This document shows positions 1 through 64,000 of a stretch of DNA of 64,000 nucleotides, piece by piece. This DNA is from Escherichia phage vB_EcoM-172859UKE1. The stretch lies in the sequence record MZ234025.1. One strand, written 5' to 3'. The notes under the pieces were generated by a model. The model did not search any database. It saw nothing but the letters and a program-made list of their open reading frames with translations, and was not told where the DNA came from. Each line of letters starts with the position of its first letter. Position 1 is the first letter of the stretch. The position numbers and the translations under genes were made by a program.

Positions 1-18
1 AAGGGACCGAAGTCCCTT
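1..18 (-). terminator. hairpin immediately downstream of gene 37 (tail of element beyond window)
   Basis: AAGGGAC-CGAA-GTCCCTT; UUCG loop on the transcribed strand. Confidence 0.45.
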
Positions 19-22
19 CTCC

Positions 23-3000
23 TTATGCTAAACGAACGATATAGTTAAAAGCAACGTTTTTAACCGTGTTTTCTGTATTTCCTGTGGCATTTACAGTTAT
101 TGTATGACCATGAGAACCAATCGCTACCGAATGAGAGTGGGCACCAATACCTACAGTATGTGTATGGGCACCAATACCAACGGTGTGGGCATGGTTACCC
201 GTAGAGCTAGTAGTACCAGACCAAGAGTGTGTATGGTTACCTTCTGTTGACGACTTTGCAATATATTGGCTTGTACCAGGCACGACACCGTTGCTTAGGC
301 CAAAACCAACAACCTGGGTTCCGCTAATTTGAGTAGATCCATTAGGATATATTCCTGTTGGTTGATTATTAGGACCCCTTGGGCCGGTCTGTGAGTGTTG
401 GTGGTTCCCTGCTGCGCCAGTAGTACCGCTTACTGTATGGTTATGGTTACCCGTTGTATTGCTAGTCTTCGTACCATAATCAAAACTTGAAGATGTTTTA
501 GTACCGTAATCAAAACTAGAAGTGGTTTTAGTACCCAAATCTGTGCTTGATGCACTTGCACTATGGCTATGTGACTTAACACCGTCTGCTTCTGTACTCA
601 ATACAGCACGCCCCGATGGTTTACCCTTGATAGTTTGACCACGCATATCAGGCAGAGCGCCGGAAGGATACACCGCAGCTAACTTAGGATACAAGCCAAC
701 ATCAAAGGTTTGACCTTCCATAATAGCGTAACCGTCAGGAGGAGTATCCGTTGGCCAAGGAATCGGAGCACCAATTGGGTAACTCGACACAATATCCGTC
801 TTAAGGTTATTTATTGTGGTATTCAAGTTAGCAAAGTTGCCAGAACCACCGGTGATATTACCATCAGTACCGAATTGAGCATTACCAACTTTTAATGGTT
901 TTGAAAAAAGAACATCGTCGGTTCTAAATGCAACCCCATGACCTAATGCATTATTATATAAGTTAAGTTCATCTGAACTACCACTCCCATTACCAACGTA
1001 CCATTTAACCGTATTAGCTTTTTTACCCTGAATATAAACAGCGTTGGTCAATGAAGCCGAGTTAATAATAAGCGCGGCGTTATTAGCGTTAATTGTGATA
1101 GCTTGCCCTGATGTTGTTCCACTAGTTTCTACTTTAAATCTTCCACCACCGATATCAACATCATGATCCATGGAAACTTTACCAGTACTTAATGTAATAT
1201 AGAACGGACGTAAATTAGAAATACCACCTGATTCACCAGCATTCTGTGGAGTTGGAATAATATAAAGCTTATCTTCAGAACGACGGAAAATAGCACCGTA
1301 TTCGGCATTCCAAATTCTTAATGCATCAGCAGTTCCGCCAATTTTAACTTGTCCAGTAATAGAAGAACCACCTTGGACAAACAAACCGTTAGACATAGTA
1401 ACATTGCCACCAAAAGAACCTGTACCGGAGGCACTTATATTACCAAGGCCTATAATATGGCCTGTTTCGACAGTTCCGTTAAATTTAAAGTTAACCGGAC
1501 CTACTGTTTGACCTGACGCAGGATTAGTGCGTTGTGCATAAAAATAATATCCATGTCCGTCAGCTACTTCAAAAACTGTTTCACGAGTACGATCGCCAGA
1601 TGCGTTAAATGAATTACCCCACGCTTTAATAGATACATAACTTTTATTCTGACCTTCACGAGTACCACCAGCCCACAGTATAGTTTTAGTGCCATCTGCT
1701 GCTGTAGGAGCGTCAAGTTGAATACCGTCGGGTCTAGCACCAGTAAGAACTAATCCGTTATCAAATTTAATTCTTTGTATTGAAGATACTGTTCCGTTAG
1801 CATAAAACCGTACGTTATTAGAGCCAGTTACCAATTTTAAAATACCAGGGTTAACTTCCATGCCTTCTTGAGTATTAATATTAGTTTGGCCTTTACCGCG
1901 GAAATAGTGGGACAATTTCCCGCCGGAGTTATAACCGATATGAGTTTGCCCATCACCTGCGTTATTCACATCAGCCTGAGTTTGGACTGATAAAAGAGCG
2001 GCATTAGTACCGGGCATAATCCATGTAGCGCCCTGGTCTTCTGAACGACCAAATAATCCTTTGCGTGTACTGCGGAAACTGTCAGGTGTAATAGATGCAA
2101 TAGAATTCCAATTACCTACTAAATCATAAACACCCTGCTTAACGTATTTTAAACCAGTGGCGGCATCGCCCAAAGCAATATATCTTTCTCCCATTGGAGT
2201 AGGAGAACCGTAGTTGTTAGTATTTTCGTCAGCAGTAATTGTGCCAATAGCAAGTGAACGACGTAATACCATGGCGCCATCATTACGAAGACCCATTAAT
2301 TTAGTAGTAGGTGTATTTCCATTCCACCAAGAAATTTCATCATTCTTACCAGTTTGAGCTGAAGCGATTTCATGGTAAATGGTTCCGCCTGATTTAGCTC
2401 GAACTTTACGAAGATAATTTATACCATTTTCTTCGCCTGTTCCAGGATAAACATATTGAACTAATGATTGCGAATCGTATTGTCCAAATGCTTTTGTATC
2501 AAAAACTATAGTTTTTGTATTAATCTGCGGAGCAGAAACTACCCCAGTAGCTGAATTAATATTACCAGAAGCAGAAATATTACCTTTGCTGACAAATAAA
2601 TCGCCCGTGTCAACTTGGAAATTACCATTTCTATTAAAAGTCCAGTATTTTGAAGTCCCAGTTTCATCGATATAATGGAACTTAAAACTGCCTTCAGCAA
2701 CCAATGTACCCGCTGAAAAAGTACCATCTTTATAACGTTGCTTAATTAACGGGTTATATTCTGAAGTAGCGGTTGTTGCGGAAATATCCATGAAAATAGG
2801 GGCTTTTGCTGTGTGTTGACCAGCCCAAGAACCAACTCCGGTGGCCTTATAAGCAAATTCGATATATCCACCAGATGCAACATTTTGTGAGCCTATTAAA
2901 TTAAATGTACCTGTCTGAGTATAGTTACCTACATGAGTTACATTACCGTTAATATCCCCGCCCTTAGCAAAGCCTAGGCTAATAATATTACCGAGGTCAT

Positions 3001-3124
3001 CTTTAGTAAAAAGAGTTCGATCTTTTAAGTTTATCGCTAATTCGCCTTCGGCTAATTGTGCTGCAGTAGGATTAACTCCTGCCACTTTGCTTCTTTTAAA
3101 TTGTATCTGTTTTAATGTAGCCAT
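23..3124 (-). CDS. 37: long tail fiber distal subunit, receptor-binding (T4 gp37-like)
   Basis: 1033-aa ORF; C-terminal His-rich HxH repeats ([41 protein letters not shown]) and ...NYIVRLA terminus typical of T4-type gp37; position after 34-35-36. Confidence 0.93.
471..541. repeat. 30-bp tandem repeat (2.3 copies) inside gene 37 distal region
   Basis: gtaccataatcaaaacttgaagatgtttta / gtaccgtaatcaaaactagaagtggtttta / gtacccaaatc; encodes TKT(S/T)SSFDYG repeats. Confidence 0.85.
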
Positions 3125-3132
3125 AAGTCCTC

Positions 3133-3795
3133 TTAATAATAGCCGAAATCTTGAACAGAATCTTTAATTACAATCTGGTCGAAACGAGGAACATGATTAG
3201 CCTCAGACGCCGGATTCTGTGAGAAAAAGTTTGGTGCTGTTAAAGTACCAGTCATGGTATCGCCTTTACGCAATACGCGGGAATTTGCGTTATCCGTAAC
3301 AATATTTATTCGTCCATCAACATAATCTTTTCTTGTGAGATCATTTGCTGCAACCGGAGCAGTAGCGTTAGAACGGACAGGACCAATTGCATAAAAACCG
3401 CCCTTAGTGCTGATATCACCAGTACGAGCGTTAATAACAACAGTTCGGTCTGCTGAACCTTGTGATGACTTAAAACCAATACCATTCCACGAAACGATGT
3501 CAATATTTGCCATATCAAAAGTAGCTGCATCACCGTTACCTGGATAAACACCACACTGTTGACTACTACCTACAGTAGGAACATGTACGCCTCCGTTAAA
3601 TCGAACAGTTGCAGCGTAAGTACCGCCATTAGCTTTAGAAACGAAATCGTTATCAGCCGCTTGTGGTTTATTATATTCTGAATAGAGTTTAAACGTTTTA
3701 TACAGGACGTCATCACCTGCTGGCATTAAAGGGAAATTACCTTGATGCCATATGACAGCACCGCCAGTTGTACTACCAGCTTTTAAATCGGCCAT
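3133..3795 (-). CDS. 36: long tail fiber distal connector (T4 gp36-like)
   Basis: 220-aa ORF (T4 gp36 ~221 aa) between 35 and 37; late promoter immediately upstream. Confidence 0.88.
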
Positions 3796-3819
3796 AGTTG
3801 TCTCCTTATATGTATACCA

Positions 3820-3827
3820 TATTTATA
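3820..3827 (-). promoter_or_regulatory. late promoter TATAAATA (gene 36)
   Basis: exact TATAAATA on minus strand ~25 nt upstream of start. Confidence 0.75.
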
Positions 3828-3852
3828 CAAAAATGGGAGACCGAAGTCTCCC
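3828..3852 (-). terminator. rho-independent terminator after gene 35
   Basis: GGGAGAC-UUCG-GUCUCCC then AUUUUUG on minus strand. Confidence 0.75.
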
Positions 3853-3857
3853 TAAAT

Positions 3858-4985
3858 TTATTCTGATGCTTCTTTAAATTCTTGTCCAAATACCTTACCG
3901 GTATCAGTTGAAGATTGAGTAGGTAATGTCATTATGTCTGGGGCACTTAAAGACTCTGAAACATAATTTACACGAATACCATTTATACCAAACTCAGCAG
4001 GTTTTGAAACGCTTCCATTACATGATACTTCAGTGAATATAACGTTTCTTAATCCACCTTGCCCGACTGGAGCTGTACGATAACAATAAATCGTGAACCC
4101 GTCAGCACCAGCAGGAATTTCTATGTAGTCTTCATATATCTTCCATTCACCTGCAGCCCCATCAAAGTTTGTATCCTTAAATGAAATAGGTGAAGTAGAA
4201 GGAGATTTAAAGAAACGAATAGAAAGTCGTGTCGTCCCTTGTGCTAACAAATCGGCATCAGCCATTAGTTGGAATTTCATATAAAGGAAATCTCCAGGCT
4301 TCAATTTATACCCAGCGAGAGGTGTAATAAGGGATGTTGTAGGCATCCTTTTAATTTCATTATTAGTACCTCCAACGGCAGATAAAAATGTGTCTGTCGA
4401 TTCATACGTACGACTAGGGAAGCCGGTAGCACCAATATCGTCGATCGTGTCATACACAACATCAAGTGGTGTACTATAGTCGGTTGAAGTTTTCTTATTA
4501 CTATACTTAATATGTTCTAGTGCTATAGCATTCTTACCAGAAATATAAAATGCCGAATAAGAAATGTCCACTATATTTAAAACTTGTTGAGCTAATGGAA
4601 TAGCAGAACTTCCGGCTTTATTAAACCATGTAAGAACTTCAGGCGGAAAGTTTGTTTTAGCGTTAGTAACAAGAGCAAATATAAAATTTGAAGCATATGT
4701 GTCCATGAAAGTAACAAATGCACTTGACGTTGTGTCGTTTTCAGTAGAGAAATTATATGACTTAGATTCAACTACTGCACCTGTTGTAGGATTTATTACA
4801 CGAACGTTTAATCCAACAGAAAAAACCTGGGACCCAAGTGGATTATCCTGGAACTTAATATAAGCAGGAGATGTTGATAGCGGACAAGAGCCCGCTATGC
4901 TTAATTTAAATCGTACTGAATTGCTTTCCGATAAAAATGGCGTTTGGACGTATCCTTGTCCAAACTTAGCCATAAATTTTTCCAT
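3858..4985 (-). CDS. 35: long tail fiber hinge protein (T4 gp35-like)
   Basis: 375-aa ORF, synteny 34-35-36-37, followed by UUCG hairpin terminator. Confidence 0.85.
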   Translation of the reverse strand: MEKFMAKFGQGYVQTPFLSESNSVRFKLSIAGSCPLSTSPAYIKFQDNPLGSQVFSVGLNVRVINPTTGAVVESKSYNFSTENDTTSSAFVTFMDTYASNFIFALVTNAKTNFPPEVLTWFNKAGSSAIPLAQQVLNIVDISYSAFYISGKNAIALEHIKYSNKKTSTDYSTPLDVVYDTIDDIGATGFPSRTYESTDTFLSAVGGTNNEIKRMPTTSLITPLAGYKLKPGDFLYMKFQLMADADLLAQGTTRLSIRFFKSPSTSPISFKDTNFDGAAGEWKIYEDYIEIPAGADGFTIYCYRTAPVGQGGLRNVIFTEVSCNGSVSKPAEFGINGIRVNYVSESLSAPDIMTLPTQSSTDTGKVFGQEFKEASE

Positions 4986-4993
4986 AATACCTC

Positions 4994-7900
4994 TTATTCA
5001 ATCCACTCGAATTTAACAGATTTATTCACAGGGTCTGGAATAATGCGGACATTACCAATCCTTAAGAAATCCCTTATTGTCAAGTTTCCGATTGTTGCAT
5101 TATCAGAAGGTAAAGCACCAATATCAGAAGGTTGAGGAGGGTTTCCACCATCAAATACCTGAACAAAACTTGACCAAGAATTTTTGGTTTTCTGCCATGT
5201 ACGTGTCCAACGGGTTGTACGTGCTTCTGGAGTTGTTGGATAAGTAATCCAATCTTGGTAAAGTGAATCAAGTGTGTTACCAAACTGAGTCAGTGTACCA
5301 GGAGATTTAACTTCTTCGCCACGTTCTAAGTATGGAAGCCCAGTCACTTCATTAGTTTTTTCAACCATTTTAAAATAACCTGGGAACTGGTTATAAGTGG
5401 CTGAATCGTTAATATCAATTGACCAGAATCCTACATTATCAGATGTTGGCGCACGGGTATATAAATCGGATGTTTTAGTACCCTGAGAACGAATTCTCGA
5501 GTTAACAGTTAAACCGCCTGAATTTATAGTAGCACCTTTGGCAATGATTAAGCCTTCACCAATCGTTACTTGGCCAGATGCATTATTAATAGCCAAAGGA
5601 CGTAATCCATTAAATCCGCCAGTCTGATCACCCGATGCAGTGAGCATAAAATAGGTATTAGCAGCATCATTGCGAATAAAGAATCCGTAATCACCACTAA
5701 TTGCTCTGAAAGCATTTGCAGACTTGCTAATGAATTCACCATTGGCTGTAACTGAACGACCAAATGTTGCAACGCCATTCGCATTTAACGTGCCTGAAGC
5801 GTTAACATTTATTGGCATCACAGTACCGTTAATGCTAAACGTTATATTCCCAGCTTTATTACGTTGAGAATAAAAGTGATTAGATGTTTCATCACCAACT
5901 TCAAACACAGTCGAACGAGACGTATCACTTCCACCACCAAACTGATTTCCCCAAACTCTGATAGACATCGTCTGCGCTGGGTTAGTTCCAGTCTGAGGTC
6001 CTTTTTCAAAAATCAGACGAGTTGCCGTTCCGGTATTAGAAATAGTTAATGTACTATTTGCCGAAACTGAACCACCAAACGTAGCAGTACTAGATGATAC
6101 AAGAGGGGCACTCAGATTCGTTTGTTGAGTTAAGGTTAGTGAACCATTAACCGTCTGTGCAATGTCCCTACGAATGAACTGAGATGAATCTAGGCCATCT
6201 AATAAATTTGCGTCAGCAGCTTTTGCTTTTAATGGCAAATAGTTAGCAAGTACACGGTTTAATTCATATGGTGATACCGCATAACTATTTTTCTCATATG
6301 ATTCTAAAGGTTGTGTTGAACCAACTGTATCATTACCAACAAATGTAATAGAACCGGATGAAGTTTTAACGAATCCACGAATCGCCGTAGTAGCAGCCCA
6401 TGTCGGTTCAGACTGGACAATCCATTTTAAATTCTTAGGAGATACAGCAGTATTAGCAGAAGTTCCTGTTACAGTTTCAGCCTGAGTAGCAACCTTAATT
6501 ACGCCTTCAGACGTTTCAGTGGACTTAGTCCCTAAAAGCTTTTTAGGAGTAATAAGAACATCATCTAAAGTTCCTGCATTAGATTCTGCCTGGGTCGCTA
6601 CGCGAAGTGTACCACGTTGTGTTTCATTTGCTTTAGAAATATCAAGAGTATAATGGTTCCACAAGGTTCCTTCTTCAATAAGTCCGGAATCAGAATTAAC
6701 ACTGGTACGGTCAGAAGAATCAAAATGAGTTTTAATTTTCAGTGGAGTTGAGATACGAGTATCATCAGTTCCAGTATCAAATTCAACTTGCGTAGCAATT
6801 TCGGCTATGCCGGATAATCCTTCCGTAGCTTTCCTATCATTTAACGTCTTAGGCGTTACTGCACGTGTATAATCAGTCCCAGCATTAGTTTCTGTTTGCG
6901 TAGCAATTTCAATTAAACCAATACGTCCATCAGTAGATGTTTTCTTATGTAGTGTTTCAGGAGTTACTACAGCGTGAGAATAACCTGCTTGAGATTGTCC
7001 AGCAATTACTTCACTATCAACAGCTAAAATTACTGCACCTTGTTGAGCATAAGTTGCTTTATATTGGTCAAGGGCTTTAGGAGAAATAGTTAAATTATTT
7101 ACGGTTTTATTATAAACGTTAGTGCCTGCGGCCCCACGAGTTTCAGCAGGAGTAGCAGAAGTAGTTGATACATATTTAACTATACCAGATAGTGTTTCAG
7201 AACCCTGACGTGCCTGCAATTTCTTAGGTGTAATAATCGTTGTGTCATCAAGACCAGCATCGGTTTCAGTCTGAGTAGCAATTTCAGCAAGTCCGCGACG
7301 AGTTTCAGTTGCTGTACGCTCATTTAGTTTTTTAGGCGTAACAATAGTATCGTCAACAAATGTTGCTGTGGAATTCTGGTTAACTTGTGCTGTTGTAGCA
7401 ATTTTAGCGATACCACGTCGAGCTTCAGTTGCTGTACGATTTGCCAACGTTTCAGGAGTAATAGCCACTTCTTTAGCTGGAGTATTCTCTAAATCAACAT
7501 TTGCTTGCGCTTGAGTAGCAAGAGCAATAACACCTAAACGAGCTCGTGTAGCATCAGTTCCAGCATCAACACGTTCTACCGTAGGGACATTCTGTTGCAC
7601 AACCCAATAATGGGTGTCAGAATCGGTATCTTCAATATATGCTAATTCTAATACAGGAACATATGAATTAGTACCATTGAATTCCAATTCAGTAACAGAA
7701 ACCCATTGAGCATCAGGTGGATATTCAGAACGTTTAGGGAACTGAAGCAATGCAACAGAAGAAGCAATTGTATCACCTTCGGCAGCTTTAATTTTTACTG
7801 TTTGGCCTTTACGCATGTAGTTCATTGAAATTTTAACAGTGTCACCACTCAAAATTCCGCTAGGCAGCGTAAGAGTAATAGTTCCGGTTGTAGCGTTATT

Positions 7901-8869
7901 TGTGCCAAAAATAAGAACTTCTTCATTTGGACGAATATTTGAATCCGCACGGATAATACGAAGACGCGATTTCTGGTCGCCTTCCCATATACGCCATAAA
8001 CTATTTGCAGCATCAAAAACAAAAAACGCGTCAGAGTCATTTCTGCCTTCGGCAATATGAGTCCCGACTTCACCAATAGACGTTGTATCATCAAATGTTT
8101 TAACAATTGTATGATACAGTGGGTTTAATCCGTCTAAATCAACTAGGTGGATTATATCACCATTGTTAGCATTACGTGGAAGTGTAATGTTGATTGGTGC
8201 TGCACTAGTAAAACGACGAACGATAAAATCATTTGCTTGTGCTTGATATGGTGTCGCAGGTGTAACAGTGATTGATTCTTTACCATAATCAGTAATATAC
8301 ATCTGCCACAAACGATTACTAAACACAAACAATAGTTGTGAACGTGGACGCGTCATTAAAACTGTACGAACTTGTTCACCTCTAAAGTTTAAAATACTCT
8401 GCACAGACGCGTTAATCTGTACTTTAACTGTCCCGGTTCTTCCACCAATATCAGCCAAAACAACAGTATCACCATCAACCGGCGCATTTGGCAATGTGAA
8501 AACCATATCATTGCCGGCACCAGTGTTAACTGAAATCGATTCACCTGAAGAAAGTTGATAAGTCCCAGAAGCGACAGTTATCCATTGTGCATCGGTACGA
8601 ACTGCACGCCATTGTAAAAGGTTAAATGCCCCGGAAGGAGACACGATATCATTTATTGCTTGATATAAACGGTTGTCATAAAGAACAACAAATCCTTTGT
8701 TATATCCACGCGTAGAATCATATACTTGAACGGTGTTTTCTTGTACCAGGAAGTCAACGTTTACGCCATCAGTACCTACTGTACGGTCGGCTAATGCTAC
8801 GTTAACAATCTTGTCGCCACCGGCGTCCAGACCGTCTTCGGCTCTGAACTTACGTTTGATGTCGGCCAT
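4994..8869 (-). CDS. 34: long tail fiber proximal subunit (T4 gp34-like)
   Basis: 1291-aa ORF (T4 gp34 ~1289 aa); internal ~35-aa repeats (RRGxAEIATQxExxxGxDDTxxITPKKL); late promoter upstream. Confidence 0.93.
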   Translation of the reverse strand: MADIKRKFRAEDGLDAGGDKIVNVALADRTVGTDGVNVDFLVQENTVQVYDSTRGYNKGFVVLYDNRLYQAINDIVSPSGAFNLLQWRAVRTDAQWITVASGTYQLSSGESISVNTGAGNDMVFTLPNAPVDGDTVVLADIGGRTGTVKVQINASVQSILNFRGEQVRTVLMTRPRSQLLFVFSNRLWQMYITDYGKESITVTPATPYQAQANDFIVRRFTSAAPINITLPRNANNGDIIHLVDLDGLNPLYHTIVKTFDDTTSIGEVGTHIAEGRNDSDAFFVFDAANSLWRIWEGDQKSRLRIIRADSNIRPNEEVLIFGTNNATTGTITLTLPSGILSGDTVKISMNYMRKGQTVKIKAAEGDTIASSVALLQFPKRSEYPPDAQWVSVTELEFNGTNSYVPVLELAYIEDTDSDTHYWVVQQNVPTVERVDAGTDATRARLGVIALATQAQANVDLENTPAKEVAITPETLANRTATEARRGIAKIATTAQVNQNSTATFVDDTIVTPKKLNERTATETRRGLAEIATQTETDAGLDDTTIITPKKLQARQGSETLSGIVKYVSTTSATPAETRGAAGTNVYNKTVNNLTISPKALDQYKATYAQQGAVILAVDSEVIAGQSQAGYSHAVVTPETLHKKTSTDGRIGLIEIATQTETNAGTDYTRAVTPKTLNDRKATEGLSGIAEIATQVEFDTGTDDTRISTPLKIKTHFDSSDRTSVNSDSGLIEEGTLWNHYTLDISKANETQRGTLRVATQAESNAGTLDDVLITPKKLLGTKSTETSEGVIKVATQAETVTGTSANTAVSPKNLKWIVQSEPTWAATTAIRGFVKTSSGSITFVGNDTVGSTQPLESYEKNSYAVSPYELNRVLANYLPLKAKAADANLLDGLDSSQFIRRDIAQTVNGSLTLTQQTNLSAPLVSSSTATFGGSVSANSTLTISNTGTATRLIFEKGPQTGTNPAQTMSIRVWGNQFGGGSDTSRSTVFEVGDETSNHFYSQRNKAGNITFSINGTVMPINVNASGTLNANGVATFGRSVTANGEFISKSANAFRAISGDYGFFIRNDAANTYFMLTASGDQTGGFNGLRPLAINNASGQVTIGEGLIIAKGATINSGGLTVNSRIRSQGTKTSDLYTRAPTSDNVGFWSIDINDSATYNQFPGYFKMVEKTNEVTGLPYLERGEEVKSPGTLTQFGNTLDSLYQDWITYPTTPEARTTRWTRTWQKTKNSWSSFVQVFDGGNPPQPSDIGALPSDNATIGNLTIRDFLRIGNVRIIPDPVNKSVKFEWIE
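6420..7580. repeat. array of degenerate ~105-bp repeats inside gene 34
   Basis: Seven or more protein-level repeats ...RRG(I/L)AEIATQxExxAGxDDTxxITPKKL...; coordinates approximate. Confidence 0.6.
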
Positions 8870-8899
8870 TCGTTTTTCCTTTATTGTTTCAATAATACT

Positions 8900-8907
8900 T
8901 ATTTATA
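8900..8907 (-). promoter_or_regulatory. late promoter TATAAATA (gene 34)
   Basis: exact match on minus strand, 31 nt upstream of ATG. Confidence 0.75.
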
Positions 8908-8910
8908 CCA

Positions 8911-8940
8911 GTTTACGCTTTCAAATGAGTATGTTACTAT
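8911..8940 (+). promoter_or_regulatory. T4-type early promoter (rnh)
   Basis: GTTTAC 8911-8916, 18-nt spacer, TACTAT 8935-8940. Confidence 0.7.
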
Positions 8941-8972
8941 AGACAAGTTGACTAACTGAACAAGAGGTTCAT

Positions 8973-9890
8973 ATGGATTTAGAAATGATGTTGGATGAAG
9001 ATTACAAAGAAGGTATTGCACTTGCCGACTTTAGTAACATTGCATTGGCAGCTGCATTAAACAACTTTGAAGACGGCGATAAAATTACTGTTCCGATGGT
9101 TCGTCATGTAATCTTGAATTCAATTCGTAAAAACGTAGTGATGTTCCGTAAGCAAGGCTATACAAAATTTGTATTGTGTATGGATAATGCTACTTCAGGT
9201 TATTGGCGTCGGGACTTTGCTTACTATTACAAGAAAAATCGTAAAACCGATCGTGAAGCTTCAAAGTGGGATTGGGAAGGATATTTTACTGCACTTCATC
9301 AAGTCGTTGATGAGATTAAGAAATATATGCCATACGTTGTAATGGATATTGACAAATACGAAGCGGATGACCATATCGGTGTATTAACTAAATATTTGTC
9401 ATTAGCCGGTCATAAGGTATGTATTGTTGCATCAGATGGCGACTTTACACAATTACACAAATATCCTAACGTTAAACAGTGGTCGCCACCACAGAAAAAA
9501 TGGGTTAAAATTAAGAACGGTTCTGCTGAAATTGATTGCATGACTAAAATTCTTAAAGGTGACCGTAAGGATGGTGTCGCATCGATTCGAGTTCGTGGCG
9601 ACTTCTGGTTTACCAGAGTTGAAGGTGAACGAACTCCAAGCATGAAAACATCAATTATTGAAGCAATTGCTAACGACCGTTCTCAAGCTGAAGTATTATT
9701 AAGTGCAGAAGAATATAAACGGTATCAAGAAAATTTGGTTCTCATTGATTTTGATTATATCCCTGATAATATTGCTTCAACCATTATAGAGTATTATAAC
9801 TCATATAAACCACAACCTAAAGGCAAGATTTATTCATACTTTGTAAAATCTGGTCTTTCTAAATTAACAAGTGTAATTAATGAATTCTGA
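8973..9890 (+). CDS. rnh: RNase H / 5-prime-3-prime exonuclease
   Basis: 305-aa ORF beginning MDLEMMLDEDYKEG, same length and N-terminus as T4 RNase H; divergent from gene 34 as in T4. Confidence 0.92.
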   Translation: MDLEMMLDEDYKEGIALADFSNIALAAALNNFEDGDKITVPMVRHVILNSIRKNVVMFRKQGYTKFVLCMDNATSGYWRRDFAYYYKKNRKTDREASKWDWEGYFTALHQVVDEIKKYMPYVVMDIDKYEADDHIGVLTKYLSLAGHKVCIVASDGDFTQLHKYPNVKQWSPPQKKWVKIKNGSAEIDCMTKILKGDRKDGVASIRVRGDFWFTRVEGERTPSMKTSIIEAIANDRSQAEVLLSAEEYKRYQENLVLIDFDYIPDNIASTIIEYYNSYKPQPKGKIYSYFVKSGLSKLTSVINEF

Positions 9891-9897
9891 GGTAAAC

Positions 9898-10167
9898 ATG
9901 GCTAAGAAAGAAGCAGTTGAATTTAATCAAGATGTGCATGGTGAAGAACTGGCTAAACTAGTCAAGGAAGCTTCCGATAACAAACTTAAAATTTCTGGTT
10001 ATAATGAACTGATTAAAGACATTCGTACTCGTGCTAAAGAAGAGCTTGGCGTCGATGGAAAAATGTTTAATCGTTTGTTAGCTCTTTATCATAAAGACGC
10101 TCGTGACCAATTTGAAGCTGAAAATGAAGAGGTAGTCGAGCTTTATGACACAGTTTTCACTAAGTGA
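9898..10167 (+). CDS. dsbA: dsDNA-binding protein DsbA-like
   Basis: 89 aa when started at ATG 9898 (GAGG SD 7 nt upstream); position between rnh and 33; track start 9880 lies inside rnh without SD. Confidence 0.7.
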   Translation: MAKKEAVEFNQDVHGEELAKLVKEASDNKLKISGYNELIKDIRTRAKEELGVDGKMFNRLLALYHKDARDQFEAENEEVVELYDTVFTK

Positions 10168-10483
10168 TATTAAACCGGTTGATGAGGCCGGTTTATCTGA
10201 ACAAGAATTAGCAGTAAAACACGATAAAGATGATATCGCTAAATTGCTTGACCGACAAGAAAACGGATTCATTATCGAATCCATGGTTGAACAATTTGGT
10301 ATGTCTTATTTAGAAGCAACAACTGCTTTCTTGGAAGAAAATTCTATTCCAGAAACACAATTTGCTAAATTTATTCCTACAGGAATTGTTGAAAAAATTA
10401 CAAGCGAAGCAATTGACGAAAACATGCTTCGCCCATCAGTTGCTCGTGGTGAAAAAACTAATACGTTAGATTTCTTATTATGA
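10145..10483 (+). CDS. 33: late transcription accessory protein gp33
   Basis: 112-aa ORF MTQFSLSDIKPVDE...TNTLDFLL, same length and ends as T4 gp33. Confidence 0.9.
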   Translation: MTQFSLSDIKPVDEAGLSEQELAVKHDKDDIAKLLDRQENGFIIESMVEQFGMSYLEATTAFLEENSIPETQFAKFIPTGIVEKITSEAIDENMLRPSVARGEKTNTLDFLL

Positions 10484-11133
10484 TTAAAATACGCATGCCT
10501 CCTGATGGAGAACGTTATATTAACGGAAAATCGGTATACAAACTATACTTGATGTGCAAACAACATTTTAATGGTCGGTATGACGTAATCAAATATAACT
10601 GGTGCATGCGTGTTTCGGATAATGCGTATCAAAAACGTCGAGATAAATATTTCTTTGAAAAACTAGCAGAGAAATATAAATTGAAGGAACTCACCTTGAT
10701 ATTCATAAGCAACTTAGTTGCTAACCAAGACGCATGGATTGGTGAGATATCAGACGCTGATGCATTAGTTTTCTATAGGGAATATATTGGACGTCTCAAA
10801 CAAGCTAAAGAGTCGTTTGCTGAAGACGTACGTAACATCTACTATTTCAGTAAGAAAGTTGAAGTTAGTGCGCTTCAAGAGATATTTGATTATAATAACA
10901 ACGTTCAGTCGAGCTACATATTTAAATTGCTACAAAGCAATATAATTTCATTTGAAACTTTCTTATTGTTGGACTCATTTTTGAATATTATAGATAAGCA
11001 CGACGAACTCACCGATAACTTAGTCTGGCAAAATTATTCTACCAAATTAAAGGCATATCGAAAAATACTTCAAATCGATGGAAATGCTGCTAAGAAATTG
11101 TTCATAGAAACAATCAAATCATGTAAGTATTAA
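10480..11133 (+). CDS. 59: helicase loader gp59
   Basis: 217-aa ORF, matches T4 gp59 length and sequence; immediately upstream of gene 32. Confidence 0.9.
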   Translation: MIKIRMPPDGERYINGKSVYKLYLMCKQHFNGRYDVIKYNWCMRVSDNAYQKRRDKYFFEKLAEKYKLKELTLIFISNLVANQDAWIGEISDADALVFYREYIGRLKQAKESFAEDVRNIYYFSKKVEVSALQEIFDYNNNVQSSYIFKLLQSNIISFETFLLLDSFLNIIDKHDELTDNLVWQNYSTKLKAYRKILQIDGNAAKKLFIETIKSCKY

Positions 11134-11162
11134 GCTTTATTTCTTGTGTGTTAAAATTACTT

Positions 11163-11170
11163 TATAAATA
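11163..11170 (+). promoter_or_regulatory. late promoter TATAAATA (gene 32)
   Basis: exact match ~80 nt upstream of gene 32 ATG. Confidence 0.6.
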
Positions 11171-11180
11171 AATCATACCA

Positions 11181-11251
11181 GCTACGAGGTATAAGTGTCG
11201 TAGCAACCAACTGTAAATAAATTAAATAATCTAAATAAAAGGTAATAATCC
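11181..11251 (+). promoter_or_regulatory. gene 32 mRNA leader: hairpin plus A/U-rich tract (putative autoregulatory translational operator)
   Basis: 7-bp stem GCTACGA/TCGTAGC (11181-11204) followed by unstructured AU-rich run with repeated TAAAT up to the ATG. Confidence 0.55.
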
Positions 11252-12154
11252 ATGTTTAAACGTAAATCTACTGCTGACCTCGCTGCTCAAATGGCTAAAC
11301 TGAACGGTAACAAAGGTTTCTCTTCAGAAGATAAAGGCGAATGGAAGCTGAAGCTAGATGCATCAGGTAATGGTCAAGCGGTAATTCGTTTCTTGCCAGC
11401 AAAAACTGATGATGCACTACCATTTGCAATTCTTGTTAACCACGGTTTCAAGAAAAATGGTAAATGGTATATTGAAAATTGCTCTTCTACACACGGCGAT
11501 TACGACTCTTGTCCTGTATGTCAGTACATTAGTAAAAATGACCTGTACAATACCAACAAAAATGAATATTCTCAACTGAAACGTAAAACTTCTTATTGGG
11601 CTAATATTCTGGTTGTTAAAGACCCTCAAGCTCCAGATAACGAAGGTAAAGTATTTAAATATCGTTTCGGTAAAAAGATTTGGGACAAAATCAATGCAAT
11701 GATTGCTGTTGATACCGAAATGGGTGAAACTCCAGTTGATGTTACTTGTCCGTTTGAAGGTGCCAACTTCGTTCTGAAAGCTAAGCAGGTTTCTGGTTTT
11801 AGCAACTATGACGAATCTAAATTCTTGGGTCAATCTGAAATTCCTCGTATTAATGACGAAGCATTCCAGAAAGAACTATATGACCAGATGGTAGACCTTA
11901 CTACTTTGACGGCTAAAGACCAGTTCAAATCCTTTGAAAAATTAAATGAATCTTTCGCTAAGGTTCTTGGTACTGCCGCTCTTGGTGGTGCAGCAGCCGC
12001 AGCAGCTTCTGTTGCAGATAAAGTTGCTTCTGACCTTGACGATTTTGATAAAGACATGGAAGCCTTTAGTTCTGCAAAAACTGAAGATGACTTCATGAGC
12101 TCTACCTCATCCTCTGATGATGGCGACCTCGATGACCTGTTAGCTGGTCTATAA
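11252..12154 (+). CDS. 32: ssDNA-binding protein gp32
   Basis: 300 aa; [37 protein letters not shown]-terminus, Zn site [16 protein letters not shown], acidic C-terminus [12 protein letters not shown]. Confidence 0.97.
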
Positions 12155-12160
12155 TAAATT

Positions 12161-12185
12161 GGGAGACTTCGGTCTCCCTTTTGAG
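12161..12185 (+). terminator. rho-independent terminator after gene 32
   Basis: GGGAGAC-TTCG-GTCTCCC then TTTTG. Confidence 0.8.
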
Positions 12186-12209
12186 TATCTGTAAATTGCC
12201 GAAAAAGTT

Positions 12210-12238
12210 GTTTACTTCTTCCATGGATGTGTTAGTAT
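12210..12238 (+). promoter_or_regulatory. T4-type early promoter
   Basis: GTTTAC, 17-nt spacer, TAGTAT. Confidence 0.65.
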
Positions 12239-12267
12239 AGACCTATCAACAACATGAGGAAATCAAA

Positions 12268-12660
12268 ATGGAAATCGGAAAATCTTATATCATTAACCCT
12301 TTATTTAAAGACGACTTTGTTCAAGAAGCACCACATAATAACGCTAAGATGTTAAAATTGATTGAACTCCACGGGCCTAGTTTTGTTGTAAACGGAATGG
12401 AACCTGATTATGATAGCGATACGTCAAACGTAGTAAGTGTAACTATGGAAGATGGTACTGTATGTTCTGCCGGTGGTGAAATTGAAACTTATTTTGAGAT
12501 TTATCCTGACGAGTTCAAATACTTTATTGAGGTAGATTTAGTAAAGCCTCAATCTACTAACGAAGGTATAGCTTTAGGTGTAACAAAAATCCATTGTATC
12601 GTAGATGAAACCAACGTCGACGAAATCATCAAACTTTTGCAAAAAACCTTTAAAAAGTAG
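12268..12660 (+). CDS. hypothetical protein (frd.3 position)
   Basis: 130-aa ORF with SD and early promoter upstream; no recognisable motif. Confidence 0.6.
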   Translation: MEIGKSYIINPLFKDDFVQEAPHNNAKMLKLIELHGPSFVVNGMEPDYDSDTSNVVSVTMEDGTVCSAGGEIETYFEIYPDEFKYFIEVDLVKPQSTNEGIALGVTKIHCIVDETNVDEIIKLLQKTFKK

Positions 12661-12722
12661 TGTACAACAAGATAGGGTTATGTTATAGTAGCCCTATCAA
12701 ATCAAAAGTGAAGGAGAATAAA

Positions 12723-12971
12723 ATGAGATTGCAACGACAGAGCATCAAAGATTCTGAAGTTAGAGGTAAATGGTACTTCAACATCGTTGGTAAAGACGCT
12801 GAACTCCTTGAACAAGCTGAAGAAGCTTTACGTGAAATGGGTTGGAACGAAGAATGTGACGGATGTCCACTCTACGAAGATGGTGAAAGTGCAGGATTCT
12901 GGATTCACCACTCTGATGTTGAATCGTTTAAAGCTGATTGGAAAGTTGTTAAGAAAAATCTGAGGAAATAA
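12723..12971 (+). CDS. hypothetical protein (frd.2 position)
   Basis: ATG at 12723 preceded by GAAGGAG; track start 12660 is GTG overlapping previous gene. Confidence 0.5.
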   Translation: MRLQRQSIKDSEVRGKWYFNIVGKDAELLEQAEEALREMGWNEECDGCPLYEDGESAGFWIHHSDVESFKADWKVVKKNLRK

Positions 12972-12973
12972 TT

Positions 12974-14660
<1,687 letters not shown>

Positions 14661-14915
14661 ATGATTTTACGTTTTATTAATTCATATGGCACCACAATTT
14701 TTGAAATGAAAAATCCTACCGAACTAGATATCCCTTCACCGAATAGTGAAATCACAGTTAAAGGTGAACGATTCATTTGTTATTCACATGAACGAATTTA
14801 TGAATATCGTGAATTCTGTGGTGGATTCGGTATAGAAAAAGAACCGTTGGTTTATTTCAATATCACAGTCTTGACACCTAAAGAATATGAAGAAATTATT
14901 GCTGAGGATAATTAA
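14661..14915 (+). CDS. hypothetical protein
   Basis: 84-aa ORF directly abutting td stop. Confidence 0.5.
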   Translation: MILRFINSYGTTIFEMKNPTELDIPSPNSEITVKGERFICYSHERIYEYREFCGGFGIEKEPLVYFNITVLTPKEYEEIIAEDN

Positions 14916-14916
14916 C

Positions 14917-14939
14917 GCTTCAGTTTAAAAGTGTATAAT
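14917..14939 (+). promoter_or_regulatory. putative middle promoter (nrdA), imperfect MotA box
   Basis: CGCTTCA then TATAAT at 14934-14939. Confidence 0.35.
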
Positions 14940-15002
14940 AAATTAACGGGATAAATACTATCCCGTTTGGAGTAATGTCTATCAACCTATACTGAGGAAT
15001 AT

Positions 15003-17258
15003 ATGCAAGTAACTAAGAGCAGTGGTGTATCCCAAAATTTTGATGCACAGAAAATTATTCAAGTCTTAACTTGGCAATGTGAAGGAACACAAATTGACCC
15101 ATATGAATTGTACGAAGAAATTAAGACCCATCTTGTCGATGGGATGAGCACCAAAGATATTCAGAAGATTTGTATTAAAGTTGCAGCTAACTCGATTTCT
15201 GTCGAAGAACCTGATTATCAGTATGTCGCCGCCAAAGGGCTAATGTTTGCACTTCGTAAAGATGTATATGGGCAGTTTGAACCGCCTGCTTTTATCGACC
15301 ATATTTCTTATTGTGTTAATGAAGGCAAATATGACCCTGAGCTGTTGTCTCAATATTCAGCAGAAGAAATCATTTATCTCGATTCACAGATTAAACATGA
15401 ACGAGACTTTGACCTGACTTATGCTGGTGCTATGCAGCTTAAAGAAAAATATCTAGTTAAAGATAAAACAACTGGGAAGATTTATGAAACTCCACAGTTT
15501 GCTATCATGGCTATTGGCATGGCCTTACACCAAGACGAAACTCATGACCGTTTGAAACATATTATTCGTTTTTATGATGCCGTTTCTACTCATCAAGTTT
15601 CATTGCCAACCCCAATTATGGCAGGTGCTCGTACTCCAACTCGCCAGTTCTCTAGTTGTGTAGTTATTGAAGCCGGTGATTCGTTAAAATCTATTAACAA
15701 AACTTCAGCATCAATTATTGAATATATTTCTAAACGAGCTGGTATTGGTATCAACGTTGGTATGCTTCGTGCAGAAGGTTCTAAGATCGGTATGGGTGAA
15801 GTTCGACATACGGGTGTTATTCCATTCTGGAAACATTTCCAAACTGCAGTAAAATCTTGTTCTCAAGGTGGTATTCGTGGTGGTGCTGCTACAGCGTATT
15901 ATCCGATGTGGCACTTAGAAGTAGAGAACCTATTAGTTCTGAAAAATAACAAAGGCGTGGATGAAAACCGTATTCGACATATGGACTACGGAATTCAGAT
16001 TAATGACCTCATGATGGAACGCCTTGGTAAAAATGATTATATTACTTTATTTAGCCCTCACGAAATGTCAGGCGAACTATACTACTCGTTCTTTGAAGAT
16101 CAAGATAAATTCCGTGAGCTTTATGAGAAAGCTGAAAAAGACCCAACAATCAGAAAGAAAAGAATCAAAGCACTAGAACTCTTTGAATTGTTCATGACTG
16201 AACGTTCTGGTACTGCTCGAATTTATCCACAGTTTGTTGATAACACGAATAACTACACTCCATTTATTCGTGAAAAAGCTCCAATTCGTCAGAGTAACTT
16301 ATGTTGTGAAATCGCTATTCCAACTAATGATGTGAATGGTCCTGATGCTGAAATTGGTTTATGCACATTATCTGCTTTTGTATTGGATAAATTTGATTGG
16401 CAAGACCAAGATAAAATTAATGAACTTGCTGAAGTACAAGTACGTGCACTTGATAACCTGTTAGACTATCAAGATTATCCGGTTCCAGAAGCTTTAAAAG
16501 CTAAAAAGCGTCGTAATCTTGGTGTTGGTGTTACGAACTATGCTGCATGGTTAGCTTCTAACTTTGCTTCATATGAAGACGCTAACGATTTGACTCATGA
16601 ATTGTTTGAGAGATTGCAATATGGCCTTATCAAAGCTTCAATCAAACTCGCCAAAGAAAAAGGATGTTGCGAGTATTATTCAGACACTAAATGGTCTAGA
16701 GGCGAATTACCTATCGACTGGTACAATAAAAAGATTGACCAAATCGCAGCCCCGAACTACGTCTGTGACTGGGAAGAACTTCGAGCTGAACTCAAAGAAC
16801 ATGGAATTCGTAACTCAACGTTGTCTGCACTCATGCCTTGTGAGTCAAGCAGTCAAGTATCAAACTCTACAAACGGGATTGAGCCCCCACGTGGTCCAGT
16901 AAGTATTAAAGAATCTAAAGAAGGCAACTTCCGTCAGGTTGTTCCTAATATAGAACATAACACGAGTCTTTACGACTACGCGTGGAAACTTGCTAAGAAA
17001 GGTAATAAACCTTATTTAACCCAAGTTGCTATCATGTTGAAATGGGTGTGCCAATCTGCTTCTGCTAATACTTACTACGACCCTGCAGTATTTGAGAAAG
17101 GTAAAGTGCCAATGTCAGTAATGCTTGACGATCTGCTTTACTTCTGGTACTTTGGCGGAAAAAACCTCTACTATCATAACACTCGTGATGGGTCAGGTAC
17201 AGATGACTACGAATTAGAAACACCTAAAGCTGAAGATTGTTCTGCTTGTAAGCTTTAA
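15003..17258 (+). CDS. nrdA: aerobic ribonucleotide reductase large subunit
   Basis: 751-aa ORF with class I RNR alpha features; size of T4 NrdA (~754). Confidence 0.96.
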   Translation: MQVTKSSGVSQNFDAQKIIQVLTWQCEGTQIDPYELYEEIKTHLVDGMSTKDIQKICIKVAANSISVEEPDYQYVAAKGLMFALRKDVYGQFEPPAFIDHISYCVNEGKYDPELLSQYSAEEIIYLDSQIKHERDFDLTYAGAMQLKEKYLVKDKTTGKIYETPQFAIMAIGMALHQDETHDRLKHIIRFYDAVSTHQVSLPTPIMAGARTPTRQFSSCVVIEAGDSLKSINKTSASIIEYISKRAGIGINVGMLRAEGSKIGMGEVRHTGVIPFWKHFQTAVKSCSQGGIRGGAATAYYPMWHLEVENLLVLKNNKGVDENRIRHMDYGIQINDLMMERLGKNDYITLFSPHEMSGELYYSFFEDQDKFRELYEKAEKDPTIRKKRIKALELFELFMTERSGTARIYPQFVDNTNNYTPFIREKAPIRQSNLCCEIAIPTNDVNGPDAEIGLCTLSAFVLDKFDWQDQDKINELAEVQVRALDNLLDYQDYPVPEALKAKKRRNLGVGVTNYAAWLASNFASYEDANDLTHELFERLQYGLIKASIKLAKEKGCCEYYSDTKWSRGELPIDWYNKKIDQIAAPNYVCDWEELRAELKEHGIRNSTLSALMPCESSSQVSNSTNGIEPPRGPVSIKESKEGNFRQVVPNIEHNTSLYDYAWKLAKKGNKPYLTQVAIMLKWVCQSASANTYYDPAVFEKGKVPMSVMLDDLLYFWYFGGKNLYYHNTRDGSGTDDYELETPKAEDCSACKL

Positions 17259-17313
17259 GACTTTTGATTATAATTTACTCATGGATGAGTTAATAACTAA
17301 GTGAGAAAATATA

Positions 17314-18489
17314 ATGAGTACAGTTTTTAACACACAACAAGTCGATGTTTTGAATGAACCGATGTTCTTTGGTTCTGGTCTTGGCCTCGCACGTTACGAT
17401 ATTCAGCGTCATAAAGTTTTTGAAGAACTTATCGAAAAGCAGCTCTCGTTCTTTTGGCGTCCCGAGGAAGTAAACTTGATGTTGGATTCGGCCCAGTTTA
17501 ATAAGCTTCCACAGTTCCAACAGGACATCTTTACAAACAATCTTAAGTATCAATCATTATTAGATTCTATCCAAGGCAGGGCCCCATCTGCGGTACTTAT
17601 GGCACTGATTTCTGACCCTTCATTAGATACATGGGTTGCAACATGGACATTCAGTGAAACTATTCACTCTCGTTCGTATACTCATATTATGCGAAATCTT
17701 TATACCGATCCGTCCAAAGTATTTGATGAGATTGTATTAGACGAAGCAATCATGAAACGAGCTGAATCAATAGGTAAATATTACGATGATGTTCTAGTCA
17801 AGACTCGTCATTGGGAAAATGCTAAGGAAAATTATGAGTGTTCAATAGGCTCATGCCAGCAGAATGATATTGAGATGTACGAAGAAATAATGTTTAACGC
17901 CAAGCGTGATTTAATGAAGTCTCTTTATCTCTGTTTGCATGTTATCAACGCCTTAGAAGCTATTCGTTTTTACGTATCATTTGCGTGTACTTTCAACTTC
18001 CATAAAAATATGGAAATTATGGAAGGTAATGCAAAGATTATGAAGTTCATTGCTCGTGACGAACAACTCCACCTCAAGGGTACTCAGTACATTATCCGTC
18101 AACTTCAATCTGGTACTGATGGTGATGAGTGGGTTCGAATTGCTAAAGAATGTGAACAAGAAGCAGTTGACATTTTTATGGAAGTAAATAGTCAAGAGAA
18201 GGAATGGGCTGCACACCTCTTTAAAGATGGTACATGTCCAGGTATCAATACGCAGAGTATGTGTGCTTTTGTTGATTACTTGACTGTGTCTCGTATGAAA
18301 CAGTGTGGTTTGCCATGTCCAATTACTGATGCTCCGACCAAGCATCCGTATCCTTGGATTCGTGAATATCTGAACTCTGATTTAGTTCAAGCAGCTCCTC
18401 AGGAAGTTGAAATCAGTTCTTATCTTGTCGCACAAATTGATAATGATGTAGACCAAAATGTAATCAATTCATACAAAAAATATTTCTAA
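17314..18489 (+). CDS. nrdB: aerobic ribonucleotide reductase small subunit (intron-less)
   Basis: 391-aa continuous ORF, size and position of T4 NrdB; no intron. Confidence 0.94.
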   Translation: MSTVFNTQQVDVLNEPMFFGSGLGLARYDIQRHKVFEELIEKQLSFFWRPEEVNLMLDSAQFNKLPQFQQDIFTNNLKYQSLLDSIQGRAPSAVLMALISDPSLDTWVATWTFSETIHSRSYTHIMRNLYTDPSKVFDEIVLDEAIMKRAESIGKYYDDVLVKTRHWENAKENYECSIGSCQQNDIEMYEEIMFNAKRDLMKSLYLCLHVINALEAIRFYVSFACTFNFHKNMEIMEGNAKIMKFIARDEQLHLKGTQYIIRQLQSGTDGDEWVRIAKECEQEAVDIFMEVNSQEKEWAAHLFKDGTCPGINTQSMCAFVDYLTVSRMKQCGLPCPITDAPTKHPYPWIREYLNSDLVQAAPQEVEISSYLVAQIDNDVDQNVINSYKKYF

Positions 18490-18493
18490 GGAC

Positions 18494-18513
18494 GGGACTT
18501 CGGTCCCACTTTA
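18494..18513 (+). terminator. hairpin/terminator after nrdB
   Basis: GGGAC-TTCG-GTCCC then ACTTTATT. Confidence 0.55.
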
Positions 18514-18515
18514 TT

Positions 18516-18926
18516 ATGAAAGATATTGCCGCCGAATATTCCTTTATTAAATATACAGAATTGGAGCTATTAGAAGATGCAACAATTAAAACAGTTGATG
18601 TCCCTAATAAGAAAAATGTCATATACGCTATTGCTATAGATGACGAACTTGTGTATATTGGTAAAACCAAGAATTTAAAGAAACGCATTAACTATTATCG
18701 AACAGCCATAAATCGAAAAGACCAGACTTCAGATTCAAGAAAATCACTTATGATTTTGGATGCCTTAATGCAAGGCAAAAAGGTTGAATTCTGGGCCCGC
18801 CAATGTTTTGACCTTTCAGTCACCAACGAACTTGGTTCAATGACCATCGCAACAATGGACCTTGAAGAACCGCTTTTTATCAAAAAGTTCAACCCGCCTT
18901 GGAATATCCAACATAAGAAAAAGTAG
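18516..18926 (+). CDS. denA: endonuclease II (GIY-YIG-like)
   Basis: 136 aa, VIYAIAIDDELVYIGKTKNLKKRINYY motif, FNPPWNIQHKKK C-terminus as in T4 DenA. Confidence 0.92.
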   Translation: MKDIAAEYSFIKYTELELLEDATIKTVDVPNKKNVIYAIAIDDELVYIGKTKNLKKRINYYRTAINRKDQTSDSRKSLMILDALMQGKKVEFWARQCFDLSVTNELGSMTIATMDLEEPLFIKKFNPPWNIQHKKK

Positions 18927-18955
18927 TTTACATACCACAAGGATTGTGGTACAAT
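18926..18955 (+). promoter_or_regulatory. T4-type early promoter (rnlA)
   Basis: GTTTAC, 18-nt spacer, TACAAT. Confidence 0.65.
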
Positions 18956-18971
18956 TTAAAAAACTAACTGA

Positions 18972-20105
<1,134 letters not shown>

Positions 20106-20107
20106 TG

Positions 20108-20137
20108 GTTTACAAACACCAAGGATGGTGTTACTAT
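20108..20137 (+). promoter_or_regulatory. T4-type early promoter (alc-like gene)
   Basis: GTTTAC, 18-nt spacer, TACTAT; overlaps rnlA stop. Confidence 0.65.
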
Positions 20138-20167
20138 GGCTTTTATCAACAACACGAGGAGAAAATT

Positions 20168-20668
20168 ATGAATATGCAATTGATTACTAACGATATGGTC
20201 GTAACCGCTTTTGGAGACACAACTGACGGAATCCGGGTCTTTAAGAAAGGACGTCCAGTTGGTTATCTTACTGACCTACGTGTTACACTGGCCAAAAATC
20301 TTAAAAAGAAAGTAAAACAAAAAGAGTATTCCACCCGATACGCTGAAGAGAAACGCGAAGCGATGCCGGAAGCAGTTAATGCCATGGTAGAATTTCTTCA
20401 AAACAATTTGACTAAATATGACGCTAATGTGTTCATTAATATTAGTCAACCAAACGTACATATCGCAGGTATAAAATTCTACATTATTTGCGACCCTCTT
20501 ACCGACAAATTCAACCGCCTCGGAATTTCAAGTCCGTATCATACAGCAGAAGAGTTGTGTGTATTGTTTGAATCGTACAAAATCCAGTGTGATGGTTTGA
20601 AAACCGTTCTTATCAATGGATTATCCCGAGATGAAATCATTGAGATTATTAAAACATGCTTAAAGTAA
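20168..20668 (+). CDS. alc: Alc-like host transcription inhibitor (assigned by position and size)
   Basis: 166 aa from ATG 20168 (GAGGAG SD); track start 20105 lies inside an early promoter; position rnlA-alc-pseT as in T4. Confidence 0.5.
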   Translation: MNMQLITNDMVVTAFGDTTDGIRVFKKGRPVGYLTDLRVTLAKNLKKKVKQKEYSTRYAEEKREAMPEAVNAMVEFLQNNLTKYDANVFINISQPNVHIAGIKFYIICDPLTDKFNRLGISSPYHTAEELCVLFESYKIQCDGLKTVLINGLSRDEIIEIIKTCLK

Positions 20669-21012
20669 ATCCTATTTACGCTATAGTAGCAGCTTTTGCT
20701 CTAGTTTCTACGGTAACAATAGTTGTCTTAAACAACAAAGTTGATTCGTTGAATACTGAATTAGCTTCTGTCAAAGAGACCGCTAAAAACAATGCTAAAG
20801 TATTAGACGACTTCAAGGTTCAATATCAGTCAATCGAAGAAATGACTTATAAGAACCGTGTTTTAGTTGACCAACTTAAGGCCGAAAATGAAAAGCTCCG
20901 TAAGGATTCGAAGAAGAAGAACGTGGTGGCAAGTAAACCAGGATTGGTCGAAAAACAAATCAACAAGTCCTTCGATTCCTTTGCAGAAGACCTCAGGAAG
21001 CTCTCAGAATGA
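20656..21012 (+). CDS. inner-membrane spanin (Rz-like; T4 pseT.3 position)
   Basis: N-terminal TM helix IYAIVAAFALVSTVTIVVL then charged coiled-coil; overlaps next gene. Confidence 0.65.
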   Translation: MLKVNPIYAIVAAFALVSTVTIVVLNNKVDSLNTELASVKETAKNNAKVLDDFKVQYQSIEEMTYKNRVLVDQLKAENEKLRKDSKKKNVVASKPGLVEKQINKSFDSFAEDLRKLSE

Positions 21013-21299
21013 TTAAATTAATCGCAGTTGTATTATCTATTGGCATTTTGGCTGGATGTGCCCAGGATGTGCCCTTAAGCCCTAAAGAAACTTTACATCC
21101 GCCATGGCCTGAATCTATTGTTGAATATAACCAGAAATGGCAAGTAAAGGTTATTGATGGTAATCCATGGGTTGGAATGCCATTTGAAGACTCTCAAGAA
21201 TTTCGTATCTGGTTAAACGACGTAAAAAGATATGTACATGACCAGAAGACTATGTTATGTTATTATCGTAGTGGTTTAAAAGAGGAAAAATGCCAATGA
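21009..21299 (+). CDS. outer-membrane lipoprotein spanin (Rz1-like; T4 pseT.2 position)
   Basis: signal peptide with lipobox LAGC (MIKLIAVVLSIGILAGCAQ); paired with upstream coiled-coil membrane protein. Confidence 0.65.
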   Translation: MIKLIAVVLSIGILAGCAQDVPLSPKETLHPPWPESIVEYNQKWQVKVIDGNPWVGMPFEDSQEFRIWLNDVKRYVHDQKTMLCYYRSGLKEEKCQ

Positions 21300-21514
21300 C
21301 TAAAGAACAGCATGAATACATTAAAGGGCTTATCTATGAATCTGAAATGGCGGCTATGATTTATGGGCGCCAGATTCAACGATTAGAATCTTTGCCTCCG
21401 ACTAATGACCGCTTGTTAGTTCAGTCTCGTGCTAATCTGAAAAATGAATATCAGAATAAGTGGGCAGTAGCGACTAAAGCTCTTCATGAGTATATTGAAT
21501 CTTTAGTAAAATAG
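21290..21514 (+). CDS. hypothetical protein
   Basis: 74-aa ORF, ATG overlapping previous stop. Confidence 0.45.
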   Translation: MPMTKEQHEYIKGLIYESEMAAMIYGRQIQRLESLPPTNDRLLVQSRANLKNEYQNKWAVATKALHEYIESLVK

Positions 21515-21543
21515 TTTACAAACTCTCGGGAGCAGAGTATAAT
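21514..21543 (+). promoter_or_regulatory. T4-type early promoter
   Basis: GTTTAC, 18-nt spacer, TATAAT. Confidence 0.7.
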
Positions 21544-21571
21544 GCTCCTATGGATAATTGAGGAAATCTAA

Positions 21572-21870
21572 ATGAAAACATTACTAGAGAATTACATCAA
21601 ACGGTCTGATGAGTATATTGATATCTGCCGTGGAATGTCACTTGTCAATTATGACAAAGATGCAGCAAAGGCACTAGATGAAGCAGGTAAAGCTCTTCGT
21701 AAAGCTGCTAAAGAAAAAGGGTTGGATTTGCAACAACTCAAAAGTCATATGATTAAATTTATTTCTTCAAACGTTAGAAGTACGTCAATTAATAAAAACG
21801 TCGCTGAAATTAATAAAGACCGGCGAGAGCATAACATTCGTATTCTTGAAACTTTCTTAGGAATAAAATA

Positions 21871-21871
<1 letters not shown>
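21572..21871 (+). CDS. hypothetical protein
   Basis: 99-aa ORF behind early promoter and GAGGAAAT SD. Confidence 0.5.
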
Positions 21872-22957
<1,086 letters not shown>

Positions 22958-22958
<1 letters not shown>

Positions 22959-23149
22959 TGAAACGATTATATGAAGTGATTGAGGCCATCGAACGGCATA
23001 AAGAATATTTGTTTGTAGCCTGGCCTTTAGTAAATGGACAGTTCGGTATTGATGTGCTGGACTATGAGCATGAAGAACGTTTGGACGGTGGTATATTTGA
23101 TAACGTCGACCAGGCAATTGAATGGTTAAATGAAAACTATGTACGATAA
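22958..23149 (+). CDS. hypothetical protein
   Basis: 63-aa acidic ORF, TAATG coupling to pseT. Confidence 0.4.
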
Positions 23150-23354
23150 ACATCATGAAATCGAAGATGAAGCATACAAAATGCTTCGTAAACTAGTGGG
23201 ACTTAATATGAGTCCTACATTAATCAACAAACTCGCAGGAATTCGTAATGATCTGAATACTCGTTACAAAGGCGAATATCATGTAGAGTTTGTTCCTGTA
23301 GGTGAACCGACCGAGCGATTTGTTGTTCGAGTTAAAGTAAATACTGTACACTGA
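23130..23354 (+). CDS. hypothetical protein
   Basis: 74-aa ORF. Confidence 0.4.
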   Translation: MKTMYDKHHEIEDEAYKMLRKLVGLNMSPTLINKLAGIRNDLNTRYKGEYHVEFVPVGEPTERFVVRVKVNTVH

Positions 23355-23361
23355 GGTAATT

Positions 23362-23637
23362 ATGTTCCCAACTTATTCTGAAATTGTAAAGGTAGTCTTC
23401 AGTCAGATTATTGCTAATAATATGTTTGAAGTGCTTGATAATGCAGCCGAACTCAGAGTTCATGCTCAACTAACTCATGTACTCAATGCTTTGCTCCCAG
23501 ACCAAGTAGATTCTATTGCTATTACTCTTCTCCCTGGGTCTGCACACGTCATAGTGGTATTTGATCTTGACGGTGATTTAGTTATCCAATGTGATATCAA
23601 TTTCGGTACACAAAAAATTGAATGCAAAGCAATTTAA
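23362..23637 (+). CDS. hypothetical protein
   Basis: 91-aa ORF with GAGG SD. Confidence 0.45.
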   Translation: MFPTYSEIVKVVFSQIIANNMFEVLDNAAELRVHAQLTHVLNALLPDQVDSIAITLLPGSAHVIVVFDLDGDLVIQCDINFGTQKIECKAI

Positions 23638-23639
23638 TG

Positions 23640-23669
23640 GTTTACAACATGGTGGAGTTGTGATACTAT
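23640..23669 (+). promoter_or_regulatory. T4-type early promoter
   Basis: GTTTAC, 18-nt spacer, TACTAT. Confidence 0.65.
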
Positions 23670-23697
23670 AACTCTACCAACAAATGAGGAAATAGAA

Positions 23698-23934
23698 ATG
23701 CTAAGTGAAAACCCAATTACAGTACACGAATTTCAGATTAAAGTAAAAGAATTTGCTCAAGCACTCATCAATAAAGTGTCTGAACGTTTCCAAGATGCAA
23801 CATTACGAGTTATTCAAGAATCTCCACGTTCTTTTCTCATAATCGTTAATCCTAAAGATGGTGACCAAATTACTAATCTTAAATTAGGCAGTGATGGTCT
23901 TGTTGAAGCAACTCGAGTATATGGAACACTATAA
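23698..23934 (+). CDS. hypothetical protein
   Basis: 78-aa ORF behind early promoter 23640-23669. Confidence 0.45.
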   Translation: MLSENPITVHEFQIKVKEFAQALINKVSERFQDATLRVIQESPRSFLIIVNPKDGDQITNLKLGSDGLVEATRVYGTL

Positions 23935-24054
23935 TGAGAGCTATCTCATTACTATCGAGAATGGTCATAAATCTGAGCACTACCAACTTAGCCTGTCTAA
24001 TCCGGTTAAAGGTATTGTTGAATCAGAATCTGTTTATATCTCCTAAGGATTGTT

Positions 24055-25047
24055 ATGTTACCTGTCGTCGGAAAACTTATTTCTCCAAAAGAACTGGCTG
24101 AGATTATTCCTTTGTCGGAAGCTTACGCATCACAAGTGGCTTCTCATCGCGAACAAGTTAATTCGATTATGAACGGTGAAGACCCACGCAAACTTATTGT
24201 TGTAGGTCCTTGTTCAATTCATGACCCTATTGCTGCTGTTGAATACGGCAAACGTCTGGCTGAACTTCAAACTCGTCTTCCTAATGTTCTGTTAGTGATG
24301 CGCGTTTATTTTGAAAAGCCTCGAACTACCGTAGGTTGGAAAGGTCTTGTAAATGATCCATATCTTGACGGAAGTTTTGATATGAACCACGGTCTTATAG
24401 TTGCACGAACATTGTGTCGTAAACTTCTACGTATGGGACTTCCATTAGCAACTGAAGTATTAGACCCATTCACGATTAAGTATCTTTCTGGTATTTTCTC
24501 ATGGGTTGCTATTGGCGCCCGTACGACTGAAAGTCAGACACATCGTGAAATTGCTTCAGGTCTACCGATGTGCGTAGGCTTCAAGAACGCAACCAATGGT
24601 TCTATTAAAGTAGCTACAGACGCGATGTATAGTGCCGCCTGGCCTCATCGGTATATGGGTATGGACGTCGATGGTACTGTAGGCATTGTTGAAGCTGAAG
24701 GTAATCAGAATACGCATATCGTATTGCGTGGCGGGACCAACGGCCCGAACTATCATTCTTCTGATATTCAAGAAGCTTCTAACAAAGCAAGGGCAGTAGG
24801 TCTGAATCATTATGTAATGGTTGACTGTAGCCATGCAAACGCTGCTGGGCATTATAGCAATCAAATTGGTATTGGTAAAAATTTAGCAGCTAATGATTTG
24901 GTCAAAGGAATTATGATAGAATCATTCCTACATGAAGGAAATCAAAAAATTTCTGATAATATGTCCTATGGCGTTTCCGTTACCGATGCGTGCATCAGTT
25001 GGGAACAAACTAAAGAGCTGTTAACTTATATTAATAAGGTTCAATAA
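24055..25047 (+). CDS. 3-deoxy-D-arabino-heptulosonate-7-phosphate (DAHP) synthase, AroG/AroF-type
   Basis: 330 aa; KLIVVGPCSIHDP, RVYFEKPRTTVGWKG, GARTTESQTHRE, GFKN, VDCSHAN, IESFLHEGNQ, SVTDAC motifs co-linear with E. coli AroG active site; AAGGA SD. Confidence 0.88.
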   Translation: MLPVVGKLISPKELAEIIPLSEAYASQVASHREQVNSIMNGEDPRKLIVVGPCSIHDPIAAVEYGKRLAELQTRLPNVLLVMRVYFEKPRTTVGWKGLVNDPYLDGSFDMNHGLIVARTLCRKLLRMGLPLATEVLDPFTIKYLSGIFSWVAIGARTTESQTHREIASGLPMCVGFKNATNGSIKVATDAMYSAAWPHRYMGMDVDGTVGIVEAEGNQNTHIVLRGGTNGPNYHSSDIQEASNKARAVGLNHYVMVDCSHANAAGHYSNQIGIGKNLAANDLVKGIMIESFLHEGNQKISDNMSYGVSVTDACISWEQTKELLTYINKVQ

Positions 25048-25628
25048 TGAAAGCTAGCACATATCTTCAAATTGCTTATTTGATTTCTCAAGAATCAAAA
25101 TGTTGTTCATGGAAAGTTGGTGCCGTCATTGAAAAAGATGGACGCATTATTTCTACAGGTTATAATGGCTCTCCTTCAGGTGGTACAAACTGTTGCGAAC
25201 ATGCATCCGAAAACGGCTGGTTGAAGAATAAACCAAGCCCGGCTATTTCTGATGGGCAGAAAGAAGGCACTACAGCATTTGGACGGGCAGATAATTTTGT
25301 TTTGGCTAAAGAACATCGGGCTGCTCATAGTGCATGGTCTGCTAATAACGAAATCCATGCAGAATTGAATGCAATTTTGTTTGCAGCTCGTAAAGGTAAT
25401 TCTATTGAAGGTGCTACGTTATATACTACGCTTTCTCCGTGTCCTGATTGCACTAAAGCTATCACACAATCAGGCATTAAAAAGGTCGTATATGCAGAAT
25501 TATATGACCGGTCTCCTGAAAATTGGGCAGACATTCTTAAACAAGCTGGTATTGAAGTAATTCAGTACTCTCGTAATAATCTTCGTTCTCTGAATTGGGA
25601 ACAAATTCGAAACTTTTGTGGTGAATAA
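25047..25628 (+). CDS. cd: dCMP deaminase
   Basis: 193 aa; zinc motifs HAELNAI and SPCPDC; size of T4 Cd. Confidence 0.93.
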   Translation: MKASTYLQIAYLISQESKCCSWKVGAVIEKDGRIISTGYNGSPSGGTNCCEHASENGWLKNKPSPAISDGQKEGTTAFGRADNFVLAKEHRAAHSAWSANNEIHAELNAILFAARKGNSIEGATLYTTLSPCPDCTKAITQSGIKKVVYAELYDRSPENWADILKQAGIEVIQYSRNNLRSLNWEQIRNFCGE

Positions 25629-25629
25629 T

Positions 25630-25926
25630 ATGATTTTAACTGAACAAGAAACTATGGTTCTTCGTGAACGTATTAAAACTATTCTGTCTGTAGGTGTTCA
25701 TTGTGTTGTATTTGAAAAGGCTAATGGTGATGTTCGTACGATGTTTGCCTCCCGTGATGAACTTGAAGTCAAATATGAAAATAGAAATCCAGCAACAGAA
25801 GTTCGTTCTGAACCTCGTGAATCAGTTCGAGCATTCGATACCGAGTTAGGTCAGTGGCGTTCTTTCCGCCTTGATAAAGTAATTTCGGTTGATGGTACTC
25901 CGGTAGAACGTTTGCTTCTTATGTAA
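25630..25926 (+). CDS. hypothetical protein
   Basis: ATG 25630 right after cd stop; 98 aa. Confidence 0.45.
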   Translation: MILTEQETMVLRERIKTILSVGVHCVVFEKANGDVRTMFASRDELEVKYENRNPATEVRSEPRESVRAFDTELGQWRSFRLDKVISVDGTPVERLLLM

Positions 25927-25928
25927 TA

Positions 25929-25953
25929 TGCTTTACGAATAGTATGGTATTAT
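25929..25953 (+). promoter_or_regulatory. MotA-dependent middle promoter (gene 31)
   Basis: MotA box TGCTTTA 25929-25935, 12-nt spacer, TATTAT. Confidence 0.65.
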
Positions 25954-25983
25954 TAATCTATCGTCAAACAACAAGGAAATAAG

Positions 25984-26316
25984 ATGTCTGAAGTACAACT
26001 CCCAATTCGTGCTGTTGGTGAATATGTCATTCTGGTTTCTGAACCCGCTCAAGCAGGTGATGAAGAAGTTACCGAATCAGGACTTGTGATTGGTAAACGT
26101 GTTCAAGGTGAAGTTCCTGAACTATGTGTAGTTCATTCTGTAGGTCCTGATGTTCCTGAAGGTTTTGTTGAAGTCGGTGATTTGACTCCACTACCAGTTG
26201 GACAAATTCGAAATGTTCCGCATCCATTTGTGGCTTTGGGACTTAAACAACCTAAAGAAATTAAACAGAAATTCGTAACATGCCACTATAAAGCTATTCC
26301 GTGTCTTTATAAGTGA
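25984..26316 (+). CDS. 31: head assembly co-chaperonin (GroES-like)
   Basis: 110 aa, [29 protein letters not shown]... nearly identical to T4 gp31; MotA-type middle promoter upstream. Confidence 0.97.
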
Positions 26317-26324
26317 TATAAATA
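26317..26324 (+). promoter_or_regulatory. late promoter TATAAATA (rIII)
   Basis: exact match just after gene 31 stop. Confidence 0.55.
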
Positions 26325-26440
26325 ACTATATGAAGAGAACACTCTTCTAAGCGGTAGCCTACAACTGAGAGACTTGTCGAAAGAAGGTGAAATTCAGACG
26401 AACGTGGCTACTAAATATTATCTCGAATTGAGAATTTAAA

Positions 26441-26689
26441 ATGATTAAACAATTACAACACGCTCTTGAACTGCAACGAAACGCATGGAATAATGGTCAT
26501 GAAAACTACGGCGCATCTATTGATGTTGAAGCCGAAGCTCTTGAAATCCTTCGTTATTTCAAACATCTGAACCCGGTCCAGGCAGCTTTGGCTTCTGAAC
26601 TGGAAGCAAAAGATGAACTGAAATATGCTAAGCCTTTGGCTTCTGCAGCTCGTAAAGCAGTACGTCATTTTGTTATTACCCTGAAATAA
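26441..26689 (+). CDS. rIII: lysis inhibition accessory protein rIII
   Basis: 82 aa, matches T4 rIII length and sequence. Confidence 0.9.
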   Translation: MIKQLQHALELQRNAWNNGHENYGASIDVEAEALEILRYFKHLNPVQAALASELEAKDELKYAKPLASAARKAVRHFVITLK

Positions 26690-26883
26690 GTGTTAGGTGA
26701 GTCACTACCTTAGTGTGAAGTTAAAATCGAGGAGCCGTCGAACTATGTTTTACGGTGTACCTCTTGAATGTTGACGAGGTTTATGGTTATCCTGTCGTTA
26801 AATATCCAAAACCTATGTTCCCTTCGAGGGCTTGCGCAGGCAATGTCAATAAGTCCTGCATTTTCATTTAAAGAGAATTTATA

Positions 26884-27063
26884 ATGGCAAAACAAGCTAA
26901 AGCAAAGAAAGCAGTTGAAAAGAAAGTTGATGGTACCTCTAAACGCGCTGGATACAAGCGTGGGTCGAACTATCGTATTAATCAAACAGTTGAGAAGATC
27001 ATGCGCAGAGCACGTGCAGTTCTTCGAGATGATGCTTCTCGTTTTGGAAAGGTTATTGCATAA
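26884..27063 (+). CDS. small basic protein (59 aa), unknown function
   Basis: Not in ORF track (<60 aa): MAKQAKAKKAVEKKVDG...; followed by strong UUCG terminator 27069-27090. Confidence 0.45.
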   Translation: MAKQAKAKKAVEKKVDGTSKRAGYKRGSNYRINQTVEKIMRRARAVLRDDASRFGKVIA

Positions 27064-27068
27064 TTTTA

Positions 27069-27090
27069 GGGAGACTTCGGTCTCCCTTTT
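27069..27090 (+). terminator. rho-independent terminator after the 59-aa basic ORF
   Basis: GGGAGAC-TTCG-GTCTCCC then TTTTG. Confidence 0.8.
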
Positions 27091-27122
27091 GTGCGTTTAG
27101 GGCAGAAAAAGTTTAAAAAGAT

Positions 27123-27151
27123 GTTTACTCTCCTGTAGGATGTGTTACTAT
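27123..27151 (+). promoter_or_regulatory. T4-type early promoter
   Basis: GTTTAC, 17-nt spacer, TACTAT. Confidence 0.65.
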
Positions 27152-27193
27152 AGACTTGTACCACCTAATCGATAAAACAAACCGGAGAACAAA

Positions 27194-27562
27194 ATGAAAA
27201 TCAATCTGAACTCATACATCAAATGTAAAGACCACGACGGTTATAAAGCTATCGAAATTAAAGAATTCCAGTGGATGTTATACAAAGAGCAATTTGAGTT
27301 CGTAGGTTGTATGACCCCTGAAGGTCCTTCAGATGATTTCTCTTGGAAAATTGTGTTAGCAAACTTTTTCACAGGTGACACATACGAATTAAAAACTATT
27401 ATTACCGGTAAAATTCGTTCAGAAACATATGTTGACGAAGAAACCGGTTACTCTGAAGATGTTACATGGTATCAAAATGGACGCATTACAGCAGATAACC
27501 TGATCGAAAAAATGAAAGCCAAAGGTGTTTTAAATTTAGACAATTGGATTAAAGTTGCATAA
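27194..27562 (+). CDS. hypothetical protein
   Basis: 122 aa; early promoter and GGAGAA SD upstream. Confidence 0.5.
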   Translation: MKINLNSYIKCKDHDGYKAIEIKEFQWMLYKEQFEFVGCMTPEGPSDDFSWKIVLANFFTGDTYELKTIITGKIRSETYVDEETGYSEDVTWYQNGRITADNLIEKMKAKGVLNLDNWIKVA

Positions 27563-27566
27563 AACA

Positions 27567-27595
27567 GTTTACTTTGGTACAGGTTATGTTATTAT
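27567..27595 (+). promoter_or_regulatory. T4-type early promoter
   Basis: GTTTAC, 17-nt spacer, TATTAT. Confidence 0.65.
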
Positions 27596-27636
27596 AGACC
27601 TGTACCAACAAACAACTTAAACATCTGGAGAATAAA

Positions 27637-28002
27637 ATGAACTACATCAACTTCGAACGTAAATATGTTTCTAACGGTATCGCTGGTTCTTCTGAAGTTA
27701 TTTGCTTATGGAAATACGAAAACGGTACAGTTTGTGAAATCGAACAGTGCATGACTCCTAATTACGTTTATATGCGATTTGAAAATGGCATCACGGTTTC
27801 AATCACGATGGAAGGTTCCAACTTCAAAATTGCATTAGATGACGATTTCCGTCAGCGTGATTTAGGTACTCATCCTTGCTGGAATGGTGTTAATCGTAAA
27901 CTTCTGGTTAAAACTTGGATTCGTCATATCCTGAGTAACCGAGCTAAACCTGAACATCTCGAAGCAATCTTTGATGTAGTTCTTAACGAATTTGATATCT
28001 AA
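27637..28002 (+). CDS. hypothetical protein
   Basis: 121 aa; early promoter and GGAG SD upstream. Confidence 0.5.
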   Translation: MNYINFERKYVSNGIAGSSEVICLWKYENGTVCEIEQCMTPNYVYMRFENGITVSITMEGSNFKIALDDDFRQRDLGTHPCWNGVNRKLLVKTWIRHILSNRAKPEHLEAIFDVVLNEFDI

Positions 28003-28009
28003 ATTAATT

Positions 28010-28025
28010 GGGAGCTTCGGCTCCC
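28010..28025 (+). terminator. UUCG hairpin (weak terminator or RNA stability element)
   Basis: GGGAGC-TTCG-GCTCCC, no U-tract. Confidence 0.35.
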
Positions 28026-28037
28026 ACTGAGGAAATT

Positions 28038-28652
28038 ATGTTTAAAGTTAATACTTTTTATAAAATGAATTTTAAAAATGGGGATATTACTCCACGCCTT
28101 AAAAACATGTTCTCATATGACCTTATTGAGCCTTTTGAAGTTTTAGAAGTTACTGATGCCGGCTCAGTTTGTGAAATTAGAACTTCTGAAGGTAAAATTT
28201 ATCAGGCCGGTGTTGGTAAATTCAGTAATTGTTTTACTTTAATATTCTCGACCGATTTAGATGAGCATTTTATTGAATGTCCTAACCCTAAGGTCTATGA
28301 AGTTCCACATCAAGAAACTAAGAAAAATGGACCGCACGAATATACGAAGGTTGAAACTCCTCACGGCGTGATGTGGCGACATAACTCTCCTTTTGGAAGT
28401 AAAGGAACATTTGCTCAACTGGCTAAGCCCTACGACGATGAAAAATATGTAGTAGTCCTTTTATCTGAACAGGGTACTCAAGACCGTGGATGCCAGCGTT
28501 CCGGTTTATTGAGTGAACTCGAAGCTCATAACCTAGCACGTGAATTCGTTGAGAAAAATCCTGGTTCTGAAGCTCTAGTCATGAAAGCAATTACTCAATA
28601 TATCACTGCTCAACCTGTTGTTCATCCGGTAGAAATTAATTTCATTAAGTAG
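28038..28652 (+). CDS. hypothetical protein
   Basis: ATG 28038 with GAGGAA SD; track start 28008 is TTG inside a hairpin. Confidence 0.5.
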   Translation: MFKVNTFYKMNFKNGDITPRLKNMFSYDLIEPFEVLEVTDAGSVCEIRTSEGKIYQAGVGKFSNCFTLIFSTDLDEHFIECPNPKVYEVPHQETKKNGPHEYTKVETPHGVMWRHNSPFGSKGTFAQLAKPYDDEKYVVVLLSEQGTQDRGCQRSGLLSELEAHNLAREFVEKNPGSEALVMKAITQYITAQPVVHPVEINFIK

Positions 28653-28706
28653 TGTACATCCAAGGACGGATTAGAGTATAATGATTTCTTTAGTAAGTGG
28701 AAAAAT

Positions 28707-28904
28707 ATGAAATTTTTAATAGCACAAACAGTCCAATTAAAAGGTGTTGGAATCCCTGGGATGATTTTTAAAGTTCTCAACGAATTTAAAACTGCCGCTG
28801 GAATTATCAATGAAGCGTATGCTGTTCAATGGGTTGATGGGACTTCTGACATACGTATGGGTAAAGAGTTATCTCCTATTAAAGGGTTGAAACATGTTGA
28901 ATAA
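28707..28904 (+). CDS. hypothetical protein
   Basis: 65-aa ORF. Confidence 0.4.
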   Translation: MKFLIAQTVQLKGVGIPGMIFKVLNEFKTAAGIINEAYAVQWVDGTSDIRMGKELSPIKGLKHVE

Positions 28905-29112
28905 ATTAATCCAGAAATTGTTTGGTACGGAAATGATTGAAGTTACTTATCGTGTAACCGACGTTTTTCCATATTACGCGGAAAACCGTTTAGAACCATA
29001 CGTTACGTCAATTAAAATGCCTAAAAATGACAGAAATTTATCTATCGAAGACCGTATACCTGGATACGGACATTGGGCTGATGTTGAAATTATAAGTGTT
29101 AAAGATGTCTGA
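28894..29112 (+). CDS. hypothetical protein
   Basis: 72-aa ORF overlapping neighbours. Confidence 0.4.
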   Translation: MLNKLIQKLFGTEMIEVTYRVTDVFPYYAENRLEPYVTSIKMPKNDRNLSIEDRIPGYGHWADVEIISVKDV

Positions 29113-29563
29113 ATTAGAAATAAGAAGTAATTTCAAATGGCCGTCATGTGCATTAAGTAACTTTGCTCAATGGCCTTTTGTTATGGATGGTATTCAATTC
29201 GGAGGTCTTGAAGGATTTCTCCAAGGATGTAAGGTGAAAAATGTTGAACAACAAAGACGTATATTTGGGTTGTCTGGATTGGCTGCACAGCAAGCTGGAA
29301 GGTCTTACGCAAGAGCTCAGGACCGTGGGACTCTCTTCTGGTTAGGAGTTCCATTTTCAAGATACTCCGAAGCGTGGAAAGAATTATACACAAATGCATA
29401 TTTTGAAGCCGCGATCCAAAACAAGGGGTTTCGTGATGCCTTACAAGCCTCTAAAGGAAAAATTTTGAAGCACAGCATGGCCAGCCACCTAACAAAAGAT
29501 GATACAATACTAACTGAAGATGAATTTATTGACGTGTTAAACCTATTAAGAGACTCTTTATGA
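29105..29563 (+). CDS. NADAR (YbiA/DUF1768)-like domain protein
   Basis: SCALSNFAQWPFVMDGIQFGGLEGFLQG resembles the NADAR N-terminal signature; ATG 29105 overlapping upstream stop. Confidence 0.55.
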   Translation: MSELEIRSNFKWPSCALSNFAQWPFVMDGIQFGGLEGFLQGCKVKNVEQQRRIFGLSGLAAQQAGRSYARAQDRGTLFWLGVPFSRYSEAWKELYTNAYFEAAIQNKGFRDALQASKGKILKHSMASHLTKDDTILTEDEFIDVLNLLRDSL

Positions 29564-30384
29564 AGCCTACTATTTTGACTGATATTGATGGTGTATGTTT
29601 AAGCTGGCAATCTGGACTTCCTTATTTTGCCCAAAAATATAACCTTCCATTAGAACATATTTTAAAAATGATTCAGGACGAAAAATTTATTTCTCCTGGT
29701 AAACTGTTCAATACCGACGATAACCTTGGTAAACAATTAATAGAAAAATATAATAGCTCTGATTTTATTCGTTACTTAGCGCCTTATTCTGATGCTCTTC
29801 GAGTTATCAATAAACTAAAAGAAGACTATAATTTTGTAGCCGTGACGGCGCTAGGTGATTCAATTGATGCTCGATTGAATAGACAATTTAATTTGAATGC
29901 TTTGTTCCCAGGCGCTTTCTCTGAAGTAATGATGTGTGGACATGATTCTTCAAAGGAACAATTATTCGAACTAGCTAAAACAAAATATAACGTGATTTGT
30001 TACGTTGACGATTTAGCTCATCATTGTGACCATGCGGCAGAAATTCTTAATGTACCGATTTATTGGTTGGCTCGTGGTGAACGTGACGCCATTCCTCGTA
30101 CTGCACAACGTGTACACACGTGGGATGATATTGAATCTCGTTTGGTTCCACCCGAGCATAATTCAGATTCAGATCGTGAAGACCTTTTAAAACGATTGGC
30201 GGATTTGCTTAAAGAATCTGGTGCAACAAGTCCAGGTGCATGGCCTAATCAAATTGGTGGCCCCTCGACAACACGTACTCCATATACCTGGCGAACCCCA
30301 GGACCAACTGATATGCAGCCGTGGTGGACGATTCAAAACTTTCCTTTAGATTCGTCTAAATGGACTTGGTCTATAAATTGTTAA
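29560..30384 (+). CDS. HAD-superfamily hydrolase-like protein with Trp/Pro-rich C-terminal extension
   Basis: N-terminal ILTDIDGV (HAD motif I), later YVDD; C-terminal ~80 aa rich in W, P, T. Confidence 0.5.
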   Translation: MKPTILTDIDGVCLSWQSGLPYFAQKYNLPLEHILKMIQDEKFISPGKLFNTDDNLGKQLIEKYNSSDFIRYLAPYSDALRVINKLKEDYNFVAVTALGDSIDARLNRQFNLNALFPGAFSEVMMCGHDSSKEQLFELAKTKYNVICYVDDLAHHCDHAAEILNVPIYWLARGERDAIPRTAQRVHTWDDIESRLVPPEHNSDSDREDLLKRLADLLKESGATSPGAWPNQIGGPSTTRTPYTWRTPGPTDMQPWWTIQNFPLDSSKWTWSINC

Positions 30385-30393
30385 GGGTTAATT

Positions 30394-30663
30394 ATGTTTG
30401 TAGTTCATGATATTACAGATGGCAAAAATACCACACGTGACTACGGTCACGTTAACATGTTCTTTCGAGACTGGCCATTGTTTCGTTCAGTAAAAGACGC
30501 AGAAATATTTAAAGAGTGTGTTGAACAAGGGTTCATCTACATTTCAGAATACTATGTTGAAGGACTCGGTAAATGGATTACAACTTATCAGAAAACGCTG
30601 AAATCGCTTCTAGATGAAGTGGCTTATAATAGAACCGTAACCAAAATCGAGGACATCAAATGA
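30394..30663 (+). CDS. hypothetical protein
   Basis: 89-aa ORF, AAGGG SD. Confidence 0.45.
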   Translation: MFVVHDITDGKNTTRDYGHVNMFFRDWPLFRSVKDAEIFKECVEQGFIYISEYYVEGLGKWITTYQKTLKSLLDEVAYNRTVTKIEDIK

Positions 30664-32153
30664 TTTTAGATATTTTAAACCAAATAGCTGCGATCGGTTC
30701 TACTAAAACAAAACAGGAAATCCTTAAGAAAAATAAGGACAACAAATTACTTGAACGTGTGTATCGTTTAACATATGCACGTGGTATCCAGTATTATATT
30801 AAGAAATGGCCAGGACCAGGTGAAAGGTCTCAAGCGTATGGTCTTCTTGAATTAGATGACATGTTGGATTTTATTGAGTTCACATTAGCCACTCGTAAAC
30901 TCACTGGTAATGCTGCAATTAAAGAGCTCATGGGTTATATCGCTGATGGTAAACCTGATGATGTAGAAGTCCTTCGTCGTGTAATGATGCGCGACCTTGA
31001 AGTAGGTGCTTCAGTGTCTATCGCGAATAAGGTGTGGCCTGGACTTATTCAATTGCAACCACAGATGTTAGCATCTGCATATGACGAGAAATTGATTACT
31101 AAAAATATTAAATGGCCCGCATTTGCCCAATTAAAAGCAGATGGTGCTCGTTGTTTCGCTGAAGTTCGCGATGATGGTGTTCAATTCTTTTCTCGTGCCG
31201 GCAACGAATATCATGGTCTTACTCTATTAGCGGATGAACTAATGGAAATGACTAAAGAAGCTCGTGAAAGACACCCTAATGGGGTTTTAATCGACGGTGA
31301 ATTAGTTTATCATTCATTTGATATTAAAAAGGCTGTGAGCTCAGGAAATGACCTGTCGTTCTTATTTGGTGATAATGAAGAATCCGAAGAAGTACAGGTT
31401 GCAGACCGTAGCACTTCAAATGGTTTAGCAAATAAATCTCTTCAAGGGACTATTTCTCCTAAAGAAGCGGAAGGTATGGTTCTTCAAGCCTGGGACTACG
31501 TTCCTTTAGATGAAGTCTATTCTGATGGCAAAATTAAAGGTCAGAAATACGATGTTCGTTTTGCTGCTCTTGAAAATATGGCTGAAGGCTTTAAGCGAAT
31601 TGAGCCAATTGAAAATCAGTTAGTTCGTAATCTTGACGAAGCTAAAGTGGTTTATAAAAAATATGTTGACCAAGGTCTTGAAGGTATTATCCTTAAAAAC
31701 CGTGATTCATATTGGGAAAACAAACGCTCTAAGAATCTAATTAAATTTAAAGAAGTTATTGATATCGCTTTAGAAGTTGTAGGATACTATGAACACTCTA
31801 AAGACCCTAACAAATTAGGTGGTGTCGAACTCGTATCACGATGTCGTCGTATTACAACCGATTGCGGTTCAGGTTTTAAAGATACAACTCATAAAACAGT
31901 TGACGGTGTAAAGGTTCTTATTCCTTTAGACGAGCGTCATGATTTAGACCGTGAACGATTAATGACCGAAGCTCGTGAAGGTAAATTAATTGGACGTATC
32001 GCTGATTGTGAATGTAATGGTTGGGTTCATTCTAAAGGCCGTGAAGGTACTGTAGGTATTTTCCTTCCAATTATTAAAGGGTTCCGTTTTGATAAAACAG
32101 AAGCGGATTCGTTTGAAGACGTATTTGGACCGTGGTCCCAGACAGGTTTATAA
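30660..32153 (+). CDS. 30: ATP-dependent DNA ligase
   Basis: 497 aa; KADGAR adenylation motif, MILDILNQIAAIGSTK N-terminus, matches T4 gp30. Confidence 0.97.
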   Translation: MILDILNQIAAIGSTKTKQEILKKNKDNKLLERVYRLTYARGIQYYIKKWPGPGERSQAYGLLELDDMLDFIEFTLATRKLTGNAAIKELMGYIADGKPDDVEVLRRVMMRDLEVGASVSIANKVWPGLIQLQPQMLASAYDEKLITKNIKWPAFAQLKADGARCFAEVRDDGVQFFSRAGNEYHGLTLLADELMEMTKEARERHPNGVLIDGELVYHSFDIKKAVSSGNDLSFLFGDNEESEEVQVADRSTSNGLANKSLQGTISPKEAEGMVLQAWDYVPLDEVYSDGKIKGQKYDVRFAALENMAEGFKRIEPIENQLVRNLDEAKVVYKKYVDQGLEGIILKNRDSYWENKRSKNLIKFKEVIDIALEVVGYYEHSKDPNKLGGVELVSRCRRITTDCGSGFKDTTHKTVDGVKVLIPLDERHDLDRERLMTEAREGKLIGRIADCECNGWVHSKGREGTVGIFLPIIKGFRFDKTEADSFEDVFGPWSQTGL

Positions 32154-32341
32154 TGAAAGCTTATTTAGAAACAGTTATTGTAGCTAAGAAGGATGGTGGA
32201 GATGTTTCCACCTCTTGTTCCCAAATTGTATTAGATTTTCCTAATAACGATTCCTATCATATTTTTATGGACAATTTCGATAAGTACGAAAAAGGCTCTA
32301 ATTTTGAAGTTTATCGTACTTTGCTTCCGATTGTGGATTAA
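32153..32341 (+). CDS. hypothetical protein
   Basis: 62 aa from ATG overlapping ligase stop (TAATG); terminator follows. Confidence 0.4.
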   Translation: MKAYLETVIVAKKDGGDVSTSCSQIVLDFPNNDSYHIFMDNFDKYEKGSNFEVYRTLLPIVD

Positions 32342-32361
32342 GAGCCTTCGGGCTCTTTTTG
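32341..32361 (+). terminator. rho-independent terminator upstream of alt
   Basis: AGAGCC-TTCG-GGCTCT then TTTTT. Confidence 0.7.
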
Positions 32362-32396
32362 GCATAAATATAAATTATTACTAAAAGGAAAACACT

Positions 32397-34484
32397 ATGT
32401 CTGAACAATTAAATGAAGTGTTTGAATCTGAAGGCAGTCTTCCTGTCGTCAATTTGAACCCTAAAGCTAAAGTTCCACAAGTCTGGAAAATTGGTGATAT
32501 CGATACAAATATTGTAGTTCGTTTATTCTCTTACCTTTCCGAAGGCGACGCTGTAAAACAAGTTAAACTTGGCGACAAATACGCTCATGTTGTTATTATG
32601 AGTCTGTCTGAAAAGGGTAATCTCGCTGAATTGAAAAATGGCCTTGGTCCTGCTCCTATTGATGCAATCAACACCATTTTCAATACAGTATATGAACAGG
32701 TTAAAGCTCTTCGTATGGATGCAGTTCTATTCCGATTCCCTACCAAGAAATTGAAAGGACGTGGACAGCAGCTTCAAACTCTTCTTGCTCGTTTAGTTTC
32801 TACTAAAACCGGTGGTCGTTTTAAAGTATTGTCGGCAATGTATCAATTCACAGGTAAACACACCTATGTAATGATGGTTCGTAAAAATGCCAACATTGAA
32901 GATATTAAAGGCATCCCTAACATTAACACAGAGTTATACACGAAAGTAGATTCTGATGTTGGCGAAGTTTATGTGAGTAAAAAGACTGGCGAAAAGGTCA
33001 CCAAAGAAACGGCTATCGCTGGTTCTATTGCTGCTGTAGAAGAAAAACGTAAAGATAAGCCTGTTATTGCTCGTACTAAAATTTCTCGTCGTGCTATTGC
33101 AGCAAGTCAATCTTTAGAAGCTGACCGCCAAGAAGGTGAGTTATTCCAGAAATACGAAAATTCTGCTAAAGAAGTTAGTGGCCCAGCTACAGCCGAATTA
33201 CTTCCTGAAGCATATGAAATCGTACTAGCCCAAGCATCATCCACAGCAAAAGGCACTTTAGTTGCTGATATCGAAAATAAGATTTATAATCGTATTGATG
33301 AATCCTTTAGATTTGCTGATGAAGTTTCTTATGGTAGTGTTATTAAGCCAACTTTAGAAAAGTTTGCTAAGAAAATTAAAACTGAAAAAACAACATCTGT
33401 TAAAGCATTAGCTGCTTTTGTTGAAGCTGCAAACGAAATTGCAGACTCTATTAAAGACGAATGGTTTGAAGATTTTAGACGTGATAATTTCCAACTGGCC
33501 GACGATGTTTTAGCTGAAGTATCTGAAAAAACTTGGAAACAACGTAAATCAGCGTTCTTGTCTAATGTGATGTATACTTATGCACGAGAATCGGCTAGAG
33601 GCACCTTTAATATAACAATGAATCGGGACCCTAAACAATACTCTGTTGCTGAAAAACGAGCTATTCGTGAATATGCCTCTTCTGCGTATACCGATATCAA
33701 TAATATGTTGTTAGGTCGTTATAAACCAGATTTTTACGATGTTGCAGATGAAGATGAAGTTAAACGCGCTATTGATGGTCTTGATTCAGCGGTTTTAAAT
33801 GGAGATCGTTTACCTGAAGGGCTAACGTTATATAGAGCTCAGTCTATCAGAATGCCTATTTACGAAGCAATGGTTAAAAATAAGGTATTCTACTTCAGAA
33901 ACTATGTTTCCACTTCACTAGCTCCTATTATTTTCGGTGGGTTTAAAGAGAACGTTGCCCTTGGACTTGCTCCTGAAGAAGTTCGCAAAGAGCTTAACAT
34001 TGACAATAATGACGAAGGTGTTACTATTTCTCCTAGTCAAGTAAGAACAGCTATGCATGCACCAGAACAAATCCGTGTTAACGTTGGATGGGCTATTGAT
34101 GGCGCCCATAAAGTTAACGTGATTTATCCAGGACAGTTGAGTAATCACCCTAATGAGCAAGAAATTATTTTGCCTAGAGGCATTCTCTTGCAGATAAATA
34201 AAATTACAGATGCGTCATCTGACACTGGTGCAGGTTTAGAATCCAACCTTAAATTTATTCAAGCTGAAGTCATGTCCTCGGACCAGTTGGATGAAGCTGT
34301 CATTTACGATGGTGATGTTCTCATGGAAACAGGCGAGGTGGTTGCTATGACGGGTGAAATTGAATCAGATGAGCCGGTATCGTTCTCCTCATTTGTAGAA
34401 AAAACTAGTGCACCTAAAGGTTTGAAATTGTTAGCATCTTTAATGGATTTAGAATCAGTTCCGTTTAAATTTGTCCAAGGATAG
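32397..34484 (+). CDS. alt: ADP-ribosyltransferase Alt-like (virion-packaged)
   Basis: 695 aa; C-terminal R-S-ExE ART motifs (LYRAQS, YVSTSLAP, NEQEI); position between ligase and gene 54. Confidence 0.8.
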   Translation: MSEQLNEVFESEGSLPVVNLNPKAKVPQVWKIGDIDTNIVVRLFSYLSEGDAVKQVKLGDKYAHVVIMSLSEKGNLAELKNGLGPAPIDAINTIFNTVYEQVKALRMDAVLFRFPTKKLKGRGQQLQTLLARLVSTKTGGRFKVLSAMYQFTGKHTYVMMVRKNANIEDIKGIPNINTELYTKVDSDVGEVYVSKKTGEKVTKETAIAGSIAAVEEKRKDKPVIARTKISRRAIAASQSLEADRQEGELFQKYENSAKEVSGPATAELLPEAYEIVLAQASSTAKGTLVADIENKIYNRIDESFRFADEVSYGSVIKPTLEKFAKKIKTEKTTSVKALAAFVEAANEIADSIKDEWFEDFRRDNFQLADDVLAEVSEKTWKQRKSAFLSNVMYTYARESARGTFNITMNRDPKQYSVAEKRAIREYASSAYTDINNMLLGRYKPDFYDVADEDEVKRAIDGLDSAVLNGDRLPEGLTLYRAQSIRMPIYEAMVKNKVFYFRNYVSTSLAPIIFGGFKENVALGLAPEEVRKELNIDNNDEGVTISPSQVRTAMHAPEQIRVNVGWAIDGAHKVNVIYPGQLSNHPNEQEIILPRGILLQINKITDASSDTGAGLESNLKFIQAEVMSSDQLDEAVIYDGDVLMETGEVVAMTGEIESDEPVSFSSFVEKTSAPKGLKLLASLMDLESVPFKFVQG

Positions 34485-34513
34485 TTTACAAACACATGGA
34501 TGTGTGATACTAT
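34484..34513 (+). promoter_or_regulatory. T4-type early promoter
   Basis: GTTTAC, 18-nt spacer, TACTAT; sits at the 3-prime end of alt. Confidence 0.65.
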
Positions 34514-34542
34514 CATCCCATCAACAACATGAGGAAAACGTT

Positions 34543-34836
34543 ATGAAATCTATGCTTCGCTTTAATGGTCAAGAACTAGTAGTTGAAGATGCTATCCCAG
34601 CGGATGATGTTTTTAACGAAGCTGTGATTGACGAATTGAATCGAGTATTCCCAGGTGCATTCCATATTGCTATGGAACCTCTTAAAAACTTTCGTGACCC
34701 TGAGCACACTGATCAAATTTTTATCGGTGTAGTGACAGGTCATTTAGAAACAGAGGTACCAATGGTCGTATTAGTTAAATACTCTAAAGATGATACTCCA
34801 TTCCGAGCACCAGCATTCCTTTCATTCCGTAAATAA
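34543..34836 (+). CDS. hypothetical protein
   Basis: 97 aa from ATG 34543 with GAGGAAAA SD and early promoter; bidirectional terminator downstream. Confidence 0.45.
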   Translation: MKSMLRFNGQELVVEDAIPADDVFNEAVIDELNRVFPGAFHIAMEPLKNFRDPEHTDQIFIGVVTGHLETEVPMVVLVKYSKDDTPFRAPAFLSFRK

Positions 34837-34845
34837 ACCCCTAAA

Positions 34846-34869
34846 GGGAGACGTTGTCTCCCTTTTTTT
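34846..34869. terminator. bidirectional terminator between the alt-distal ORF and gene 54
   Basis: GGGAGAC-GTT-GTCTCCC then T7; convergent genes on both sides. Confidence 0.7.
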
Positions 34870-34871
34870 CC

Positions 34872-35834
34872 TTATAGTCCTAAAACTCTTGACGCAGAAT
34901 TCACCACACCTGTCAATGTGTTTATATTAGACACACCTCCAGCAGTCCCACCTAATCTAGAAAGTCTTGATACTGCACTTCCTAGACCAGAATCATTCTG
35001 ATTATTTCCAAACATTCCTGAAACACTACTAATAAGTCCTGATTCCAGCCATTCTAAAGCAGCCTGTCTATTTACAGCACCTGATTGCATAACGCGATAA
35101 GCAAATGTTACATCAAAAACTGTTATCTGATTATCACCATCATACGTTAACTCAGGAGAAGAGACACTAACAGGAATACATCCGGTGAACATGACAGCGG
35201 TATGTGGTAAACCATTTCGTGCATGTAAATTAACCTGAATATCTGCTTCGACATCTTGTGGTAAAGCACGAAGACCTGTTACAGGGTCTTGGACCGAGTT
35301 TACCCAGTCTTGCATTGCTCTAAAGTTAGATGCTTCGGAATCCATTCTAAAGCTTATTACTAATGGGTCCATTTCTCGGCCGGTAATTCGGATGTTCGGT
35401 GAGTTATAGTTGAAATCCGTTTCATAAGATAATCGGTTCTCAGGCATTTTTACAGAATAAATCATTAAACCTGTATTATTATATGCCATATTGAAGAAAT
35501 CTATCAGATAAGATCCTACTGTGAACTCACCTAACAAGCTTTGTACCGTACGTTGACTCATTGCTCCAATCAGATATTTACTTATACCTGATTTTCGAAT
35601 TAATTTCTGTGTTCCTGCTGTAATCAGGGTTGTTACGCCCTGATTGATATCACCTTGAGTCAATCCTAGCCAATCGGAATCCAACCCTAAGTTATTATAA
35701 GCAAAACTACCAATTGACGAAATTAGTGAAGATGATTTGGTCGATGGCGTAGTAGCAAATACACAACTAAACATATTGTTTCGTTGGAAATCTGCATTTA
35801 TAGCTTGGTTATTAAATTCTTCTAAAGAGTACAT
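34872..35834 (-). CDS. 54: baseplate tail tube initiator gp54
   Basis: 320 aa, same as T4 gp54; synteny. Confidence 0.88.
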   Translation of the reverse strand: MYSLEEFNNQAINADFQRNNMFSCVFATTPSTKSSSLISSIGSFAYNNLGLDSDWLGLTQGDINQGVTTLITAGTQKLIRKSGISKYLIGAMSQRTVQSLLGEFTVGSYLIDFFNMAYNNTGLMIYSVKMPENRLSYETDFNYNSPNIRITGREMDPLVISFRMDSEASNFRAMQDWVNSVQDPVTGLRALPQDVEADIQVNLHARNGLPHTAVMFTGCIPVSVSSPELTYDGDNQITVFDVTFAYRVMQSGAVNRQAALEWLESGLISSVSGMFGNNQNDSGLGSAVSRLSRLGGTAGGVSNINTLTGVVNSASRVLGL

Positions 35835-36943
35835 TAGAAAGTCCCCGCATAAAGTGAAGAACGGTTTAATGTAATAATTTCTCGCATTGTTATCTCTAAC
35901 GTAAATGTTGATGGTAAGTTAGGAGCAACAGCGAGACCATTAAATTGTCCATTTGGAGTTTTATCAAAACGTACGCTTTGAATTTGACATGGGCCAAATA
36001 CATCAGTTAACCCGTCAAATTTAGACGTGTGTCCAAAGTTTTTAACCATCCAAATTGTAGGGTTGCTTACAACTAATACATTTGTTAATGACGCAGTAAT
36101 CTTTTCAAACAATGTCTTATTTTTTACTGCATCGTCTGGTGTCATAGGCTCAATAAACGTTGAACGGTACCATTCGTCTAAATAACTTTTAATCTCTTGG
36201 GCGTATTGTGATTTACCTGTCTCACCATATGAGAAATAGTTAAAATATTGGTAAATGTTTATAATAGCCATAAGGTCTTCAGTTGAACGTGGAGTTAAAT
36301 CCCATGTAAAGACTTTAGTACGGTTCTCAGCACCGCCATACATACTACGAGAAGTCGTATAAATCTGTTCGTTATTATCAGCCATAAGCCCTTGAGTAAT
36401 AGAATCTAATGCACCAAAAACTGCAGTAGAAGCAATGTTACTTAAAACACCCGTAGCAGTACCTCCACCTTTAGTAATAAGGCTATCACCGATATCATTA
36501 AAACGATGTGAAGTTGTATCAACGTCAGATTTGGAACGTGGCAAAAGTATATTAGCAACAGGAGTTTTATTTATAGTAGATTTATTAGCTCCAGCAGGAA
36601 GCAATCCATTTGAGAATTTAGTCACTGCATCTTTCACATTATCAGTTAAATCTGATATGATACCATTAGATGAAGTCCCGGCGTATGCCGGACGTAAATT
36701 CCTGAGGGATCCTGAATCGCGTGCAGACATATTGTACGCAGTAAATAATAATCCATTCTTATAAAGGTCTGTTACCTGGAAGTCTCCTGTGGAGTCATTT
36801 CCGGCTGCTCTTCCTGTAGGAAATTGAGCAACATAAGTTTTAGTAGTTGTTTCGGTTTTAGTGCTTTGCCCAGCACTTTCTGAGACTGGTATCGCTTTAT
36901 TTAAATCCTTTGCATCTACTACTATTTCTTTTACACTAATCAT
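35834..36943 (-). CDS. 48: baseplate tail tube cap gp48
   Basis: 369 aa, synteny 29-48-54. Confidence 0.87.
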   Translation of the reverse strand: MISVKEIVVDAKDLNKAIPVSESAGQSTKTETTTKTYVAQFPTGRAAGNDSTGDFQVTDLYKNGLLFTAYNMSARDSGSLRNLRPAYAGTSSNGIISDLTDNVKDAVTKFSNGLLPAGANKSTINKTPVANILLPRSKSDVDTTSHRFNDIGDSLITKGGGTATGVLSNIASTAVFGALDSITQGLMADNNEQIYTTSRSMYGGAENRTKVFTWDLTPRSTEDLMAIINIYQYFNYFSYGETGKSQYAQEIKSYLDEWYRSTFIEPMTPDDAVKNKTLFEKITASLTNVLVVSNPTIWMVKNFGHTSKFDGLTDVFGPCQIQSVRFDKTPNGQFNGLAVAPNLPSTFTLEITMREIITLNRSSLYAGTF

Positions 36944-36951
36944 AATAATCC

Positions 36952-38724
36952 TTAATTAACACCGGTGGCATGGAAAATTCCAGGAGCCGTTGTACTTGTT
37001 ACAGGGGTCATATTCTGGACTACGGTATTCTTTTTGACGACATTATTTGTGTTACTAATCGCCGCTACCGGTTGCTGTTGTTTAGATTCAGAAGCACGTC
37101 CTTTCTCTATTGACTGAACTTGTTTTGCTTCCGGAGATTTAGACGAAGATTCAGGCTTAACTGTTGTCTGAGCCTTTTTGGCTTCAGCCATTTTATTATT
37201 TAGCTTTTCAAATCTAGCATCTAATTCCTTTTTAACAACAGGAGTTTTATTAAGTTCAGGGTCTTTAATAAGTTTACTTAAATCAGCATAAGACTTCTCG
37301 ACGTTTTTAGCATTTTCCGGATTAGTCATATCGATTTTATCGATATAATCCTCAAATCTAACGAGTGCCGCACGAGTTTCATTAGCTTTTATATACGCCT
37401 CTTTACGCTCCTCTTCAGGTAACTCTTTTAATTTTGCCGATTCCGCAGCACGCTCATCGCTTGTACTAAACTCTTCTTTATTGTCATTACCACGAACCCA
37501 GTTAGTAACGAATGTTTTGCCACGTTGTAACATATCAAGACCTTTAGAAACGGTTCCTAATTCCCCATCGTCACGCTTCATTTGATATTTAGCGACTTTC
37601 TCTTGGTCTTCTTTCTTTAATTTGTTCCCAGTAGTTTCTTGGAATCCTTCCAAAGCACGTCCTTCTATTTCGTCCGCGGTATCACCAAAACCTATAGCAC
37701 GCAATATAGACGCGGAGAGTTTAGCCATTCCTAATTGAATTAGTTCACCTAAGTTCATTAATGCTGTTCCTACACCTTTGACAATAGCAACGGTTAAACC
37801 ACCCCAGTCTCCAGCTTCCCACAATTGTTTTATCGAGTCAATAGAAGTGAATATATCACTTAAGAATTTACCCCACTCTTTAGCTTCATCGGAGAATTTA
37901 GTAAAGTTTTCATCAAATAAATCCCAGGCAGAAGTGAACTTGTCTGTCCAATATTTGAAATGGACTATCAATAAATCAATACCGATAACAATACCAAGAA
38001 TAAGTGCGGCCATTTTTGCTGCTTCAATAGCAGCCGTTATAGTGTATTTGAAAAGCATTCCAGCAATTCTGTCTGAAATTGATATTGATTTATTAAACCC
38101 GGCTTGAACTGTTTTGGTGAGCATTGCAATTTTATCGCTCAATTTAAAGCTAATTCCGCCTTTAGAATCGGAAGTAGAATTAGCACTTTCTTGAACCGGG
38201 GCCGGGAAGAAATCTTCGTCTGGCTTATTATCAATCTTTTCAGGTGTAGGGAATGCTTTAAACAACTCATCAGAAGTTTCATTCTCAACCACTTTAACAG
38301 GTATTGCGTTCTCAATTACTTCAAGAGAGGTGCCTCCTGTATTTTGAATAGCGGTAGATGTTTGTAATTTTTGCTCTAATAATGTAGCTAATCGGTCTAA
38401 CTTAGAGCTTATTGCACTAGAAACTTCGTTTATACTTTTAGTGACTTCAGTTTGTTTTTCAATAACTTCTGCGATAAGCTCTGTGCCTTCAGCAGTATTA
38501 TCTGTCGAATTCTTTAAGTCTCCAATTGATTCAATAATTCCATTGCCTTTATCTTCTACACTTTGTGATGTGAGTTCAGACGCGGCTTGGACATCGTCTA
38601 GTTTTGATGAAATGTCATTCAATGCTTCTAATGAATCGGTAGCTGCTGTTGCAGCTACTTTTTGTGGTTTATTATCGGCAATGACCTTATTTCTACGCAT
38701 GGATTTCATTTCTTCAGGTTTCAT
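36952..38724 (-). CDS. 29: tail length determinator / baseplate hub gp29
   Basis: 590 aa, same as T4 gp29; synteny. Confidence 0.88.
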   Translation of the reverse strand: MKPEEMKSMRRNKVIADNKPQKVAATAATDSLEALNDISSKLDDVQAASELTSQSVEDKGNGIIESIGDLKNSTDNTAEGTELIAEVIEKQTEVTKSINEVSSAISSKLDRLATLLEQKLQTSTAIQNTGGTSLEVIENAIPVKVVENETSDELFKAFPTPEKIDNKPDEDFFPAPVQESANSTSDSKGGISFKLSDKIAMLTKTVQAGFNKSISISDRIAGMLFKYTITAAIEAAKMAALILGIVIGIDLLIVHFKYWTDKFTSAWDLFDENFTKFSDEAKEWGKFLSDIFTSIDSIKQLWEAGDWGGLTVAIVKGVGTALMNLGELIQLGMAKLSASILRAIGFGDTADEIEGRALEGFQETTGNKLKKEDQEKVAKYQMKRDDGELGTVSKGLDMLQRGKTFVTNWVRGNDNKEEFSTSDERAAESAKLKELPEEERKEAYIKANETRAALVRFEDYIDKIDMTNPENAKNVEKSYADLSKLIKDPELNKTPVVKKELDARFEKLNNKMAEAKKAQTTVKPESSSKSPEAKQVQSIEKGRASESKQQQPVAAISNTNNVVKKNTVVQNMTPVTSTTAPGIFHATGVN

Positions 38725-39254
38725 TCAAGCAATCCAATAATTTCTGCTATACCCTTAATAGGGCCATTAGGGCCCGGAATAGCAATAGTTGTCGAAAGGT
38801 CTTCTGCCCATTTGATTACAAAAGCAGGCATCTCAAGGAAAGAAATTTCTTTCTCTTCGTCATTAACTTTTATTAAGCAATTTGATAGCATTTCACTGAT
38901 TGTAGCGAATTGTTCAAATTTGCCTGGGGGTCTAAAATAAAAAGTATTACCTTGAAATTGGAATTCTGTTCGTTGGCATACATAGACGTCATCTAGTTTA
39001 TAAGTGAATCCATCTTTTTCAACTTCAGACTTAAGTTTATTATTAAATTCCAATATGTGTAGACATGCAAAATCAAAATCTGCGGGACTCATATTTTTAC
39101 AAATAGAATCAGCTAAGATTTTCATGTTTTCGTCAGGACCTTTAACGTCCTTTAAAAGATTATAATGTTTGAGCCCTAATTTAGGAATCATTACCTTTTT
39201 ATTAGACTGTGGTAGAATTATTTTCTTTAGAGGTAGAATCAGATTTAAGTTCAT
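38721..39254 (-). CDS. 28: baseplate distal hub subunit gp28
   Basis: 177 aa, same as T4 gp28. Confidence 0.85.
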
Positions 39255-40374
39255 TTTTAACCTTAACTGGGTTAACAGGTTCTAACACCATTGAGTTGGT
39301 AAACATGTACAGATGAGTTTGTGAGTTGTTATTTGATAACTCATGAATAACTTCATCGACGTAAAATTCGGATTTGAATTGGTTCTTTTGGTCAACAAAT
39401 ATAATTTTAGTAGCAGGCGTTATGTTAAAATTACCTGTAGTAGTGCATTTAGCATATCCGTCATATTGGGCCATTGTCTGAAGACGACTTGCTTCTTCAA
39501 ATCCATTACGATAGGTCATTTCGGAATATCCACCGGATCTTGACACAAGAATAGCATTATCACCATCGCCTGTAACAATAACCGGAATAGATGTATCTAA
39601 AAATGAATGGGCGAATATCGTGGCGTTTTTAATAGGGTCTCTTGTAAATTGGTTAGCTTTAGTCATCCAGGTGAAATCCCATACTAATGGATACTCAAGC
39701 TCTTGAATATACTGACCTACGGTATTTGGCTCGCCTACAACCATCTTAATGCCTTCTTGACCAATAAGAGTATCGTAGTCAATCATGTTTACGCCTAAAA
39801 TATCTTGCCATACGAATACGAACTTATCACTCGCTGTAGCAAGTCCTAATTCTCTGACATATGCCAAATAATCATCAAATGTGCTTGTCCAAGGAATATC
39901 AGGAACATAAGCATTAATAGTGTTTATTGGCGGAGTAATTAACGTACGGTCTTTATATATGACACCTAACATTTCACGTATAGATTCTCCTGCGTCTGGG
40001 AAGAATGGTCGCCCAAATTTAAGGTTCTCTATAGAATGTATTGTTCCAAGCTCAATTGCAATAATATTGTCACCTTTTGAGTCCACAGACACAGAATAAT
40101 GTCTACATCCGTAAATTCGAGTTCTAACTTGGAGAGGTGTGTTTGAATTTGAAACAGAGATTTGGACTATCTGTCTACCATCCATTTTAGTGTGGATGTT
40201 TTTAGTGTCATAAAATTGAAGAATCCCTTCATTTCTTCCATATAACGAATCTCGCATGGTTAAAGTTGTTATTGTTGCCGCGAGTTCAACGTATCTATTT
40301 TCTTGCCAAGCTGAATAATCTTGGTATAATTTAACGCTTAAGTTAGGATATCCTGGACGTTGGAATACTGTCAT
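39202..40374 (-). CDS. 27: baseplate hub subunit gp27
   Basis: 390 aa (T4 gp27 391), synteny. Confidence 0.88.
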
Positions 40375-41123
40375 TTTTTATGGTCCTTTTCTACTAATGT
40401 TAAAGCAATACCACGTTCAACAGGAATCATTTGCATAATAGAATCCAATGTGTATTGACTCTTTACTAGTGAATGGTTTATCTGATAGAATGTAAAAATC
40501 TCATCAGGGTTAACTAACAATTTAAAAACCTCTAAGATATCAGTATATGTTTTAACATGACGTTCACAACAACCTAATCTAAGGGTCAAATTAATAGGGT
40601 TCATAGAAGCAATAACCTTCTCGAGCGAGTCAATGTCTATTGCTTCTATTACTTGGATTTGGTTCTCTTCAGTCAAATCATTCCATGGGTACCATTCATC
40701 ATTATAATATATTTCTTTTATGTTTTCACTTATCATTAATGCCTTGTTGTCATAAAACTTTTCAGGGAAAGAAAAACGTATTTTTATACCAGCAACATCA
40801 AGTTCAGGTTCGACTAGTTCTTTTTGATATATCTCAAATGGTGCAGTTTTTTCTTTAGAGCATTTAGGGCAAGTGAAAATAACGGGAACTTTTGTTTTGC
40901 CTATAGAGCCTGCAAAAACTTGCAGGAATATAAATGGTTGCCATGTTTTAGGGTACTCGCCAAAATAATCATCAATCAGATCGGCAATTATTTCTTTTTG
41001 TTCTTGCGGCGAACGATGTTCGATATCATTTCTAACTAGTAAAAAGTCTCTATAATCCGCCACAGTGAACGGCTTAAAACGATGAACACCATCCGGTAAT
41101 TTACAACGAATTATATTAGCCAT
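40371..41123 (-). CDS. 51: baseplate hub assembly catalyst gp51
   Basis: 250 aa, divergent from gene 26 as in T4. Confidence 0.85.
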
Positions 41124-41140
41124 AATTACTCCTTTTCTAT

Positions 41141-41148
41141 TATTTATA
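41141..41148 (-). promoter_or_regulatory. late promoter TATAAATA (gene 51)
   Basis: exact match on minus strand; shares bases with plus-strand promoter of gene 26. Confidence 0.7.
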
Positions 41149-41152
41149 AATA
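41145..41152 (+). promoter_or_regulatory. late promoter TATAAATA (gene 26)
   Basis: exact match 18 nt upstream of gene 26 ATG. Confidence 0.7.
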
Positions 41153-41170
41153 CACAATAAAGGAGTTAAC

Positions 41171-41797
41171 ATGTACAAATATACGTTTACCGTACGTTTA
41201 GGCGATAAAGAAGTGAATTGTAGAGCCTTTACTTTAAAAGAATATTTAGGACTCATAGGTGCGCGGGCTACCGGTACTATTGAATCAGCAGTGAACAATA
41301 TTATCACTAATTGCTCTAACGCTAAAAACTTGACTAAACAAGAAGCCGAGTTATTGTTGGTAAATCTGTGGGCACATTCGTTAGGTGAAGTGAATCAAGA
41401 ACACACCTGGAATTGTTCCTGTGGGCATTCATTTCAAGTCTATATGAATTTATTGCACACTCAATTAGATGAACAGGCCGATCCCTGGTATTCGTTTAGT
41501 GGTATTAAAATTAAGTTCCGTCAACCTAAATTATTTGATGATAAAAATATCGCATTAATGATTGCTTCATGTATTGAGGCTGTTTTTGTCAATGGAGAGT
41601 CCATCCCTGTTGAAGATTTAACTGAAGCAGAAATAAACGACCTTTACGGCCTTATAACAGAAGATGACATGATCAATATTAAAAATCTTTTGGTATCACC
41701 ATCAATTTATCTGGCAACCCCTATTAAATGTCCCAAATGCGGGGCGTCACACGTTCACACAATACGAGGCCTCAAAGAATTCTTTGAGTTACTATAA
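41171..41797 (+). CDS. 26: baseplate hub subunit gp26
   Basis: 208 aa, AGGAG SD, late promoter upstream. Confidence 0.85.
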   Translation: MYKYTFTVRLGDKEVNCRAFTLKEYLGLIGARATGTIESAVNNIITNCSNAKNLTKQEAELLLVNLWAHSLGEVNQEHTWNCSCGHSFQVYMNLLHTQLDEQADPWYSFSGIKIKFRQPKLFDDKNIALMIASCIEAVFVNGESIPVEDLTEAEINDLYGLITEDDMINIKNLLVSPSIYLATPIKCPKCGASHVHTIRGLKEFFELL

Positions 41798-42195
41798 TGT
41801 CTAATATCAATAAACTTTATTCAGATATCGATCCAGAAATGCGTATGGATTGGAACAAGGACGTTGCTCGTTCTGTAGGACTTCGTTCTATTAAAAATAG
41901 TCTTCTTGGCATAGTGACAACTAGAAAAGGCTCACGCCCCTTCGACCCTGAATTTGGATGCGATTTGGTCGACGAACTTTTCGAGAACATGACACCGCTT
42001 ACAGCCGATACGATTGAGCGTAATATCCAGGCAGCCGTCCGTAACTATGAGCCGCGCATCGACAAACTTTCTGTAAGTGTAACGCCAGTATATGATGACT
42101 ATACAGTTATAGTAGAGATTAGATTTTCGGTCGTAGATAATCCTGATGATATCGAACAAATCAAACTTCAGTTAGCATCAAGCAATAGAGTGTAA
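41797..42195 (+). CDS. 25: baseplate wedge subunit gp25
   Basis: 132 aa, same as T4 gp25. Confidence 0.9.
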   Translation: MSNINKLYSDIDPEMRMDWNKDVARSVGLRSIKNSLLGIVTTRKGSRPFDPEFGCDLVDELFENMTPLTADTIERNIQAAVRNYEPRIDKLSVSVTPVYDDYTVIVEIRFSVVDNPDDIEQIKLQLASSNRV

Positions 42196-42220
42196 TGCTT
42201 CAAGGCAACCTATGTATAAT
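42196..42220 (+). promoter_or_regulatory. MotA-dependent middle promoter (uvsY)
   Basis: TGCTTCA 42196-42202, 12-nt spacer, TATAAT 42215-42220. Confidence 0.65.
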
Positions 42221-42275
42221 GGTTTTAGGTCCTTCCGATACAGCCGGGAGATTATTAGTTAAAAGAGAGAATATT

Positions 42276-42689
42276 ATGAAGCTGGAAGATTTACAGGAAG
42301 AGTTAGACGCAGACTTAGCTATTGATACGACAAAGTTGCAATATGAGACGGCGAATAATGTTAAGTTATACAGCAAATGGCTACGTAAGCACTCATTTAT
42401 TCGTAAAGAAATGTTGCGTATAGAGACTCAGAAGAAAACTGCTCTAAAAGCAAGATTAGACTACTACTCGGGACGAGGTGACGGTGATGAATTCAGTATG
42501 GACCGATACGAGAAATCTGAAATGAAAACTGTCCTGGCTGCAGATAAAGATGTGCTTAAAATAGAGACTACTTTACAATACTGGGGAATTTTACTTGAGT
42601 TCTGTAGTGGTGCACTTGACGCAGTTAAATCTCGTAGTTTTGCACTTAAACATATCCAGGATATGCGAGAATTTGAAGCGGGGCAATAA
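42276..42689 (+). CDS. uvsY: recombination mediator UvsY
   Basis: 137 aa from ATG 42276 (MKLEDLQEEL...), matches T4 UvsY; MotA middle promoter upstream; track start 42195 is an upstream in-frame ATG. Confidence 0.95.
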   Translation: MKLEDLQEELDADLAIDTTKLQYETANNVKLYSKWLRKHSFIRKEMLRIETQKKTALKARLDYYSGRGDGDEFSMDRYEKSEMKTVLAADKDVLKIETTLQYWGILLEFCSGALDAVKSRSFALKHIQDMREFEAGQ

Positions 42690-42913
42690 TGCGTTATTCA
42701 ATTGAAGATGCCTTTAATAATGATGAAGAATTTGAAACTGAAATTAAATTCTTAATGGAAAAGTATCGTCTACGTCGTCAGGATATTCGTATCCTGGCAG
42801 ACCACCCGTGTGGTGAAGACGTCCTTTATATTAAAGGAAAATTTGCCGGATATCTTGATGAATATTTTTATTCTAAAGATATGGGCATTGATATGCATAT
42901 GAGAGTTGTATAA
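42689..42913 (+). CDS. hypothetical protein (uvsY.-1 position)
   Basis: 74-aa ORF coupled to uvsY stop. Confidence 0.5.
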   Translation: MRYSIEDAFNNDEEFETEIKFLMEKYRLRRQDIRILADHPCGEDVLYIKGKFAGYLDEYFYSKDMGIDMHMRVV

Positions 42914-42916
42914 ATA
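42909..42916 (+). promoter_or_regulatory. late promoter TATAAATA (55-aa uvsY.-2-position ORF)
   Basis: exact match ~30 nt upstream of ATG 42946. Confidence 0.5.
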
Positions 42917-42945
42917 GATATGTAATTTCAACTTAGGAGGCAATC

Positions 42946-43113
42946 ATGTCAGATAAGATTTGTGTTGTCTGTAAAACTCCAATCGATTCTGCATTGGTTG
43001 TTGAAACAGACAAAGGACCAGCACATCCTGGTCCTTGTTATAATTATGTCCAACAATTGCCGGTTTCAGAAAGTTCAGAAGAGCAATTGAACGAAACCCA
43101 ACTTTTACTATAG
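42946..43113 (+). CDS. small Cys-containing protein (uvsY.-2 position), 55 aa
   Basis: Not in track; AGGAGG SD; CxxC...C pattern (CVVCKTP...PGPCYNY). Confidence 0.4.
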   Translation: MSDKICVVCKTPIDSALVVETDKGPAHPGPCYNYVQQLPVSESSEEQLNETQLLL

Positions 43114-43118
43114 TGTTA

Positions 43119-43168
43119 CCTTTTTGCCTATGGTTTTTGGCCCTTCCAAAAAGGTCGGGCCTTTTTTT
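43119..43168. terminator. GC-rich stem-loops with A/T runs between convergent uvsY.-2 ORF and uvsW.1
   Basis: CCTTTTTG...GGCCC...CAAAAAGG...GGGCC then T7. Confidence 0.45.
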
Positions 43169-43170
43169 AA

Positions 43171-43404
43171 TTAGAAGTCTTCTTCCACATCCTCATCATC
43201 GTCGCCTTCAAGTTCGGCACGCTTACCTGCTAAGGCATCCCTGACAGAAATATCATCTGTATCTTTTAATTCCGTTTCTTTTATACGTTTCTTATAATAA
43301 GCTTCCAATTCTTCAAGCCCTTCTAAGGTATGACAACTAGCAATTTTACCCATGAATTCGTCAATAGATGCTTCGTATAAAAATTGTTTAAATTCAAGTA
43401 CCAT
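43171..43404 (-). CDS. UvsW.1-like small acidic protein
   Basis: 77 aa directly downstream of uvsW, acidic C-terminus. Confidence 0.55.
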   Translation of the reverse strand: MVLEFKQFLYEASIDEFMGKIASCHTLEGLEELEAYYKKRIKETELKDTDDISVRDALAGKRAELEGDDDEDVEEDF

Positions 43405-43429
43405 TTTTATCTCCTAAGGGCCGAAGCCC

Positions 43430-44944
43430 TTATAAATTAATTGTTTTCATTACATAGTTAAATTTCTCATCAGCGTAACGTTGGATACGATCAATACCGT
43501 GTTTTAACAAGTAATTAAGATGAGTATACTTCTTTTTAGTATTTAATGATTTAGGTTTTACACCTGCGTCATCTATGAGATCCCAAACTGTAGCAACAGC
43601 TTTAGAACCGTGCTTACGAAGCACACGACCTACGGTTTGAAGTACGATAATTTTTGATTTAACACCATGGGCAAAAATAACATGATGAAGATTCTTGACT
43701 GAAATACCAGTAGAGAATACTCCATATGATGCGACAATAATAATGCCTTTACCATTTTCTGCCATGACTTTAAGCGCGTTACGTGTTTCAGTATCAACTT
43801 CACCTGATACGTAATAAACTTTTTCGTATCCAAGCTCTTTAATAGCTTCAAATATTTCTTTACCGTGTGTAACGTGTTTAAACATTACAAAGGCGTTCTC
43901 GTCTTTCTTAGCCAATTTGACCGAAAGTTGAGCAATCCACTTTGTACGACGTTTTAGTCCGGTAATAATTTTAACTTCTTCTTGGTATGTTTTACCTTTT
44001 AATTTAATGGCGAATTCGTCCGGATAACGAAGGAAAATACTATTAATCTTAAGCTCAGTTACCTGTCCGTCTTCCATTAATTTAGACGTGCTAACAGGAC
44101 GGAAGATTTCGCCGAACATGCCTACGTACTGCATTACATTGGCTTTTCCGTCTCTTAATGAGCCAGATAAACCGAATTTAAACATGCAATTATTTAATCC
44201 TGAGATGATTGAAGAAATACTTTTGCCTGTTGCTAAGTGGCATTCATCGTTCATCATCATACCGAACTGAGAGAACCATTCTTTAGGCTGCTTAACTACC
44301 GTTTGCCATGTGCCAACAATAATTGGAGCGTCGTTTTTAGATTTGTCCGCTTTATCAGCACCACCGCCAATTTTCTTAATCATCGAATGACTAAACAAGC
44401 GATAATCAACAAAATCATTAGCCATCTGGGTTGTCAATGCTGTTGTAGGGACGATAATGAGAATTTTACCTTCATAGTTCTCTAGATAATACCGAGCTAA
44501 AAGTGCTTGGATTAGTGATTTACCTGCTGATGTCGGAAGGTTTAAAATTCGACGACGATTAACTAGCCCTTCATATACTGCATCTTTTTGATACCAATGT
44601 GGTTCGATTTTGGCGTTGCCTGAATAAATTTCTTGTTTAGAAAGCCATGCGTCAAAATCTTCCCTGGTAAGGTCTTCAGTCTCAAAGATTTTAGGGTCAA
44701 TCCATACAGAATAACTCATATTGTTACAGAACTTTTTTATTTGTCCTACAAGTCCATATGGTAACAAACGATTGTAATCTAAAAGTCGAATTCTACCGTC
44801 CCATTGCCCATAGCGATATTTTGGGTTAAATTTATACCCGTCAGCTTCAAAGCTAAAAAAGTCACGAAGTTCGTAAAACGTACTTTCGTCGCATTCAATG
44901 CGCACGTGACTAAAATCATGAAAATGTACTTTAATGTCAGTCAT
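43430..44944 (-). CDS. uvsW: DNA/RNA helicase UvsW
   Basis: 504 aa; helicase motifs incl. DECH box (MMMNDECHLATG) and PTSAGKS; late promoter upstream. Confidence 0.93.
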   Translation of the reverse strand: MTDIKVHFHDFSHVRIECDESTFYELRDFFSFEADGYKFNPKYRYGQWDGRIRLLDYNRLLPYGLVGQIKKFCNNMSYSVWIDPKIFETEDLTREDFDAWLSKQEIYSGNAKIEPHWYQKDAVYEGLVNRRRILNLPTSAGKSLIQALLARYYLENYEGKILIIVPTTALTTQMANDFVDYRLFSHSMIKKIGGGADKADKSKNDAPIIVGTWQTVVKQPKEWFSQFGMMMNDECHLATGKSISSIISGLNNCMFKFGLSGSLRDGKANVMQYVGMFGEIFRPVSTSKLMEDGQVTELKINSIFLRYPDEFAIKLKGKTYQEEVKIITGLKRRTKWIAQLSVKLAKKDENAFVMFKHVTHGKEIFEAIKELGYEKVYYVSGEVDTETRNALKVMAENGKGIIIVASYGVFSTGISVKNLHHVIFAHGVKSKIIVLQTVGRVLRKHGSKAVATVWDLIDDAGVKPKSLNTKKKYTHLNYLLKHGIDRIQRYADEKFNYVMKTINL

Positions 44945-44973
44945 GTCAAATTACCATGTAATAAATATAGTTA

Positions 44974-44981
44974 TATTTATA
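44974..44981 (-). promoter_or_regulatory. late promoter TATAAATA (uvsW)
   Basis: exact match on minus strand 30 nt upstream of uvsW ATG. Confidence 0.7.
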
Positions 44982-44994
44982 ATGAGGAAATATC

Positions 44995-45663
44995 ATGATC
45001 GATAAAGACTATATTGAAGAGTTACGTGCTCTTTCTGATAAAAAGGAAGCCAAAGCTAAACTGTTTGAATATGCGGAACAATTTGGCATTAGTGTTAAGA
45101 AAACAAAATCATTCGATAATATTGTTATTGATATCGAAGAAGCTCTTAACGCACTGGCTGATGAACCATTACCTGAAACTGATGGATTATCTATCACTGA
45201 TTTAATTACTGCCGCAGACGATGTGGACGGTGTTAATTTCACCAACGAAGAAGTTAAAGAAGAAGCTATTCTGTTGTTTGATTCTCCAACAGAACAAGTT
45301 GAAGTATTAGAAGTTGTCGAACAAGAAAAAGAATTCGACCATGATAAATTCGAAGAAGCAATTACTCAGGTTGTTGAATCTGAAAAAGAGCCTGAGTCAG
45401 AGGTAAATAAAGAAGTAAAATTTGTTCTGCCTGAAAATTTTAGTCCTACGCTCATTAAATTAGGCAAAGGCCTAGGATATGTTACTGTTCCTTGGTGGAT
45501 TTATCAATGGATAGCCGAAACCCCAGATTGGAAATCTCGCCCAACTAGTTTTGTGCATGCTTCTGCTCACCAAACATTATTTAGCTTAATTTATTATATT
45601 AATCGCGATGGATCAGTTCTAATTCGTGAAACTCGTAATTCTTCTTTCGTAACATTAAAATAA
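44995..45663 (+). CDS. inh: Inh-like acidic protein (prohead protease inhibitor position)
   Basis: 222 aa, acidic, position between uvsW and hoc. Confidence 0.55.
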   Translation: MIDKDYIEELRALSDKKEAKAKLFEYAEQFGISVKKTKSFDNIVIDIEEALNALADEPLPETDGLSITDLITAADDVDGVNFTNEEVKEEAILLFDSPTEQVEVLEVVEQEKEFDHDKFEEAITQVVESEKEPESEVNKEVKFVLPENFSPTLIKLGKGLGYVTVPWWIYQWIAETPDWKSRPTSFVHASAHQTLFSLIYYINRDGSVLIRETRNSSFVTLK

Positions 45664-45672
45664 GGATAACTT

Positions 45673-47090
45673 ATGGCTTTTACAGTTGATATAACTCCTA
45701 AAACACCTACTGGAGTTATAGATCAGACTCAGCAGTTTACTGCTACACCCAGTGGTCAAACTGGAGATGGACCTATTACATATGCTTGGACTGTAGATGA
45801 TGTTCCACAAGATGGAGCTGAAGCAACTTTTAGTTATGTACTAAAAGGACCTGCCGGTCAAAAGACTATTAAAGTAGTTGCAACAAACCCAGTCCTAGAC
45901 GCTGAAGCTGAAACAGCAGAAGCTACTACAACTATCACAGTTCAAAATAAGACACAAACGACCACCTTAGCTGTAACTCCTAATAGCCCTGACGCTGGAG
46001 TAATTGGAACAGCTATTGAATTTACTGCTACTTTAGCTTCGCAGCCATCGGGCGCAAACGCTACTTATCAATGGTATGTAGATGATTCTCCTGTGGGCGA
46101 AGCAACTAACGCTACGTTCAATTACACTCCTGCCGAAAGCGGGGTAAAAAGAATTAAGTGTGTGGCTCAAGTAACTGCGACAGATTATGATGCACTAAGC
46201 GTTACTTCTAATGAAGTATCACTGACTGTTAATAAAAAGACACAGACAACTACTTTGGCAGTAACTCCCGATAGTCCTTCAGCTGGAGTAATTGGAACCC
46301 CAGTTCAATTTACTGCTGCCTTAGCTTCTCAACCAGTTGGAGCGTCTGCTACGTATCAGTGGTATGTAGATGATTCACAAGTTGGTGGAGAAACTAACTC
46401 TACATTTAGCTATACTCCAACTACAAGTGGAGTTAAAAAATTAAATGCGTAGCCCAAGTAACCGCGGCAGATTATGATGCAAAGGAAGTTACTTCTAATG
46501 AAGTATCATTAACGGTTAATAAGAAGACAATGAATCCACAGGTTACATTGACTCCTCCTTCTATTAACGTTCAGCAAGATGCTTCAGCTACATTTACCGC
46601 TAATGTCACTGATGCTCCAGAAGAAGCGCAAATTGCGTATTCATGGAAGAAAGATTCTTCTCCTGTAGAAGGATCAACTAATGTATATACCGTTGATACC
46701 TCATCTATTGGAAGTCAAACTATTGAAGTTACTGCAACTGTTACTGCTACTGATTATGATAGCAAAACTATTACAGCAGAAGGTCAAGTTCAGGTAACTG
46801 ATAAAGTTGCTCCAGAACCAGAAGGTGAATTACCTTATGTTCATCCTCTTCCACATCGTACTTCAGCTTACATCTGGTGCGGTTGGTGGGTTATGGATGA
46901 AATCCAAAAAATGACTGAAGAAGGTAAAGATTGGAAAACTGAAGATCCAGATAGTAAATACTACCTGCATCGTTACACTCTTCAGAAGATGATGAAAGAC
47001 TACCCAGAAGTTGATGTTCAAGAATCACGTAATGGATACATCATCCATAAAACTGCTTTGGAAACTGGTATCATCTATACATATCCATAA
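45673..47090 (+). pseudogene. hoc: hoc (outer capsid decoration protein) with tandemly duplicated Ig-like domain, split by -1 frame change in an A6 run at 46435-46440
   Basis: ORF 45673-46452 and frame open 46437-47090 join into one Hoc-like protein if the A6 run is read as A7 (V-K-K-I-K-C-V-A-Q-V-T-A restored, matching repeat copy 1). Confidence 0.7.
45949..46523. repeat. tandem direct repeat of ~288 bp (2 copies, ~80% identical) inside hoc
   Basis: Copy 1 45949-46236, copy 2 46237-46523; each encodes one Ig-like domain. Confidence 0.85.
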
Positions 47091-47096
47091 TTGTAA

Positions 47097-47123
47097 GGGG
47101 CTTCGGCCCCTTTCTTCGTTTTT
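47097..47123 (+). terminator. rho-independent terminator after hoc
   Basis: GGGGC-TTCG-GCCCC then TTTCTTCGTTTTT. Confidence 0.75.
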
Positions 47124-47191
47124 AAAGCATACAAAACACAACTTGAGATTGATGTATATAATGGCACAAACCAAATAATACGGGATTGATT

Positions 47192-47386
47192 ATGAGAGCT
47201 GAAGTTGAAGTTTATACATTACATGAGGCGGGATTTTCATTCGTAGAAATTGCTCAAAAAATCGGTTTACAACCTAAAGAAGTTGGATTACTATGGACTA
47301 AAGCCGAGACAGCTCGGTCAAAGTTTAAAGCAAAAGAAAAAGTTGTATACCGTAAACGTCTGATTAATAAAAAGGTGAAGAAATGA
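47192..47386 (+). CDS. small putative HTH DNA-binding protein
   Basis: 64 aa from ATG 47192; GFSFVEIAQKIGLQPKEVGLLWTKAE helix-turn-helix-like segment, basic tail. Confidence 0.4.
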   Translation: MRAEVEVYTLHEAGFSFVEIAQKIGLQPKEVGLLWTKAETARSKFKAKEKVVYRKRLINKKVKK

Positions 47387-47634
47387 GTTTTGCACAGGAA
47401 TTAAGAGAAAGGGCTCTGGCCACTAAAGCCAATTTGTTGAGTGATTTTATTACTAACTTCTCAGTAATAGCAGAGAAAGCTGCTGACAAAGGTCAGACAC
47501 AATTCACGTACTATCCATCAAAGAATGATTTAACTATCACCGAGCAAGTCGGGCAGTGGTTACGTGATAATGGCTTTCAGTATAAAATTAATCACGACCA
47601 GCGTGATGGTCATTGGATAGAAATCAAGTTCTAA
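47383..47634 (+). CDS. hypothetical protein
   Basis: 83-aa ORF with AAGGTGAAG SD. Confidence 0.45.
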   Translation: MSFAQELRERALATKANLLSDFITNFSVIAEKAADKGQTQFTYYPSKNDLTITEQVGQWLRDNGFQYKINHDQRDGHWIEIKF

Positions 47635-47636
47635 TA

Positions 47637-47662
47637 TGCTTTACAATTTTTGATGGTATAAT
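47637..47662 (+). promoter_or_regulatory. middle promoter (rnlB)
   Basis: TGCTTTA 47637-47643, 13-nt spacer, TATAAT. Confidence 0.6.
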
Positions 47663-47753
47663 GAATCTAGGTTCTATCCATTCAAATTAAACATCTGGTC
47701 AGAGACAGAGTCTCTGCTAATTATTTTGATATTATTATTTATAATGGTGATTT

Positions 47754-48752
47754 ATGTTTAAGAAATACAGCAGTCTTGAAAACCACTACAACTCTAAGTT
47801 TATTGAAAAACTCTACACTAATGGTTTGACTACTGGTGTTTGGGTAGCACGTGAGAAAATCCATGGGACCAACTTCTCGTTAATAATTGAACGTGACAAC
47901 GTCACATGCGCCAAGCGCACAGGCCCTATTCTTCCAGCAGAAGATTTTTATGGTTATGAAATCGTACTCAAGAAGTATGATAAAGCTATTAAAGCCGTTC
48001 AGGAATTCATGTACACAGCTCGAGCCGTATCATATCAAGTATTCGGTGAATTCGCTGGTGGTGGAATCCAGAAAGGTGTTGACTACGGTGAAAAAGATTT
48101 TTATGTGTTCGATATCCTTATCAATACAGAAAGTGGTGATAATACGTATTTGACTGATTACGAAATGCAAGATTTCTGTAATGAATTCGGTTTTAAAATG
48201 GCACCAATGCTTGGTCGTGGCACATTTGATGCTCTTATCATGATTCCAAACGACCTTGATTCCGTCTTAGCCGCTTATAATGCTACAGCGTCAGAAGACC
48301 TTGTCGAAGCAAATAATTGTGTATTTGATGCTAATGTTATTGGCGATAATACGGCAGAAGGTTATGTTCTGAAGCCTTGTTTCCCTAAATGGCTGCCAAA
48401 CGGTACTCGTGTAGCTATTAAGTGCAAGAACTCTAAATTCAGTGAAAAGAAAAAGTCTGATAAGCCTATTAAAACTCAGGTTCCATTAACCGAAATTGAC
48501 AAAAACTTGCTTGATGTTCTAGCTTGTTATGTTACATTAAATCGTGTTAATAATGTGATTTCTAAGATTGGGACTGTAACGCCAAAAGATTTTGGCAAAG
48601 TGATGGGATTGACTGTTCAAGATATTCTGGAAGAAACTTCTCGTGAAGGTATTGTATTAACATCATCTGATAATCCGAATCTTGTTAAGAAAGAATTAGT
48701 CCGAATGGTGCAAGATGTTCTGCGTCCTGCATGGATTGAATTAGTATCATAA
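47754..48752 (+). CDS. rnlB: RNA ligase 2
   Basis: 332 aa; KIHGTN nucleotidyl-lysine motif, [22 protein letters not shown]-terminus, matches T4 Rnl2. Confidence 0.95.
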
Positions 48753-48754
48753 CG

Positions 48755-48782
48755 AAAAAAGGGACCTTATGGTCCCTTTTTA
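48755..48782. terminator. bidirectional terminator between rnlB and gene 24
   Basis: A6-GGGACC-TTAT-GGTCCC-T5. Confidence 0.75.
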
Positions 48783-50063
48783 TTAGTCTATAATAATTTT
48801 AGGCAATTTAACACCGAGTAAAACAGACAAGTCTGAACGTCCTGCCATTTTATCCATGTCCCCACCATCAATTATTCTCGCTTCTTTTTCGTCTTTTGCT
48901 ACTGTGTAAGGATTTGCTGATAAAGCATATCTAACCAATAATCCGATAGACGGTTGCAAGCTTTCTGGATCAACTACAACTTTAAAAGCACCGACATGTT
49001 CCGGGTCATCTAAATCTACTCCTTCAGTGTATGGAGCATAAAAGATTGACCCTACAATTTCTTTTTCGCCGATATTTTCTACAACACCCACAACAACATA
49101 ATCTAACGGGCTGTTGGTATCGCAGTAAAGAGGTAATCCATTTGCCAAGAATCCATAAGCATTTTGTGAAAGATACTTGTCATCTTCTGGCTTATGTTTT
49201 AACCAACCAGAAGCAGCAAGAATAGCAGCTGCACGAGCTGAGGCTACACAAAACGTTGCAGTATAAGTTGTCTCTTTTTGAATGTGTGATACCATTTCAC
49301 ACACCATTCGATATAATGAACGACCTGCTTCTGGAGCGGATGCATAACTCAAGTCAATAAATCCGGTGTCAGTAATTCCAGTAACTTTATAACGTTTCGA
49401 TACAGTAATTAAAGACTGAAGAATATCTTTATTAATTTCATCAGCCATTTCAGTAGCAAGCAAATCTTCTAAGAAGTTAGGGGCATCAAATCCATTAGCT
49501 TCCAAATCTTGCGCTAATTCAACCGTGAGGCCAGTTTTAAGTTTACGAGATTTGACTGAAGTTTGCCATTTATTAATCTGGAATCTTGCATCAGAAATTT
49601 CGCTACCAGAGCTTTCAAATTTGCTTGTTACCGCTGCATCTGAAAATAACCGTACCTTTAAATGAACGATTGCAATCTGAAGAGCTAATTCTAGATCACT
49701 TTCTTGAATATCTGCAAATGGTGCATCTTCTAACACTTTATAGACGATATTATTATATTTGAAAAAATCGCCTTTATTTAGTGTGACTTTTGATTCTTCT
49801 GTGAGTTCGGTAATTTTTTCTCGGTCTACATATCCAGCTTCACCCGCATAAGTAGCACCAGTTTTAAATGTGAATTCGTTATCCGGGTTAAGATATTTGA
49901 TACCATAAAAAGCAGCAACAGGTTGATTAGTTCTTTGTGTTGCTACAATGTCAGAATATATTAATTTAGTCGTAGCGCGAGTCAAAGCAACGAGATTTGG
50001 GCGACCAATTGAGTTGCTAGTAGACGTTGTAGATTCACGCAATAATTTTTGGATTTTACTCAT
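48783..50063 (-). CDS. 24: head vertex protein gp24
   Basis: 426 aa, capsid-fold paralog downstream of gene 23, late promoter upstream. Confidence 0.93.
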   Translation of the reverse strand: MSKIQKLLRESTTSTSNSIGRPNLVALTRATTKLIYSDIVATQRTNQPVAAFYGIKYLNPDNEFTFKTGATYAGEAGYVDREKITELTEESKVTLNKGDFFKYNNIVYKVLEDAPFADIQESDLELALQIAIVHLKVRLFSDAAVTSKFESSGSEISDARFQINKWQTSVKSRKLKTGLTVELAQDLEANGFDAPNFLEDLLATEMADEINKDILQSLITVSKRYKVTGITDTGFIDLSYASAPEAGRSLYRMVCEMVSHIQKETTYTATFCVASARAAAILAASGWLKHKPEDDKYLSQNAYGFLANGLPLYCDTNSPLDYVVVGVVENIGEKEIVGSIFYAPYTEGVDLDDPEHVGAFKVVVDPESLQPSIGLLVRYALSANPYTVAKDEKEARIIDGGDMDKMAGRSDLSVLLGVKLPKIIID

Positions 50064-50090
50064 TGCATTTTTTCCTTATGTGATATAGAT

Positions 50091-50098
50091 TATTTATA
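50091..50098 (-). promoter_or_regulatory. late promoter TATAAATA (gene 24)
   Basis: exact match on minus strand ~28 nt upstream of ATG. Confidence 0.75.
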
Positions 50099-50104
50099 AA
50101 GATT

Positions 50105-50134
50105 GTTTACAACGTATTTGGTATGTGATACTAT
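50105..50134 (+). promoter_or_regulatory. T4-type early promoter driving the antisense 89-aa ORF
   Basis: GTTTAC 50105-50110, 18-nt spacer, TACTAT 50129-50134. Confidence 0.65.
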
Positions 50135-50164
50135 AGACTTATCAACTACAGAGGAGTAAACAAA

Positions 50165-50434
50165 ATGACTAAAGCACGTTTCTTACGAGATACTTTAAAA
50201 GTTCTGGAAGCTGAAGCAGTTAAGTTAGTAGAAAAATATGGTGCAAAAGTTAATGGTAATGCCTTCAACAAAGTATGGATGAAAGTTGATTCTGAAGCTC
50301 GAGCTAAAGGTTATTGGGCCACTGATAAACTTGCATCATTCAAAAACAAAGACGGTTCTCCAGCATATGTCCAAGAAGGTATGCCTAATTGGCAAAATAT
50401 TTTGAAAACTTACATCGAAATTGCACAGAAATAA
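50165..50434 (+). CDS. hypothetical protein, antisense to late cluster
   Basis: 89-aa ORF with GAGGAG SD and consensus early promoter 50105-50134. Confidence 0.55.
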   Translation: MTKARFLRDTLKVLEAEAVKLVEKYGAKVNGNAFNKVWMKVDSEARAKGYWATDKLASFKNKDGSPAYVQEGMPNWQNILKTYIEIAQK

Positions 50435-50435
50435 A

Positions 50436-50462
50436 ACCAAAAATGGGAGACCGAAGTCTCCC
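50436..50462 (-). terminator. rho-independent terminator after gene 23
   Basis: GGGAGAC-UUCG-GUCUCCC then AUUUUUGG on minus strand; 25-nt identity with the gene 35 terminator. Confidence 0.8.
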
Positions 50463-50486
50463 AAAATAAGATTTAATCAATTAAGA

Positions 50487-52055
50487 TTAGATGCCTTTTA
50501 CATATACACGTCTAAAGTAAGCGTTCTTACCAAGGCTGTTCAGGATAGACGGCATACCGGACTGGATGCGAGCACCTGGAGCCTGCAGGGAACTTTCAGC
50601 AAACGGGTTAACACCGATACCGTAACGAGTTTTAAAGCCCATTACCGGCTGGAAGTTCTTAGGATCGGAACCACGCAGTGGGGTAAGTGCAACGTAAGGA
50701 GCATAGTAAATACCTGCATCCATTTCGTTAGCGCCTTTGTAACCAACGGTGAAGTAATCCTGTTTAGCATACTGGTCGATGTATACGCGGTATTTACCGC
50801 CAAGTACACCGGCAAATACAGACTTAGTAGTGTCGGTATTAAAACCAGAAGCCAGACCCTGTGCAGCGTAAGAAATACCAGTATCAACTGAAGCCAGTAC
50901 GTTAACTACGTTACGGGAAGCGATAATGAAGTTACCTTCACCACGACCGGTTTGACGAGCAATTTCAACTGCTTCTTTATCAATCTGGAACAACAGAGCT
51001 TTAAAGCTTTCACCGGCCCAACGAGCACCACGGATATCAATCGGGTCCTGGAAGTCGAATACACCAGCTTTAGAACCAACGATATTAGTCATACCAGATT
51101 TACCAACCTGAGCGGAGTAGTTAATCCAGTCAACAACTTCACGGTTGATTTCCAGCATAATTTCAGTAGCAAGAATACCACTCAGTTCAGCATCAGCATC
51201 CATACCGTGTACTGCACGGAGGTCTTGTGCCAATTCGATGGAGTAAGCTGCTTTCAGCTGACGAGATTTAGCTTCAATAACTTGTTTGTCGATACGGAAG
51301 CCCATTTCGTTCCACGGGTTGTCGGTAGAACCATTGAAGCCTTCCTGAAGTTCAGCGATAGAAGTAGCCATACCTTCAGCGATTTCTACCAGTACACCTG
51401 CTTCCATTTGTTTGATAATTTCTGCATCCAGCAATTCTGGGGTAGAAGCCTCAGCGCTAATGGTAACAACTTTAGTGGCCTGAAGATAAGTAGAACCAGT
51501 TTCAGCGAAGAAGTGATAATAAATGTCGCCGGCTACAGTGGACATACCAGCGGTAACAGGAGCAAATGCTTTTGCAGCACCCTGACCAGAGAACATCGCA
51601 TCTGGAGCATACATCGGATGGAAAGCTTCTTTAGCGTCAGCAGCGATAGGGTCTTTACCATATACTGCACGGAGAGCAAATACCTGACCGGTAGGGCTGT
51701 TCATAGGCTGAACACCACAAATATCAAAAGCGATCAGATTAGGAATAGCACGACGAACCATACCCATAACTGCCGGCCCAATTTGGGTTACTGCACCAGA
51801 GGTTTGACCTGCTGCGATGTTCTGAGCATTATAACCGTGGTCACCACCAATTTCAGCTTCGGTCAAGAAAGAACCAAATGCCTGAGCGATTTTCTCGTCT
51901 TTATATTCAGGGGATACTTCGAAATCTTTTTCCTGGTTTTCGAAGATTTTAGCGATAATAGCCTGCTTGCTATTAGCGATTTCCGGCAGGCCTTCACCTT
52001 CCAGCAGTTCTTTCCATTTGTCTACGAGCTGAGCTTTAGTTTTGATAGTAGTCAT
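50487..52055 (-). CDS. 23: major capsid protein gp23
   Basis: 522 aa, matches T4 gp23; GC-richer, highly-expressed-gene codon usage. Confidence 0.98.
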   Translation of the reverse strand: MTTIKTKAQLVDKWKELLEGEGLPEIANSKQAIIAKIFENQEKDFEVSPEYKDEKIAQAFGSFLTEAEIGGDHGYNAQNIAAGQTSGAVTQIGPAVMGMVRRAIPNLIAFDICGVQPMNSPTGQVFALRAVYGKDPIAADAKEAFHPMYAPDAMFSGQGAAKAFAPVTAGMSTVAGDIYYHFFAETGSTYLQATKVVTISAEASTPELLDAEIIKQMEAGVLVEIAEGMATSIAELQEGFNGSTDNPWNEMGFRIDKQVIEAKSRQLKAAYSIELAQDLRAVHGMDADAELSGILATEIMLEINREVVDWINYSAQVGKSGMTNIVGSKAGVFDFQDPIDIRGARWAGESFKALLFQIDKEAVEIARQTGRGEGNFIIASRNVVNVLASVDTGISYAAQGLASGFNTDTTKSVFAGVLGGKYRVYIDQYAKQDYFTVGYKGANEMDAGIYYAPYVALTPLRGSDPKNFQPVMGFKTRYGIGVNPFAESSLQAPGARIQSGMPSILNSLGKNAYFRRVYVKGI

Positions 52056-52072
52056 TTGTGTTAACCTTTAAA

Positions 52073-52885
52073 TTAGAAACGAGATGCGACTTTCGCATAT
52101 AAACTTACATTAGAATTCTGTTCTACCTGAGTTGTGGTAGTGTCAACTGCTTCGGCAACAAAATTAAGACCGGCAGCGTCATTGTCAACTGTATTTATAC
52201 TTTCGGTAATAGCGGCTTCTTCTTTAGTAGAACCTTTAACCATTTCTACAATAGCAGTTAACTTAGTACCAAATGCGTCAGAATAATCCATACCTTCAAC
52301 CAGGCCAATAACTTTTTCTTTCTGAGATTCAGTCAGGTCTTTTACGCTTTCATTAATAGCGGTTTCACGCTGAACGTAATTGATATATGCATCACGTTTG
52401 GTAACTTCTTCGAACAAACGAGCGGTTTCTTCTTTATGTTCGGCCAGCTCTTCTTCCATTTCTGCTACAACATCTACAGATTCTTCTGGAACAACAACGT
52501 TATGTTCAACAAACAGTTCTTTCAGACCACCAAGCATGGATTCGAACAAATCAGCTTTAATGCCTTTATCAACTGCGATTTGGTTTTCTGCGAGCCATTC
52601 TTTTGCAAGATGGTCTAGGAATTTAGAAGCTTGTTCAGCCAATTTTTTATCAGCTTTCTCTTCAGCATCTTCTTTAGCCTTTTCAACTTCTTCTTCGGCT
52701 TTTTCGGCGATGGCTTTGATATGAGATTCAGCCAGTTTGACTGCTTCCTGCTTAACGGTGGCTTCGAATACAGTGCTGAAATTAGCTTTAACGTCCGGAG
52801 ACAGTTCTACTGATTCGAAAACACTATTAAGAGCAACTGAAGTCTCGATGTTCTGAGCTTCTTTCAAAAGTTGTTCTTTGATCAT
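52073..52885 (-). CDS. 22: prohead core scaffold protein gp22
   Basis: 270 aa, acidic coiled-coil rich in E/K/A. Confidence 0.9.
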   Translation of the reverse strand: MIKEQLLKEAQNIETSVALNSVFESVELSPDVKANFSTVFEATVKQEAVKLAESHIKAIAEKAEEEVEKAKEDAEEKADKKLAEQASKFLDHLAKEWLAENQIAVDKGIKADLFESMLGGLKELFVEHNVVVPEESVDVVAEMEEELAEHKEETARLFEEVTKRDAYINYVQRETAINESVKDLTESQKEKVIGLVEGMDYSDAFGTKLTAIVEMVKGSTKEEAAITESINTVDNDAAGLNFVAEAVDTTTTQVEQNSNVSLYAKVASRF

Positions 52886-52915
52886 TTTAGTGTCCTGTGG
52901 TTTAGATTACATTAT

Positions 52916-52923
52916 TATTTATA
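52916..52923 (-). promoter_or_regulatory. late promoter TATAAATA (gene 22)
   Basis: exact match on minus strand overlapping gene 21 stop. Confidence 0.7.
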
Positions 52924-53560
52924 ATGCTTTTAAACTCTCTGCGAGAGCTTTAAATGCTTCGTCAGCACTGTTTTTGGTGATTTCCACCGAATTTTCTGAT
53001 TCTGATATTTGTTTAGGAGTAACCCAAGCATCTGGAGCAGAAGGTCCCCATACGGCATCTACGCCGACGGTTAATTTAAATCCTTCGTTCACGATACGGT
53101 ACCCTTTATTGGTGTCGGTTAAAGAACCAAGACCACGAGAGGAAACACCTGGAATCCAACCAGCTCGTATATTAGCAGCTAATTTATCGCCGGGACCGTG
53201 GTCGCCTTCAATAATTCTAGCACGTCCATATACATCGTTTCCTTTCCACCACATATCTTCAATAATGATAGCGGCTTGCATAGGGTCAACATTTGCACGA
53301 GGTGGATGGTTTAATTCTCCAAGGGCTTGTTTGGTTGCGACTTGTTCTTTAATATAGTCACTTACTGCTTTTTCCAAAACACGTTTAGGATATAAACGTT
53401 TATTTCGGTTAACAACCTCTGCCTGAAGAAAAATACCTTCTATATAAAGCCCTGGTTTTAAGCCAGAATCTTTTCCATCATGAGATTCCAACATTGGAAC
53501 GCCATCAATAATCTCACCGGGTTGACCCCAAGTTTCAATAAGTAACTCGGGTTTATTCAT
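52919..53560 (-). CDS. 21: prohead core protease gp21
   Basis: 213 aa, position between 68 and 22. Confidence 0.92.
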   Translation of the reverse strand: MNKPELLIETWGQPGEIIDGVPMLESHDGKDSGLKPGLYIEGIFLQAEVVNRNKRLYPKRVLEKAVSDYIKEQVATKQALGELNHPPRANVDPMQAAIIIEDMWWKGNDVYGRARIIEGDHGPGDKLAANIRAGWIPGVSSRGLGSLTDTNKGYRIVNEGFKLTVGVDAVWGPSAPDAWVTPKQISESENSVEITKNSADEAFKALAESLKAL

Positions 53561-53985
53561 TAGCTTAATCCTAATGCTTTACGACGTTTAAGAGCCTTTT
53601 TACGCTTACGCAAGCCTTTAACTTGGCCTGAAGGGTTAGCTTTTTTAGCTTTAACGACCTTACGAGCGATTTGTCTACGTTTTGCTTTAGAAAGACCAGT
53701 TGTTTGGAACGCGTTACGTTCACGAGTTTTACGGTCTTTAGTGCGGGTGACTTCACCACGAGAAGAAACATGTTTAACGATAAACTCATTTAACTGTTCT
53801 TCATTAATAATGGAAGCCATTGCAACAGCTAAATCCGTTTCAGTTTCAAGCATGTTCTCGATAATAGTATTTATATCGTCAATATCGAGAGCAGAAGACA
53901 ATGCATCGATTCGGCCCTGTGCTTCAGGAATAAGTGCTTCGACATTTTCGAGTACCAATTCATAAGATTCAGGGATAAGATACAT
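53560..53985 (-). CDS. 68: prohead core protein gp68
   Basis: 141 aa, basic C-terminus. Confidence 0.8.
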
Positions 53986-54221
53986 TATTCATCGTCCTCA
54001 TCATCTTCGTCTTCGTCGTCATCGCCTTCATCAGCGTCGTCTTCCGAAGCTTTAGCTTTCTTTTCTTCTTCAGGTTCTTCGCCTTCAATCAAAAATTGAG
54101 AAGCGATTTCTGCTTTGCGTGCTTCAATCAAACAAACCGTTTTTTCTGCCATTGCACTTTCAAAAAACTTTCGAGTAGCAACGAGGTCGTTTGATTTAAT
54201 AGCTTGAATTAAATCGTCCAT
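53985..54221 (-). CDS. 67: prohead core protein gp67
   Basis: 78 aa with poly-acidic C-terminus [18 protein letters not shown]. Confidence 0.8.
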
Positions 54222-55792
54222 TAAAAATCCTCTTGTTCTTGGTCGGGGTCTTGGAAACGAGCCTCTTTCGACTCTTCTTCAATTTGCTTAGCCTCTTGTT
54301 CAATTTCCTCATCAGACATCTGAAGAATATCTTTCATAGCTGTTCTGTGAGAAATATATTTACCAATAAATGGTTCGGCCATCTGAAGCATATTAATGCG
54401 ACGCTCCAGAATCTCAGCATCCTTTAATTCCGAGAAATAACTATCCCGATGAAATTTTATCTTAATATTATTTATTTCATCATTCCACTCATCTTCTGTA
54501 ATAATTCCTTTAAGAATTAAATTAGTTTTAAGCGGGTCTAGGAATATCTCTTCAAATTTATGTTGCAGCTCACGAATAAATTTACCAAATGACAATTCAT
54601 CTCGTGTAATAGAAGTACCAGCATCAAACTGTATACCACCTTGGTCACTTGGAATACGGGTAATAGGAATACGTAAAGCCATATAAAGCGCATTACGGAA
54701 CCAACGTACATCTTCCATATTTCCAGTATTATCTGCACCTGGTAATGTGTCAACTTCTGTTACTGCTTTACCATCACGTCGTTGTAACCAATAATCTTCG
54801 GTCATCGACATAATATGCTGCTGGTTTTTAATCTTGCCTGTAGTAGCATCATATGCAATACGGTTTTTCATCGTATTCATAACATGTTGCATATGTTCTG
54901 CTGCTTTTCTTGAAGGCATATTACCTGTATCAACGTACCATACACGACGATCGGGAGCACGAGTAATACGATAAATTACGACGGCATCTTCAAGAAGTTT
55001 TAATTGGTTCGCTGGCTTAATAGCCCGATGCAAATAACCGATGATATTTTTACCACAACAATCAACTAAACCAGAATGGGCATAAACAATCGCGGCTTTA
55101 GGGATTTTTATTTTTGTGCCAGCTTCATATATGCGACCATCACAAGCATAAGATTCGTGTGATGTGTCATAAATGAAATATTCTTTATAACCCTTGACTA
55201 TTTTAACACCGGCTTCAGTGGTTGTAATAACTTCACGGACATATTGAACTTGACGTGGGTCTAAACGACGAAGCTCTTTAATACCTTCTTTAGGGCGTTT
55301 AGGGTCAATAATTTTATGGAAGAAAATTCGAGAATCTACATACCAACGCCTAAAATGGTCTGAACCTTTACGTTGGAAAGATAAATGATTCAACACTTCG
55401 TTAAATTCATCCAACATCATTGATTTGATATTTGGACTAAATTTTGTGTTGTCTAAATTTATAGAAACGACTTCTGTATCATCTTCATACACGATAGCAT
55501 CAGAAACTATTTCAGAGACCGCGTTATCCACTTCATAGTTCGTCATCAAATTTCGATACGTATCGATTAATTCACGGGTTGATTTAAGCCCCGGTTCTTG
55601 ACTACCGAACATTCTCTGAAACATAGCATTATATGTTTGCTGTGCTTCATTTTCAGATACTTCGTATTCTTTAGCGCCGTCGTCTAATTTTGGTGCGGTG
55701 ATAGATTCTAAATTTTCTTTTTCTTGGTCTTTGTAATCACGTTCGTCCATTTTTGCCCATGGAGCAAACAAACTTAAGATATTAAATTTCAT
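54221..55792 (-). CDS. 20: portal vertex protein gp20
   Basis: 523 aa (T4 gp20 524), late promoter upstream. Confidence 0.95.
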
Positions 55793-55820
55793 TGTATTCT
55801 CCGAATGGGAATTATAGTTA

Positions 55821-55828
55821 TATTTATA
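55821..55828 (-). promoter_or_regulatory. late promoter TATAAATA (gene 20)
   Basis: exact match on minus strand ~29 nt upstream of ATG. Confidence 0.75.
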
Positions 55829-55876
55829 TGGACTTCTCCGTCATCACGGGAAGCTGGGGATTTCTCCCCAACCAGA

Positions 55877-56368
55877 TTATTCCCACCAATCAAGAGCAAG
55901 AGTTACTTCGAACGTTTCAATCTCGTTATTCGAATCCCAATCAAGAGATACTTCACCGACGTTAGTAGGCCACAAGCCAACAATTTCAACTTCTTTAGTG
56001 ACCGTTTTAGCATCACGAGCAAATTGACGAACGATAGCAGACTTTTTATATTCAGCAGGTTTACCACCGGTAATTTCATTACCTTGTCCTGCTGCAATAC
56101 CTTGCCAATCAACAAATTTCTGACGAATGCTATGAGCATCATCGTTCATTACTGTAATAGTCCAATCATCGAATGTACGATCACCGGCCACGTTAATTTT
56201 ACGGTTCATATAAGAAACAGGAACCTTTTCAACGATCGCAGCAGGAAGAGCCGTAGCACGACACTGGAAGCTAAAGTTTTGCCCAAGATAAGAGATTTCT
56301 ACTTCGAACAGGTTAGGGCGAGCGAAATCACCTGATTCGAAGGCACGAGTTACGTCATCTACAAACAT
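55877..56368 (-). CDS. 19: tail tube protein gp19
   Basis: 163 aa, same as T4 gp19. Confidence 0.93.
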   Translation of the reverse strand: MFVDDVTRAFESGDFARPNLFEVEISYLGQNFSFQCRATALPAAIVEKVPVSYMNRKINVAGDRTFDDWTITVMNDDAHSIRQKFVDWQGIAAGQGNEITGGKPAEYKKSAIVRQFARDAKTVTKEVEIVGLWPTNVGEVSLDWDSNNEIETFEVTLALDWWE

Positions 56369-56440
56369 ATTAGCCTCTGTAGTAATATGGGCTTAGGATT
56401 AACCTGATGCCCATAGAATTAATTTTTAAACGATATAGTA

Positions 56441-56448
56441 TATTTATA
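56441..56448 (-). promoter_or_regulatory. late promoter TATAAATA (gene 19)
   Basis: exact match on minus strand. Confidence 0.7.
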
Positions 56449-56480
56449 TGGGCTACCGAAATAGCCCATCAGGCGTCTTA

Positions 56481-58463
56481 TTAGGCACCTACAGCACCAA
56501 TTAGTTCGTCGAAATCGGCACCAGTTGCTGTTGCTACAAAGTTCAACGTAATATAATTTATCGAGCGGGCAGGTTGTAAGTAGAAAGTAGCTACAAATTC
56601 ATTACGGTCGATAACTGCTGGTGTGTTATTGGTAGTATCACAAACAACTTTAAAGTTATATACACCACCGAGAGCTTTAATACCCTGTAGATATTGAGAA
56701 GTCTCTGTACGGAAAGAAGAACGGGTAAATGCGTTGTTCAATTCAAACAGGCGATATTTAGATGCTGAACCAATGTTCGTTTTAACCATATTGAACAAAC
56801 GACGAACGTTAATACGGTCAAATGGTGAAGGAACAGAAGTGGCAGTTTTATCACCATACAGAACATACCCATCACCACCGGTACCAGTAACAGGGTTAAT
56901 AGCTTCCTGGTACAAACGATCACGCTGCGCTTGGCGAGTTTCAATTGCAAGCTTAATAACGTTAAGAATTTGCCCACGGTTATAACCGGCAGGAGACATC
57001 CAAGGCTGAGAAATATTGTCTGTGCGAGCACAAAGACCGGCAATATCAGCAGCTAATGGAACCCAACGATTCACATCATTATATTTGTCATATTGATATT
57101 TATAGTTACCGTCAATAGCAGCATAAGTAGAACTTACATTAAAGTTATTATCAGTGTAAGTTCCTGACGCAGTACGCCAATCAACCAGATTATCAACTGC
57201 ACGATTAACAGGAATACCGACTATAGTTGCACGTGGTGGTGAGCAAAGAACCAAGCAATCTTGGCGAGAATCACCAATTGCTACAACATGTTTCTGAACT
57301 GTAGAAGCAACTTCTAAAGATTCACCTGCACAAGAACCAGCAATAAACAACTGCGCATTAACAGATTCACGGTCAGCAAACAAATCCCAAGCTTCCATTA
57401 AATCACCAGCGTCAACAGTTTCATTAGATGATAAGCCGCCGCCCAGTTTGATTACGCCAGAGAAACCTTTTGGCCAACCTTGTGCAGTAGCGAAAATATA
57501 ATTGCTTGCGCCTTTAGCAAAGAAATCATCAATAAAGATATTACTACCATAAATATCGCGTTCACCACGTTTAGTAGAAAGAACTACACTCTGGACTACA
57601 GCATCGTTACGACGAACGATAATTGCATATTGGTCATCAGTTTGTGGACCATACCCAAAGATTGCTTTAGCCGTAGATGCACGAGTACCACCATCAGGAT
57701 AAATTTTTAACTGGGCTGAAGCACCTTTGTCATAGTCTGCTTTAGATACGATTTCAATTTCGAGCTGGTCGCCAAGTTCACCAGGATAAAGAGCAACTAC
57801 GCCTGGGACACCATATTTTTTAATAGATTCTTGGAAAGTTAGAGAAGTAATAGCTTCTTCAGAAGTTTCAACTTCAGTTAACAAAATACCCGAATCGGTT
57901 ACGATAGAACCAATTGTAATAACGCCAGAGAGACCAGAAGAAGAACTGGCAACTTCGGCGGTCCAGTTAGAACCCAATGCCGGATATTCATTAATTTCTT
58001 TTGCACGAGCAATAATTTTACCGGTTGGGATATAAATGTTACGAATTTTACCATCGACATCAACTGAAGTGACATAACCATCTGCTTCAACAGTTTCGGT
58101 CAAATACTTAACGATAATTTTATCACCAACTGCATAGTTACTACCAGCAGCAGAGATTGTGAATTCAATATTGCCTGCTACAGGAGATGAGTTCTTAGCA
58201 GTATCACGATCAACTGCGCGTACAACACGAAGGTCATTACCATATTGAAGGAAGTTCATAGCAGACATGAAATAATCTGCTGTATCCGTATTAGGAGTAC
58301 CAAACATATCAACCAATGCAACTTCATCAGTGATTTGTTTAATCTGGAATGCAGGTCCCCATTGGAATTTTCCAGCCAGGGCAGCAGTACCAGTGGAGTT
58401 ATTAACTACAGTACTCTGTACGGTAGTTTCTTTGAGCTCAACGCCCGGAGAGAGAAGTGCCAT
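56481..58463 (-). CDS. 18: contractile tail sheath protein gp18
   Basis: 660 aa (T4 gp18 659). Confidence 0.95.
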   Translation of the reverse strand: MALLSPGVELKETTVQSTVVNNSTGTAALAGKFQWGPAFQIKQITDEVALVDMFGTPNTDTADYFMSAMNFLQYGNDLRVVRAVDRDTAKNSSPVAGNIEFTISAAGSNYAVGDKIIVKYLTETVEADGYVTSVDVDGKIRNIYIPTGKIIARAKEINEYPALGSNWTAEVASSSSGLSGVITIGSIVTDSGILLTEVETSEEAITSLTFQESIKKYGVPGVVALYPGELGDQLEIEIVSKADYDKGASAQLKIYPDGGTRASTAKAIFGYGPQTDDQYAIIVRRNDAVVQSVVLSTKRGERDIYGSNIFIDDFFAKGASNYIFATAQGWPKGFSGVIKLGGGLSSNETVDAGDLMEAWDLFADRESVNAQLFIAGSCAGESLEVASTVQKHVVAIGDSRQDCLVLCSPPRATIVGIPVNRAVDNLVDWRTASGTYTDNNFNVSSTYAAIDGNYKYQYDKYNDVNRWVPLAADIAGLCARTDNISQPWMSPAGYNRGQILNVIKLAIETRQAQRDRLYQEAINPVTGTGGDGYVLYGDKTATSVPSPFDRINVRRLFNMVKTNIGSASKYRLFELNNAFTRSSFRTETSQYLQGIKALGGVYNFKVVCDTTNNTPAVIDRNEFVATFYLQPARSINYITLNFVATATGADFDELIGAVGA

Positions 58464-58490
58464 TTTAATTCCTCTTAATTTGCTTTATTT

Positions 58491-60816
<2,326 letters not shown>

Positions 60817-61641
60817 TTATTGTTTTCTAGGACCAGGAGGGGTTGGTGGAGTCGGGATTGGAATATCATGAGTATAAGTTTGTTCAACTTCACCATTCCA
60901 ATCTTGTGCTTCAACGTCTCTCGGTTTAATTTCTGTATCAACTGATTCAAAAACGCTGGCGGCTGTTTGAAGGTCTCGTTCATTAGCATGAAAATCAAGA
61001 TAAGTCGTTTTAATAAGGCCTTCAGCTGCGCCTACCGGAGGATACATCCATCCATTTACTTCAAATGTTAATGACCACTCTAAACGTCGACGAGATAAAT
61101 TATCACCGTCTATTTGTTCATCCATTGCTGCTGCCATCCATACGACTTTAATATCCCTTTCAAATGGAATATCCTGCCCATATTGCTCAATCATAGTCGT
61201 ATTAAAATGCGGCTGAAAATATGGAATAATTTGCTCAACGATTTGGAACATATCATCTTCATAACGAGTAAAGATGCTCAGTTCAAAAATCATTTTAATT
61301 GGTGATGGGTTGTATTGGTCTACAATATCCTTAGTCGATTTACTCAAAAGAGAGTTATTCAATATATTCGTTTTAAACGTTGGGTTATAAACGAAATCTA
61401 CCATTTGGAGATTTATACGCGGTAGAATAGTTTCGACTTTAGCCACATCTTCTTGTGAGTTTATAGAGGTCCATTTATTAAGTTTCATCATAAAGTGCTC
61501 TTTAGATGCATACGTAATAGGAACTCTAATTAATTTATTGCCTGTAGACAATTGACGGTTAACTTGGATATTTGAAAACAAATCGCCCATCATTGTGATA
61601 TATCGCCTGAACGACGAGTTGTAAAAATAGCCAAACATCAT
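60817..61641 (-). CDS. 15: tail sheath stabiliser / tail completion gp15
   Basis: 274 aa, synteny 13-14-15-16. Confidence 0.88.
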   Translation of the reverse strand: MMFGYFYNSSFRRYITMMGDLFSNIQVNRQLSTGNKLIRVPITYASKEHFMMKLNKWTSINSQEDVAKVETILPRINLQMVDFVYNPTFKTNILNNSLLSKSTKDIVDQYNPSPIKMIFELSIFTRYEDDMFQIVEQIIPYFQPHFNTTMIEQYGQDIPFERDIKVVWMAAAMDEQIDGDNLSRRRLEWSLTFEVNGWMYPPVGAAEGLIKTTYLDFHANERDLQTAASVFESVDTEIKPRDVEAQDWNGEVEQTYTHDIPIPTPPTPPGPRKQ

Positions 61642-61690
61642 TTCTCCTAACCGGCCTTTCGACCGGTGTTTGCTTTATCTTATCTATTTA

Positions 61691-62455
61691 TTAATTCATA
61701 AACCCATCGTCAAATGGTGAATTTTGTCTACCACGGTTGTTAACTACTACATACGGCTCAACGTATTCACTTGCCTCTGAATTGATTTGCTCAACTTCAG
61801 AATATTCATCGATATTAATGTCATGGATACCGTCAAGATTTCTAACAGGGTTAAGTTCCAAGTCACTAAATTCAGGTATATTGATACCTTCATTTTTCTG
61901 AAGCACCGGATTGATTTCTTCGCCAGAGTAAATAAACTTGCCTGCAGTAATTTTACGAATCGCATTTTTACCTACTTGATAGAATGGGTCATATGGTTCA
62001 ACCCAGTTAATCTCAAACAAACTGTTGTCCATTGGGAAGTATATTAAATCACCTTCCTTGGGCTCCTGATTGTTGACCTGGTGTTTGAAAAGACCCGGGT
62101 TAATAGATAATGTAACTTCGTCTTGAACTTGCATTCCGAAGTTGCTGAAGAACGATTTCGCTCCTTCATAACCTTCAAATGAGTTCAGATATGCCGCAAA
62201 TTTCCATGCTTTAGTAAATTTATTTTTAAGGTCCTCACCAAAGATAAGGTCCACAGCAACATATTCACGTGGAACATAAAAACATTCAATACCGCGCATT
62301 TGTATGCTTTCTGCCACTAGAACATCGGCTAATGTCTGACTATTCTCATAATTATTAAAATTGACAAATGGATTGAGGATTTCGGTCTCATTTGTCTGAG
62401 AATACCCACCACGATTTTCTAGCTTGGCGAAAAGATTTTTATCATAAGTTGCCAT
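61691..62455 (-). CDS. 14: neck protein gp14
   Basis: 254 aa, synteny. Confidence 0.88.
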
Positions 62456-62456
62456 A

Positions 62457-63383
62457 TTAACCTACCAAAATACCTGCAGGAGGGTCCAGTAAATATAACT
62501 CTTCTCGTAAAGCTTCTTTCTCTAAACGAGCTTCTTCAATTAATCGAACACCATCAACAGTGACGCCACCCGGTAACATCATACCTTGATGTTTAGCAAG
62601 AATTTGTCCATTAAGCTCTTTAGCTAATGCAGTTGCATAATCTTTAACCCAGCGGTTGTTATATGCGCCTTGTTTGGTTGCAGGATCTTCACCAACTCGA
62701 CGTCCGACCAAATTATGGTCTGGATTATCATAACGTTCAGAAATAGACCATGAATCACGAGGACCGACCTGTCCATACCCTACTGTATTTCCTACCATCT
62801 TATGGGTCTCGATATAAGAGCGAACATACGATTCAACGATAATGACATCTTTCTGTCTAAAGTTACCCATTACTTTTAATTGCTCGTTTGCAGAGTTAAA
62901 CCAAAAATCTGGAAGAGGAGCAATCATATCTTGAAGCATACCCATATAAGATACTAATTGAGAATAATACCCGAGGTCAGCGCCAAAAGCGTTCGGGCCG
63001 TAGAATTTACCACAATTACTACCCATACCACCTGAAACACCAGCCATTCCTAAAAGGAAATCAGTGAACCATGGATAAGTTGCATTACCATCCATTGAAG
63101 TAATAGAGCCAACATTTGTTCTTATAATTCTTGTTACAGCAAATACGTTAGAACCGCGCATATCAAATACGCCATGACGGTATTTTTCTTCGTCATCAAC
63201 AAAAAATACATGGAAACCTTTATTCAACCCGTCAAAATGGTATTCGCCATAAAGTTCTAACGCTCGTGAAATACAATCATAAATTTGGTCTGTAGTTAAT
63301 TCAACATTTACAATAGGAGCGCCTAAACGACGTAATATTACGTCCTTTAATTCTTTAGGGTTTTGTGCATTATAACCTGACAT
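62457..63383 (-). CDS. 13: neck protein gp13
   Basis: 308 aa, synteny. Confidence 0.88.
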
Positions 63384-63394
63384 ATAAATCCTTT

Positions 63395-63410
63395 AGGGCC
63401 CGAAGGCCCT
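63395..63410 (-). terminator. UUCG hairpin between wac and gene 13
   Basis: AGGGCC-UUCG-GGCCCU on minus strand, followed by SD of gene 13. Confidence 0.45.
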
Positions 63411-63415
63411 TTTCA

Positions 63416-64000
63416 TTAAGCTGTAGGAAGTTCAACCCATGCACCATCTTTGCGAACATAGAATTTACCGTCTGAAGGAGCATCTTCAATATATCCAGCG
63501 TCCTTAAGAGTTTGGATTTCAGCTTCTGCAGCGGCCAAATCAGTTTCAAGAGTAGCAATTCTAGAAGTTAAACCATTAATTGTCGTATCATGACTTTTAA
63601 CTGTAGGCAATATACCTCGTTCTTCAACAGTCGAACCATTTGGGTTGGTGCCATTTATAAGAGTATTTAATGTGTTTACAGAACCCTTAATTCCTGTGGA
63701 ATTAGTCCCAACATCAGTTTGAATGTTCTGAATGTCATTACTCAGCCCACCGATAGTTCCTTCGAGCTCTCGAGTACGATAAAGCAAAGAGCCGTCTGGT
63801 TCCGGTTTCCCACCTGAAGCGTCAACACCGACTACGTTATTTAACCATGACACATTAAAACGCAATCCTGACGAAGAATCAGAGCCGACAACAGTGTTCA
63901 ATGCTCCGATAGCATCAGTATTGAGTTTAATACGTCCTTGGATTGTAGTAGGCAAATCATCGGCGCCAATGGCAGTTTCTACCGTAGTCAAACGAGGTTT
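63416..64000 (-). CDS. wac: fibritin (whisker), C-terminal part; 5-prime end beyond window
   Basis: Frame open to window edge; C-terminal foldon GYIEDAPSDGKFYVRKDGAWVELPTA; coiled-coil heptads upstream. Confidence 0.85.
   Translation of the reverse strand, partial: KPRLTTVETAIGADDLPTTIQGRIKLNTDAIGALNTVVGSDSSSGLRFNVSWLNNVVGVDASGGKPEPDGSLLYRTRELEGTIGGLSNDIQNIQTDVGTNSTGIKGSVNTLNTLINGTNPNGSTVEERGILPTVKSHDTTINGLTSRIATLETDLAAAEAEIQTLKDAGYIEDAPSDGKFYVRKDGAWVELPTA

Follow-up and report, generated by a model that had tools for sequence, protein, structure and literature searches.

A type I-alpha DAHP synthase gene with an altered inhibitor pocket between pseT and cd in a Mosigvirus coliphage

What use might a T4-like coliphage make of the enzyme that opens the shikimate pathway of its host? 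The question is raised by an open reading frame of Escherichia phage vB_EcoM-172859UKE1 (RB69-like, Mosigvirus), found in a 64,000-nt stretch of the record MZ234025.1 (hereafter the window); all coordinates given here are positions in this stretch. The explanation that we slightly favour on the basis of the sequence comparisons is that the gene encodes a competent, early-expressed and feedback-insensitive DAHP synthase, which would feed the shikimate pathway and which entered Mosigvirus as an imported cassette.

The product of the gene is a type I-alpha DAHP synthase. Its 330-aa frame is the longest one possible, with the ATG being the first start after the preceding stop, and the strand opposite to it contains stop codons throughout. 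The protein matches Pfam DAHP_synth_1 (PF00793; E 5.7e-75, 252.1 bits at a cut-off of 25.5), the NCBIfam aroFGH equivalog TIGR00034 (427.5 bits, cut-off 173.2) and NF009395 (455.2 bits, cut-off 343), while the isoenzyme-specific models for AroG (NF006723, 364.1 bits against a cut-off of 568) and AroH (NF009396, 385.7 against 463) are not passed, and no AroF-specific NCBIfam model is among its matches. Four NCBIfam families are matched at E <= 0.001, every one of them a DAHP synthase model; the best solved-structure matches are likewise all DAHP synthase/DAH7PS, and both results speak against identity as a KDO8P synthase (KdsA). The sequence match to the E. coli AroF structure 6agm in the PDB has an E-value of 1.3e-104. 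In the PHROG collection, residues 1–330 align to positions 8–337 of the 341 in phrog_5045 (E 5.9e-182), a family labelled “phospho-2-dehydro-3-deoxyheptonate aldolase” in the category “moron, auxiliary metabolic gene and host takeover”; membership in it is given by the full-length match together with a genuine phage context, pseT, cd, gene 31 and rIII being the flanking genes. These profile and structure matches lie far beyond chance, and they bear out the AroF/G/H-type identity proposed in the first-pass annotation, all seven motif blocks of which are present in the translation in the same order.

The gene lies where that annotation had placed it, in the slot bounded by pseT and cd (Table 1). 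The same slot of T4 contains cd.1 and no DAHP synthase gene, in agreement with the first-pass annotation, for which such a gene was not known from reference T4. The suggestion of an early operon with cd, frd, td and nrdAB holds in part: the genes are co-oriented, nrdB being upstream as well, although “operon” is an overstatement, as frd, td, nrdA and nrdB are located at a distance of 5.5–11 kb from it. The TAATG overlap suggests that the DAHP synthase gene is translationally coupled with cd. As for transcription, the segment 23641..23669 aligns to the T4 cd.3–cd.2 intergenic region, which is marked as the early promoter Pe133295 in the T4 record, and by this homology it is a probable early promoter; the count of promoter-like sites in the region as a whole is not above the shuffled expectation.

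Table 1. Features of the DAHP synthase locus and of the co-oriented upstream genes, in window coordinates
Feature	Position	Strand	Remarks
frd	13216–13803	same as DAHP synthase gene	upstream of the DAHP synthase gene
td	13800–14660	same as DAHP synthase gene	upstream of the DAHP synthase gene
nrdA	15003–17258	same as DAHP synthase gene	upstream
pseT	22059–22958
Probable early promoter	23641..23669	+	GTTTACA, 17 nt, TG-TACTAT; in the cd.3–cd.2 gap, ~390 bp 5' of the gene
cd.2	23698..23934	+	78 aa, phrog_1504; resident gene directly 5' of the cassette
Leader ORF	23921..24046	+	41 codons, phrog_15876; relic of the 3' half of a Kanagawavirus/Marfavirus-type cd.2
Left 13-bp direct repeat	23931..23943	+	ATAATGAGAGCTA; resembles a duplicated cd start region
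Putative Shine-Dalgarno-like site	24045..24049	+	AAGGA, five bases 5' of the ATG; from reading of the sequence
DAHP synthase (3-deoxy-7-phosphoheptulonate synthase, type I-alpha)	24055..25047	+	stop codon included; ORF, translation, profile and structure matches
Right 13-bp direct repeat	25044..25056	+	ATAATGAAAGCTA; spans the aro stop and cd start codons
cd	25047..25628	+	dCMP deaminase, 193 aa; TAATG overlap of its start with the DAHP synthase stop

The active site is preserved in all respects that we could compare. The metal tetrad Cys-His-Glu-Asp (C61, H268, E302 and D326 of AroG) is represented by C53, H260, E289 and D311, and the PEP and erythrose-4-phosphate (E4P) residues R83, K88, P89, R90, T91, G154, A155, R156, K177 and R225 are intact, matching AroG R92, K97, P98, R99, T100, G163, A164, R165, K186 and R234, with the KPRT loop included. 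A residue-by-residue check of the window protein and eight other phage homologues found the metal ligands and the tested PEP/E4P residues to be invariant, even where the overall identity falls to 56%; among 111 diverse representatives of the family, nearly all have the catalytic hexad. The AlphaFold monomer model of the 330-aa protein (pLDDT 94.1, pTM 0.92) is superimposed by Foldseek on the N. meningitidis and E. coli DAH7PS structures 4hso, 8e0u and 1qr7 with TM 0.96 and rmsd 1.3–1.5 Å; for the AroG structures, the values are TM 0.96 and about 1.4 Å. The internal beta-hairpin of type I-alpha enzymes is seen in the model as the extra strands 198–203, 209–214 and 220–224, and residues 1–10 are coil. 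The first-pass annotation regarded the enzyme as probably competent, leaving room for substitutions of the catalytic Cys, His, Glu or Asp or in the KPRTT loop; none is present in the alignment, and with all the metal, PEP and E4P residues in place the phage DAHP synthase is likely to be a catalytically competent, metal-dependent enzyme.

The phage protein shares 51% identity with AroF (Tyr-sensitive), 47% with AroG (Phe-sensitive) and 43% with AroH (Trp-sensitive) of E. coli (PDB entries 6agm and 1qr7/1kfl/8e0u). It has the same fold and the same predicted chemistry, with identical metal, PEP and E4P residues, but it is 18–26 residues shorter, as it lacks the first 7–9 N-terminal residues, including AroG D6/D7 (AroF N7/N8), has internal deletions of 5 and 2–3 residues, and ends in a short C-terminus. 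The shorter N-terminus was already pointed out in the first-pass annotation and can now be quantified: the window protein has only 8 residues ahead of the AroG Leu17 column, compared with 16 in AroG, 17 in AroF and 15 in AroH. In all 25 phage proteins this number is 6–10, against 14–31 in the nearest cellular homologues listed, and AroG positions 6–8 (the D/N-N/D-L motif) fall into gaps. The shortening is real, because it is given by the alignment and no start codon is available upstream. In the cellular enzymes, the N-terminal segment of one subunit supplies the last part of the inhibitor site in the other (PMC4735112); on AroF N-terminal mutants, nothing was found in PMC4174253.

The residues of the inhibitor site are altered as well. 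An unbiased scan of ~331 positions revealed only seven that discriminate the phage clade from its nearest cellular relatives, namely AroG 150, 151, 155, 156, 180, 209 and 223, all of which are located at or adjoining the allosteric inhibitor site and none in the active site. The changes from AroG to phage are P150 to I, Q151 to K, D155 to G, L156 to I, S180 to P, F209 to Y and T223 to A (among them I141, K142, G146, P171 and Y200 in the numbering of the window protein), and the residues at 150, 151, 155, 180, 209 and 223 are likewise replaced in relation to AroF and AroH. The literature connects 11 AroG positions with feedback resistance or with binding of the inhibitor, and five of the seven are among them (hypergeometric p ~3e-7): Q151/Q152 and S180/S181 hold the main chain of the inhibitor, and feedback resistance results from P150L, S180F and F209A/S (PMC9529685). 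The replacement residues are fixed in 23–25 of the 25 phage proteins, the overall identity of which is ~56%, and the block of residues 129–180 is the most conserved one of the protein (77% invariant in the phage clade, against 34% overall). By comparison, the 98 nearest cellular homologues have P in 92%, Q in 99%, S in 98%, F in 98% and D in 97% at AroG 150, 151, 180, 209 and 155. The engineered feedback-resistant alleles aroG(fbr)/aroF(fbr) (such as AroG P150L, S180F, D146N, F209A/S) offer a parallel: the phage clade is naturally substituted at 150, 151, 180 and 209, where laboratory mutations are made to remove feedback inhibition, having I, K, P and Y where these alleles have L, A, F and A/S, and it combines these substitutions with the N-terminal truncation.

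The missing N-terminal effector segment and the replaced inhibitor contacts thus lead to a predicted insensitivity to Phe, Tyr and Trp, which is the most likely consequence of the two changes taken together. The first-pass annotation had considered a lower feedback sensitivity from the N-terminus only; with the inhibitor contacts replaced across the whole clade, the case is stronger than was argued there. It should be read against a diverse baseline of 111 representatives selected at 50% identity, among which there was no separate representative of the phage clade: Q151 and S180 occur together in 51 of them, Pro at 180 is found in 20, and an equally short N-terminus in 15. Since pocket variation is this common in the wider family, the remodelling is not specific to phages, and its regulatory effect is not readable from sequence alone. 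Deregulation is also argued against by AroH, which has Gly at position 150 and yet is Trp-sensitive, and the invariant new residues could belong equally well to a retuned effector site as to a dead one.

DAHP synthase in T4-like phages is already known from public annotations, the PHROG family and at least two papers, and the novelty implied by the first-pass annotation does not stand. The same gene, with 95–100% aa identity, is present in 139 of ~142 Mosigvirus-type records, and many of these copies are annotated as aroF, AroG or DAHP synthase; Shf125875 gp195, phiC120 ORF64 and the gene of Klebsiella phage KLB31 are named examples. The phiC120 homologue has been mentioned in print (PMC8022965), and a Klebsiella Kanagawavirus homologue was called an auxiliary metabolic gene in a 2025 paper with essentially the same aromatic amino-acid hypothesis (PMC11845039). 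In the literature searched we found passing mentions only and no functional study (activity, expression or inhibition) of any member of the clade, nor a description of the pocket remodelling or the cassette history. In the tree, the phage proteins fall into a single clade (100/100 bootstrap), which is confined to T4-like phages, and the pseT–cd slot is kept in Mosigvirus, Marfavirus, Winklervirus, Bragavirus and Kanagawavirus as well as in two metagenomic T4-like contigs. In none of the 212 phage records with the gene is the frame shortened or broken. RB69 and mar007P3 are viable phages without it, which shows that under some conditions at least the gene can be dispensed with. The composition of the gene is phage-like (GC 41%, GC3 0.30; 52–53% GC for E. 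coli aroF/G/H). A recent capture from the host was rejected on the grounds of this composition, the monophyly of the clade, the 43–51% identity to the E. coli isoenzymes and the lack of a nearer donor among cellular sequences (<= ~55% identity).

The Mosigvirus loci are distinguished from the other phrog_5045 loci by a 120-bp cd.2-relic leader and 13-bp flanking repeats. The two copies of the repeat are 1,113 bp apart in all six aro-positive Mosigvirus loci checked, and a single copy is present in RB69 and mar007P3; the junctions with RB69 were placed by direct sequence reading, as the MAFFT global alignment misplaced cd.2. The leader ORF matches positions 44–76 of the 77 in the cd.2 profile phrog_1504 (E 1.8e-5) and resembles the C-termini of cd.2 in Entb_45, PEi26 and PWKp18 (50–55% identity, E 3e-8 to 1e-6) more than it does the cd.2 of the window itself (30%, E 0.02); its origin as a remnant of T4 cd.1 was also considered, and no similarity was found. 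Within Mosigvirus, synonymous diversity is ~20-fold lower in the DAHP synthase gene (pS 0.004–0.018) than in the adjacent cd (0.14–0.29), while pN/pS is ~0.1–0.9 (2–10 differences per pair) compared with 0.06–0.13 in cd. The donor cd.2 fragment, the flanking repeats and the low synonymous diversity suggest that the 1,113-bp cassette is a recent import into Mosigvirus. A deletion between the 13-bp repeats in RB69 is less likely than an insertion into an empty site, because the leader is foreign, the synonymous diversity is low, and the gene-lacking RB69 and mar007P3 share flank variants.

How would such an enzyme serve the phage? We suppose that the gene is transcribed early, probably from the conserved cd.3–cd.2 promoter, and translated together with the dCMP deaminase, and that its product condenses PEP with erythrose-4-phosphate. 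With its allosteric pocket rebuilt relative to AroG, AroF and AroH and the lid segment from the partner subunit gone, the enzyme would most likely not be switched off by Phe, Tyr or Trp, and, being phage-encoded, the gene would also escape TyrR/TrpR repression. Carbon may thus be kept entering the otherwise intact shikimate pathway of the host during infection, sustaining the products of chorismate, among which the aromatic amino acids would serve late protein synthesis and pABA/folate or quinones might matter as well; a purpose of this kind had been raised in the first-pass annotation. The cassette itself seems to have reached an empty site of the RB69 type from a Kanagawavirus-like relative, and to have spread through Mosigvirus afterwards. 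T4-like cyanophages and other phages possess auxiliary metabolic genes that take over a rate-controlling step of the host. The present gene may be an analogous case, as it would also provide a lytic T4-like phage with a pathway-entry enzyme among its early genes, the entry here being that of the shikimate pathway. Somewhat more tentatively than the explanation as a whole, we propose that the clade is naturally deregulated, or retuned to a non-canonical effector, thereby uncoupling shikimate entry from the aromatic amino-acid status of the host, and that its recent import and sweep in Mosigvirus reflect a sizeable fitness benefit.

The evidence which supports this explanation may be read in other ways, the most direct of which concerns the pocket. 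An active DAHP synthase could still be under allosteric control by a different ligand, such as an aromatic acid, chorismate/prephenate or a phage-specific metabolite; in that case, entry into the pathway would be regulated on the phage's own terms. We consider this unlikely, although seven new residues that stay fixed are not what one expects of a site in decay, the change of Gln to Lys brings a positive charge to the spot that bound the main chain of the inhibitor in the canonical enzymes, and the model retains the beta-hairpin, one half of the allosteric machinery. No candidate ligand is known, the N-terminal lid from the partner subunit is absent, and the invariance could equally reflect packing at the tight-dimer interface; a monomer model does not represent an inter-subunit pocket. 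The benefit might also reside in the substrates: consumption of E4P and PEP may pull the non-oxidative pentose-phosphate reactions towards pentose phosphates for nucleotides, an idea that is even more doubtful in our opinion. The gene is indeed situated among nucleotide genes, with apparent coupling to cd and the same orientation as frd, td, nrdA and nrdB, a deregulated enzyme would be an unregulated sink, and redirection of pentose-phosphate flux by phages is represented by cyanophage auxiliary genes. Moreover, only the first step of the pathway is encoded, no other shikimate or folate-branch gene being found in the ~79 kb examined of the annotation of a ~169-kb relative. Nothing in the sequence, however, tells substrate drain from product supply, which makes this proposal purely inferential, and the early gene order of T4-like phages is a weak guide to function, as the T4 slot is occupied by unrelated small ORFs.

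Equally doubtful is that the gene is a dispensable passenger (a “moron”) brought into Mosigvirus by recombination and spread by hitch-hiking with little or no effect on fitness. Its absence from RB69 and mar007P3, the junction scars of the imported cassette and the relatively high within-genus pN/pS, based on few changes, would all agree with such a history. However, it is hard to reconcile with a frame that is nowhere broken and with catalytic residues that are unchanged in the eight divergent homologues; synteny across at least five genera argues for long-term purifying selection, and the depletion of synonymous variation combined with near-universal presence in the genus looks like a sweep. 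A shift in substrate, with PEP being joined to arabinose-5-phosphate or another sugar phosphate for a phage sugar or DNA-modification pathway, seems to us very improbable. It is brought to mind by the arabinose-5-phosphate isomerase and phosphoheptose isomerase encoded in Mosigvirus genomes and by the inclusion of KDO8P synthases in PF00793; yet the KPRTT loop and every tested E4P/PEP contact are unchanged, the NCBIfam matches are restricted to DAHP synthase models, and the active site has no clade-specific substitution. RB69 possesses both isomerase homologues without the DAHP synthase gene, and in other genera the slot holds the gene as well, which leaves the two features unlinked; a connection of the gene with the isomerase cluster or DNA sugar modification was rejected for the same reason.

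If the enzyme is insensitive to Phe, Tyr and Trp, as we tend to think, it would show in a clean way how a coliphage can override the chief control step of a host biosynthetic pathway, and it would give metabolic engineers, who obtain feedback-resistant DAHP synthases by mutagenesis, one that evolution has already tested. If the reading of a sweep is true, one setting in which the benefit may be gained is a rich gut habitat, with the host's own enzymes under repression and inhibition. As the gene is naturally present in ~139 genomes and absent from RB69 and mar007P3, with exact junctions, its value to an enteric phage lends itself to an easy isogenic test.

The homologues of “Acinetobacter phage MD-2021a” were discarded as further phage examples: the examined contig carries cobS and ribazole-phosphatase genes, the encoded enzyme has the canonical P-Q-S pocket, and the contig is probably bacterial DNA. 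In favour of the main explanation, the DAHP synthase of Aeromonas phage HJ05, which is unrelated to the clade, is also altered at positions 150, 151, 155, 180 and 209, with its catalytic residues intact.

The reading frame of the phage DAHP synthase gene (aro) is open without interruption over 330 codons, and stops are abundant on the complementary strand. Its ATG is the earliest start codon past the preceding stop, so no longer N-terminus is possible. The product is a type I-alpha DAHP synthase, on which family models and the best solved-structure matches agree: Pfam DAHP_synth_1 is matched with E 5.7e-75, the NCBIfam "aroFGH" equivalog TIGR00034 scores 427.5 bits (cut-off 173.2) and NF009395 455 bits (cut-off 343), while among solved structures the sequence is closest to E. 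coli AroF (6agm, E 1.3e-104), with structures of N. meningitidis and E. coli AroG next in rank. The seven motif blocks from which the first-pass annotation had recognised this enzyme are all found in the translation in the order claimed.

Competence of the enzyme, which had been considered probable, is well supported by its sequence and a fold model. When the protein is aligned with K-12 AroG, AroF, and AroH and eight phage homologues, the metal ligands (C61, H268, E302, and D326 in E. coli AroG numbering) and ten PEP/E4P contacts (R92, the K97-P98-R99-T100 loop, G163, A164, R165, K186, and R234) are identical in all sequences, leaving no substitution in the KPRT(T) loop or among the other catalytic residues tested. 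The AlphaFold model (input alignment of 56 sequences; pLDDT 94.1, pTM 0.92) can be overlaid on experimental type I-alpha DAH7PS structures with TM 0.96 and rmsd 1.3-1.5 A.

The changes that set the phage proteins apart from their nearest cellular relatives fall at or next to the allosteric site. Only 6-10 residues precede the AroG Leu17 column, where the nearest listed cellular relatives have 14-31, and the D/N-N/D-L motif of AroG positions 6-8 is absent. A scan for columns fixed in at least 92% of the phage clade and fixed otherwise in at least 85% of the 98 nearest cellular homologues revealed only seven discriminating positions among ~331: P150I, Q151K, D155G, L156I, S180P, F209Y, and T223A (cellular to phage). 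Five of them are within the eleven AroG positions given as inhibitor contacts or feedback-resistance sites in a 2022 paper (PMC9529685; hypergeometric p ~3e-7), the remaining two adjoin such positions (156 directly follows D155, and V221 lies two residues before 223), and none belongs to the active site. That paper assigns binding of the inhibitor main chain to Q151 and S180 and a stabilising salt bridge to D155, and it names P150L, S180F, and F209A/S as feedback-resistant AroG mutants. The natural reading is that the phage enzyme would not be inhibited by Phe, Tyr, or Trp, which makes it a predicted natural counterpart of the engineered aroG(fbr) alleles. The reduced feedback sensitivity that the first-pass annotation proposed from the short N-terminus, a shortening borne out here, is also suggested by the replaced inhibitor-site residues across the clade.

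Pocket remodelling is, however, recurrent in the DAHP synthase family and not phage-specific, because the pocket varies among 111 diverse representatives taken at 50% identity, in which the catalytic hexad is almost universal. Q151 and S180 are kept together in only 51 of these proteins, Pro occupies position 180 in 20, and in 15 the N-terminus is as short as in the phage proteins. The top matches in the representative library (P0121, 799 aa; P0122, 730 aa) have about twice the normal length, with two stretches in each protein matching the phage query, perhaps as tandem or fused enzymes.

The phage enzymes represent an old phage lineage, as judged from tree, context, and composition. Among 5.8 billion proteins searched, the matches fall into a phage-type group (25 proteins, 319-343 aa, 55-99% identity) and a cellular group (341-388 aa, ~55% identity or less, many phyla). 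The 25 phage-type proteins form one clade with a neighbour-joining bootstrap of 100/100 and no obvious cellular sister in that tree. All members with examined context (Mosigvirus, Marfavirus, Winklervirus, Bragavirus, Kanagawavirus, and two metagenomic contigs) are from T4-like genomes and occupy the pseT-to-cd slot. The gene has a phage-like composition (GC 41%, GC3 0.30; E. coli aroF/G/H have GC 52-53%). The monophyly, the shared slot, and this composition speak against recent capture from the host.

An unrelated DAHP synthase (38% identity, another genomic context) is present in the 79-kb, non-T4-like Aeromonas phage HJ05; the protein has 388 aa, is encoded at 3899-5062 of the HJ05 locus, and is annotated as hypothetical. 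Its catalytic residues are intact, and positions 150, 151, 155, 180, and 209 are independently changed to A, H, P, P, and V, which may represent convergent deregulation. "Acinetobacter phage MD-2021a" (CAKLQH020000056.1) was rejected as a phage example, since this contig appears to be bacterial DNA that was deposited with a phage name. Its genes include aroF, cobS, one of the histidine-phosphatase family, and alpha-ribazole phosphatase, and the pocket of the encoded DAHP synthase is of the canonical P-Q-S type.

Features of the aro region and its surroundings in the window
Feature	Position	Strand	Remark
Flanks compared	18981-28002		neighbouring genes
cd.3	23362-23637		
Promoter-like site	23641-23669		between cd.3 and cd.2
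cd.2 (resident)	23698-23934	+	
Leader ORF	23921-24046		41 codons; phrog_15876; hypothetical in some records; matches C-terminal half of cd.2 family
13-bp direct repeat, left copy	23931-23943		ATAATGAGAGCTA
Cassette (leader and aro)	23935-25047		1,113 bp
DAHP synthase gene (aro)	24055-25047	+	330 aa
Strong sigma-70-like match	24851-24879	-	antisense within aro; TTTACC, 17 nt, TG-TATAAT, 10/12
13-bp direct repeat, right copy	25044-25056		ATAATGAAAGCTA
cd	25047-25628	+	193 aa
Gene 30.8	27194-27562		

The gene order on the plus strand is rnh, 59, 32, frd, td, nrdA, nrdB, denA, rnlA, alc, pseT.3-pseT.1, pseT, cd.4, cd.3, cd.2, DAHP synthase, cd, 31.1, 31, and rIII. The cd start overlaps the DAHP synthase stop codon (TAATG), and AAGGA lies five bases 5' of the DAHP synthase ATG. 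In alignment with T4, the promoter-like site falls between cd.3 and cd.2, in an intergenic region marked in the T4 record as early promoter Pe133295, and from this we infer that aro is likely co-expressed early with cd. An operon with frd, td, and nrdAB, as earlier assumed, is too strong a claim because those genes lie 5.5-11 kb upstream. The antisense sigma-70-like match is probably fortuitous, because sites of this kind are as numerous in the region as shuffling leads one to expect. The gene is indeed absent from T4, where cd.1 fills the slot, and in Tequatrovirus genomes the query match is confined to cd.

Within Mosigvirus, the RB69-like group of T-even phages to which the window belongs, RB69 and two vB_Eco_mar005P1 records, LR027383 (strain mar007P3, the one examined) and LR027391, match at both flanks and lack the gene. 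The two repeat copies, identical at 12 of 13 bases, bracket the 1,113-bp segment, with 120 bp from the left repeat to aro; both copies and this spacing recur in all six aro-positive Mosigvirus loci checked, while RB69 and mar007P3 have a single copy at the cd.2/cd junction. The repeat resembles a duplicated cd start region. The leader ORF is closer to cd.2 C-termini from Kanagawavirus and Marfavirus phages (50-55% identity, E 3e-8 to 1e-6) than to the window's own cd.2 (30%, E 0.02); it is a relic of the C-terminal half of such a cd.2 and marks where the imported cassette begins on the left. Outside Mosigvirus, it is again Kanagawavirus phages that have the closest DAHP synthases (77%).

Among divergent Mosigvirus genomes the cassette is 99.0-99.8% identical, compared with 92-95% for cd, 96-97% for pseT, 92-98% for rnlA, and 85-92% for rIII, and synonymous divergence in the same genome pairs is 0.004-0.018 for aro versus 0.14-0.29 for cd. 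This near-identity suggests a recent spread of one aro allele by recombination. The best reading of these comparisons is that a donor cd.2 3' half together with aro entered an RB69-type empty site by recombination and later became widespread in the genus; we consider deletion in the RB69 lineage less likely. "Mosigvirus mar005p1" (OZ035759) carries the full cassette, unlike the similarly named LR027383 and LR027391; with only ~97% identity between their flanks, LR027383 and OZ035759 are separate isolates, and a laboratory deletion does not account for the difference.

As to the role of the gene, we lean towards an active enzyme, made early, which would be blind to host aromatic amino-acid feedback, would stand outside TyrR/TrpR control, and would keep carbon flowing to the host's remaining shikimate enzymes during infection; the products that matter may be aromatic amino acids, folate via pABA, or quinones. 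The replacement pocket residues are invariant in the phage clade and lie within its most conserved block (77% invariant versus 34% overall), which would fit a retuned or structurally locked site equally well as a dead one. Retuning of the effector site to another ligand seems unlikely to us.

We give still less credit to a benefit from draining E4P and PEP in favour of pentose phosphates, and as little to aro being a nearly neutral passenger. RB69 is viable without the gene and the within-genus pN/pS is relatively high, although few changes are behind this figure, but neutrality agrees poorly with an ORF that 212 records show intact, with the conservation of catalytic residues, and with a synteny kept over the long term. 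A changed substrate specificity is highly improbable, given the unchanged active site and the fact that RB69 has the arabinose-5-phosphate isomerase cluster and lacks aro. The first-pass interpretation finds support in part (identity, competence, and reduced feedback sensitivity); the physiological purpose is a proposal, and novelty was overstated.

The phage DAHP synthase as a finding is already known. Megablast detected the gene in 145 phage records (135 at no less than 99% nucleotide identity) and tblastn full-length homologues in 212, many already named aroF, AroG, phospho-2-dehydro-3-deoxyheptonate aldolase, or DAHP synthase I alpha. The protein matches phrog_5045 end to end (E 5.9e-182), a family categorised as "moron, auxiliary metabolic gene and host takeover". 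At least two papers mention the enzyme in relatives: the phiC120 genome paper noted a DAHP synthetase domain in ORF 64 (PMC8022965), and a 2025 Klebsiella phage study counted a Kanagawavirus DAHP synthetase as an auxiliary metabolic gene and proposed that it aids synthesis of aromatic amino acids or derived metabolites (PMC11845039), the same proposal as in the first-pass annotation. Our full-text literature search turned up no experiments on a DAHP synthase from any phage. What makes the gene interesting is chiefly the allosteric remodelling, for which we found no description, and the natural presence/absence system, which eases tests.

Other small early genes of Mosigvirus vary as well. Two very different cd.3 alleles exist (in Shf125875, HX01, and RB69 the gene is 99.6-100% identical to that of the window; 71-73% in AV113, LF82-3, and PTK), and AV113 also has a replaced gene 30.8 (68% in a partial-length match), a pattern of mosaic allele exchange. 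The RB69 cd is annotated with 169 aa (RB69 locus 2075-2584), and its alignment contains one 1-nt and one 2-nt indel near the 3' end (around alignment columns 1951 and 1983), so that either the gene is truly frameshifted or the old reference sequence is wrong here. Genes for phosphoheptose isomerase and arabinose-5-phosphate isomerase, both with RB69 homologues, adjoin the DNA polymerase gene in Mosigvirus (Shf125875 locus 27840-30728) and represent another auxiliary metabolic gene set, unrelated to DAHP synthase.

Follow-up and report, generated by a model that had tools for sequence, protein, structure and literature searches.

Neighbouring NADAR, HAD and Alt genes of a T4-like Escherichia phage follow inherited gene order, with an adfN orthologue beside a ligase-linked HAD hydrolase

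Within at most 5.4 kb of one strand, Escherichia phage vB_EcoM-172859UKE1 (MZ234025.1) encodes a NADAR-like protein, a HAD-like protein and the ADP-ribosyltransferase Alt. This arrangement raises the question of whether these genes serve a common ADP-ribose-processing pathway or are neighbours by descent. Co-location of NADAR and ADP-ribosyltransferase genes in T4-like phages had been noted earlier (PMC9503650). We analyzed a stretch of 64,000 nucleotides from this genome (the window), which belongs to a T4-like phage of the Mosigvirus type; its positions 29105-34484 comprise the conserved gene series 30.3-30.2-30.1-30(ligase)-alt.1-alt (Table 1). This block of 5.5 kb shares 98.7% DNA identity with many sequenced Escherichia phages of the Mosigvirus type, which excludes a chance pattern, and T4 and RB69 have the same gene order. 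All open reading frames named in an earlier, sequence-only reading of this DNA were present on the plus strand at the positions given there. This reading had placed the NADAR and HAD genes directly upstream of ligase and alt; the order was correct, but two small genes that it had not mentioned intervene, namely gp30.1 in the gap between the HAD gene and ligase, and alt.1 between ligase and alt.

Table 1 Features of the 30.3-alt block and its upstream neighbour in the window
Feature	Position	Strand	Evidence
gp30.4 homologue	28894..29112	+	PHROG 2042, E=2e-35
adfN (gene 30.3), stand-alone NADAR, predicted guanine-ADP-ribose DNA glycohydrolase, 152 aa, full length	29105..29563	+	PF08010
Codons of catalytic Glu36 (GAA, 29210-29212) and Lys43 (AAG, 29231-29233)	29210..29233	+	
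Codon of His123 (CAC), third active-site residue, marks the phage NADAR subfamily	29471..29473	+	
adfN C-terminal helix, aa 138-151, intact	29516..29557	+	AF2 model
gp30.2, C1-capped HAD-superfamily phosphatase, 274 aa	29560..30384	+	
gp30.1 (DUF3045)	30394..30663	+	PF11243, 1.4e-26
Gene 30, ATP-dependent DNA ligase	30660..32153	+	PF01068, 1.9e-26; syntenic with T4 and RB69 gene 30
alt.1 homologue (Pfam 'Phage_blade')	32153..32341	+	PF24647, 1.6e-29
GC hairpin GAGCCTTCGGGCTC, then TATAAATT	32342..32376	+	read from sequence
alt, Arg-specific mono-ADP-ribosyltransferase, R-S-ExE signature	32397..34484	+	PF03496, 2.5e-27, aa 413-610

The product of gene 30.3 was assigned using profiles, structure prediction and its catalytic residues. 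Translation from the ATG start gives the 152-residue protein, which includes the internal sequence SCALSNFAQWPFVMDGIQFGGLEGFLQGCK; the longest open reading frame begins with GTG at 29096. The end of gp30.4, including its stop codon, and the start of adfN share 8 nt, as they do in T4. The protein matched PF08010 (Phage_30_3) with E=2e-69 and 232 bits (cut-off 36) and shares 146 of 152 residues (96%) with T4 gp30.3 (AdfN), the six substitutions relative to the T4 protein being K11R, E89P, I120V, M125I, H128G and D139A. The window protein had no direct match to the Pfam NADAR family (PF08719) at E<=0.1, but a profile built from 60 gp30.3 homologues matched E. coli YbiA (2b3w; E=0.009) over the SNF...DG...E..FQ..K core as its sole PDB match, and one homologue (P0064) carries PF08010 and PF08719 in a single protein. 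The AF2 model (pLDDT 92.8, pTM 0.88) was compared with the PDB using Foldseek, and the three solved NADARs ranked first to third: YbiA 2b3w (probability 1.00), PnNADAR 8bau (1.00) and the G. lovleyi NADAR 8bat (0.97), all remaining matches having E>2. Glu36, Lys43 and His123 are invariant across the 60 homologues. The spacing of seven residues between Glu36 and Lys43 is the same as between E43 and K50 of PnNADAR, and T4 AdfN is impaired by E36A and by K43A (PMC11825919). His123 sits in the final strand of the model (residues 120-123). At this third active-site position, phage NADARs have been described as carrying His, where YbiA carries Glu and DarG1 carries Asp. We conclude from fold, profile match, catalytic residues and literature that gp30.3 is indeed a NADAR, as its N-terminal signature had led the sequence-only reading to propose.

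The C-terminal helix (residues 138-151) was also modelled, and the gene lacks the extra T that RB69 has at gene position 411, leaving no frameshift. [quoted passage not shown]

T4 AdfN is a guanine-ADP-ribose DNA glycohydrolase that overcomes bacterial DarTG1 (Nat Commun 2025; Toxins 2024; PMC11825919, PMC11125620). It is both necessary and sufficient for DarTG1 resistance, deletion of adfN making T4 DarTG1-sensitive, and it strips ADP-ribose from DarT1-modified DNA in vitro (PMC11825919). The T4 NADAR removes ADP-ribose from guanine and not from thymidine (PMC11125620), is absent from the list of NADARs that remove cytidine-ADP-ribose (PMC12945103), and its reported activities concern guanine-ADP-ribose in DNA and RNA. 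AdfN-T4 is fully active only in T-even infection: it rescues RB69 and not T5 or Bas25, and it does not detoxify DarT1 in uninfected cells, which led the authors to suggest a requirement for an additional T-even protein (PMC11825919). The window gp30.3 is an intact adfN orthologue and, by analogy with this 96%-identical protein, probably has the same chemistry and anti-DarTG1 phenotype. Host DarT1 would ADP-ribosylate guanine in incoming or replicating phage DNA, and AdfN would cut the N-glycosidic bond, releasing free ADP-ribose and restoring the guanine, so that replication could proceed. Glu36 and His123 would act near the distal ribose and Lys43 at the diphosphate, as judged by analogy with E43, E125 and K50 of PnNADAR rather than read off the model. 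The proposal that a phage NADAR could counter a DarTG-like defence is therefore correct, yet already published for T4; for the window copy it follows from orthology.

The N-terminus of gp30.2, MKPTILTDIDGV, is HAD motif I, the feature on which the HAD assignment had been based, and the other HAD motifs are present as well. Across 59 homologues, D8, D10, K132, D150 and D151 of the DxD, S/T, K and DD motifs are invariant and T96 is conserved in at least 90%; the motifs are also kept in 98 more distant members. The protein was modelled with a confident core of Rossmannoid fold and a helical cap, whose type could be assigned. The core spans residues 1 to ~195 and is followed by a helix (residues 202-220) and a disordered Trp/Pro-rich tail (residues ~222-274). 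We conclude that gp30.2, with its C1 cap, truly belongs to the HAD hydrolases. Its score against Pfam HAD_2 was 16 bits (cut-off 23.8), so that the family-level score for HAD_2/Hydrolase was not reached, and no precomputed Pfam domain covers the HAD core in its homologues, which form a family without a Pfam model of its own. The closest named family is that of the NT5C 5'(3')-deoxyribonucleotidases (PF06941). The window protein did not match PF06941, weak matches were found in 8 of the 59 close homologues, and 34 of the 98 distant members matched (best E=4e-10), one of them (P0310) passing the gathering score. We found no published characterization of gp30.2. From the standard assignment of HAD motifs, it is predicted to be a Mg-dependent phosphatase with Asp8 as nucleophile and Asp10 as acid/base, in which Thr96 and Lys132 would bind the phosphate and Asp150/151 the metal. 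The modelled helical C1 cap would imply a small-molecule substrate. Since there is a gradation from this family into the NT5C deoxyribonucleotidases, a (deoxy)nucleoside monophosphate is the most likely candidate.

The third gene of interest is annotated as alt in relatives, and the R/STS/ExE motifs recognized earlier in its product (R480, S505-T-S507 and E587-Q-E589) do fall inside the ADPrib_exo_Tox domain (PF03496). It is the sole ADP-ribosyltransferase gene near adfN, 2.8 kb downstream. Just upstream of alt, TATAAATT matches the T4 late-promoter box in 7 of 8 positions, and T4 has an equal arrangement at this place, GGCCTTCGGGCC followed by TATAAATA. With these elements of its own, alt is probably a separately promoted late gene; its product is packaged in the virion and modifies host proteins.

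Gene neighbourhoods across relatives showed which of these associations are conserved. Downstream of the HAD gene (30.2), the ligase gene follows at a distance of no more than 400 nt in 64 of 78 loci, whereas NADAR adjoins the HAD gene in 21 and lies within 6 kb of it in 37 of these 78. Conversely, the HAD gene was found inside 6 kb in ~24 of 80 NADAR loci and was missing there in ~56. A distance of ~55-60 kb separates the two genes in at least 10 complete genomes of T4-like phages that occur in both locus lists. Distant NADAR loci share no recurrent neighbour family, and no Alt homologue was found within 6 kb of NADAR outside close relatives. Thus, gp30.2 is evolutionarily linked to the ligase gene and not to adfN. 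Throughout Tevenvirinae, as well as in some Acinetobacter and Aeromonas phages, adfN and 30.2 are adjacent. In the window and in T4, the 30.2 start overlaps the 30.3 stop by 4 nt (ATGA), and this overlap suggests possible translational coupling; within this clade, the two genes may thus be functionally tied. Since gp30.2 is tied to ligase and alt is predicted to be separately promoted, we conclude that the NADAR, HAD and Alt genes lie close together because the gene order of T4 was inherited, and that their proximity is not evidence of a dedicated ADP-ribose-processing operon. We assign a probability of roughly 0.86 to this reading as a whole, that is, an ordinary T4-like block in which 30.3 is an adfN orthologue, 30.2 is tied to ligase, alt is separate and no dedicated ADP-ribose operon exists.

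The sequence-only reading had also considered that the NADAR edits ADP-ribosylation made by the phage itself and that the HAD enzyme processes what is released. In such a functional module, the NADAR would trim the marks of Alt, ModA and ModB, and the HAD protein would dispose of the sugar phosphate or nucleotide. The genes for ModA and ModB are located elsewhere in the genome. The module is consistent with the clustering of the genes on one strand within 5.4 kb and with an earlier comparative study, in which T4-like NADARs were noted as early genes encoded alongside ADP-ribosyltransferases (PMC9503650). We nevertheless regard it as highly improbable: Alt falls in the Arg-specific exotoxin family, and Arg-ADP-ribose is not among the reported substrates of the T4 NADAR; a separate hairpin and late-promoter-like box precede alt; and neither Alt nor, in most loci, the HAD gene accompanies NADAR beyond close relatives. 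Moreover, free ADP-ribose would offer no phosphomonoester to a HAD phosphatase. The idea that gp30.2 processes the NADAR product likewise finds no support in its neighbourhood, which is that of ligase. We also consider it unlikely that gp30.2, in the manner of the HAD domain of T4 polynucleotide kinase, is a nucleic-acid end-healing 3'-phosphatase that readies nicks so that the adjacent ligase can seal them.

The dependence of AdfN-T4 on T-even infection allows a further explanation, in which gp30.2 is the T-even-specific factor needed for full in vivo activity, as a partner or accessory enzyme. The rescue of RB69 agrees with it, as the RB69 gp30.2 core is 99% identical to that of the window, and so does the ATGA overlap; the pair 30.3-30.2 would then be a two-gene counter-defence unit in Tevenvirinae. 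However, AdfN alone is active in vitro, the two genes are non-neighbours in most loci and far apart in the T4-like genomes mentioned above, and T-even-specific proteins number well over a hundred, which gives gp30.2, as one of them, a low prior probability. There is thus little chance that gp30.2 is this factor, and equally little that it lets AdfN work in infected cells, whether by binding it or by clearing a nucleotide product that is inhibitory. It is also very unlikely that phage NADARs mainly target guanine-ADP-ribosylated RNA or soluble immune signals derived from ADP-ribose rather than DarT1-modified DNA. This was proposed from genomic context before experiments were available (PMC9503650), and all NADAR families remove guanine-ADP-ribose from RNA in vitro, but the DarTG1 sensitivity of the adfN deletion and the activity on DNA (PMC11825919) argue against it, and no soluble AdfN substrate is reported in the literature we found.

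Among known systems, gp30.2 was compared with the NT5C-family 5'(3')-deoxyribonucleotidases, which include human/mouse cdN and mdN and S. epidermidis 3bwv. The T5 deoxynucleoside-5'-monophosphatase Dmp, also phage-encoded, acts on dNMPs, and its motif I (DLDGT) is of the HAD type, so that the two proteins may be functionally analogous; nothing detectable is shared past motif I (hhalign probability 1.5%), and Dmp has no Pfam match. For gp30.3, the best structural match is E. coli YbiA (E=7e-5, TM 0.68), with the aligned core SNFA-W-P...DG...E..FQ..KF; the two proteins are 19% identical and differ in the last-strand residue (Glu in YbiA, His in gp30.3), and YbiA belongs to a host operon and is connected with a different physiology. 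The DarG1 NADARs (E. coli C7; Geobacter lovleyi 8bat) and the Phytophthora NADAR (8bau) have the same fold (Foldseek probability 0.97-1.00), the Glu-x6-Lys pair and guanine-ADP-ribose glycohydrolase chemistry, which on the phage side is that of the T4 orthologue. At 15-18% identity, they differ in the third residue (Asp in DarG1, Glu in PnNADAR, His in phage), and the phage protein is a bare NADAR core without N-terminal extensions. DarG1 is an antitoxin, whereas the T4 protein fails as an antitoxin in uninfected cells. RB69 gp30.3 stems from a closely related genomic backbone and its gene is almost identical in DNA, but the natural extra T, absent from the window, removes the last helix, so that the protein is inactive and the phage DarTG1-sensitive. 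T4 AdfN (gp30.3; anti-DarT factor NADAR; Johannesman et al., Nat Commun 2025) corresponds in its 152 residues, in E36, K43, H123 and the C-terminal helix, and in its slot between 30.4 and 30.2 with the same 8-nt and 4-nt overlaps; it differs in the six substitutions and in its Tequatrovirus backbone, that of the window being Mosigvirus-like. While DarTG1 systems pair the NADAR with a DarT gene, the window adfN is flanked by gp30.4 and gp30.2 without a linked DarT, which makes it an orphan antitoxin-like gene of the kind reported in T4.

The region between 28.9 and 34.5 kb of the window is a densely packed run of ORFs on the plus strand (see the table), in which genes 30.4 and 30.3 overlap by 8 nt, 30.3 and 30.2 by 4 nt (ATGA), and 30.1 and 30 by 4 nt. 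The same gene order is found in the window phage, T4 and RB69. The 5.5-kb block shares 98.7% identity with many Escherichia phages, e.g. vB_EcoM_G53 and APCEc01, and a close match with 98.4% identity carries a Mosigvirus classification. When we re-read the ORFs and the sequence, all coordinates and motifs of the sequence-only reading proved correct. NCBIfam and PADLOC searches returned nothing useful for gp30.3, gp30.2, gp30.1, alt.1 or the 204-aa ORF further upstream, and a scan for sigma-70 promoters and terminators between 26 and 35 kb gave 33 sites against 26.8 ± 4.9 in shuffled sequence, i.e. not clearly above expectation.

Features of the gene 30–alt region (window coordinates)
Feature	Coordinates	Strand
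204/214-aa ORF (ATG at 28038)	28008-28652	
gp30.4	28894-29112	+
152-aa ORF (gp30.3, NADAR)	29105-29563	+
Frame of T4 gene 30.3' (+1 frame inside adfN)	29241-29468	
274-aa ORF (gp30.2, HAD)	29560-30384	+
gp30.2 tail (aa ~197-274)	30150-30384	
gp30.1	30394-30663	+
DNA ligase (gene 30)	30660-32153	+
alt.1	32153-32341	+
Hairpin and TATAAATT	32342-32376	
Alt	32397-34484	+
Stretch with alt.-3-like ORF and hairpin	34471-34865	
Terminator-like hairpin	34843-34865	

The 204/214-aa ORF belongs to PHROG 17531, a group of unknown function, and lies between gp30.7 and gp30.5. It had no match in Pfam, NCBIfam or PADLOC. In T4 the same position is taken by an unrelated 95-aa gp30.6, and in RB69 the matching stretch encodes a gp30.6 of 93 aa; we considered whether the ORF is a diverged gp30.6 and rejected this after comparison. 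The surrounding genes are syntenic, and the slot has the appearance of a variable cassette.

The NADAR-like signature assigned to the 152-aa ORF was borne out. Its product, gp30.3, matches the Pfam family PF08010 (Phage_30_3) with E=2e-69 and shares 146 of its 152 residues with T4 gp30.3. Since a phmmer search with the single sequence against PDB sequences gave no match, finding relatives there took a sequence profile and a comparison of folds. Among 60 homologues (down to 35% identity), P13, A16-L-S-N-F20, F25, E36-G-F38, Q40, K43 and H123 are among the invariant residues, and the sole meaningful PDB match of the profile built from them was E. coli YbiA (2b3w, E=0.009), in an alignment spanning SNFA..P...DG.....E..FQ..KF. 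The AlphaFold2 model (pLDDT 92.8, pTM 0.88) allowed the comparison with YbiA that had been suggested earlier: the top three Foldseek matches in the PDB were YbiA, a Phytophthora NADAR with ADP-ribose (8bau) and the NADAR of Geobacter lovleyi DarG1 (8bat). These are exactly the solved NADARs, and all remaining matches had E>2. Taken together, the profile, the model, the Foldseek matches and the conservation reveal a NADAR fold with the catalytic Glu and Lys at a spacing of seven residues and with the subfamily-specific His on the last strand; phage NADARs have been defined by a His replacing Glu/Asp (PMC11543638). T4 also has an out-of-frame gene, 30.3', annotated within 30.3. The corresponding frame of the window contains a stop codon, so the overlapping ORF lacks conservation and probably does not represent a genuine gene.

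The sequence-only reading had proposed that this NADAR counters DarTG-like defence. This main interpretation is right and already published for the T4 protein (PMC11825919, PMC11125620). Johannesman et al. (Nat Commun 2025) renamed T4 gene 30.3 adfN, having mapped it as the locus that carries resistance to the bacterial defence system DarTG1 from T2 and T4 into RB69, and showed that purified AdfN strips ADP-ribose off DNA modified by the toxin DarT1, an activity impaired by the E36A and K43A exchanges (PMC11825919). In an independent study, the T4 NADAR hydrolysed guanine-ADPr, but not thymidine-ADPr, and had no antitoxin action in uninfected cells (PMC11125620). A 2026 paper reported that the tested NADARs, including the T4 enzyme, hydrolyse G-ADPr; it cites earlier work in which all four NADAR families removed G-ADPr from RNA, and the phage NADAR is absent from the erasers of cytidine-ADPr in its summary table (PMC12945103). 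Thus, reasoning from sequence alone reached a mechanism that experiments have since proven, in which an orphan, antitoxin-like NADAR of phages erases the guanine ADP-ribosylation made by DarT1.

The other proposals of the sequence-only reading concerned the neighbourhood of the gene, namely that the NADAR edits ADP-ribosylation made by the phage's own transferases and that the HAD protein processes the released sugar phosphate or nucleotides. We collected IMG/VR loci around relatives of gp30.3 (80 loci) and of gp30.2 (78 loci) and scored the neighbours by profiles. Of the 78 HAD loci (L083-L160), 72 have a ligase gene in the 6 kb downstream of the HAD gene, and in 64 it is no more than 400 nt away; in 64 of the 78, the HAD gene stood directly 5' of the ligase gene or of gp30.1 followed by ligase, also in Acinetobacter, Aeromonas and large Vibrio phages. 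On the upstream side, 37 of the 78 loci have a NADAR gene at up to 6 kb from the HAD gene and 21 have it as the direct neighbour, and only about 24 of the 80 NADAR loci had a HAD gene within 6 kb. Ten complete genomes occurred in both locus lists with the two genes ~55-60 kb apart. Alt homologues in the NADAR loci were confined to the T4-like gene order, i.e. to close relatives and three more distant phages, and clustering of all ORFs within 3 kb of NADAR gave no family recurring in phages outside the close relatives. With 1,510 records for gp30.3 and 1,439 for gp30.2, both are near-universal in T4-like phages, and their co-occurrence is therefore uninformative. By these data, gene order kept by inheritance is a better explanation than a NADAR-HAD-Alt module. 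The sole persistent linkage is that of HAD and ligase, which may reflect a functional tie to ligase or inherited order; since all these loci come from Straboviridae, inheritance may account for this linkage, too. From outside Straboviridae, the analysis covered six loci of gp30.2 relatives. Neither editing of the phage's own ADP-ribosylation nor processing of the NADAR product by the HAD protein, whose gene is linked to ligase and far less to NADAR, found support.

AdfN-T4 was fully working only in T-even infection, and the authors suspected an additional phage factor (PMC11825919). Since gene 30.2 overlaps 30.3 (ATGA), gp30.2 is a candidate for this extra T-even factor, but the neighbourhood data speak against it and AdfN acts alone in vitro, so we regard such a role of gp30.2 as very improbable.

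The HAD motif recognized earlier in gp30.2 was correct. Pfam gave no significant match (HAD_2, 16 bits versus a cut-off of 23.8). Five residues (D8, D10, K132, D150, D151) do not vary among 59 homologues and T96 hardly does; they represent the four HAD motifs. The AlphaFold2 model has pLDDT >90 across most of residues 1-~195, with a helical insertion (aa ~16-86) corresponding to a C1 cap, a helix at aa 202-220 and a disordered Trp/Pro-rich tail. Foldseek gave 109 PDB matches at E<=0.001; all 50 of the matches listed have the HAD fold, and the best target-normalised TM-scores among them (~0.62-0.69) came from 5'(3')-deoxyribonucleotidases. An exhaustive profile search extended the family, which lacks a Pfam model of its own, to some 1,050 clusters (50% identity). 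Pfam NT5C was matched by 34 of 98 distant members, more than any other family, and one of the 34 passes its gathering score. The motifs, the C1-cap model, the Foldseek matches and the NT5C matches point to a divergent NT5C-like small-molecule phosphatase, probably a nucleotidase. The classic phage dNMP phosphatase, T5 Dmp, was rejected as a homologue because it aligns at motif I only (hhalign probability 1.5%). Our literature search found no report on the function of gp30.2; if it is a dNMP phosphatase, it would add an unrecognised extra step to T4-type nucleotide metabolism.

The tail of gp30.2 is highly variable in length across the family, with proteins of between 196 and 347 aa. A short motif, G(T)GIEYLxxQPT, is conserved at the end of many homologues, that of T4 among them, and could be a protein-docking peptide; the window protein lacks it and has only a TWRTPG island (aa 243-248) in common with the T4 tail. 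Some distant members are much longer and may be fusions that hint at function, with the gp30.2-like domain at the C-terminal (P0238, 591 aa; P0276, 660 aa) or N-terminal end (P0183, 430 aa; P0227, 365 aa). As Pfam recognised no domain in their extra parts, they gave no functional hint.

Between alt.1 and alt, a GC hairpin (GAGCCTTCGGGCTC) precedes TATAAATT; at the corresponding site, T4 shows a hairpin together with the late-promoter box TATAAATA. This suggests that alt is transcribed apart from the 30.x genes. Alt is a late protein in T4, and the T4 record notes that it is packaged, which fits these elements. The window has one alt gene. Behind it come an alt.-3-like ORF, annotated as DUF5498 in a relative with 98.4% identity, and a strong terminator-like hairpin, and in several related phage loci (L004-L006, L010-L014) alt has a second alt-like ORF or fragments of alt downstream of it.

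RB69, which shares the Mosigvirus backbone of the window phage, is DarTG1-sensitive, as a T inserted at position 411 of RB69 30.3 deletes the last helix (PMC11825919). In our three-way DNA alignment of the window, T4 and RB69, the window lacks this T and reads through as T4 does. Therefore, adfN, truncated in RB69, is intact and functional-looking in the window phage, which, from this allele, is predicted to be DarTG1-resistant and to plate on DarTG1 hosts.

Follow-up and report, generated by a model that had tools for sequence, protein, structure and literature searches.

Why the head decoration gene hoc should appear as two separate ORFs in vB_EcoM-172859UKE1, a Mosigvirus from wastewater (MZ234025; PMC8614997), is the question raised by the locus between inh and 24.3. 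We addressed it within a 64-kb stretch of this genome (the window from here on). A previous interpretation made from the letters alone (the sequence-only reading) had left three explanations side by side for the split: a homopolymer sequencing error, a real frameshift (inactivating or phase-variable) affecting a dispensable decoration protein, or a slippage-dependent expression site. Among these the inactivating frameshift fits best, and with a probability of roughly three in four we take the locus to be a replication-slippage null allele of a five-domain hoc that leaves capsids without Hoc. This is a known gene in a known long variant, with an ordinary loss-of-function frameshift.

Anatomy of the split gene

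Upstream of hoc lie uvsW (43430-44944, minus strand) and inh (44995-45663), and downstream 24.3, 24.2 and rnlB (47754-48752). The order inh, hoc, 24.3/24.2/rnlB is the T4 hoc neighbourhood, as annotated in teqskov, mobillu and moskry, and the split gene thus occupies the position of hoc. Both ORFs (Table 1) correspond by exact sequence to deposited proteins of this phage, and both match PHROG 1149, 'Hoc-like head decoration', ORF1 with E = 5.7e-59 and ORF2 with E = 3.9e-78. ORF1 ends within the third Ig domain, in ...SGVKKLNA and a stop, and lacks the capsid-binding domain; ORF2, a putative product, starts at an internal Met with a weak AAGAAG Shine-Dalgarno-like motif 3 nt upstream. No uninterrupted ORF links the Ig domains to the capsid-binding domain. 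Given that the frame is broken at the A6 run and a TAG follows, the locus is filed as a hoc null allele or pseudogene.

Table 1. Features of the hoc locus, in window coordinates.
Feature	Position	Strand	Evidence
hoc, five-domain 'large Hoc' form, probable frameshifted null allele	45673..47090	+	ORFs, T4 Hoc homology, PHROG 1149, synteny
ORF1, 259 aa (QZI80110.1)	45673..46452	+	Ig domain 1, repeat copy 1 and ~70% of copy 2
ORF2, 186 aa (QZI80111.1)	46530..47090	+	One Ig domain and the capsid-binding domain
Ig-domain repeat copy 1, 288 nt, aa 93-188	45949..46236	+	Direct repeats, Pfam
Ig-domain repeat copy 2, 287 nt, aa 189-284 of the repaired protein	46237..46523	+	Direct repeats, T4 alignment
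Copy-1 site homologous to the A6 run, AAAAAGAA (V-K-R-I), interrupted run, in frame here	46146..46153	+	Sequence
A6 run, site of the -1 frameshift	46435..46440	+	Sequence
Premature TAG in the shifted frame	46450..46452	+	Sequence
Intrinsic-terminator-like hairpin AAGGGGCTTCGGCCCCTT with T-rich tail, just 3′ of the hoc stop codon	47095..47122	+	Sequence

The gene is built around two adjacent repeats of about 288 bp, an observation of the sequence-only reading that direct-repeat analysis confirms. Over the first 221 nt (repeat family D1, 45937-46157 versus 46225-46445) the copies are spaced 288 nt apart at 73% identity, and over the last 95 nt (D2, 46148-46242 versus 46435-46529) they are spaced 287 nt apart at 82% identity. 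The repeat register falls by one base near 46435-46445, between D1 and D2, and this change in spacing means that one base is missing from copy 2 in that interval; copy 2 measures 288 nt in intact relatives. As proteins the copies are identical at 77 of 96 positions. TRF reports none of the hoc repeats because the copies are too diverged.

Inserting a single A at the A6 run in silico opens one ORF of 472 aa. The proposed one-nucleotide deficit in the A-run, the five Ig-type domains and the fusion of both ORFs by one added A are all borne out; the length of the fused protein had been put slightly too high, at about 475 aa. The repair does restore the frame, but not, as had been suggested, the very motif of copy 1, which reads VKRIKC and not VKKIKC. 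Residues 1-111 and 189-472 of the repaired protein align to T4 Hoc (376 aa, 5vf3_Z) with E = 1.3e-219 (phmmer, PDB chains), the two stretches covering T4 residues 1-111 and 93-376. From this pattern the repaired protein is T4 Hoc in which Ig domain 2 is present twice, copy 2 being the repeat closest to T4 domain 2. Pfam PKD, PKD_4, Ig_2, Ig_3 and I-set match residues 111-165, 195-253 and 289-373, that is, both repeats and the next domain, and together with the alignment to T4 domains 1-3 they indicate a string of N-terminal Ig-like domains. Residues 377-472 are nearly identical to T4 Hoc 281-376, YIWCGWWVMDE included. Through this identity to T4 Hoc the predicted fold can safely be assigned.

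The five-domain architecture had been set against the four domains of T4 as a point of note. Comparison with relatives shows that the longer form is widespread, known and not special to vB_EcoM-172859UKE1. The best 40 records match a full-length hoc query over 1416-1420 nt (mostly 1419) at 93.5-97.7% identity, and many five-domain records carry the annotation 'large head outer capsid protein', a name that dates to RB51 and the RB series. The 472-aa large Hoc of RB51, RB3, RB5-RB10, teqskov, mobillu, moskry and others has the same five-domain architecture and length, and the genes of teqskov, mobillu and moskry share 93-98% nucleotide identity with the window hoc over the whole gene. In the intact 1419-nt relatives examined, hoc is a single 'large head outer capsid protein' CDS. 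The difference lies in the run: RB51-type genes are intact at 1419 nt, whereas the window gene has 1418 nt, with A6 replacing A7 or AAAAGAA. T4 Hoc (highly immunogenic outer capsid protein, 376 aa; PDB 5vf3, 8t1x, 8t9r) is the same gene at the same locus, from which the window version differs by the extra Ig domain (a second domain 2) and the broken frame.

With 73-82% nucleotide identity between the copies and so many phages having it in common, the tandem duplication is evidently old. That the repeats are prone to copy-number change is plausible, since closely related phages include both four- and five-domain forms. In T4, F1 and T6 the one domain 2 mixes residues characteristic of copy 1 with others characteristic of copy 2, in no simple left-right order, a mosaic that speaks neither for nor against an origin of the four-domain form from the five-domain one by unequal crossing-over.

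Reality of the A6 allele

Homopolymers are the classic place for consensus errors, the hoc run is the longest coding A-run in the region, and some split hoc records do come from poor assemblies, such as ECCR664 with its two homopolymer deletions in hoc. One could thus suppose that the missing A is a sequencing or assembly artefact and that the phage truly carries A7 and an intact 472-aa hoc. We consider this very unlikely. The genome was sequenced by Illumina MiSeq 2x300 (600-cycle, Nextera) and assembled with SPAdes (PMC8614997), a platform that is not error-prone at A7. In an alignment to moskry (98% identical), hoc is the only CDS with a frame-breaking indel among the ~60 genes of the window; the other indels that are not multiples of three are intergenic or compensated within a diverged patch. 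Assembly error induced by the repeats was considered and rejected, as the copies are too dissimilar, at 73-82% identity.

A further line of evidence comes from PM105 (MZ234041), a laboratory-bred recombinant that was sequenced separately in the same study (PMC8614997). PM105 is identical to the window at 46152-46239 and 46270-46735, without a single difference and with the A6 included. The tract common to both indicates that the A6 allele was passed on as DNA, and it is thus recorded in two assemblies. The same holds for other alleles: 101117BS1, an ancestor in the breeding, and its bred progeny PM107 and PM108 have an A6 of their own in common, and two T6 records, assembled to different lengths, agree on their +1. 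On these grounds the hoc frameshift is almost certainly real. Formally, a consensus error or a population with both A6 and A7 is still conceivable for 172859UKE1.

The hoc tract of PM105 (46152-46735) matches 172859UKE1 and is unlike that of all four declared ancestors of the breeding cocktail, each of which differs from the window at 24-41 sites within 46270-46735. An undeclared or contaminating parent must then have given this DNA. PM105 hoc holds two frameshifts: its copy-1 run contains a recombination junction with a +1, and copy 2 has the inherited A6.

Length alleles at the homologous A-runs

Run lengths were compared among relatives, in part with a 46-nt query centred on the run (blastn mode). 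At the copy 2 (or domain 2) run, the nearest in-frame haplotypes, in mobillu, F1, BEU50, ECO111 5-P and PST, have A7, the window and PM105 have A6, and NHEP10 and FN have A8; at the corresponding site the two independent T6 records have A5 where T4 has A4. At the copy 1 run, A7 is in frame in CHD16UKE1, G3G7 and at least 76 exact records, a frameshifted A6 is found in 101117BS1, its bred progeny PM107/PM108 and UPWr_E2, and PM105 has the +1 at its recombination junction. In most hoc alleles the run is interrupted and reads AAAAGAA or AAAACAA. The closest comparison is that of F1 (MT682712) with FN (MZ170041), for which the only difference over 49.9 kb (positions 86000-135900) is the hoc run, A7 versus A8; both come from one laboratory, both were sequenced by Illumina MiSeq, and their whole-genome lengths are 1 nt apart.

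In IMG/VR and JGI metagenome contigs, pattern scans picked up just a handful of loci, all in frame and with interrupted runs, which gives no frequency for broken alleles beyond cultured isolates. A homology search with ORF1 returned almost only 376-aa Hocs and no truncated forms, and the clusters mix fragments with full-length proteins, so that protein searches yield no frequencies either. IME537 and REP4 are represented by truncated Hoc fragments in the protein collection.

T6 hoc (AP018814, MH550421) is frameshifted, reading GTTAAAAAGAATT with one A above T4 at locus positions of about 1515-1530; it is annotated as two CDSs in one record and not at all in the other. The T6 'Hoc-like' locus served as insertion site in a 2026 reporter-phage paper, which does not mention the frameshift (PMC13532311), and in the literature searched we found no mention of T6 lacking Hoc or of a proneness of hoc to frameshifts. 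FriedrichMiescher (MZ501066), annotated with 'Hoc part 1/part 2', has G5 in place of G4 six nt ahead of the A-run of copy 2, and PST (KF208315) has G4 changed to G5 (+1) near the hoc 5′ end. The poorly annotated ECCR664 assembly (OL631257) is the one with two homopolymer deletions in hoc.

The split hoc genes of T6, FN, NHEP10, 101117BS1/PM107/PM108, UPWr_E2, FriedrichMiescher and PST are thus, like that of the window, short-homopolymer frameshifts, and in all of these except PST the lesion falls within the segment of the Ig repeat coding for T-S-G-V-K-K/R-I. They differ from the window, and from each other, in run, direction (+1 or -1) and backbone; only PM105 has the allele of the window by descent. 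At the level of deposited genomes, then, the homologous A-runs of both Ig repeats are repeatedly struck in other phages and qualify as a mutational hotspot. Frameshift hotspots of the Streisinger type are known at A-runs of the T4 rII and lysozyme genes. Like the hoc events, those consist of +/-1 changes in A-runs of a T4-type phage with the same run hit recurrently, with the difference that they were defined genetically in laboratory crosses, whereas the hoc events are differences among deposited genomes and concern a structural decoration gene.

The remaining genes of the window put the A7 form in context. There are no coding homopolymers of 7 or more, and the only runs of 7 are two intergenic T7 (34863-34869 and 43162-43168), so that the hoc run in its A7 form would be the sole coding homopolymer of that length in 64 kb. 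Across 68 genes (long ORFs) we counted 75 Lys-Lys pairs, AAA making up 78% of Lys codons. Where an A flanks the pair, AAAAAA is used in 0 of 32 cases, versus 12 of 43 without a flanking A (Fisher P = 8e-4). This deficit despite the preference for AAA points to avoidance of runs of 7 or more in the genes of this phage, from which the A7 of hoc would stand out. Most simply, A7 would be highly slippage-prone and tolerated only because hoc is dispensable.

The same observations could be read more boldly, with the hoc poly-A tracts encoding V-K-K-I as reversible slippage switches that turn capsid display of Hoc, an immunogenic and mucus-binding fibre, on and off at high frequency, the window being caught in the OFF state. 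Several length alleles (A6/A7/A8) of a homopolymer inside an ORF do occur among close relatives at one run, and its counterpart in the neighbouring repeat varies too. Run length is all that separates F1 from FN over the compared 49.9 kb, one Illumina study of seven wastewater T4-type isolates includes two that are OFF, each at a different run, and A7 persists in hoc (at least 76 records) while runs of this kind are avoided in all other genes of the window. The broken alleles translated (window, PM105 and NHEP10) contain no further in-frame stop in their expected frames, which suggests recent events. The recurrent A6/A7/A8 alleles lend circumstantial support to phase variation. However, most hoc alleles are interrupted (AAAAGAA, AAAACAA) and hard to switch, no reversion is documented, some hoc frameshifts lie in other short runs (the G4 to G5 changes of FriedrichMiescher and PST), and K-K-I written with the preferred AAA codon yields A7 with no need for selection on mutability. 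Everything seen is accounted for by a hotspot in a dispensable gene, and we regard a switch as unlikely. If it were true, T4-like populations would always hold both decorated and bare particles, and, speculatively, a reversible run would amount to a mechanism of phase variation in a virulent phage.

Consequences for Hoc

A replication-slippage null allele, the reading that we prefer, would arise by a short series of steps. One A would have been lost from A7 (GTT AAA AAA ATT, V-K-K-I) in repeat copy 2, most likely through strand slippage in DNA replication. Translation would then end after 259 aa and give a product without the capsid-binding domain, virions would carry no Hoc or traces at most, and the null allele could persist because hoc is dispensable for growth on plates. 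We infer the slippage mechanism, the Hoc-less phenotype and the A7 ancestral state from the comparisons given here. Deleting the G of a T4-type GTTAAAAGAATT allele would produce an identical A6 with no slippage at A7; against this, the nearest haplotypes have A7.

The C-terminal domain is the capsid-binding part of Hoc (PMC10385173), and hoc null mutants are fully viable (PMC3012670). A precedent is T4 HAP1, a spontaneous Hoc-negative mutant in which C496T turns Gln166 into an ochre codon and no Hoc is found on the capsid (PMC10580926). Its stop and the site equivalent to that of the window share one beta-strand region of Ig domain 2, the stop being six codons downstream. The truncated HAP1 product, like ORF1, lacks the capsid-binding domain, and HAP1 virions lack Hoc (PMC10580926), a parallel from which, together with the domain content of ORF1, Hoc-less virions are expected here. 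The two differ in the lesion, HAP1 being a nonsense substitution in a four-domain gene and the window a -1 frameshift in a homopolymer.

Full-length Hoc would nevertheless be made if the A6 allele were recoded by programmed -1 ribosomal frameshifting or transcriptional slippage, the slippage-dependent expression that the sequence-only reading had allowed for. A -1 shift on GUU AAA AAA UUA gives V-K-K-I-K-C-V-A-Q, exactly the intact protein, and A_AAA, decoded by tRNA-Lys, is known in E. coli as a weakly slippery tetranucleotide. The context argues otherwise. There is no in-frame canonical X XXY YYZ heptamer, the heptamer at the site being U AAA AAA with only A_AAA present, and no stimulatory structure was detected in the 90 nt downstream (46441-46530; MFE -14.2 kcal/mol, z = -0.63 versus shuffles). 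The GGAG is 2 nt away from the run on its 5′ side, whereas -1 stimulators as a rule lie further upstream; an A6 is also, as a rule, too short for efficient slippage by RNA polymerase. Within the collection searched, the split arrangement is found only in PM105, where it is present by descent, the other relatives examined being in frame or differently broken. Recoding of either kind is therefore extremely improbable. Less ambitiously, some Hoc-derived protein could reach the capsids if ribosomes slipped by -1 on A_AAA at a low level or initiated internally at the ORF2 Met. A late promoter inside the gene that would serve ORF2 was considered and rejected, as no + strand TATAAATA occurs within or just upstream of hoc. 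This T4 late-promoter motif occurs 18 times in the window versus 7.3 expected from shuffles, and none of the + strand copies lies in or immediately upstream of inh/hoc.

With a null allele of this kind, vB_EcoM-172859UKE1 is probably Hoc-negative. The phage was isolated as a candidate for urinary-tract infection therapy, and Hoc is the main capsid antigen and a proposed mucus-adherence factor of T4-like phages; its absence would for these reasons alter immunogenicity and mucosal retention. The point added here is modest, namely that the frameshift sits at a recurrent slippage hotspot that also silences hoc in T6 and several therapeutic candidates, and no discussion of such a hotspot was found in the literature searched. 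Given that slippage nulls occur at the same few runs in several deposited genomes, classical T6 included, the state of the run is worth checking by users of T4-like phages in mucus-adherence, display or therapy work, and annotation pipelines would do better to flag a split hoc than to call two 'capsid and scaffold' proteins.

The alignment to moskry also brought up differences elsewhere in the window. Between the neck genes gp14 and gp13, moskry has a 'putative endonuclease' gene of ~610 nt (41860-42469) that is absent at window position ~62445-62456, which looks as if a homing endonuclease were present in some of these phages and lacking in others. In the distal tail-fibre region (window 1-2600; ORF 23-3124, minus strand), the alignment is poor where there is one at all. 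Within nrdB (ORF 17314-18489), a patch at 17844-17900 has sequence unrelated to that of moskry, with a net change of -3 nt that leaves the ORF open.

Follow-up and report, generated by a model that had tools for sequence, protein, structure and literature searches.

The 64,000-nucleotide stretch of DNA analysed here (the window) belongs to Escherichia phage vB_EcoM-172859UKE1 (MZ234025.1), a Mosigvirus in which genes 24 and 23, both read from the minus strand, are separated by a small unit of the opposite orientation. A preliminary description of this region had reported an early promoter, a Shine-Dalgarno (SD) sequence, an 89-aa ORF, the gene 23 hairpin and the late promoter of gene 24, and each of them was found again at the same coordinates. 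The slot between the two capsid genes and its flanks are composed as follows:

48783..50063, minus strand: gene 24 (capsid vertex protein), which borders the slot on the left; a 426-aa ORF with the same annotation in near-identical records
50091..50098, minus strand: late promoter of gene 24, TATAAATA, recognised by its sequence; OL960576 lists it as a T4 late promoter
50105..50134, plus strand: T4-type early (sigma-70) promoter, GTTTAC(A), 17-nt spacer, TG-n-TACTAT; annotated in OL960576
50135..50164, plus strand: 5'UTR module, made of AGACTTATCAAC (50135-50146) and the SD; from an alignment of the window's early promoters and a pattern search
50165..50434, plus strand: 89-aa ORF, allele type A of PHROG 6003; from its translation, homologs, codon usage, pN/pS and a structure model
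50444..50463, minus strand: terminator hairpin of gene 23, right edge of the slot; a GC-rich stem whose loop reads UUCG on the minus strand
50487..52055, minus strand: gene 23 (major capsid protein), which borders the slot on the right; a 522-aa ORF, named after the annotation of near-identical records

The late promoter of gene 24 and the early promoter stand back to back, with 6 nt between TATAAATA and the -35 hexamer. Within the early promoter, GTTTAC occupies positions 50105-50110 (the sigma-70 hexamer TTTACA lying at 50106-50111), the TG dinucleotide 50126-50127 and TACTAT 50129-50134. The SD, GAGGAG, is located at 50151-50156, with the ATG (50165) 8 nt downstream, and is left unsequestered in the predicted RNA fold. 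At the other end of the cassette, the arms TGGGAGAC and GTCTCCCA (50444-50463) form a perfect, GC-rich 8-bp hairpin with a free energy of -13.5 kcal/mol on the plus strand (z = -4.9) and -14.4 kcal/mol on the minus strand (z = -3.7). Since the T-run that follows this hairpin is present, like the UUCG loop, on the minus strand only, it represents the terminator of gene 23. On the ORF strand the hairpin is devoid of a U-run, and termination of the early transcript is consequently uncertain.

The region is 99-99.9% identical to that of many Mosigvirus phages (PhAPEC2, JS09, HX01 and APCEc01 among them), and more than 200 GenBank records already annotate the ORF as a hypothetical protein. Besides, OL960576 (SA79RD) annotates a T4-type early promoter, a late promoter and terminators at the positions of the cassette, and the same promoter and terminator features are listed in OL960577 (SA35RD). 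The cassette is thus not new as an annotation.

Regulatory modules at the two ends of the cassette

A generic sigma-70 scan of the region yielded no enrichment (12 sites versus 17.1 expected) and is therefore no proof of a promoter by itself. The T4-type pattern GTTTAC-N16-18-TAnnnT, however, occurs 14 times in the window where 2.8 ± 1.5 copies are expected, an approximately five-fold enrichment which, together with the annotation in OL960576, bears out the initial view of a consensus early promoter. All but one of these 14 copies are on the plus strand, and most of them stand about 20-45 nt 5' of an SD-bearing ATG in the window scan. Searched with a strict pattern, the promoter of the cassette is conserved in 12 of 14 related loci. 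The promoter at 50105 and several of the window copies also have in common an extended module, GTGATACTAT-AGACYTATCAAC-GAGGA-ATG, that runs into the start codon. In the same vein, the 18-nt hairpin of the gene 23 terminator, GGGAGACTTCGGTCTCCC, is found in four exact copies in the window (none expected), two of which, at 12161 and 27069, precede the promoters at 12210 and 27123 by 28-31 nt. As both the promoter/UTR and the hairpin are multi-copy in the window, the two ends of the cassette correspond to reused regulatory modules.

This organisation recalls the promoter-early stem-loop (PeSL) regulatory cassettes of T4-type phages, for which modular shuffling has been described and a few of which lie inside virion modules, beside genes of unknown function (Arbiol et al. 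2010, PMC2839356; Comeau et al. 2014, PMC4122927). Indeed, the early promoter fits the T4/PST-type PeSL consensus TTTACW-N17-TAYWAT, an AT-rich region lies upstream of it, and the SD and start codon of an ORFan are found at its 3' end. Moreover, the motifs of the cassette recur in the genome, and recombination within the module exchanges the cargo. Yet, the cassette promoter has no adjoining or overlapping stem-loop: the hairpin stands beyond the cargo, oriented for gene 23, and the region 5' of the -35 hexamer is a divergent late promoter. No significant RNA structure was detected in 50064-50140 on either strand (z = +0.85 and +0.72), the strongest local hairpin near the early promoter reaching -2.8 kcal/mol, and a search for inverted repeats in 50040-50480 gave only the 3' hairpin and none at the promoter. 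In addition, the exchanges observed at this locus (see below) are single-locus allelic replacements between genomes, unlike the inter-PeSL recombination or mini-circles of PeSLs. In the absence of a promoter-contiguous stem-loop, we therefore term the cassette PeSL-like rather than a canonical PeSL; the true composites of the window are the GGGAGACTTCGGTCTCCC hairpins with their promoters at 12210 and 27123. Finally, an Rfam search of the whole window returned no family, hence no known RNA element is concealed in the cassette.

The 89-residue protein and its family

A tblastn search with the 89-aa ORF returned 239 phage records, 237 of which cover at least 80% of the query; about 120 copies are of type A and nearly all of these are full-length. 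The codon log-likelihood amounts to +0.65 per codon in the correct frame versus -0.8 and -1.1 in the other frames. Conservation and codon usage, on which the preliminary description had made its proposal depend, both speak in favour of the ORF. In informative pairs, pN ranges from 0.21 to 0.28 and pS from 0.58 to 0.81 (e.g. 0.21/0.81 for the window versus locus L013 and 0.23/0.72 for VR20 versus QL01). These substitution and codon patterns indicate a real gene under purifying selection. Between VR20 and QL01, amino-acid identity is 62% for the ORF protein, compared with 96% for gp23 and 89% for gp24, which indicates that the former diverges much faster than the products of its flanking genes.

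The gene is broken in several phages. The RB69 reference copy displays +1 and -1 indels and is annotated as two tiny ORFs (a literature search for the RB69 ORF names gave no match), and the copies of phage mogra and 310Ecol104PP are truncated. These natural disruptions show that the ORF is dispensable. They might also be taken as the mark of a non-functional sequence, either a chance ORF or a decaying remnant, but we regard this as barely conceivable in view of a pN far under pS, the frame-specific codon usage, the query coverage in nearly all matching records, the confident AlphaFold2 models and the existence of homologs in other phage families (E = 4e-19).

Residues 1-89 match positions 1-90 of the 90 positions of the PHROG 6003 profile (E = 2.1e-45), which is also matched by type B members and by the distant proteins P0021 and P0022. 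Its two allele types, A and B, share only about 30-37% identity, the former occurring in the window, in most Mosigvirus and in the metagenomic proteins P0004-P0006, the latter in Dhakavirus, Gaprivervirus and some Mosigvirus. The name "NADPH-dependent curcumin reductase CurA" given to P0006 by JGI was regarded as an annotation error, since a 90-aa phage protein encoded in the 23/24 slot cannot be this enzyme. In the alignment, the invariant positions of the family are NGNA (30-33), W51 and Q70. AlphaFold2 models are confident for both alleles (pLDDT of 89.4 and 93.7) and share the same predicted architecture, i.e. a helix at 3-25, a helix at 31-48, a beta-hairpin and a helix at about 76-88; the structure prediction that had been suggested as a check thus gave a helix-helix-hairpin-helix fold with no known relative. 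The T-even members are hydrophilic, with a pI of 9.2-9.9 (about 9.6 for the window protein), essentially no cysteine and no hydrophobic segment. The product is therefore predicted to be a small, basic, soluble protein of a phage-only family, built of three helices and a beta-hairpin.

The early statement that the ORF holds no recognisable motif was confirmed, as no match was obtained in Pfam, NCBIfam, PADLOC or the PDB. Similarly, comparisons of sequence and fold with characterised anti-defence proteins of solved structure revealed no similarity. No GIY-YIG nuclease domain was detected in the ORF by Pfam, and its 89-aa sequence is unrelated to SegD. Several weak leads were discarded. The giant Ig-repeat proteins P0023 and P0024 emerged from an exhaustive profile search by the summing of weak repeat matches: a single Big_2-like repeat has an hhalign probability of 4%, and the matched region of the query is helical in the model. 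The Pfam family DUF4859 (E = 0.0029, below the curated cut-off) is matched by only 2 of 12 family members, the remaining weak matches being inconsistent. The NCBIfam CBASS-cyclase match of P0016 (13.5 bits for a cut-off of 200) is noise.

Homologs are also found outside T-even phages. P0021 (E = 4e-19), on a metagenomic contig related to Vequintavirinae, is encoded in a run of small genes that all have the same orientation, with a T7 gp0.6-type domain among them; its closest cultured relative is in the Vequintavirinae phage ABPH49 (61% identity), again in an array of small hypothetical genes. P0022 (E = 6e-13) is located between a tail-tip gene and replication genes on a Serratia-siphovirus-like contig (L026), in a unit provided with a terminator and a TTGACG-17-TATATT promoter of its own upstream of the gene and with a hairpin downstream. 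No endonuclease is adjacent to P0021, to the ABPH49 gene or to P0022. These contexts imply that the protein moves as an independent unit and is bound neither to capsid genes nor to an endonuclease.

The 23/24 slot and the exchange of its cargo

The comparison of the 23-24 junction across T-even genomes, which had been proposed as a check, was performed by sampling other genera and disclosed five states of the slot:

Empty, 80-90 bp with terminator and late promoter only: RB14, Marfa, Mineola, Moon and Kanagawavirus Q7622 (five genera)
Type A ORF: the window and most Mosigvirus
Type B ORF: QL01, MX01 and VR20
Type B ORF and, 3 nt downstream in the same orientation, a segD-like GIY-YIG gene: 04086, ATK47, LF82-3 and JK45
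Endonuclease alone: T4 (segD) and Gravdalen

The succession of late promoter, early promoter, cargo and hairpin is kept in Mosigvirus, Dhakavirus, Gaprivervirus, T4 (Tequatrovirus) and Winklervirus Gravdalen. In Dhakavirus, Winklervirus and metagenomic loci, the slot ends with the hairpin seen in the window, and the terminator of VR20 is bidirectional. In the 11 ORF-bearing loci with a match to the promoter pattern, the spacing of 6 nt between the late promoter and the -35 hexamer is constant.

In all T-even carriers, the ORF occupies the interval between genes 23 and 24, opposite to them in orientation. This invariable neighbourhood is what a capsid-related role would predict, be it a helper of gp23/gp24 assembly or an internal head protein which, in the manner of T4 IPI-III, would be packaged and injected. 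A faint PHROG match to an "internal virion protein" family (E = 0.09) and an L-x-E tripeptide, L21-V22-E23, which resembles the T4 prohead-protease site, go in the same direction. However, the PHROG match is not significant, and this sole L-x-E (residues 21-23) falls in the middle of helix 1 of a confident model, with E23 not being invariant. The N-terminus of the protein also seems unlike the T4 capsid-targeting sequence. Moreover, the promoter is of the early and not of the late type, five genera with the same capsid genes have an empty slot, the gene is broken in viable phages and the non-T4 homologs are far from capsid genes. A function in the capsid is thus very unlikely, and the specific idea of an internal head protein cleaved by gp21 finds no support in the alignment, the model or the contexts.

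The locked spacing could alternatively signify that the unit acts as DNA or RNA, the late capsid genes being tuned by early convergent transcription into gene 23 or by the divergent promoter pair, and the ORF being incidental. An antisense RNA arising from read-through is conceivable, given that the early promoter is aimed at gene 23 and that the hairpin has no U-run in this direction. Against such an effect, amino acids are under strong purifying selection and the predicted fold is kept between alleles that are only about 30% identical. Furthermore, the bidirectional terminator of VR20 would stop read-through, phages with an empty slot express genes 23 and 24 without any cassette, and the protein family is present in unrelated contexts, all of which makes a purely transcriptional role highly improbable.

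The mention in the preliminary description of a seg endonuclease at this junction of T4 proved accurate: segD, which encodes a free-standing GIY-YIG homing endonuclease, separates genes 23 and 24 and is oriented against both. The window cassette shares with T4 segD the slot, the antisense orientation and the frame (late promoter, (G/A)TTTAC-18-TAnnAT, cargo and GC hairpin), the T4 gene being preceded by ATTTAC-18-TATTAT, in which this early promoter is recognisable in slightly degenerate form. The two loci differ in their cargo, which in the window is an 89-aa protein without nuclease motif and without any accompanying endonuclease. No homolog of the ORF was found in T4: among the 60 tblastn matches listed, no record is named T4 or Tequatrovirus except JK45, which has the capsid genes of a Mosigvirus. 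In time-resolved omics data, T4 segD is classed as "early RNA, middle protein", with detection of the SegD protein (supplement of PMC9697503). From the type of its promoter and by analogy with segD in the homologous frame, the ORF is presumably transcribed early.

The small gene had been viewed as standing at this site instead of a seg gene. This holds for the window, which has no endonuclease, but the two are not exclusive since some relatives carry both in one operon. Their segD-like protein is a full-length ortholog with 57% identity to T4 SegD, and in 04086 the SD of the endonuclease gene is inside the end of the ORF. Such coupling would suit an ORF that belongs to homing-endonuclease biology, as a helper of SegD (by translational coupling or target choice), as a protection from the SegD of a co-infecting phage, or as DNA that carries or disrupts the homing site and leads to co-conversion. 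The 3-nt distance between the type B ORF and the segD-like gene in JK45, LF82-3, ATK47 and 04086, the presence of this endonuclease at 80% identity or more in about 35 records, the fact that the B allele is accompanied by the endonuclease on Mosigvirus backbones, and the occupation of the same frame by an endonuclease alone in T4 and Gravdalen can all be read in this way. Nevertheless, most carriers of the ORF have no endonuclease (the window, QL01, MX01, VR20 and the loci L008, L011 and L013) and purifying selection operates there as well, the Vequintavirinae-like and siphovirus-like homologs have no endonuclease next to them, and the endonucleases of T4 and Gravdalen manage without the ORF. 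We consequently hold it to be unlikely that the ORF belongs to the homing system.

Sequence comparisons also indicate how the cargo is exchanged. In LF82-3, ATK47 and JK45, genes 24 and 23 are 94-100% identical to those of the window, and the DNA between the slot edges is 91-100% identical to that of Dhakavirus 04086. The left crossovers are located at the SD GAGGAG in LF82-3, in the TATCAA motif of the UTR in ATK47 and further upstream, in the leader of gene 24, in JK45; these are three independent exchange events. Conversely, the metagenomic locus L011 combines capsid genes of the Dhaka/Gapriver type (91-93% aa identity) with a type A ORF that is 62% identical to that of the window and 27-29% identical to type B. 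These mosaics indicate that whole cassettes moved between genera through crossovers in or next to the conserved regulatory module. As the transplanted cassettes contain an endonuclease, co-conversion driven by this nuclease would be a plausible motor of exchange, and the enzyme probably helped recombination in the regulatory modules to move the cassette between genera. With its various states and transfers between genera, the slot behaves as the insertion hotspot that had been postulated, and it illustrates, in a small natural setting, how accessory cargo passes between T-even phages while their essential capsid genes are left untouched.

Possible function of a presumably early accessory protein

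Endonuclease-free carriers, empty slots, the early promoter, the non-T4 contexts and purifying selection weaken the homing, capsid and purely transcriptional explanations. It appears rather probable that the cassette is a real, non-essential accessory unit in an exchangeable 23/24 slot, whose early product binds a host component. The slot is bounded by the late promoter of gene 24 and the terminator hairpin of gene 23, and the cassette supplies a sigma-70 early-type promoter with its 5'UTR/SD module. From such a promoter, transcription of the ORF by the host RNA polymerase would be expected during the first minutes after infection, in a direction antisense to the late genes. Homologous recombination in the repeated promoter/UTR and hairpin modules allows the cargo to be swapped between phages, and the same frame drives segD in T4. 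The product may then act early and stoichiometrically by binding a defence factor, another host protein or a nucleic acid, as a counter-defence or host-modulation factor that would be useful on some hosts only.

Morons, a concept of Hendrix and colleagues, are autonomous accessory units made of a promoter, an ORF and a terminator, and the classical ones are expressed from prophages. The cassette resembles them in that it forms a transcription unit complete in itself, placed where relatives have two neighbouring genes, and in that it is dispensable, patchy and horizontally exchanged; the siphovirus-like homolog of contig L026, with its own terminator, promoter and hairpin, shares this likeness. 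It differs from classical morons in that the window phage is lytic and the unit has an immediate-early promoter. Altogether, this is an ordinary but well-defined accessory-gene cassette.

A protein that is small, basic, soluble, fast-evolving, patchy in its distribution and horizontally exchanged has the properties typical of early host-binding phage factors, and counter-defence or host modulation would be its most likely role. Nonetheless, the patchy distribution of the ORF could alternatively result from hitch-hiking in a recombination hotspot, without selection for a host-specific function. Small early proteins for host takeover or counter-defence are well represented in T-even phages, as exemplified by Alc, AsiA, Arn, IPI* and Dmd of T4. 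Gp94/Emp of phage AV110 is a further example (bioRxiv 10.64898/2026.09.14.751387). Like all of them, the 89-aa protein is small, predicted to be early, soluble, dispensable and fast-diverging; no similarity of sequence or structure to Gp94/Emp, Alc, AsiA, Arn, IPI* or Dmd was detected.

A bolder version of this proposal, which we advance tentatively as possible but clearly less probable, is that of a new factor for counter-defence or competition between phages, with a fold absent from the PDB. Alleles A and B would then be arms-race variants of differing specificity, and allele B would have spread across genera by hitch-hiking with the segD-like endonuclease. If so, a selfish nuclease would distribute an adaptive gene, and the locus would gain in interest should the protein turn out to be a counter-defence factor that is spread in this manner.

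In practical terms, the gene is a small, clean and tractable candidate, with its own early promoter and with natural nulls (RB69 and mogra). Two divergent alleles of it exist, its homologs extend to three groups of unrelated phages, and it deserves to be considered for host-interaction or anti-defence tests, for which it is a fair candidate. The one relevant toxicity screen of Mosigvirus early genes, that of AV110, selected its genes by T4 homology and therefore did not include the 89-aa ORF (bioRxiv 10.64898/2026.09.14.751387). Finally, the alignment of the slots has a bearing on T4 itself. A review of 2010 mentioned that no segD-specific promoter had been found (PMC2988022); the degenerate early promoter that precedes segD in the common frame now offers a candidate, in line with the early class of its RNA.

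Promoters and hairpins around the slot

The early promoters of the T4 type that lie in the window at 8911, 12210, 18926, 20108, 21514, 23640, 27123, 27567, 34484 and 47265 make up one family and are all on the plus strand. An inverted repeat sits between the −35 and −10 elements of those at 18926, 23640 and 34484, an arrangement that corresponds to one subclass of the promoter-early stem-loop (PeSL), a regulatory cassette of T4-type phages. The hairpin GGGAGACTTCGGTCTCCC occurs in the window in four exact copies.

Copies of the hairpin GGGAGACTTCGGTCTCCC in the window
3835-3852, minus strand: abuts the late promoter at 3827 (minus strand)
12161-12178, plus strand: forms a composite PeSL with an early promoter
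27069-27086, plus strand: forms a composite PeSL with an early promoter
50445-50462, minus strand: lies in the slot between genes 23 and 24

Together, the hairpin at 3835 and the late promoter at 3827 reproduce the terminator-plus-late-promoter layout that characterizes the empty 23/24 slot of other genera.

In T4, the alignment of slot loci places a promoter match upstream of segD as the counterpart of the GTTTAC early promoter of other genera, and 5 nt separate it from the late promoter of gene 24.

Promoter match in the T4 locus (NC_000866, L006)
3733-3800, minus strand of the locus: region with the segD promoter match, ATTTAC-18-TATTAT

According to a 2010 review, no segD-specific promoter could be identified (PMC2988022), and segD RNA is classed as early in T4 omics data (PMC9697503 supplement). 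Against its orthologs, T4 SegD aligns only from its second ATG onward, which lies three codons past the start given in the annotation.

segD-like endonucleases and other slot states in relatives

A segD-like GIY-YIG gene of 219-223 aa is present without annotation in the records of both ATK47 and 04086.

Regions that hold the unannotated segD-like gene
2882-3826, ATK47 (KT184309, L020): GIY-YIG
2771-3442, 04086 (OR842557, L004): GIY-YIG

The 5′ half of the 04086 gene is 94-100% identical to that of the carriers with a Mosigvirus backbone (L020-L022), but identity falls to only 64-73% in the 3′ half (alignment columns 2000-2300), which suggests that the C-terminal, DNA-binding domain of the endonuclease has been swapped. 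The ATK47 record also leaves the small slot ORF unannotated and labels gp24 as "homing endonuclease". In the 04086 record gene 23 is annotated in truncated form (3502-4611), although an intact 519-aa ORF is present at 3502-5061.

In Krischvirus phiS (L019), the 23/24 spacer measures 626 bp (1821-2448) and contains an ORF of 50 aa that shares the strand of the capsid genes; this spacer is a further state of the slot. Gene 24 itself occurs as a tandem pair in Gaprivervirus, Dhakavirus QL01, Marfavirus, Kanagawavirus and metagenomic relatives (L002, L003, L008, L011, L015, L018), and as a single copy in the window, T4, RB14 and MX01. Genes 24 and 23 of JK45 (MK962757, L021), a phage classified under Tequatrovirus, are 93-100% identical to those of the Mosigvirus window across most of their length.

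The small ORF in RB69 and in metagenomic records

In the RB69 copy of the small ORF, mismatches are clustered together with a +1 indel, and a −1 indel follows further on.

Small-ORF region in the RB69 reference (NC_004928, L007)
9240-9610: annotated as ORF188c and ORF189c

These lesions could reflect either a real pseudogene of the laboratory strain or errors in the old sequence. Among the metagenomic proteins, the 90-aa slot protein P0006 bears the JGI name "NADPH-dependent curcumin reductase CurA", which is evidently a misannotation. P0020, a 160-aa protein encoded on a 701-bp contig, ends in about 30 residues that copy a segment of the type B ORF, the slot allele of Dhakavirus, Gaprivervirus and some Mosigvirus, and is probably an assembly chimera.
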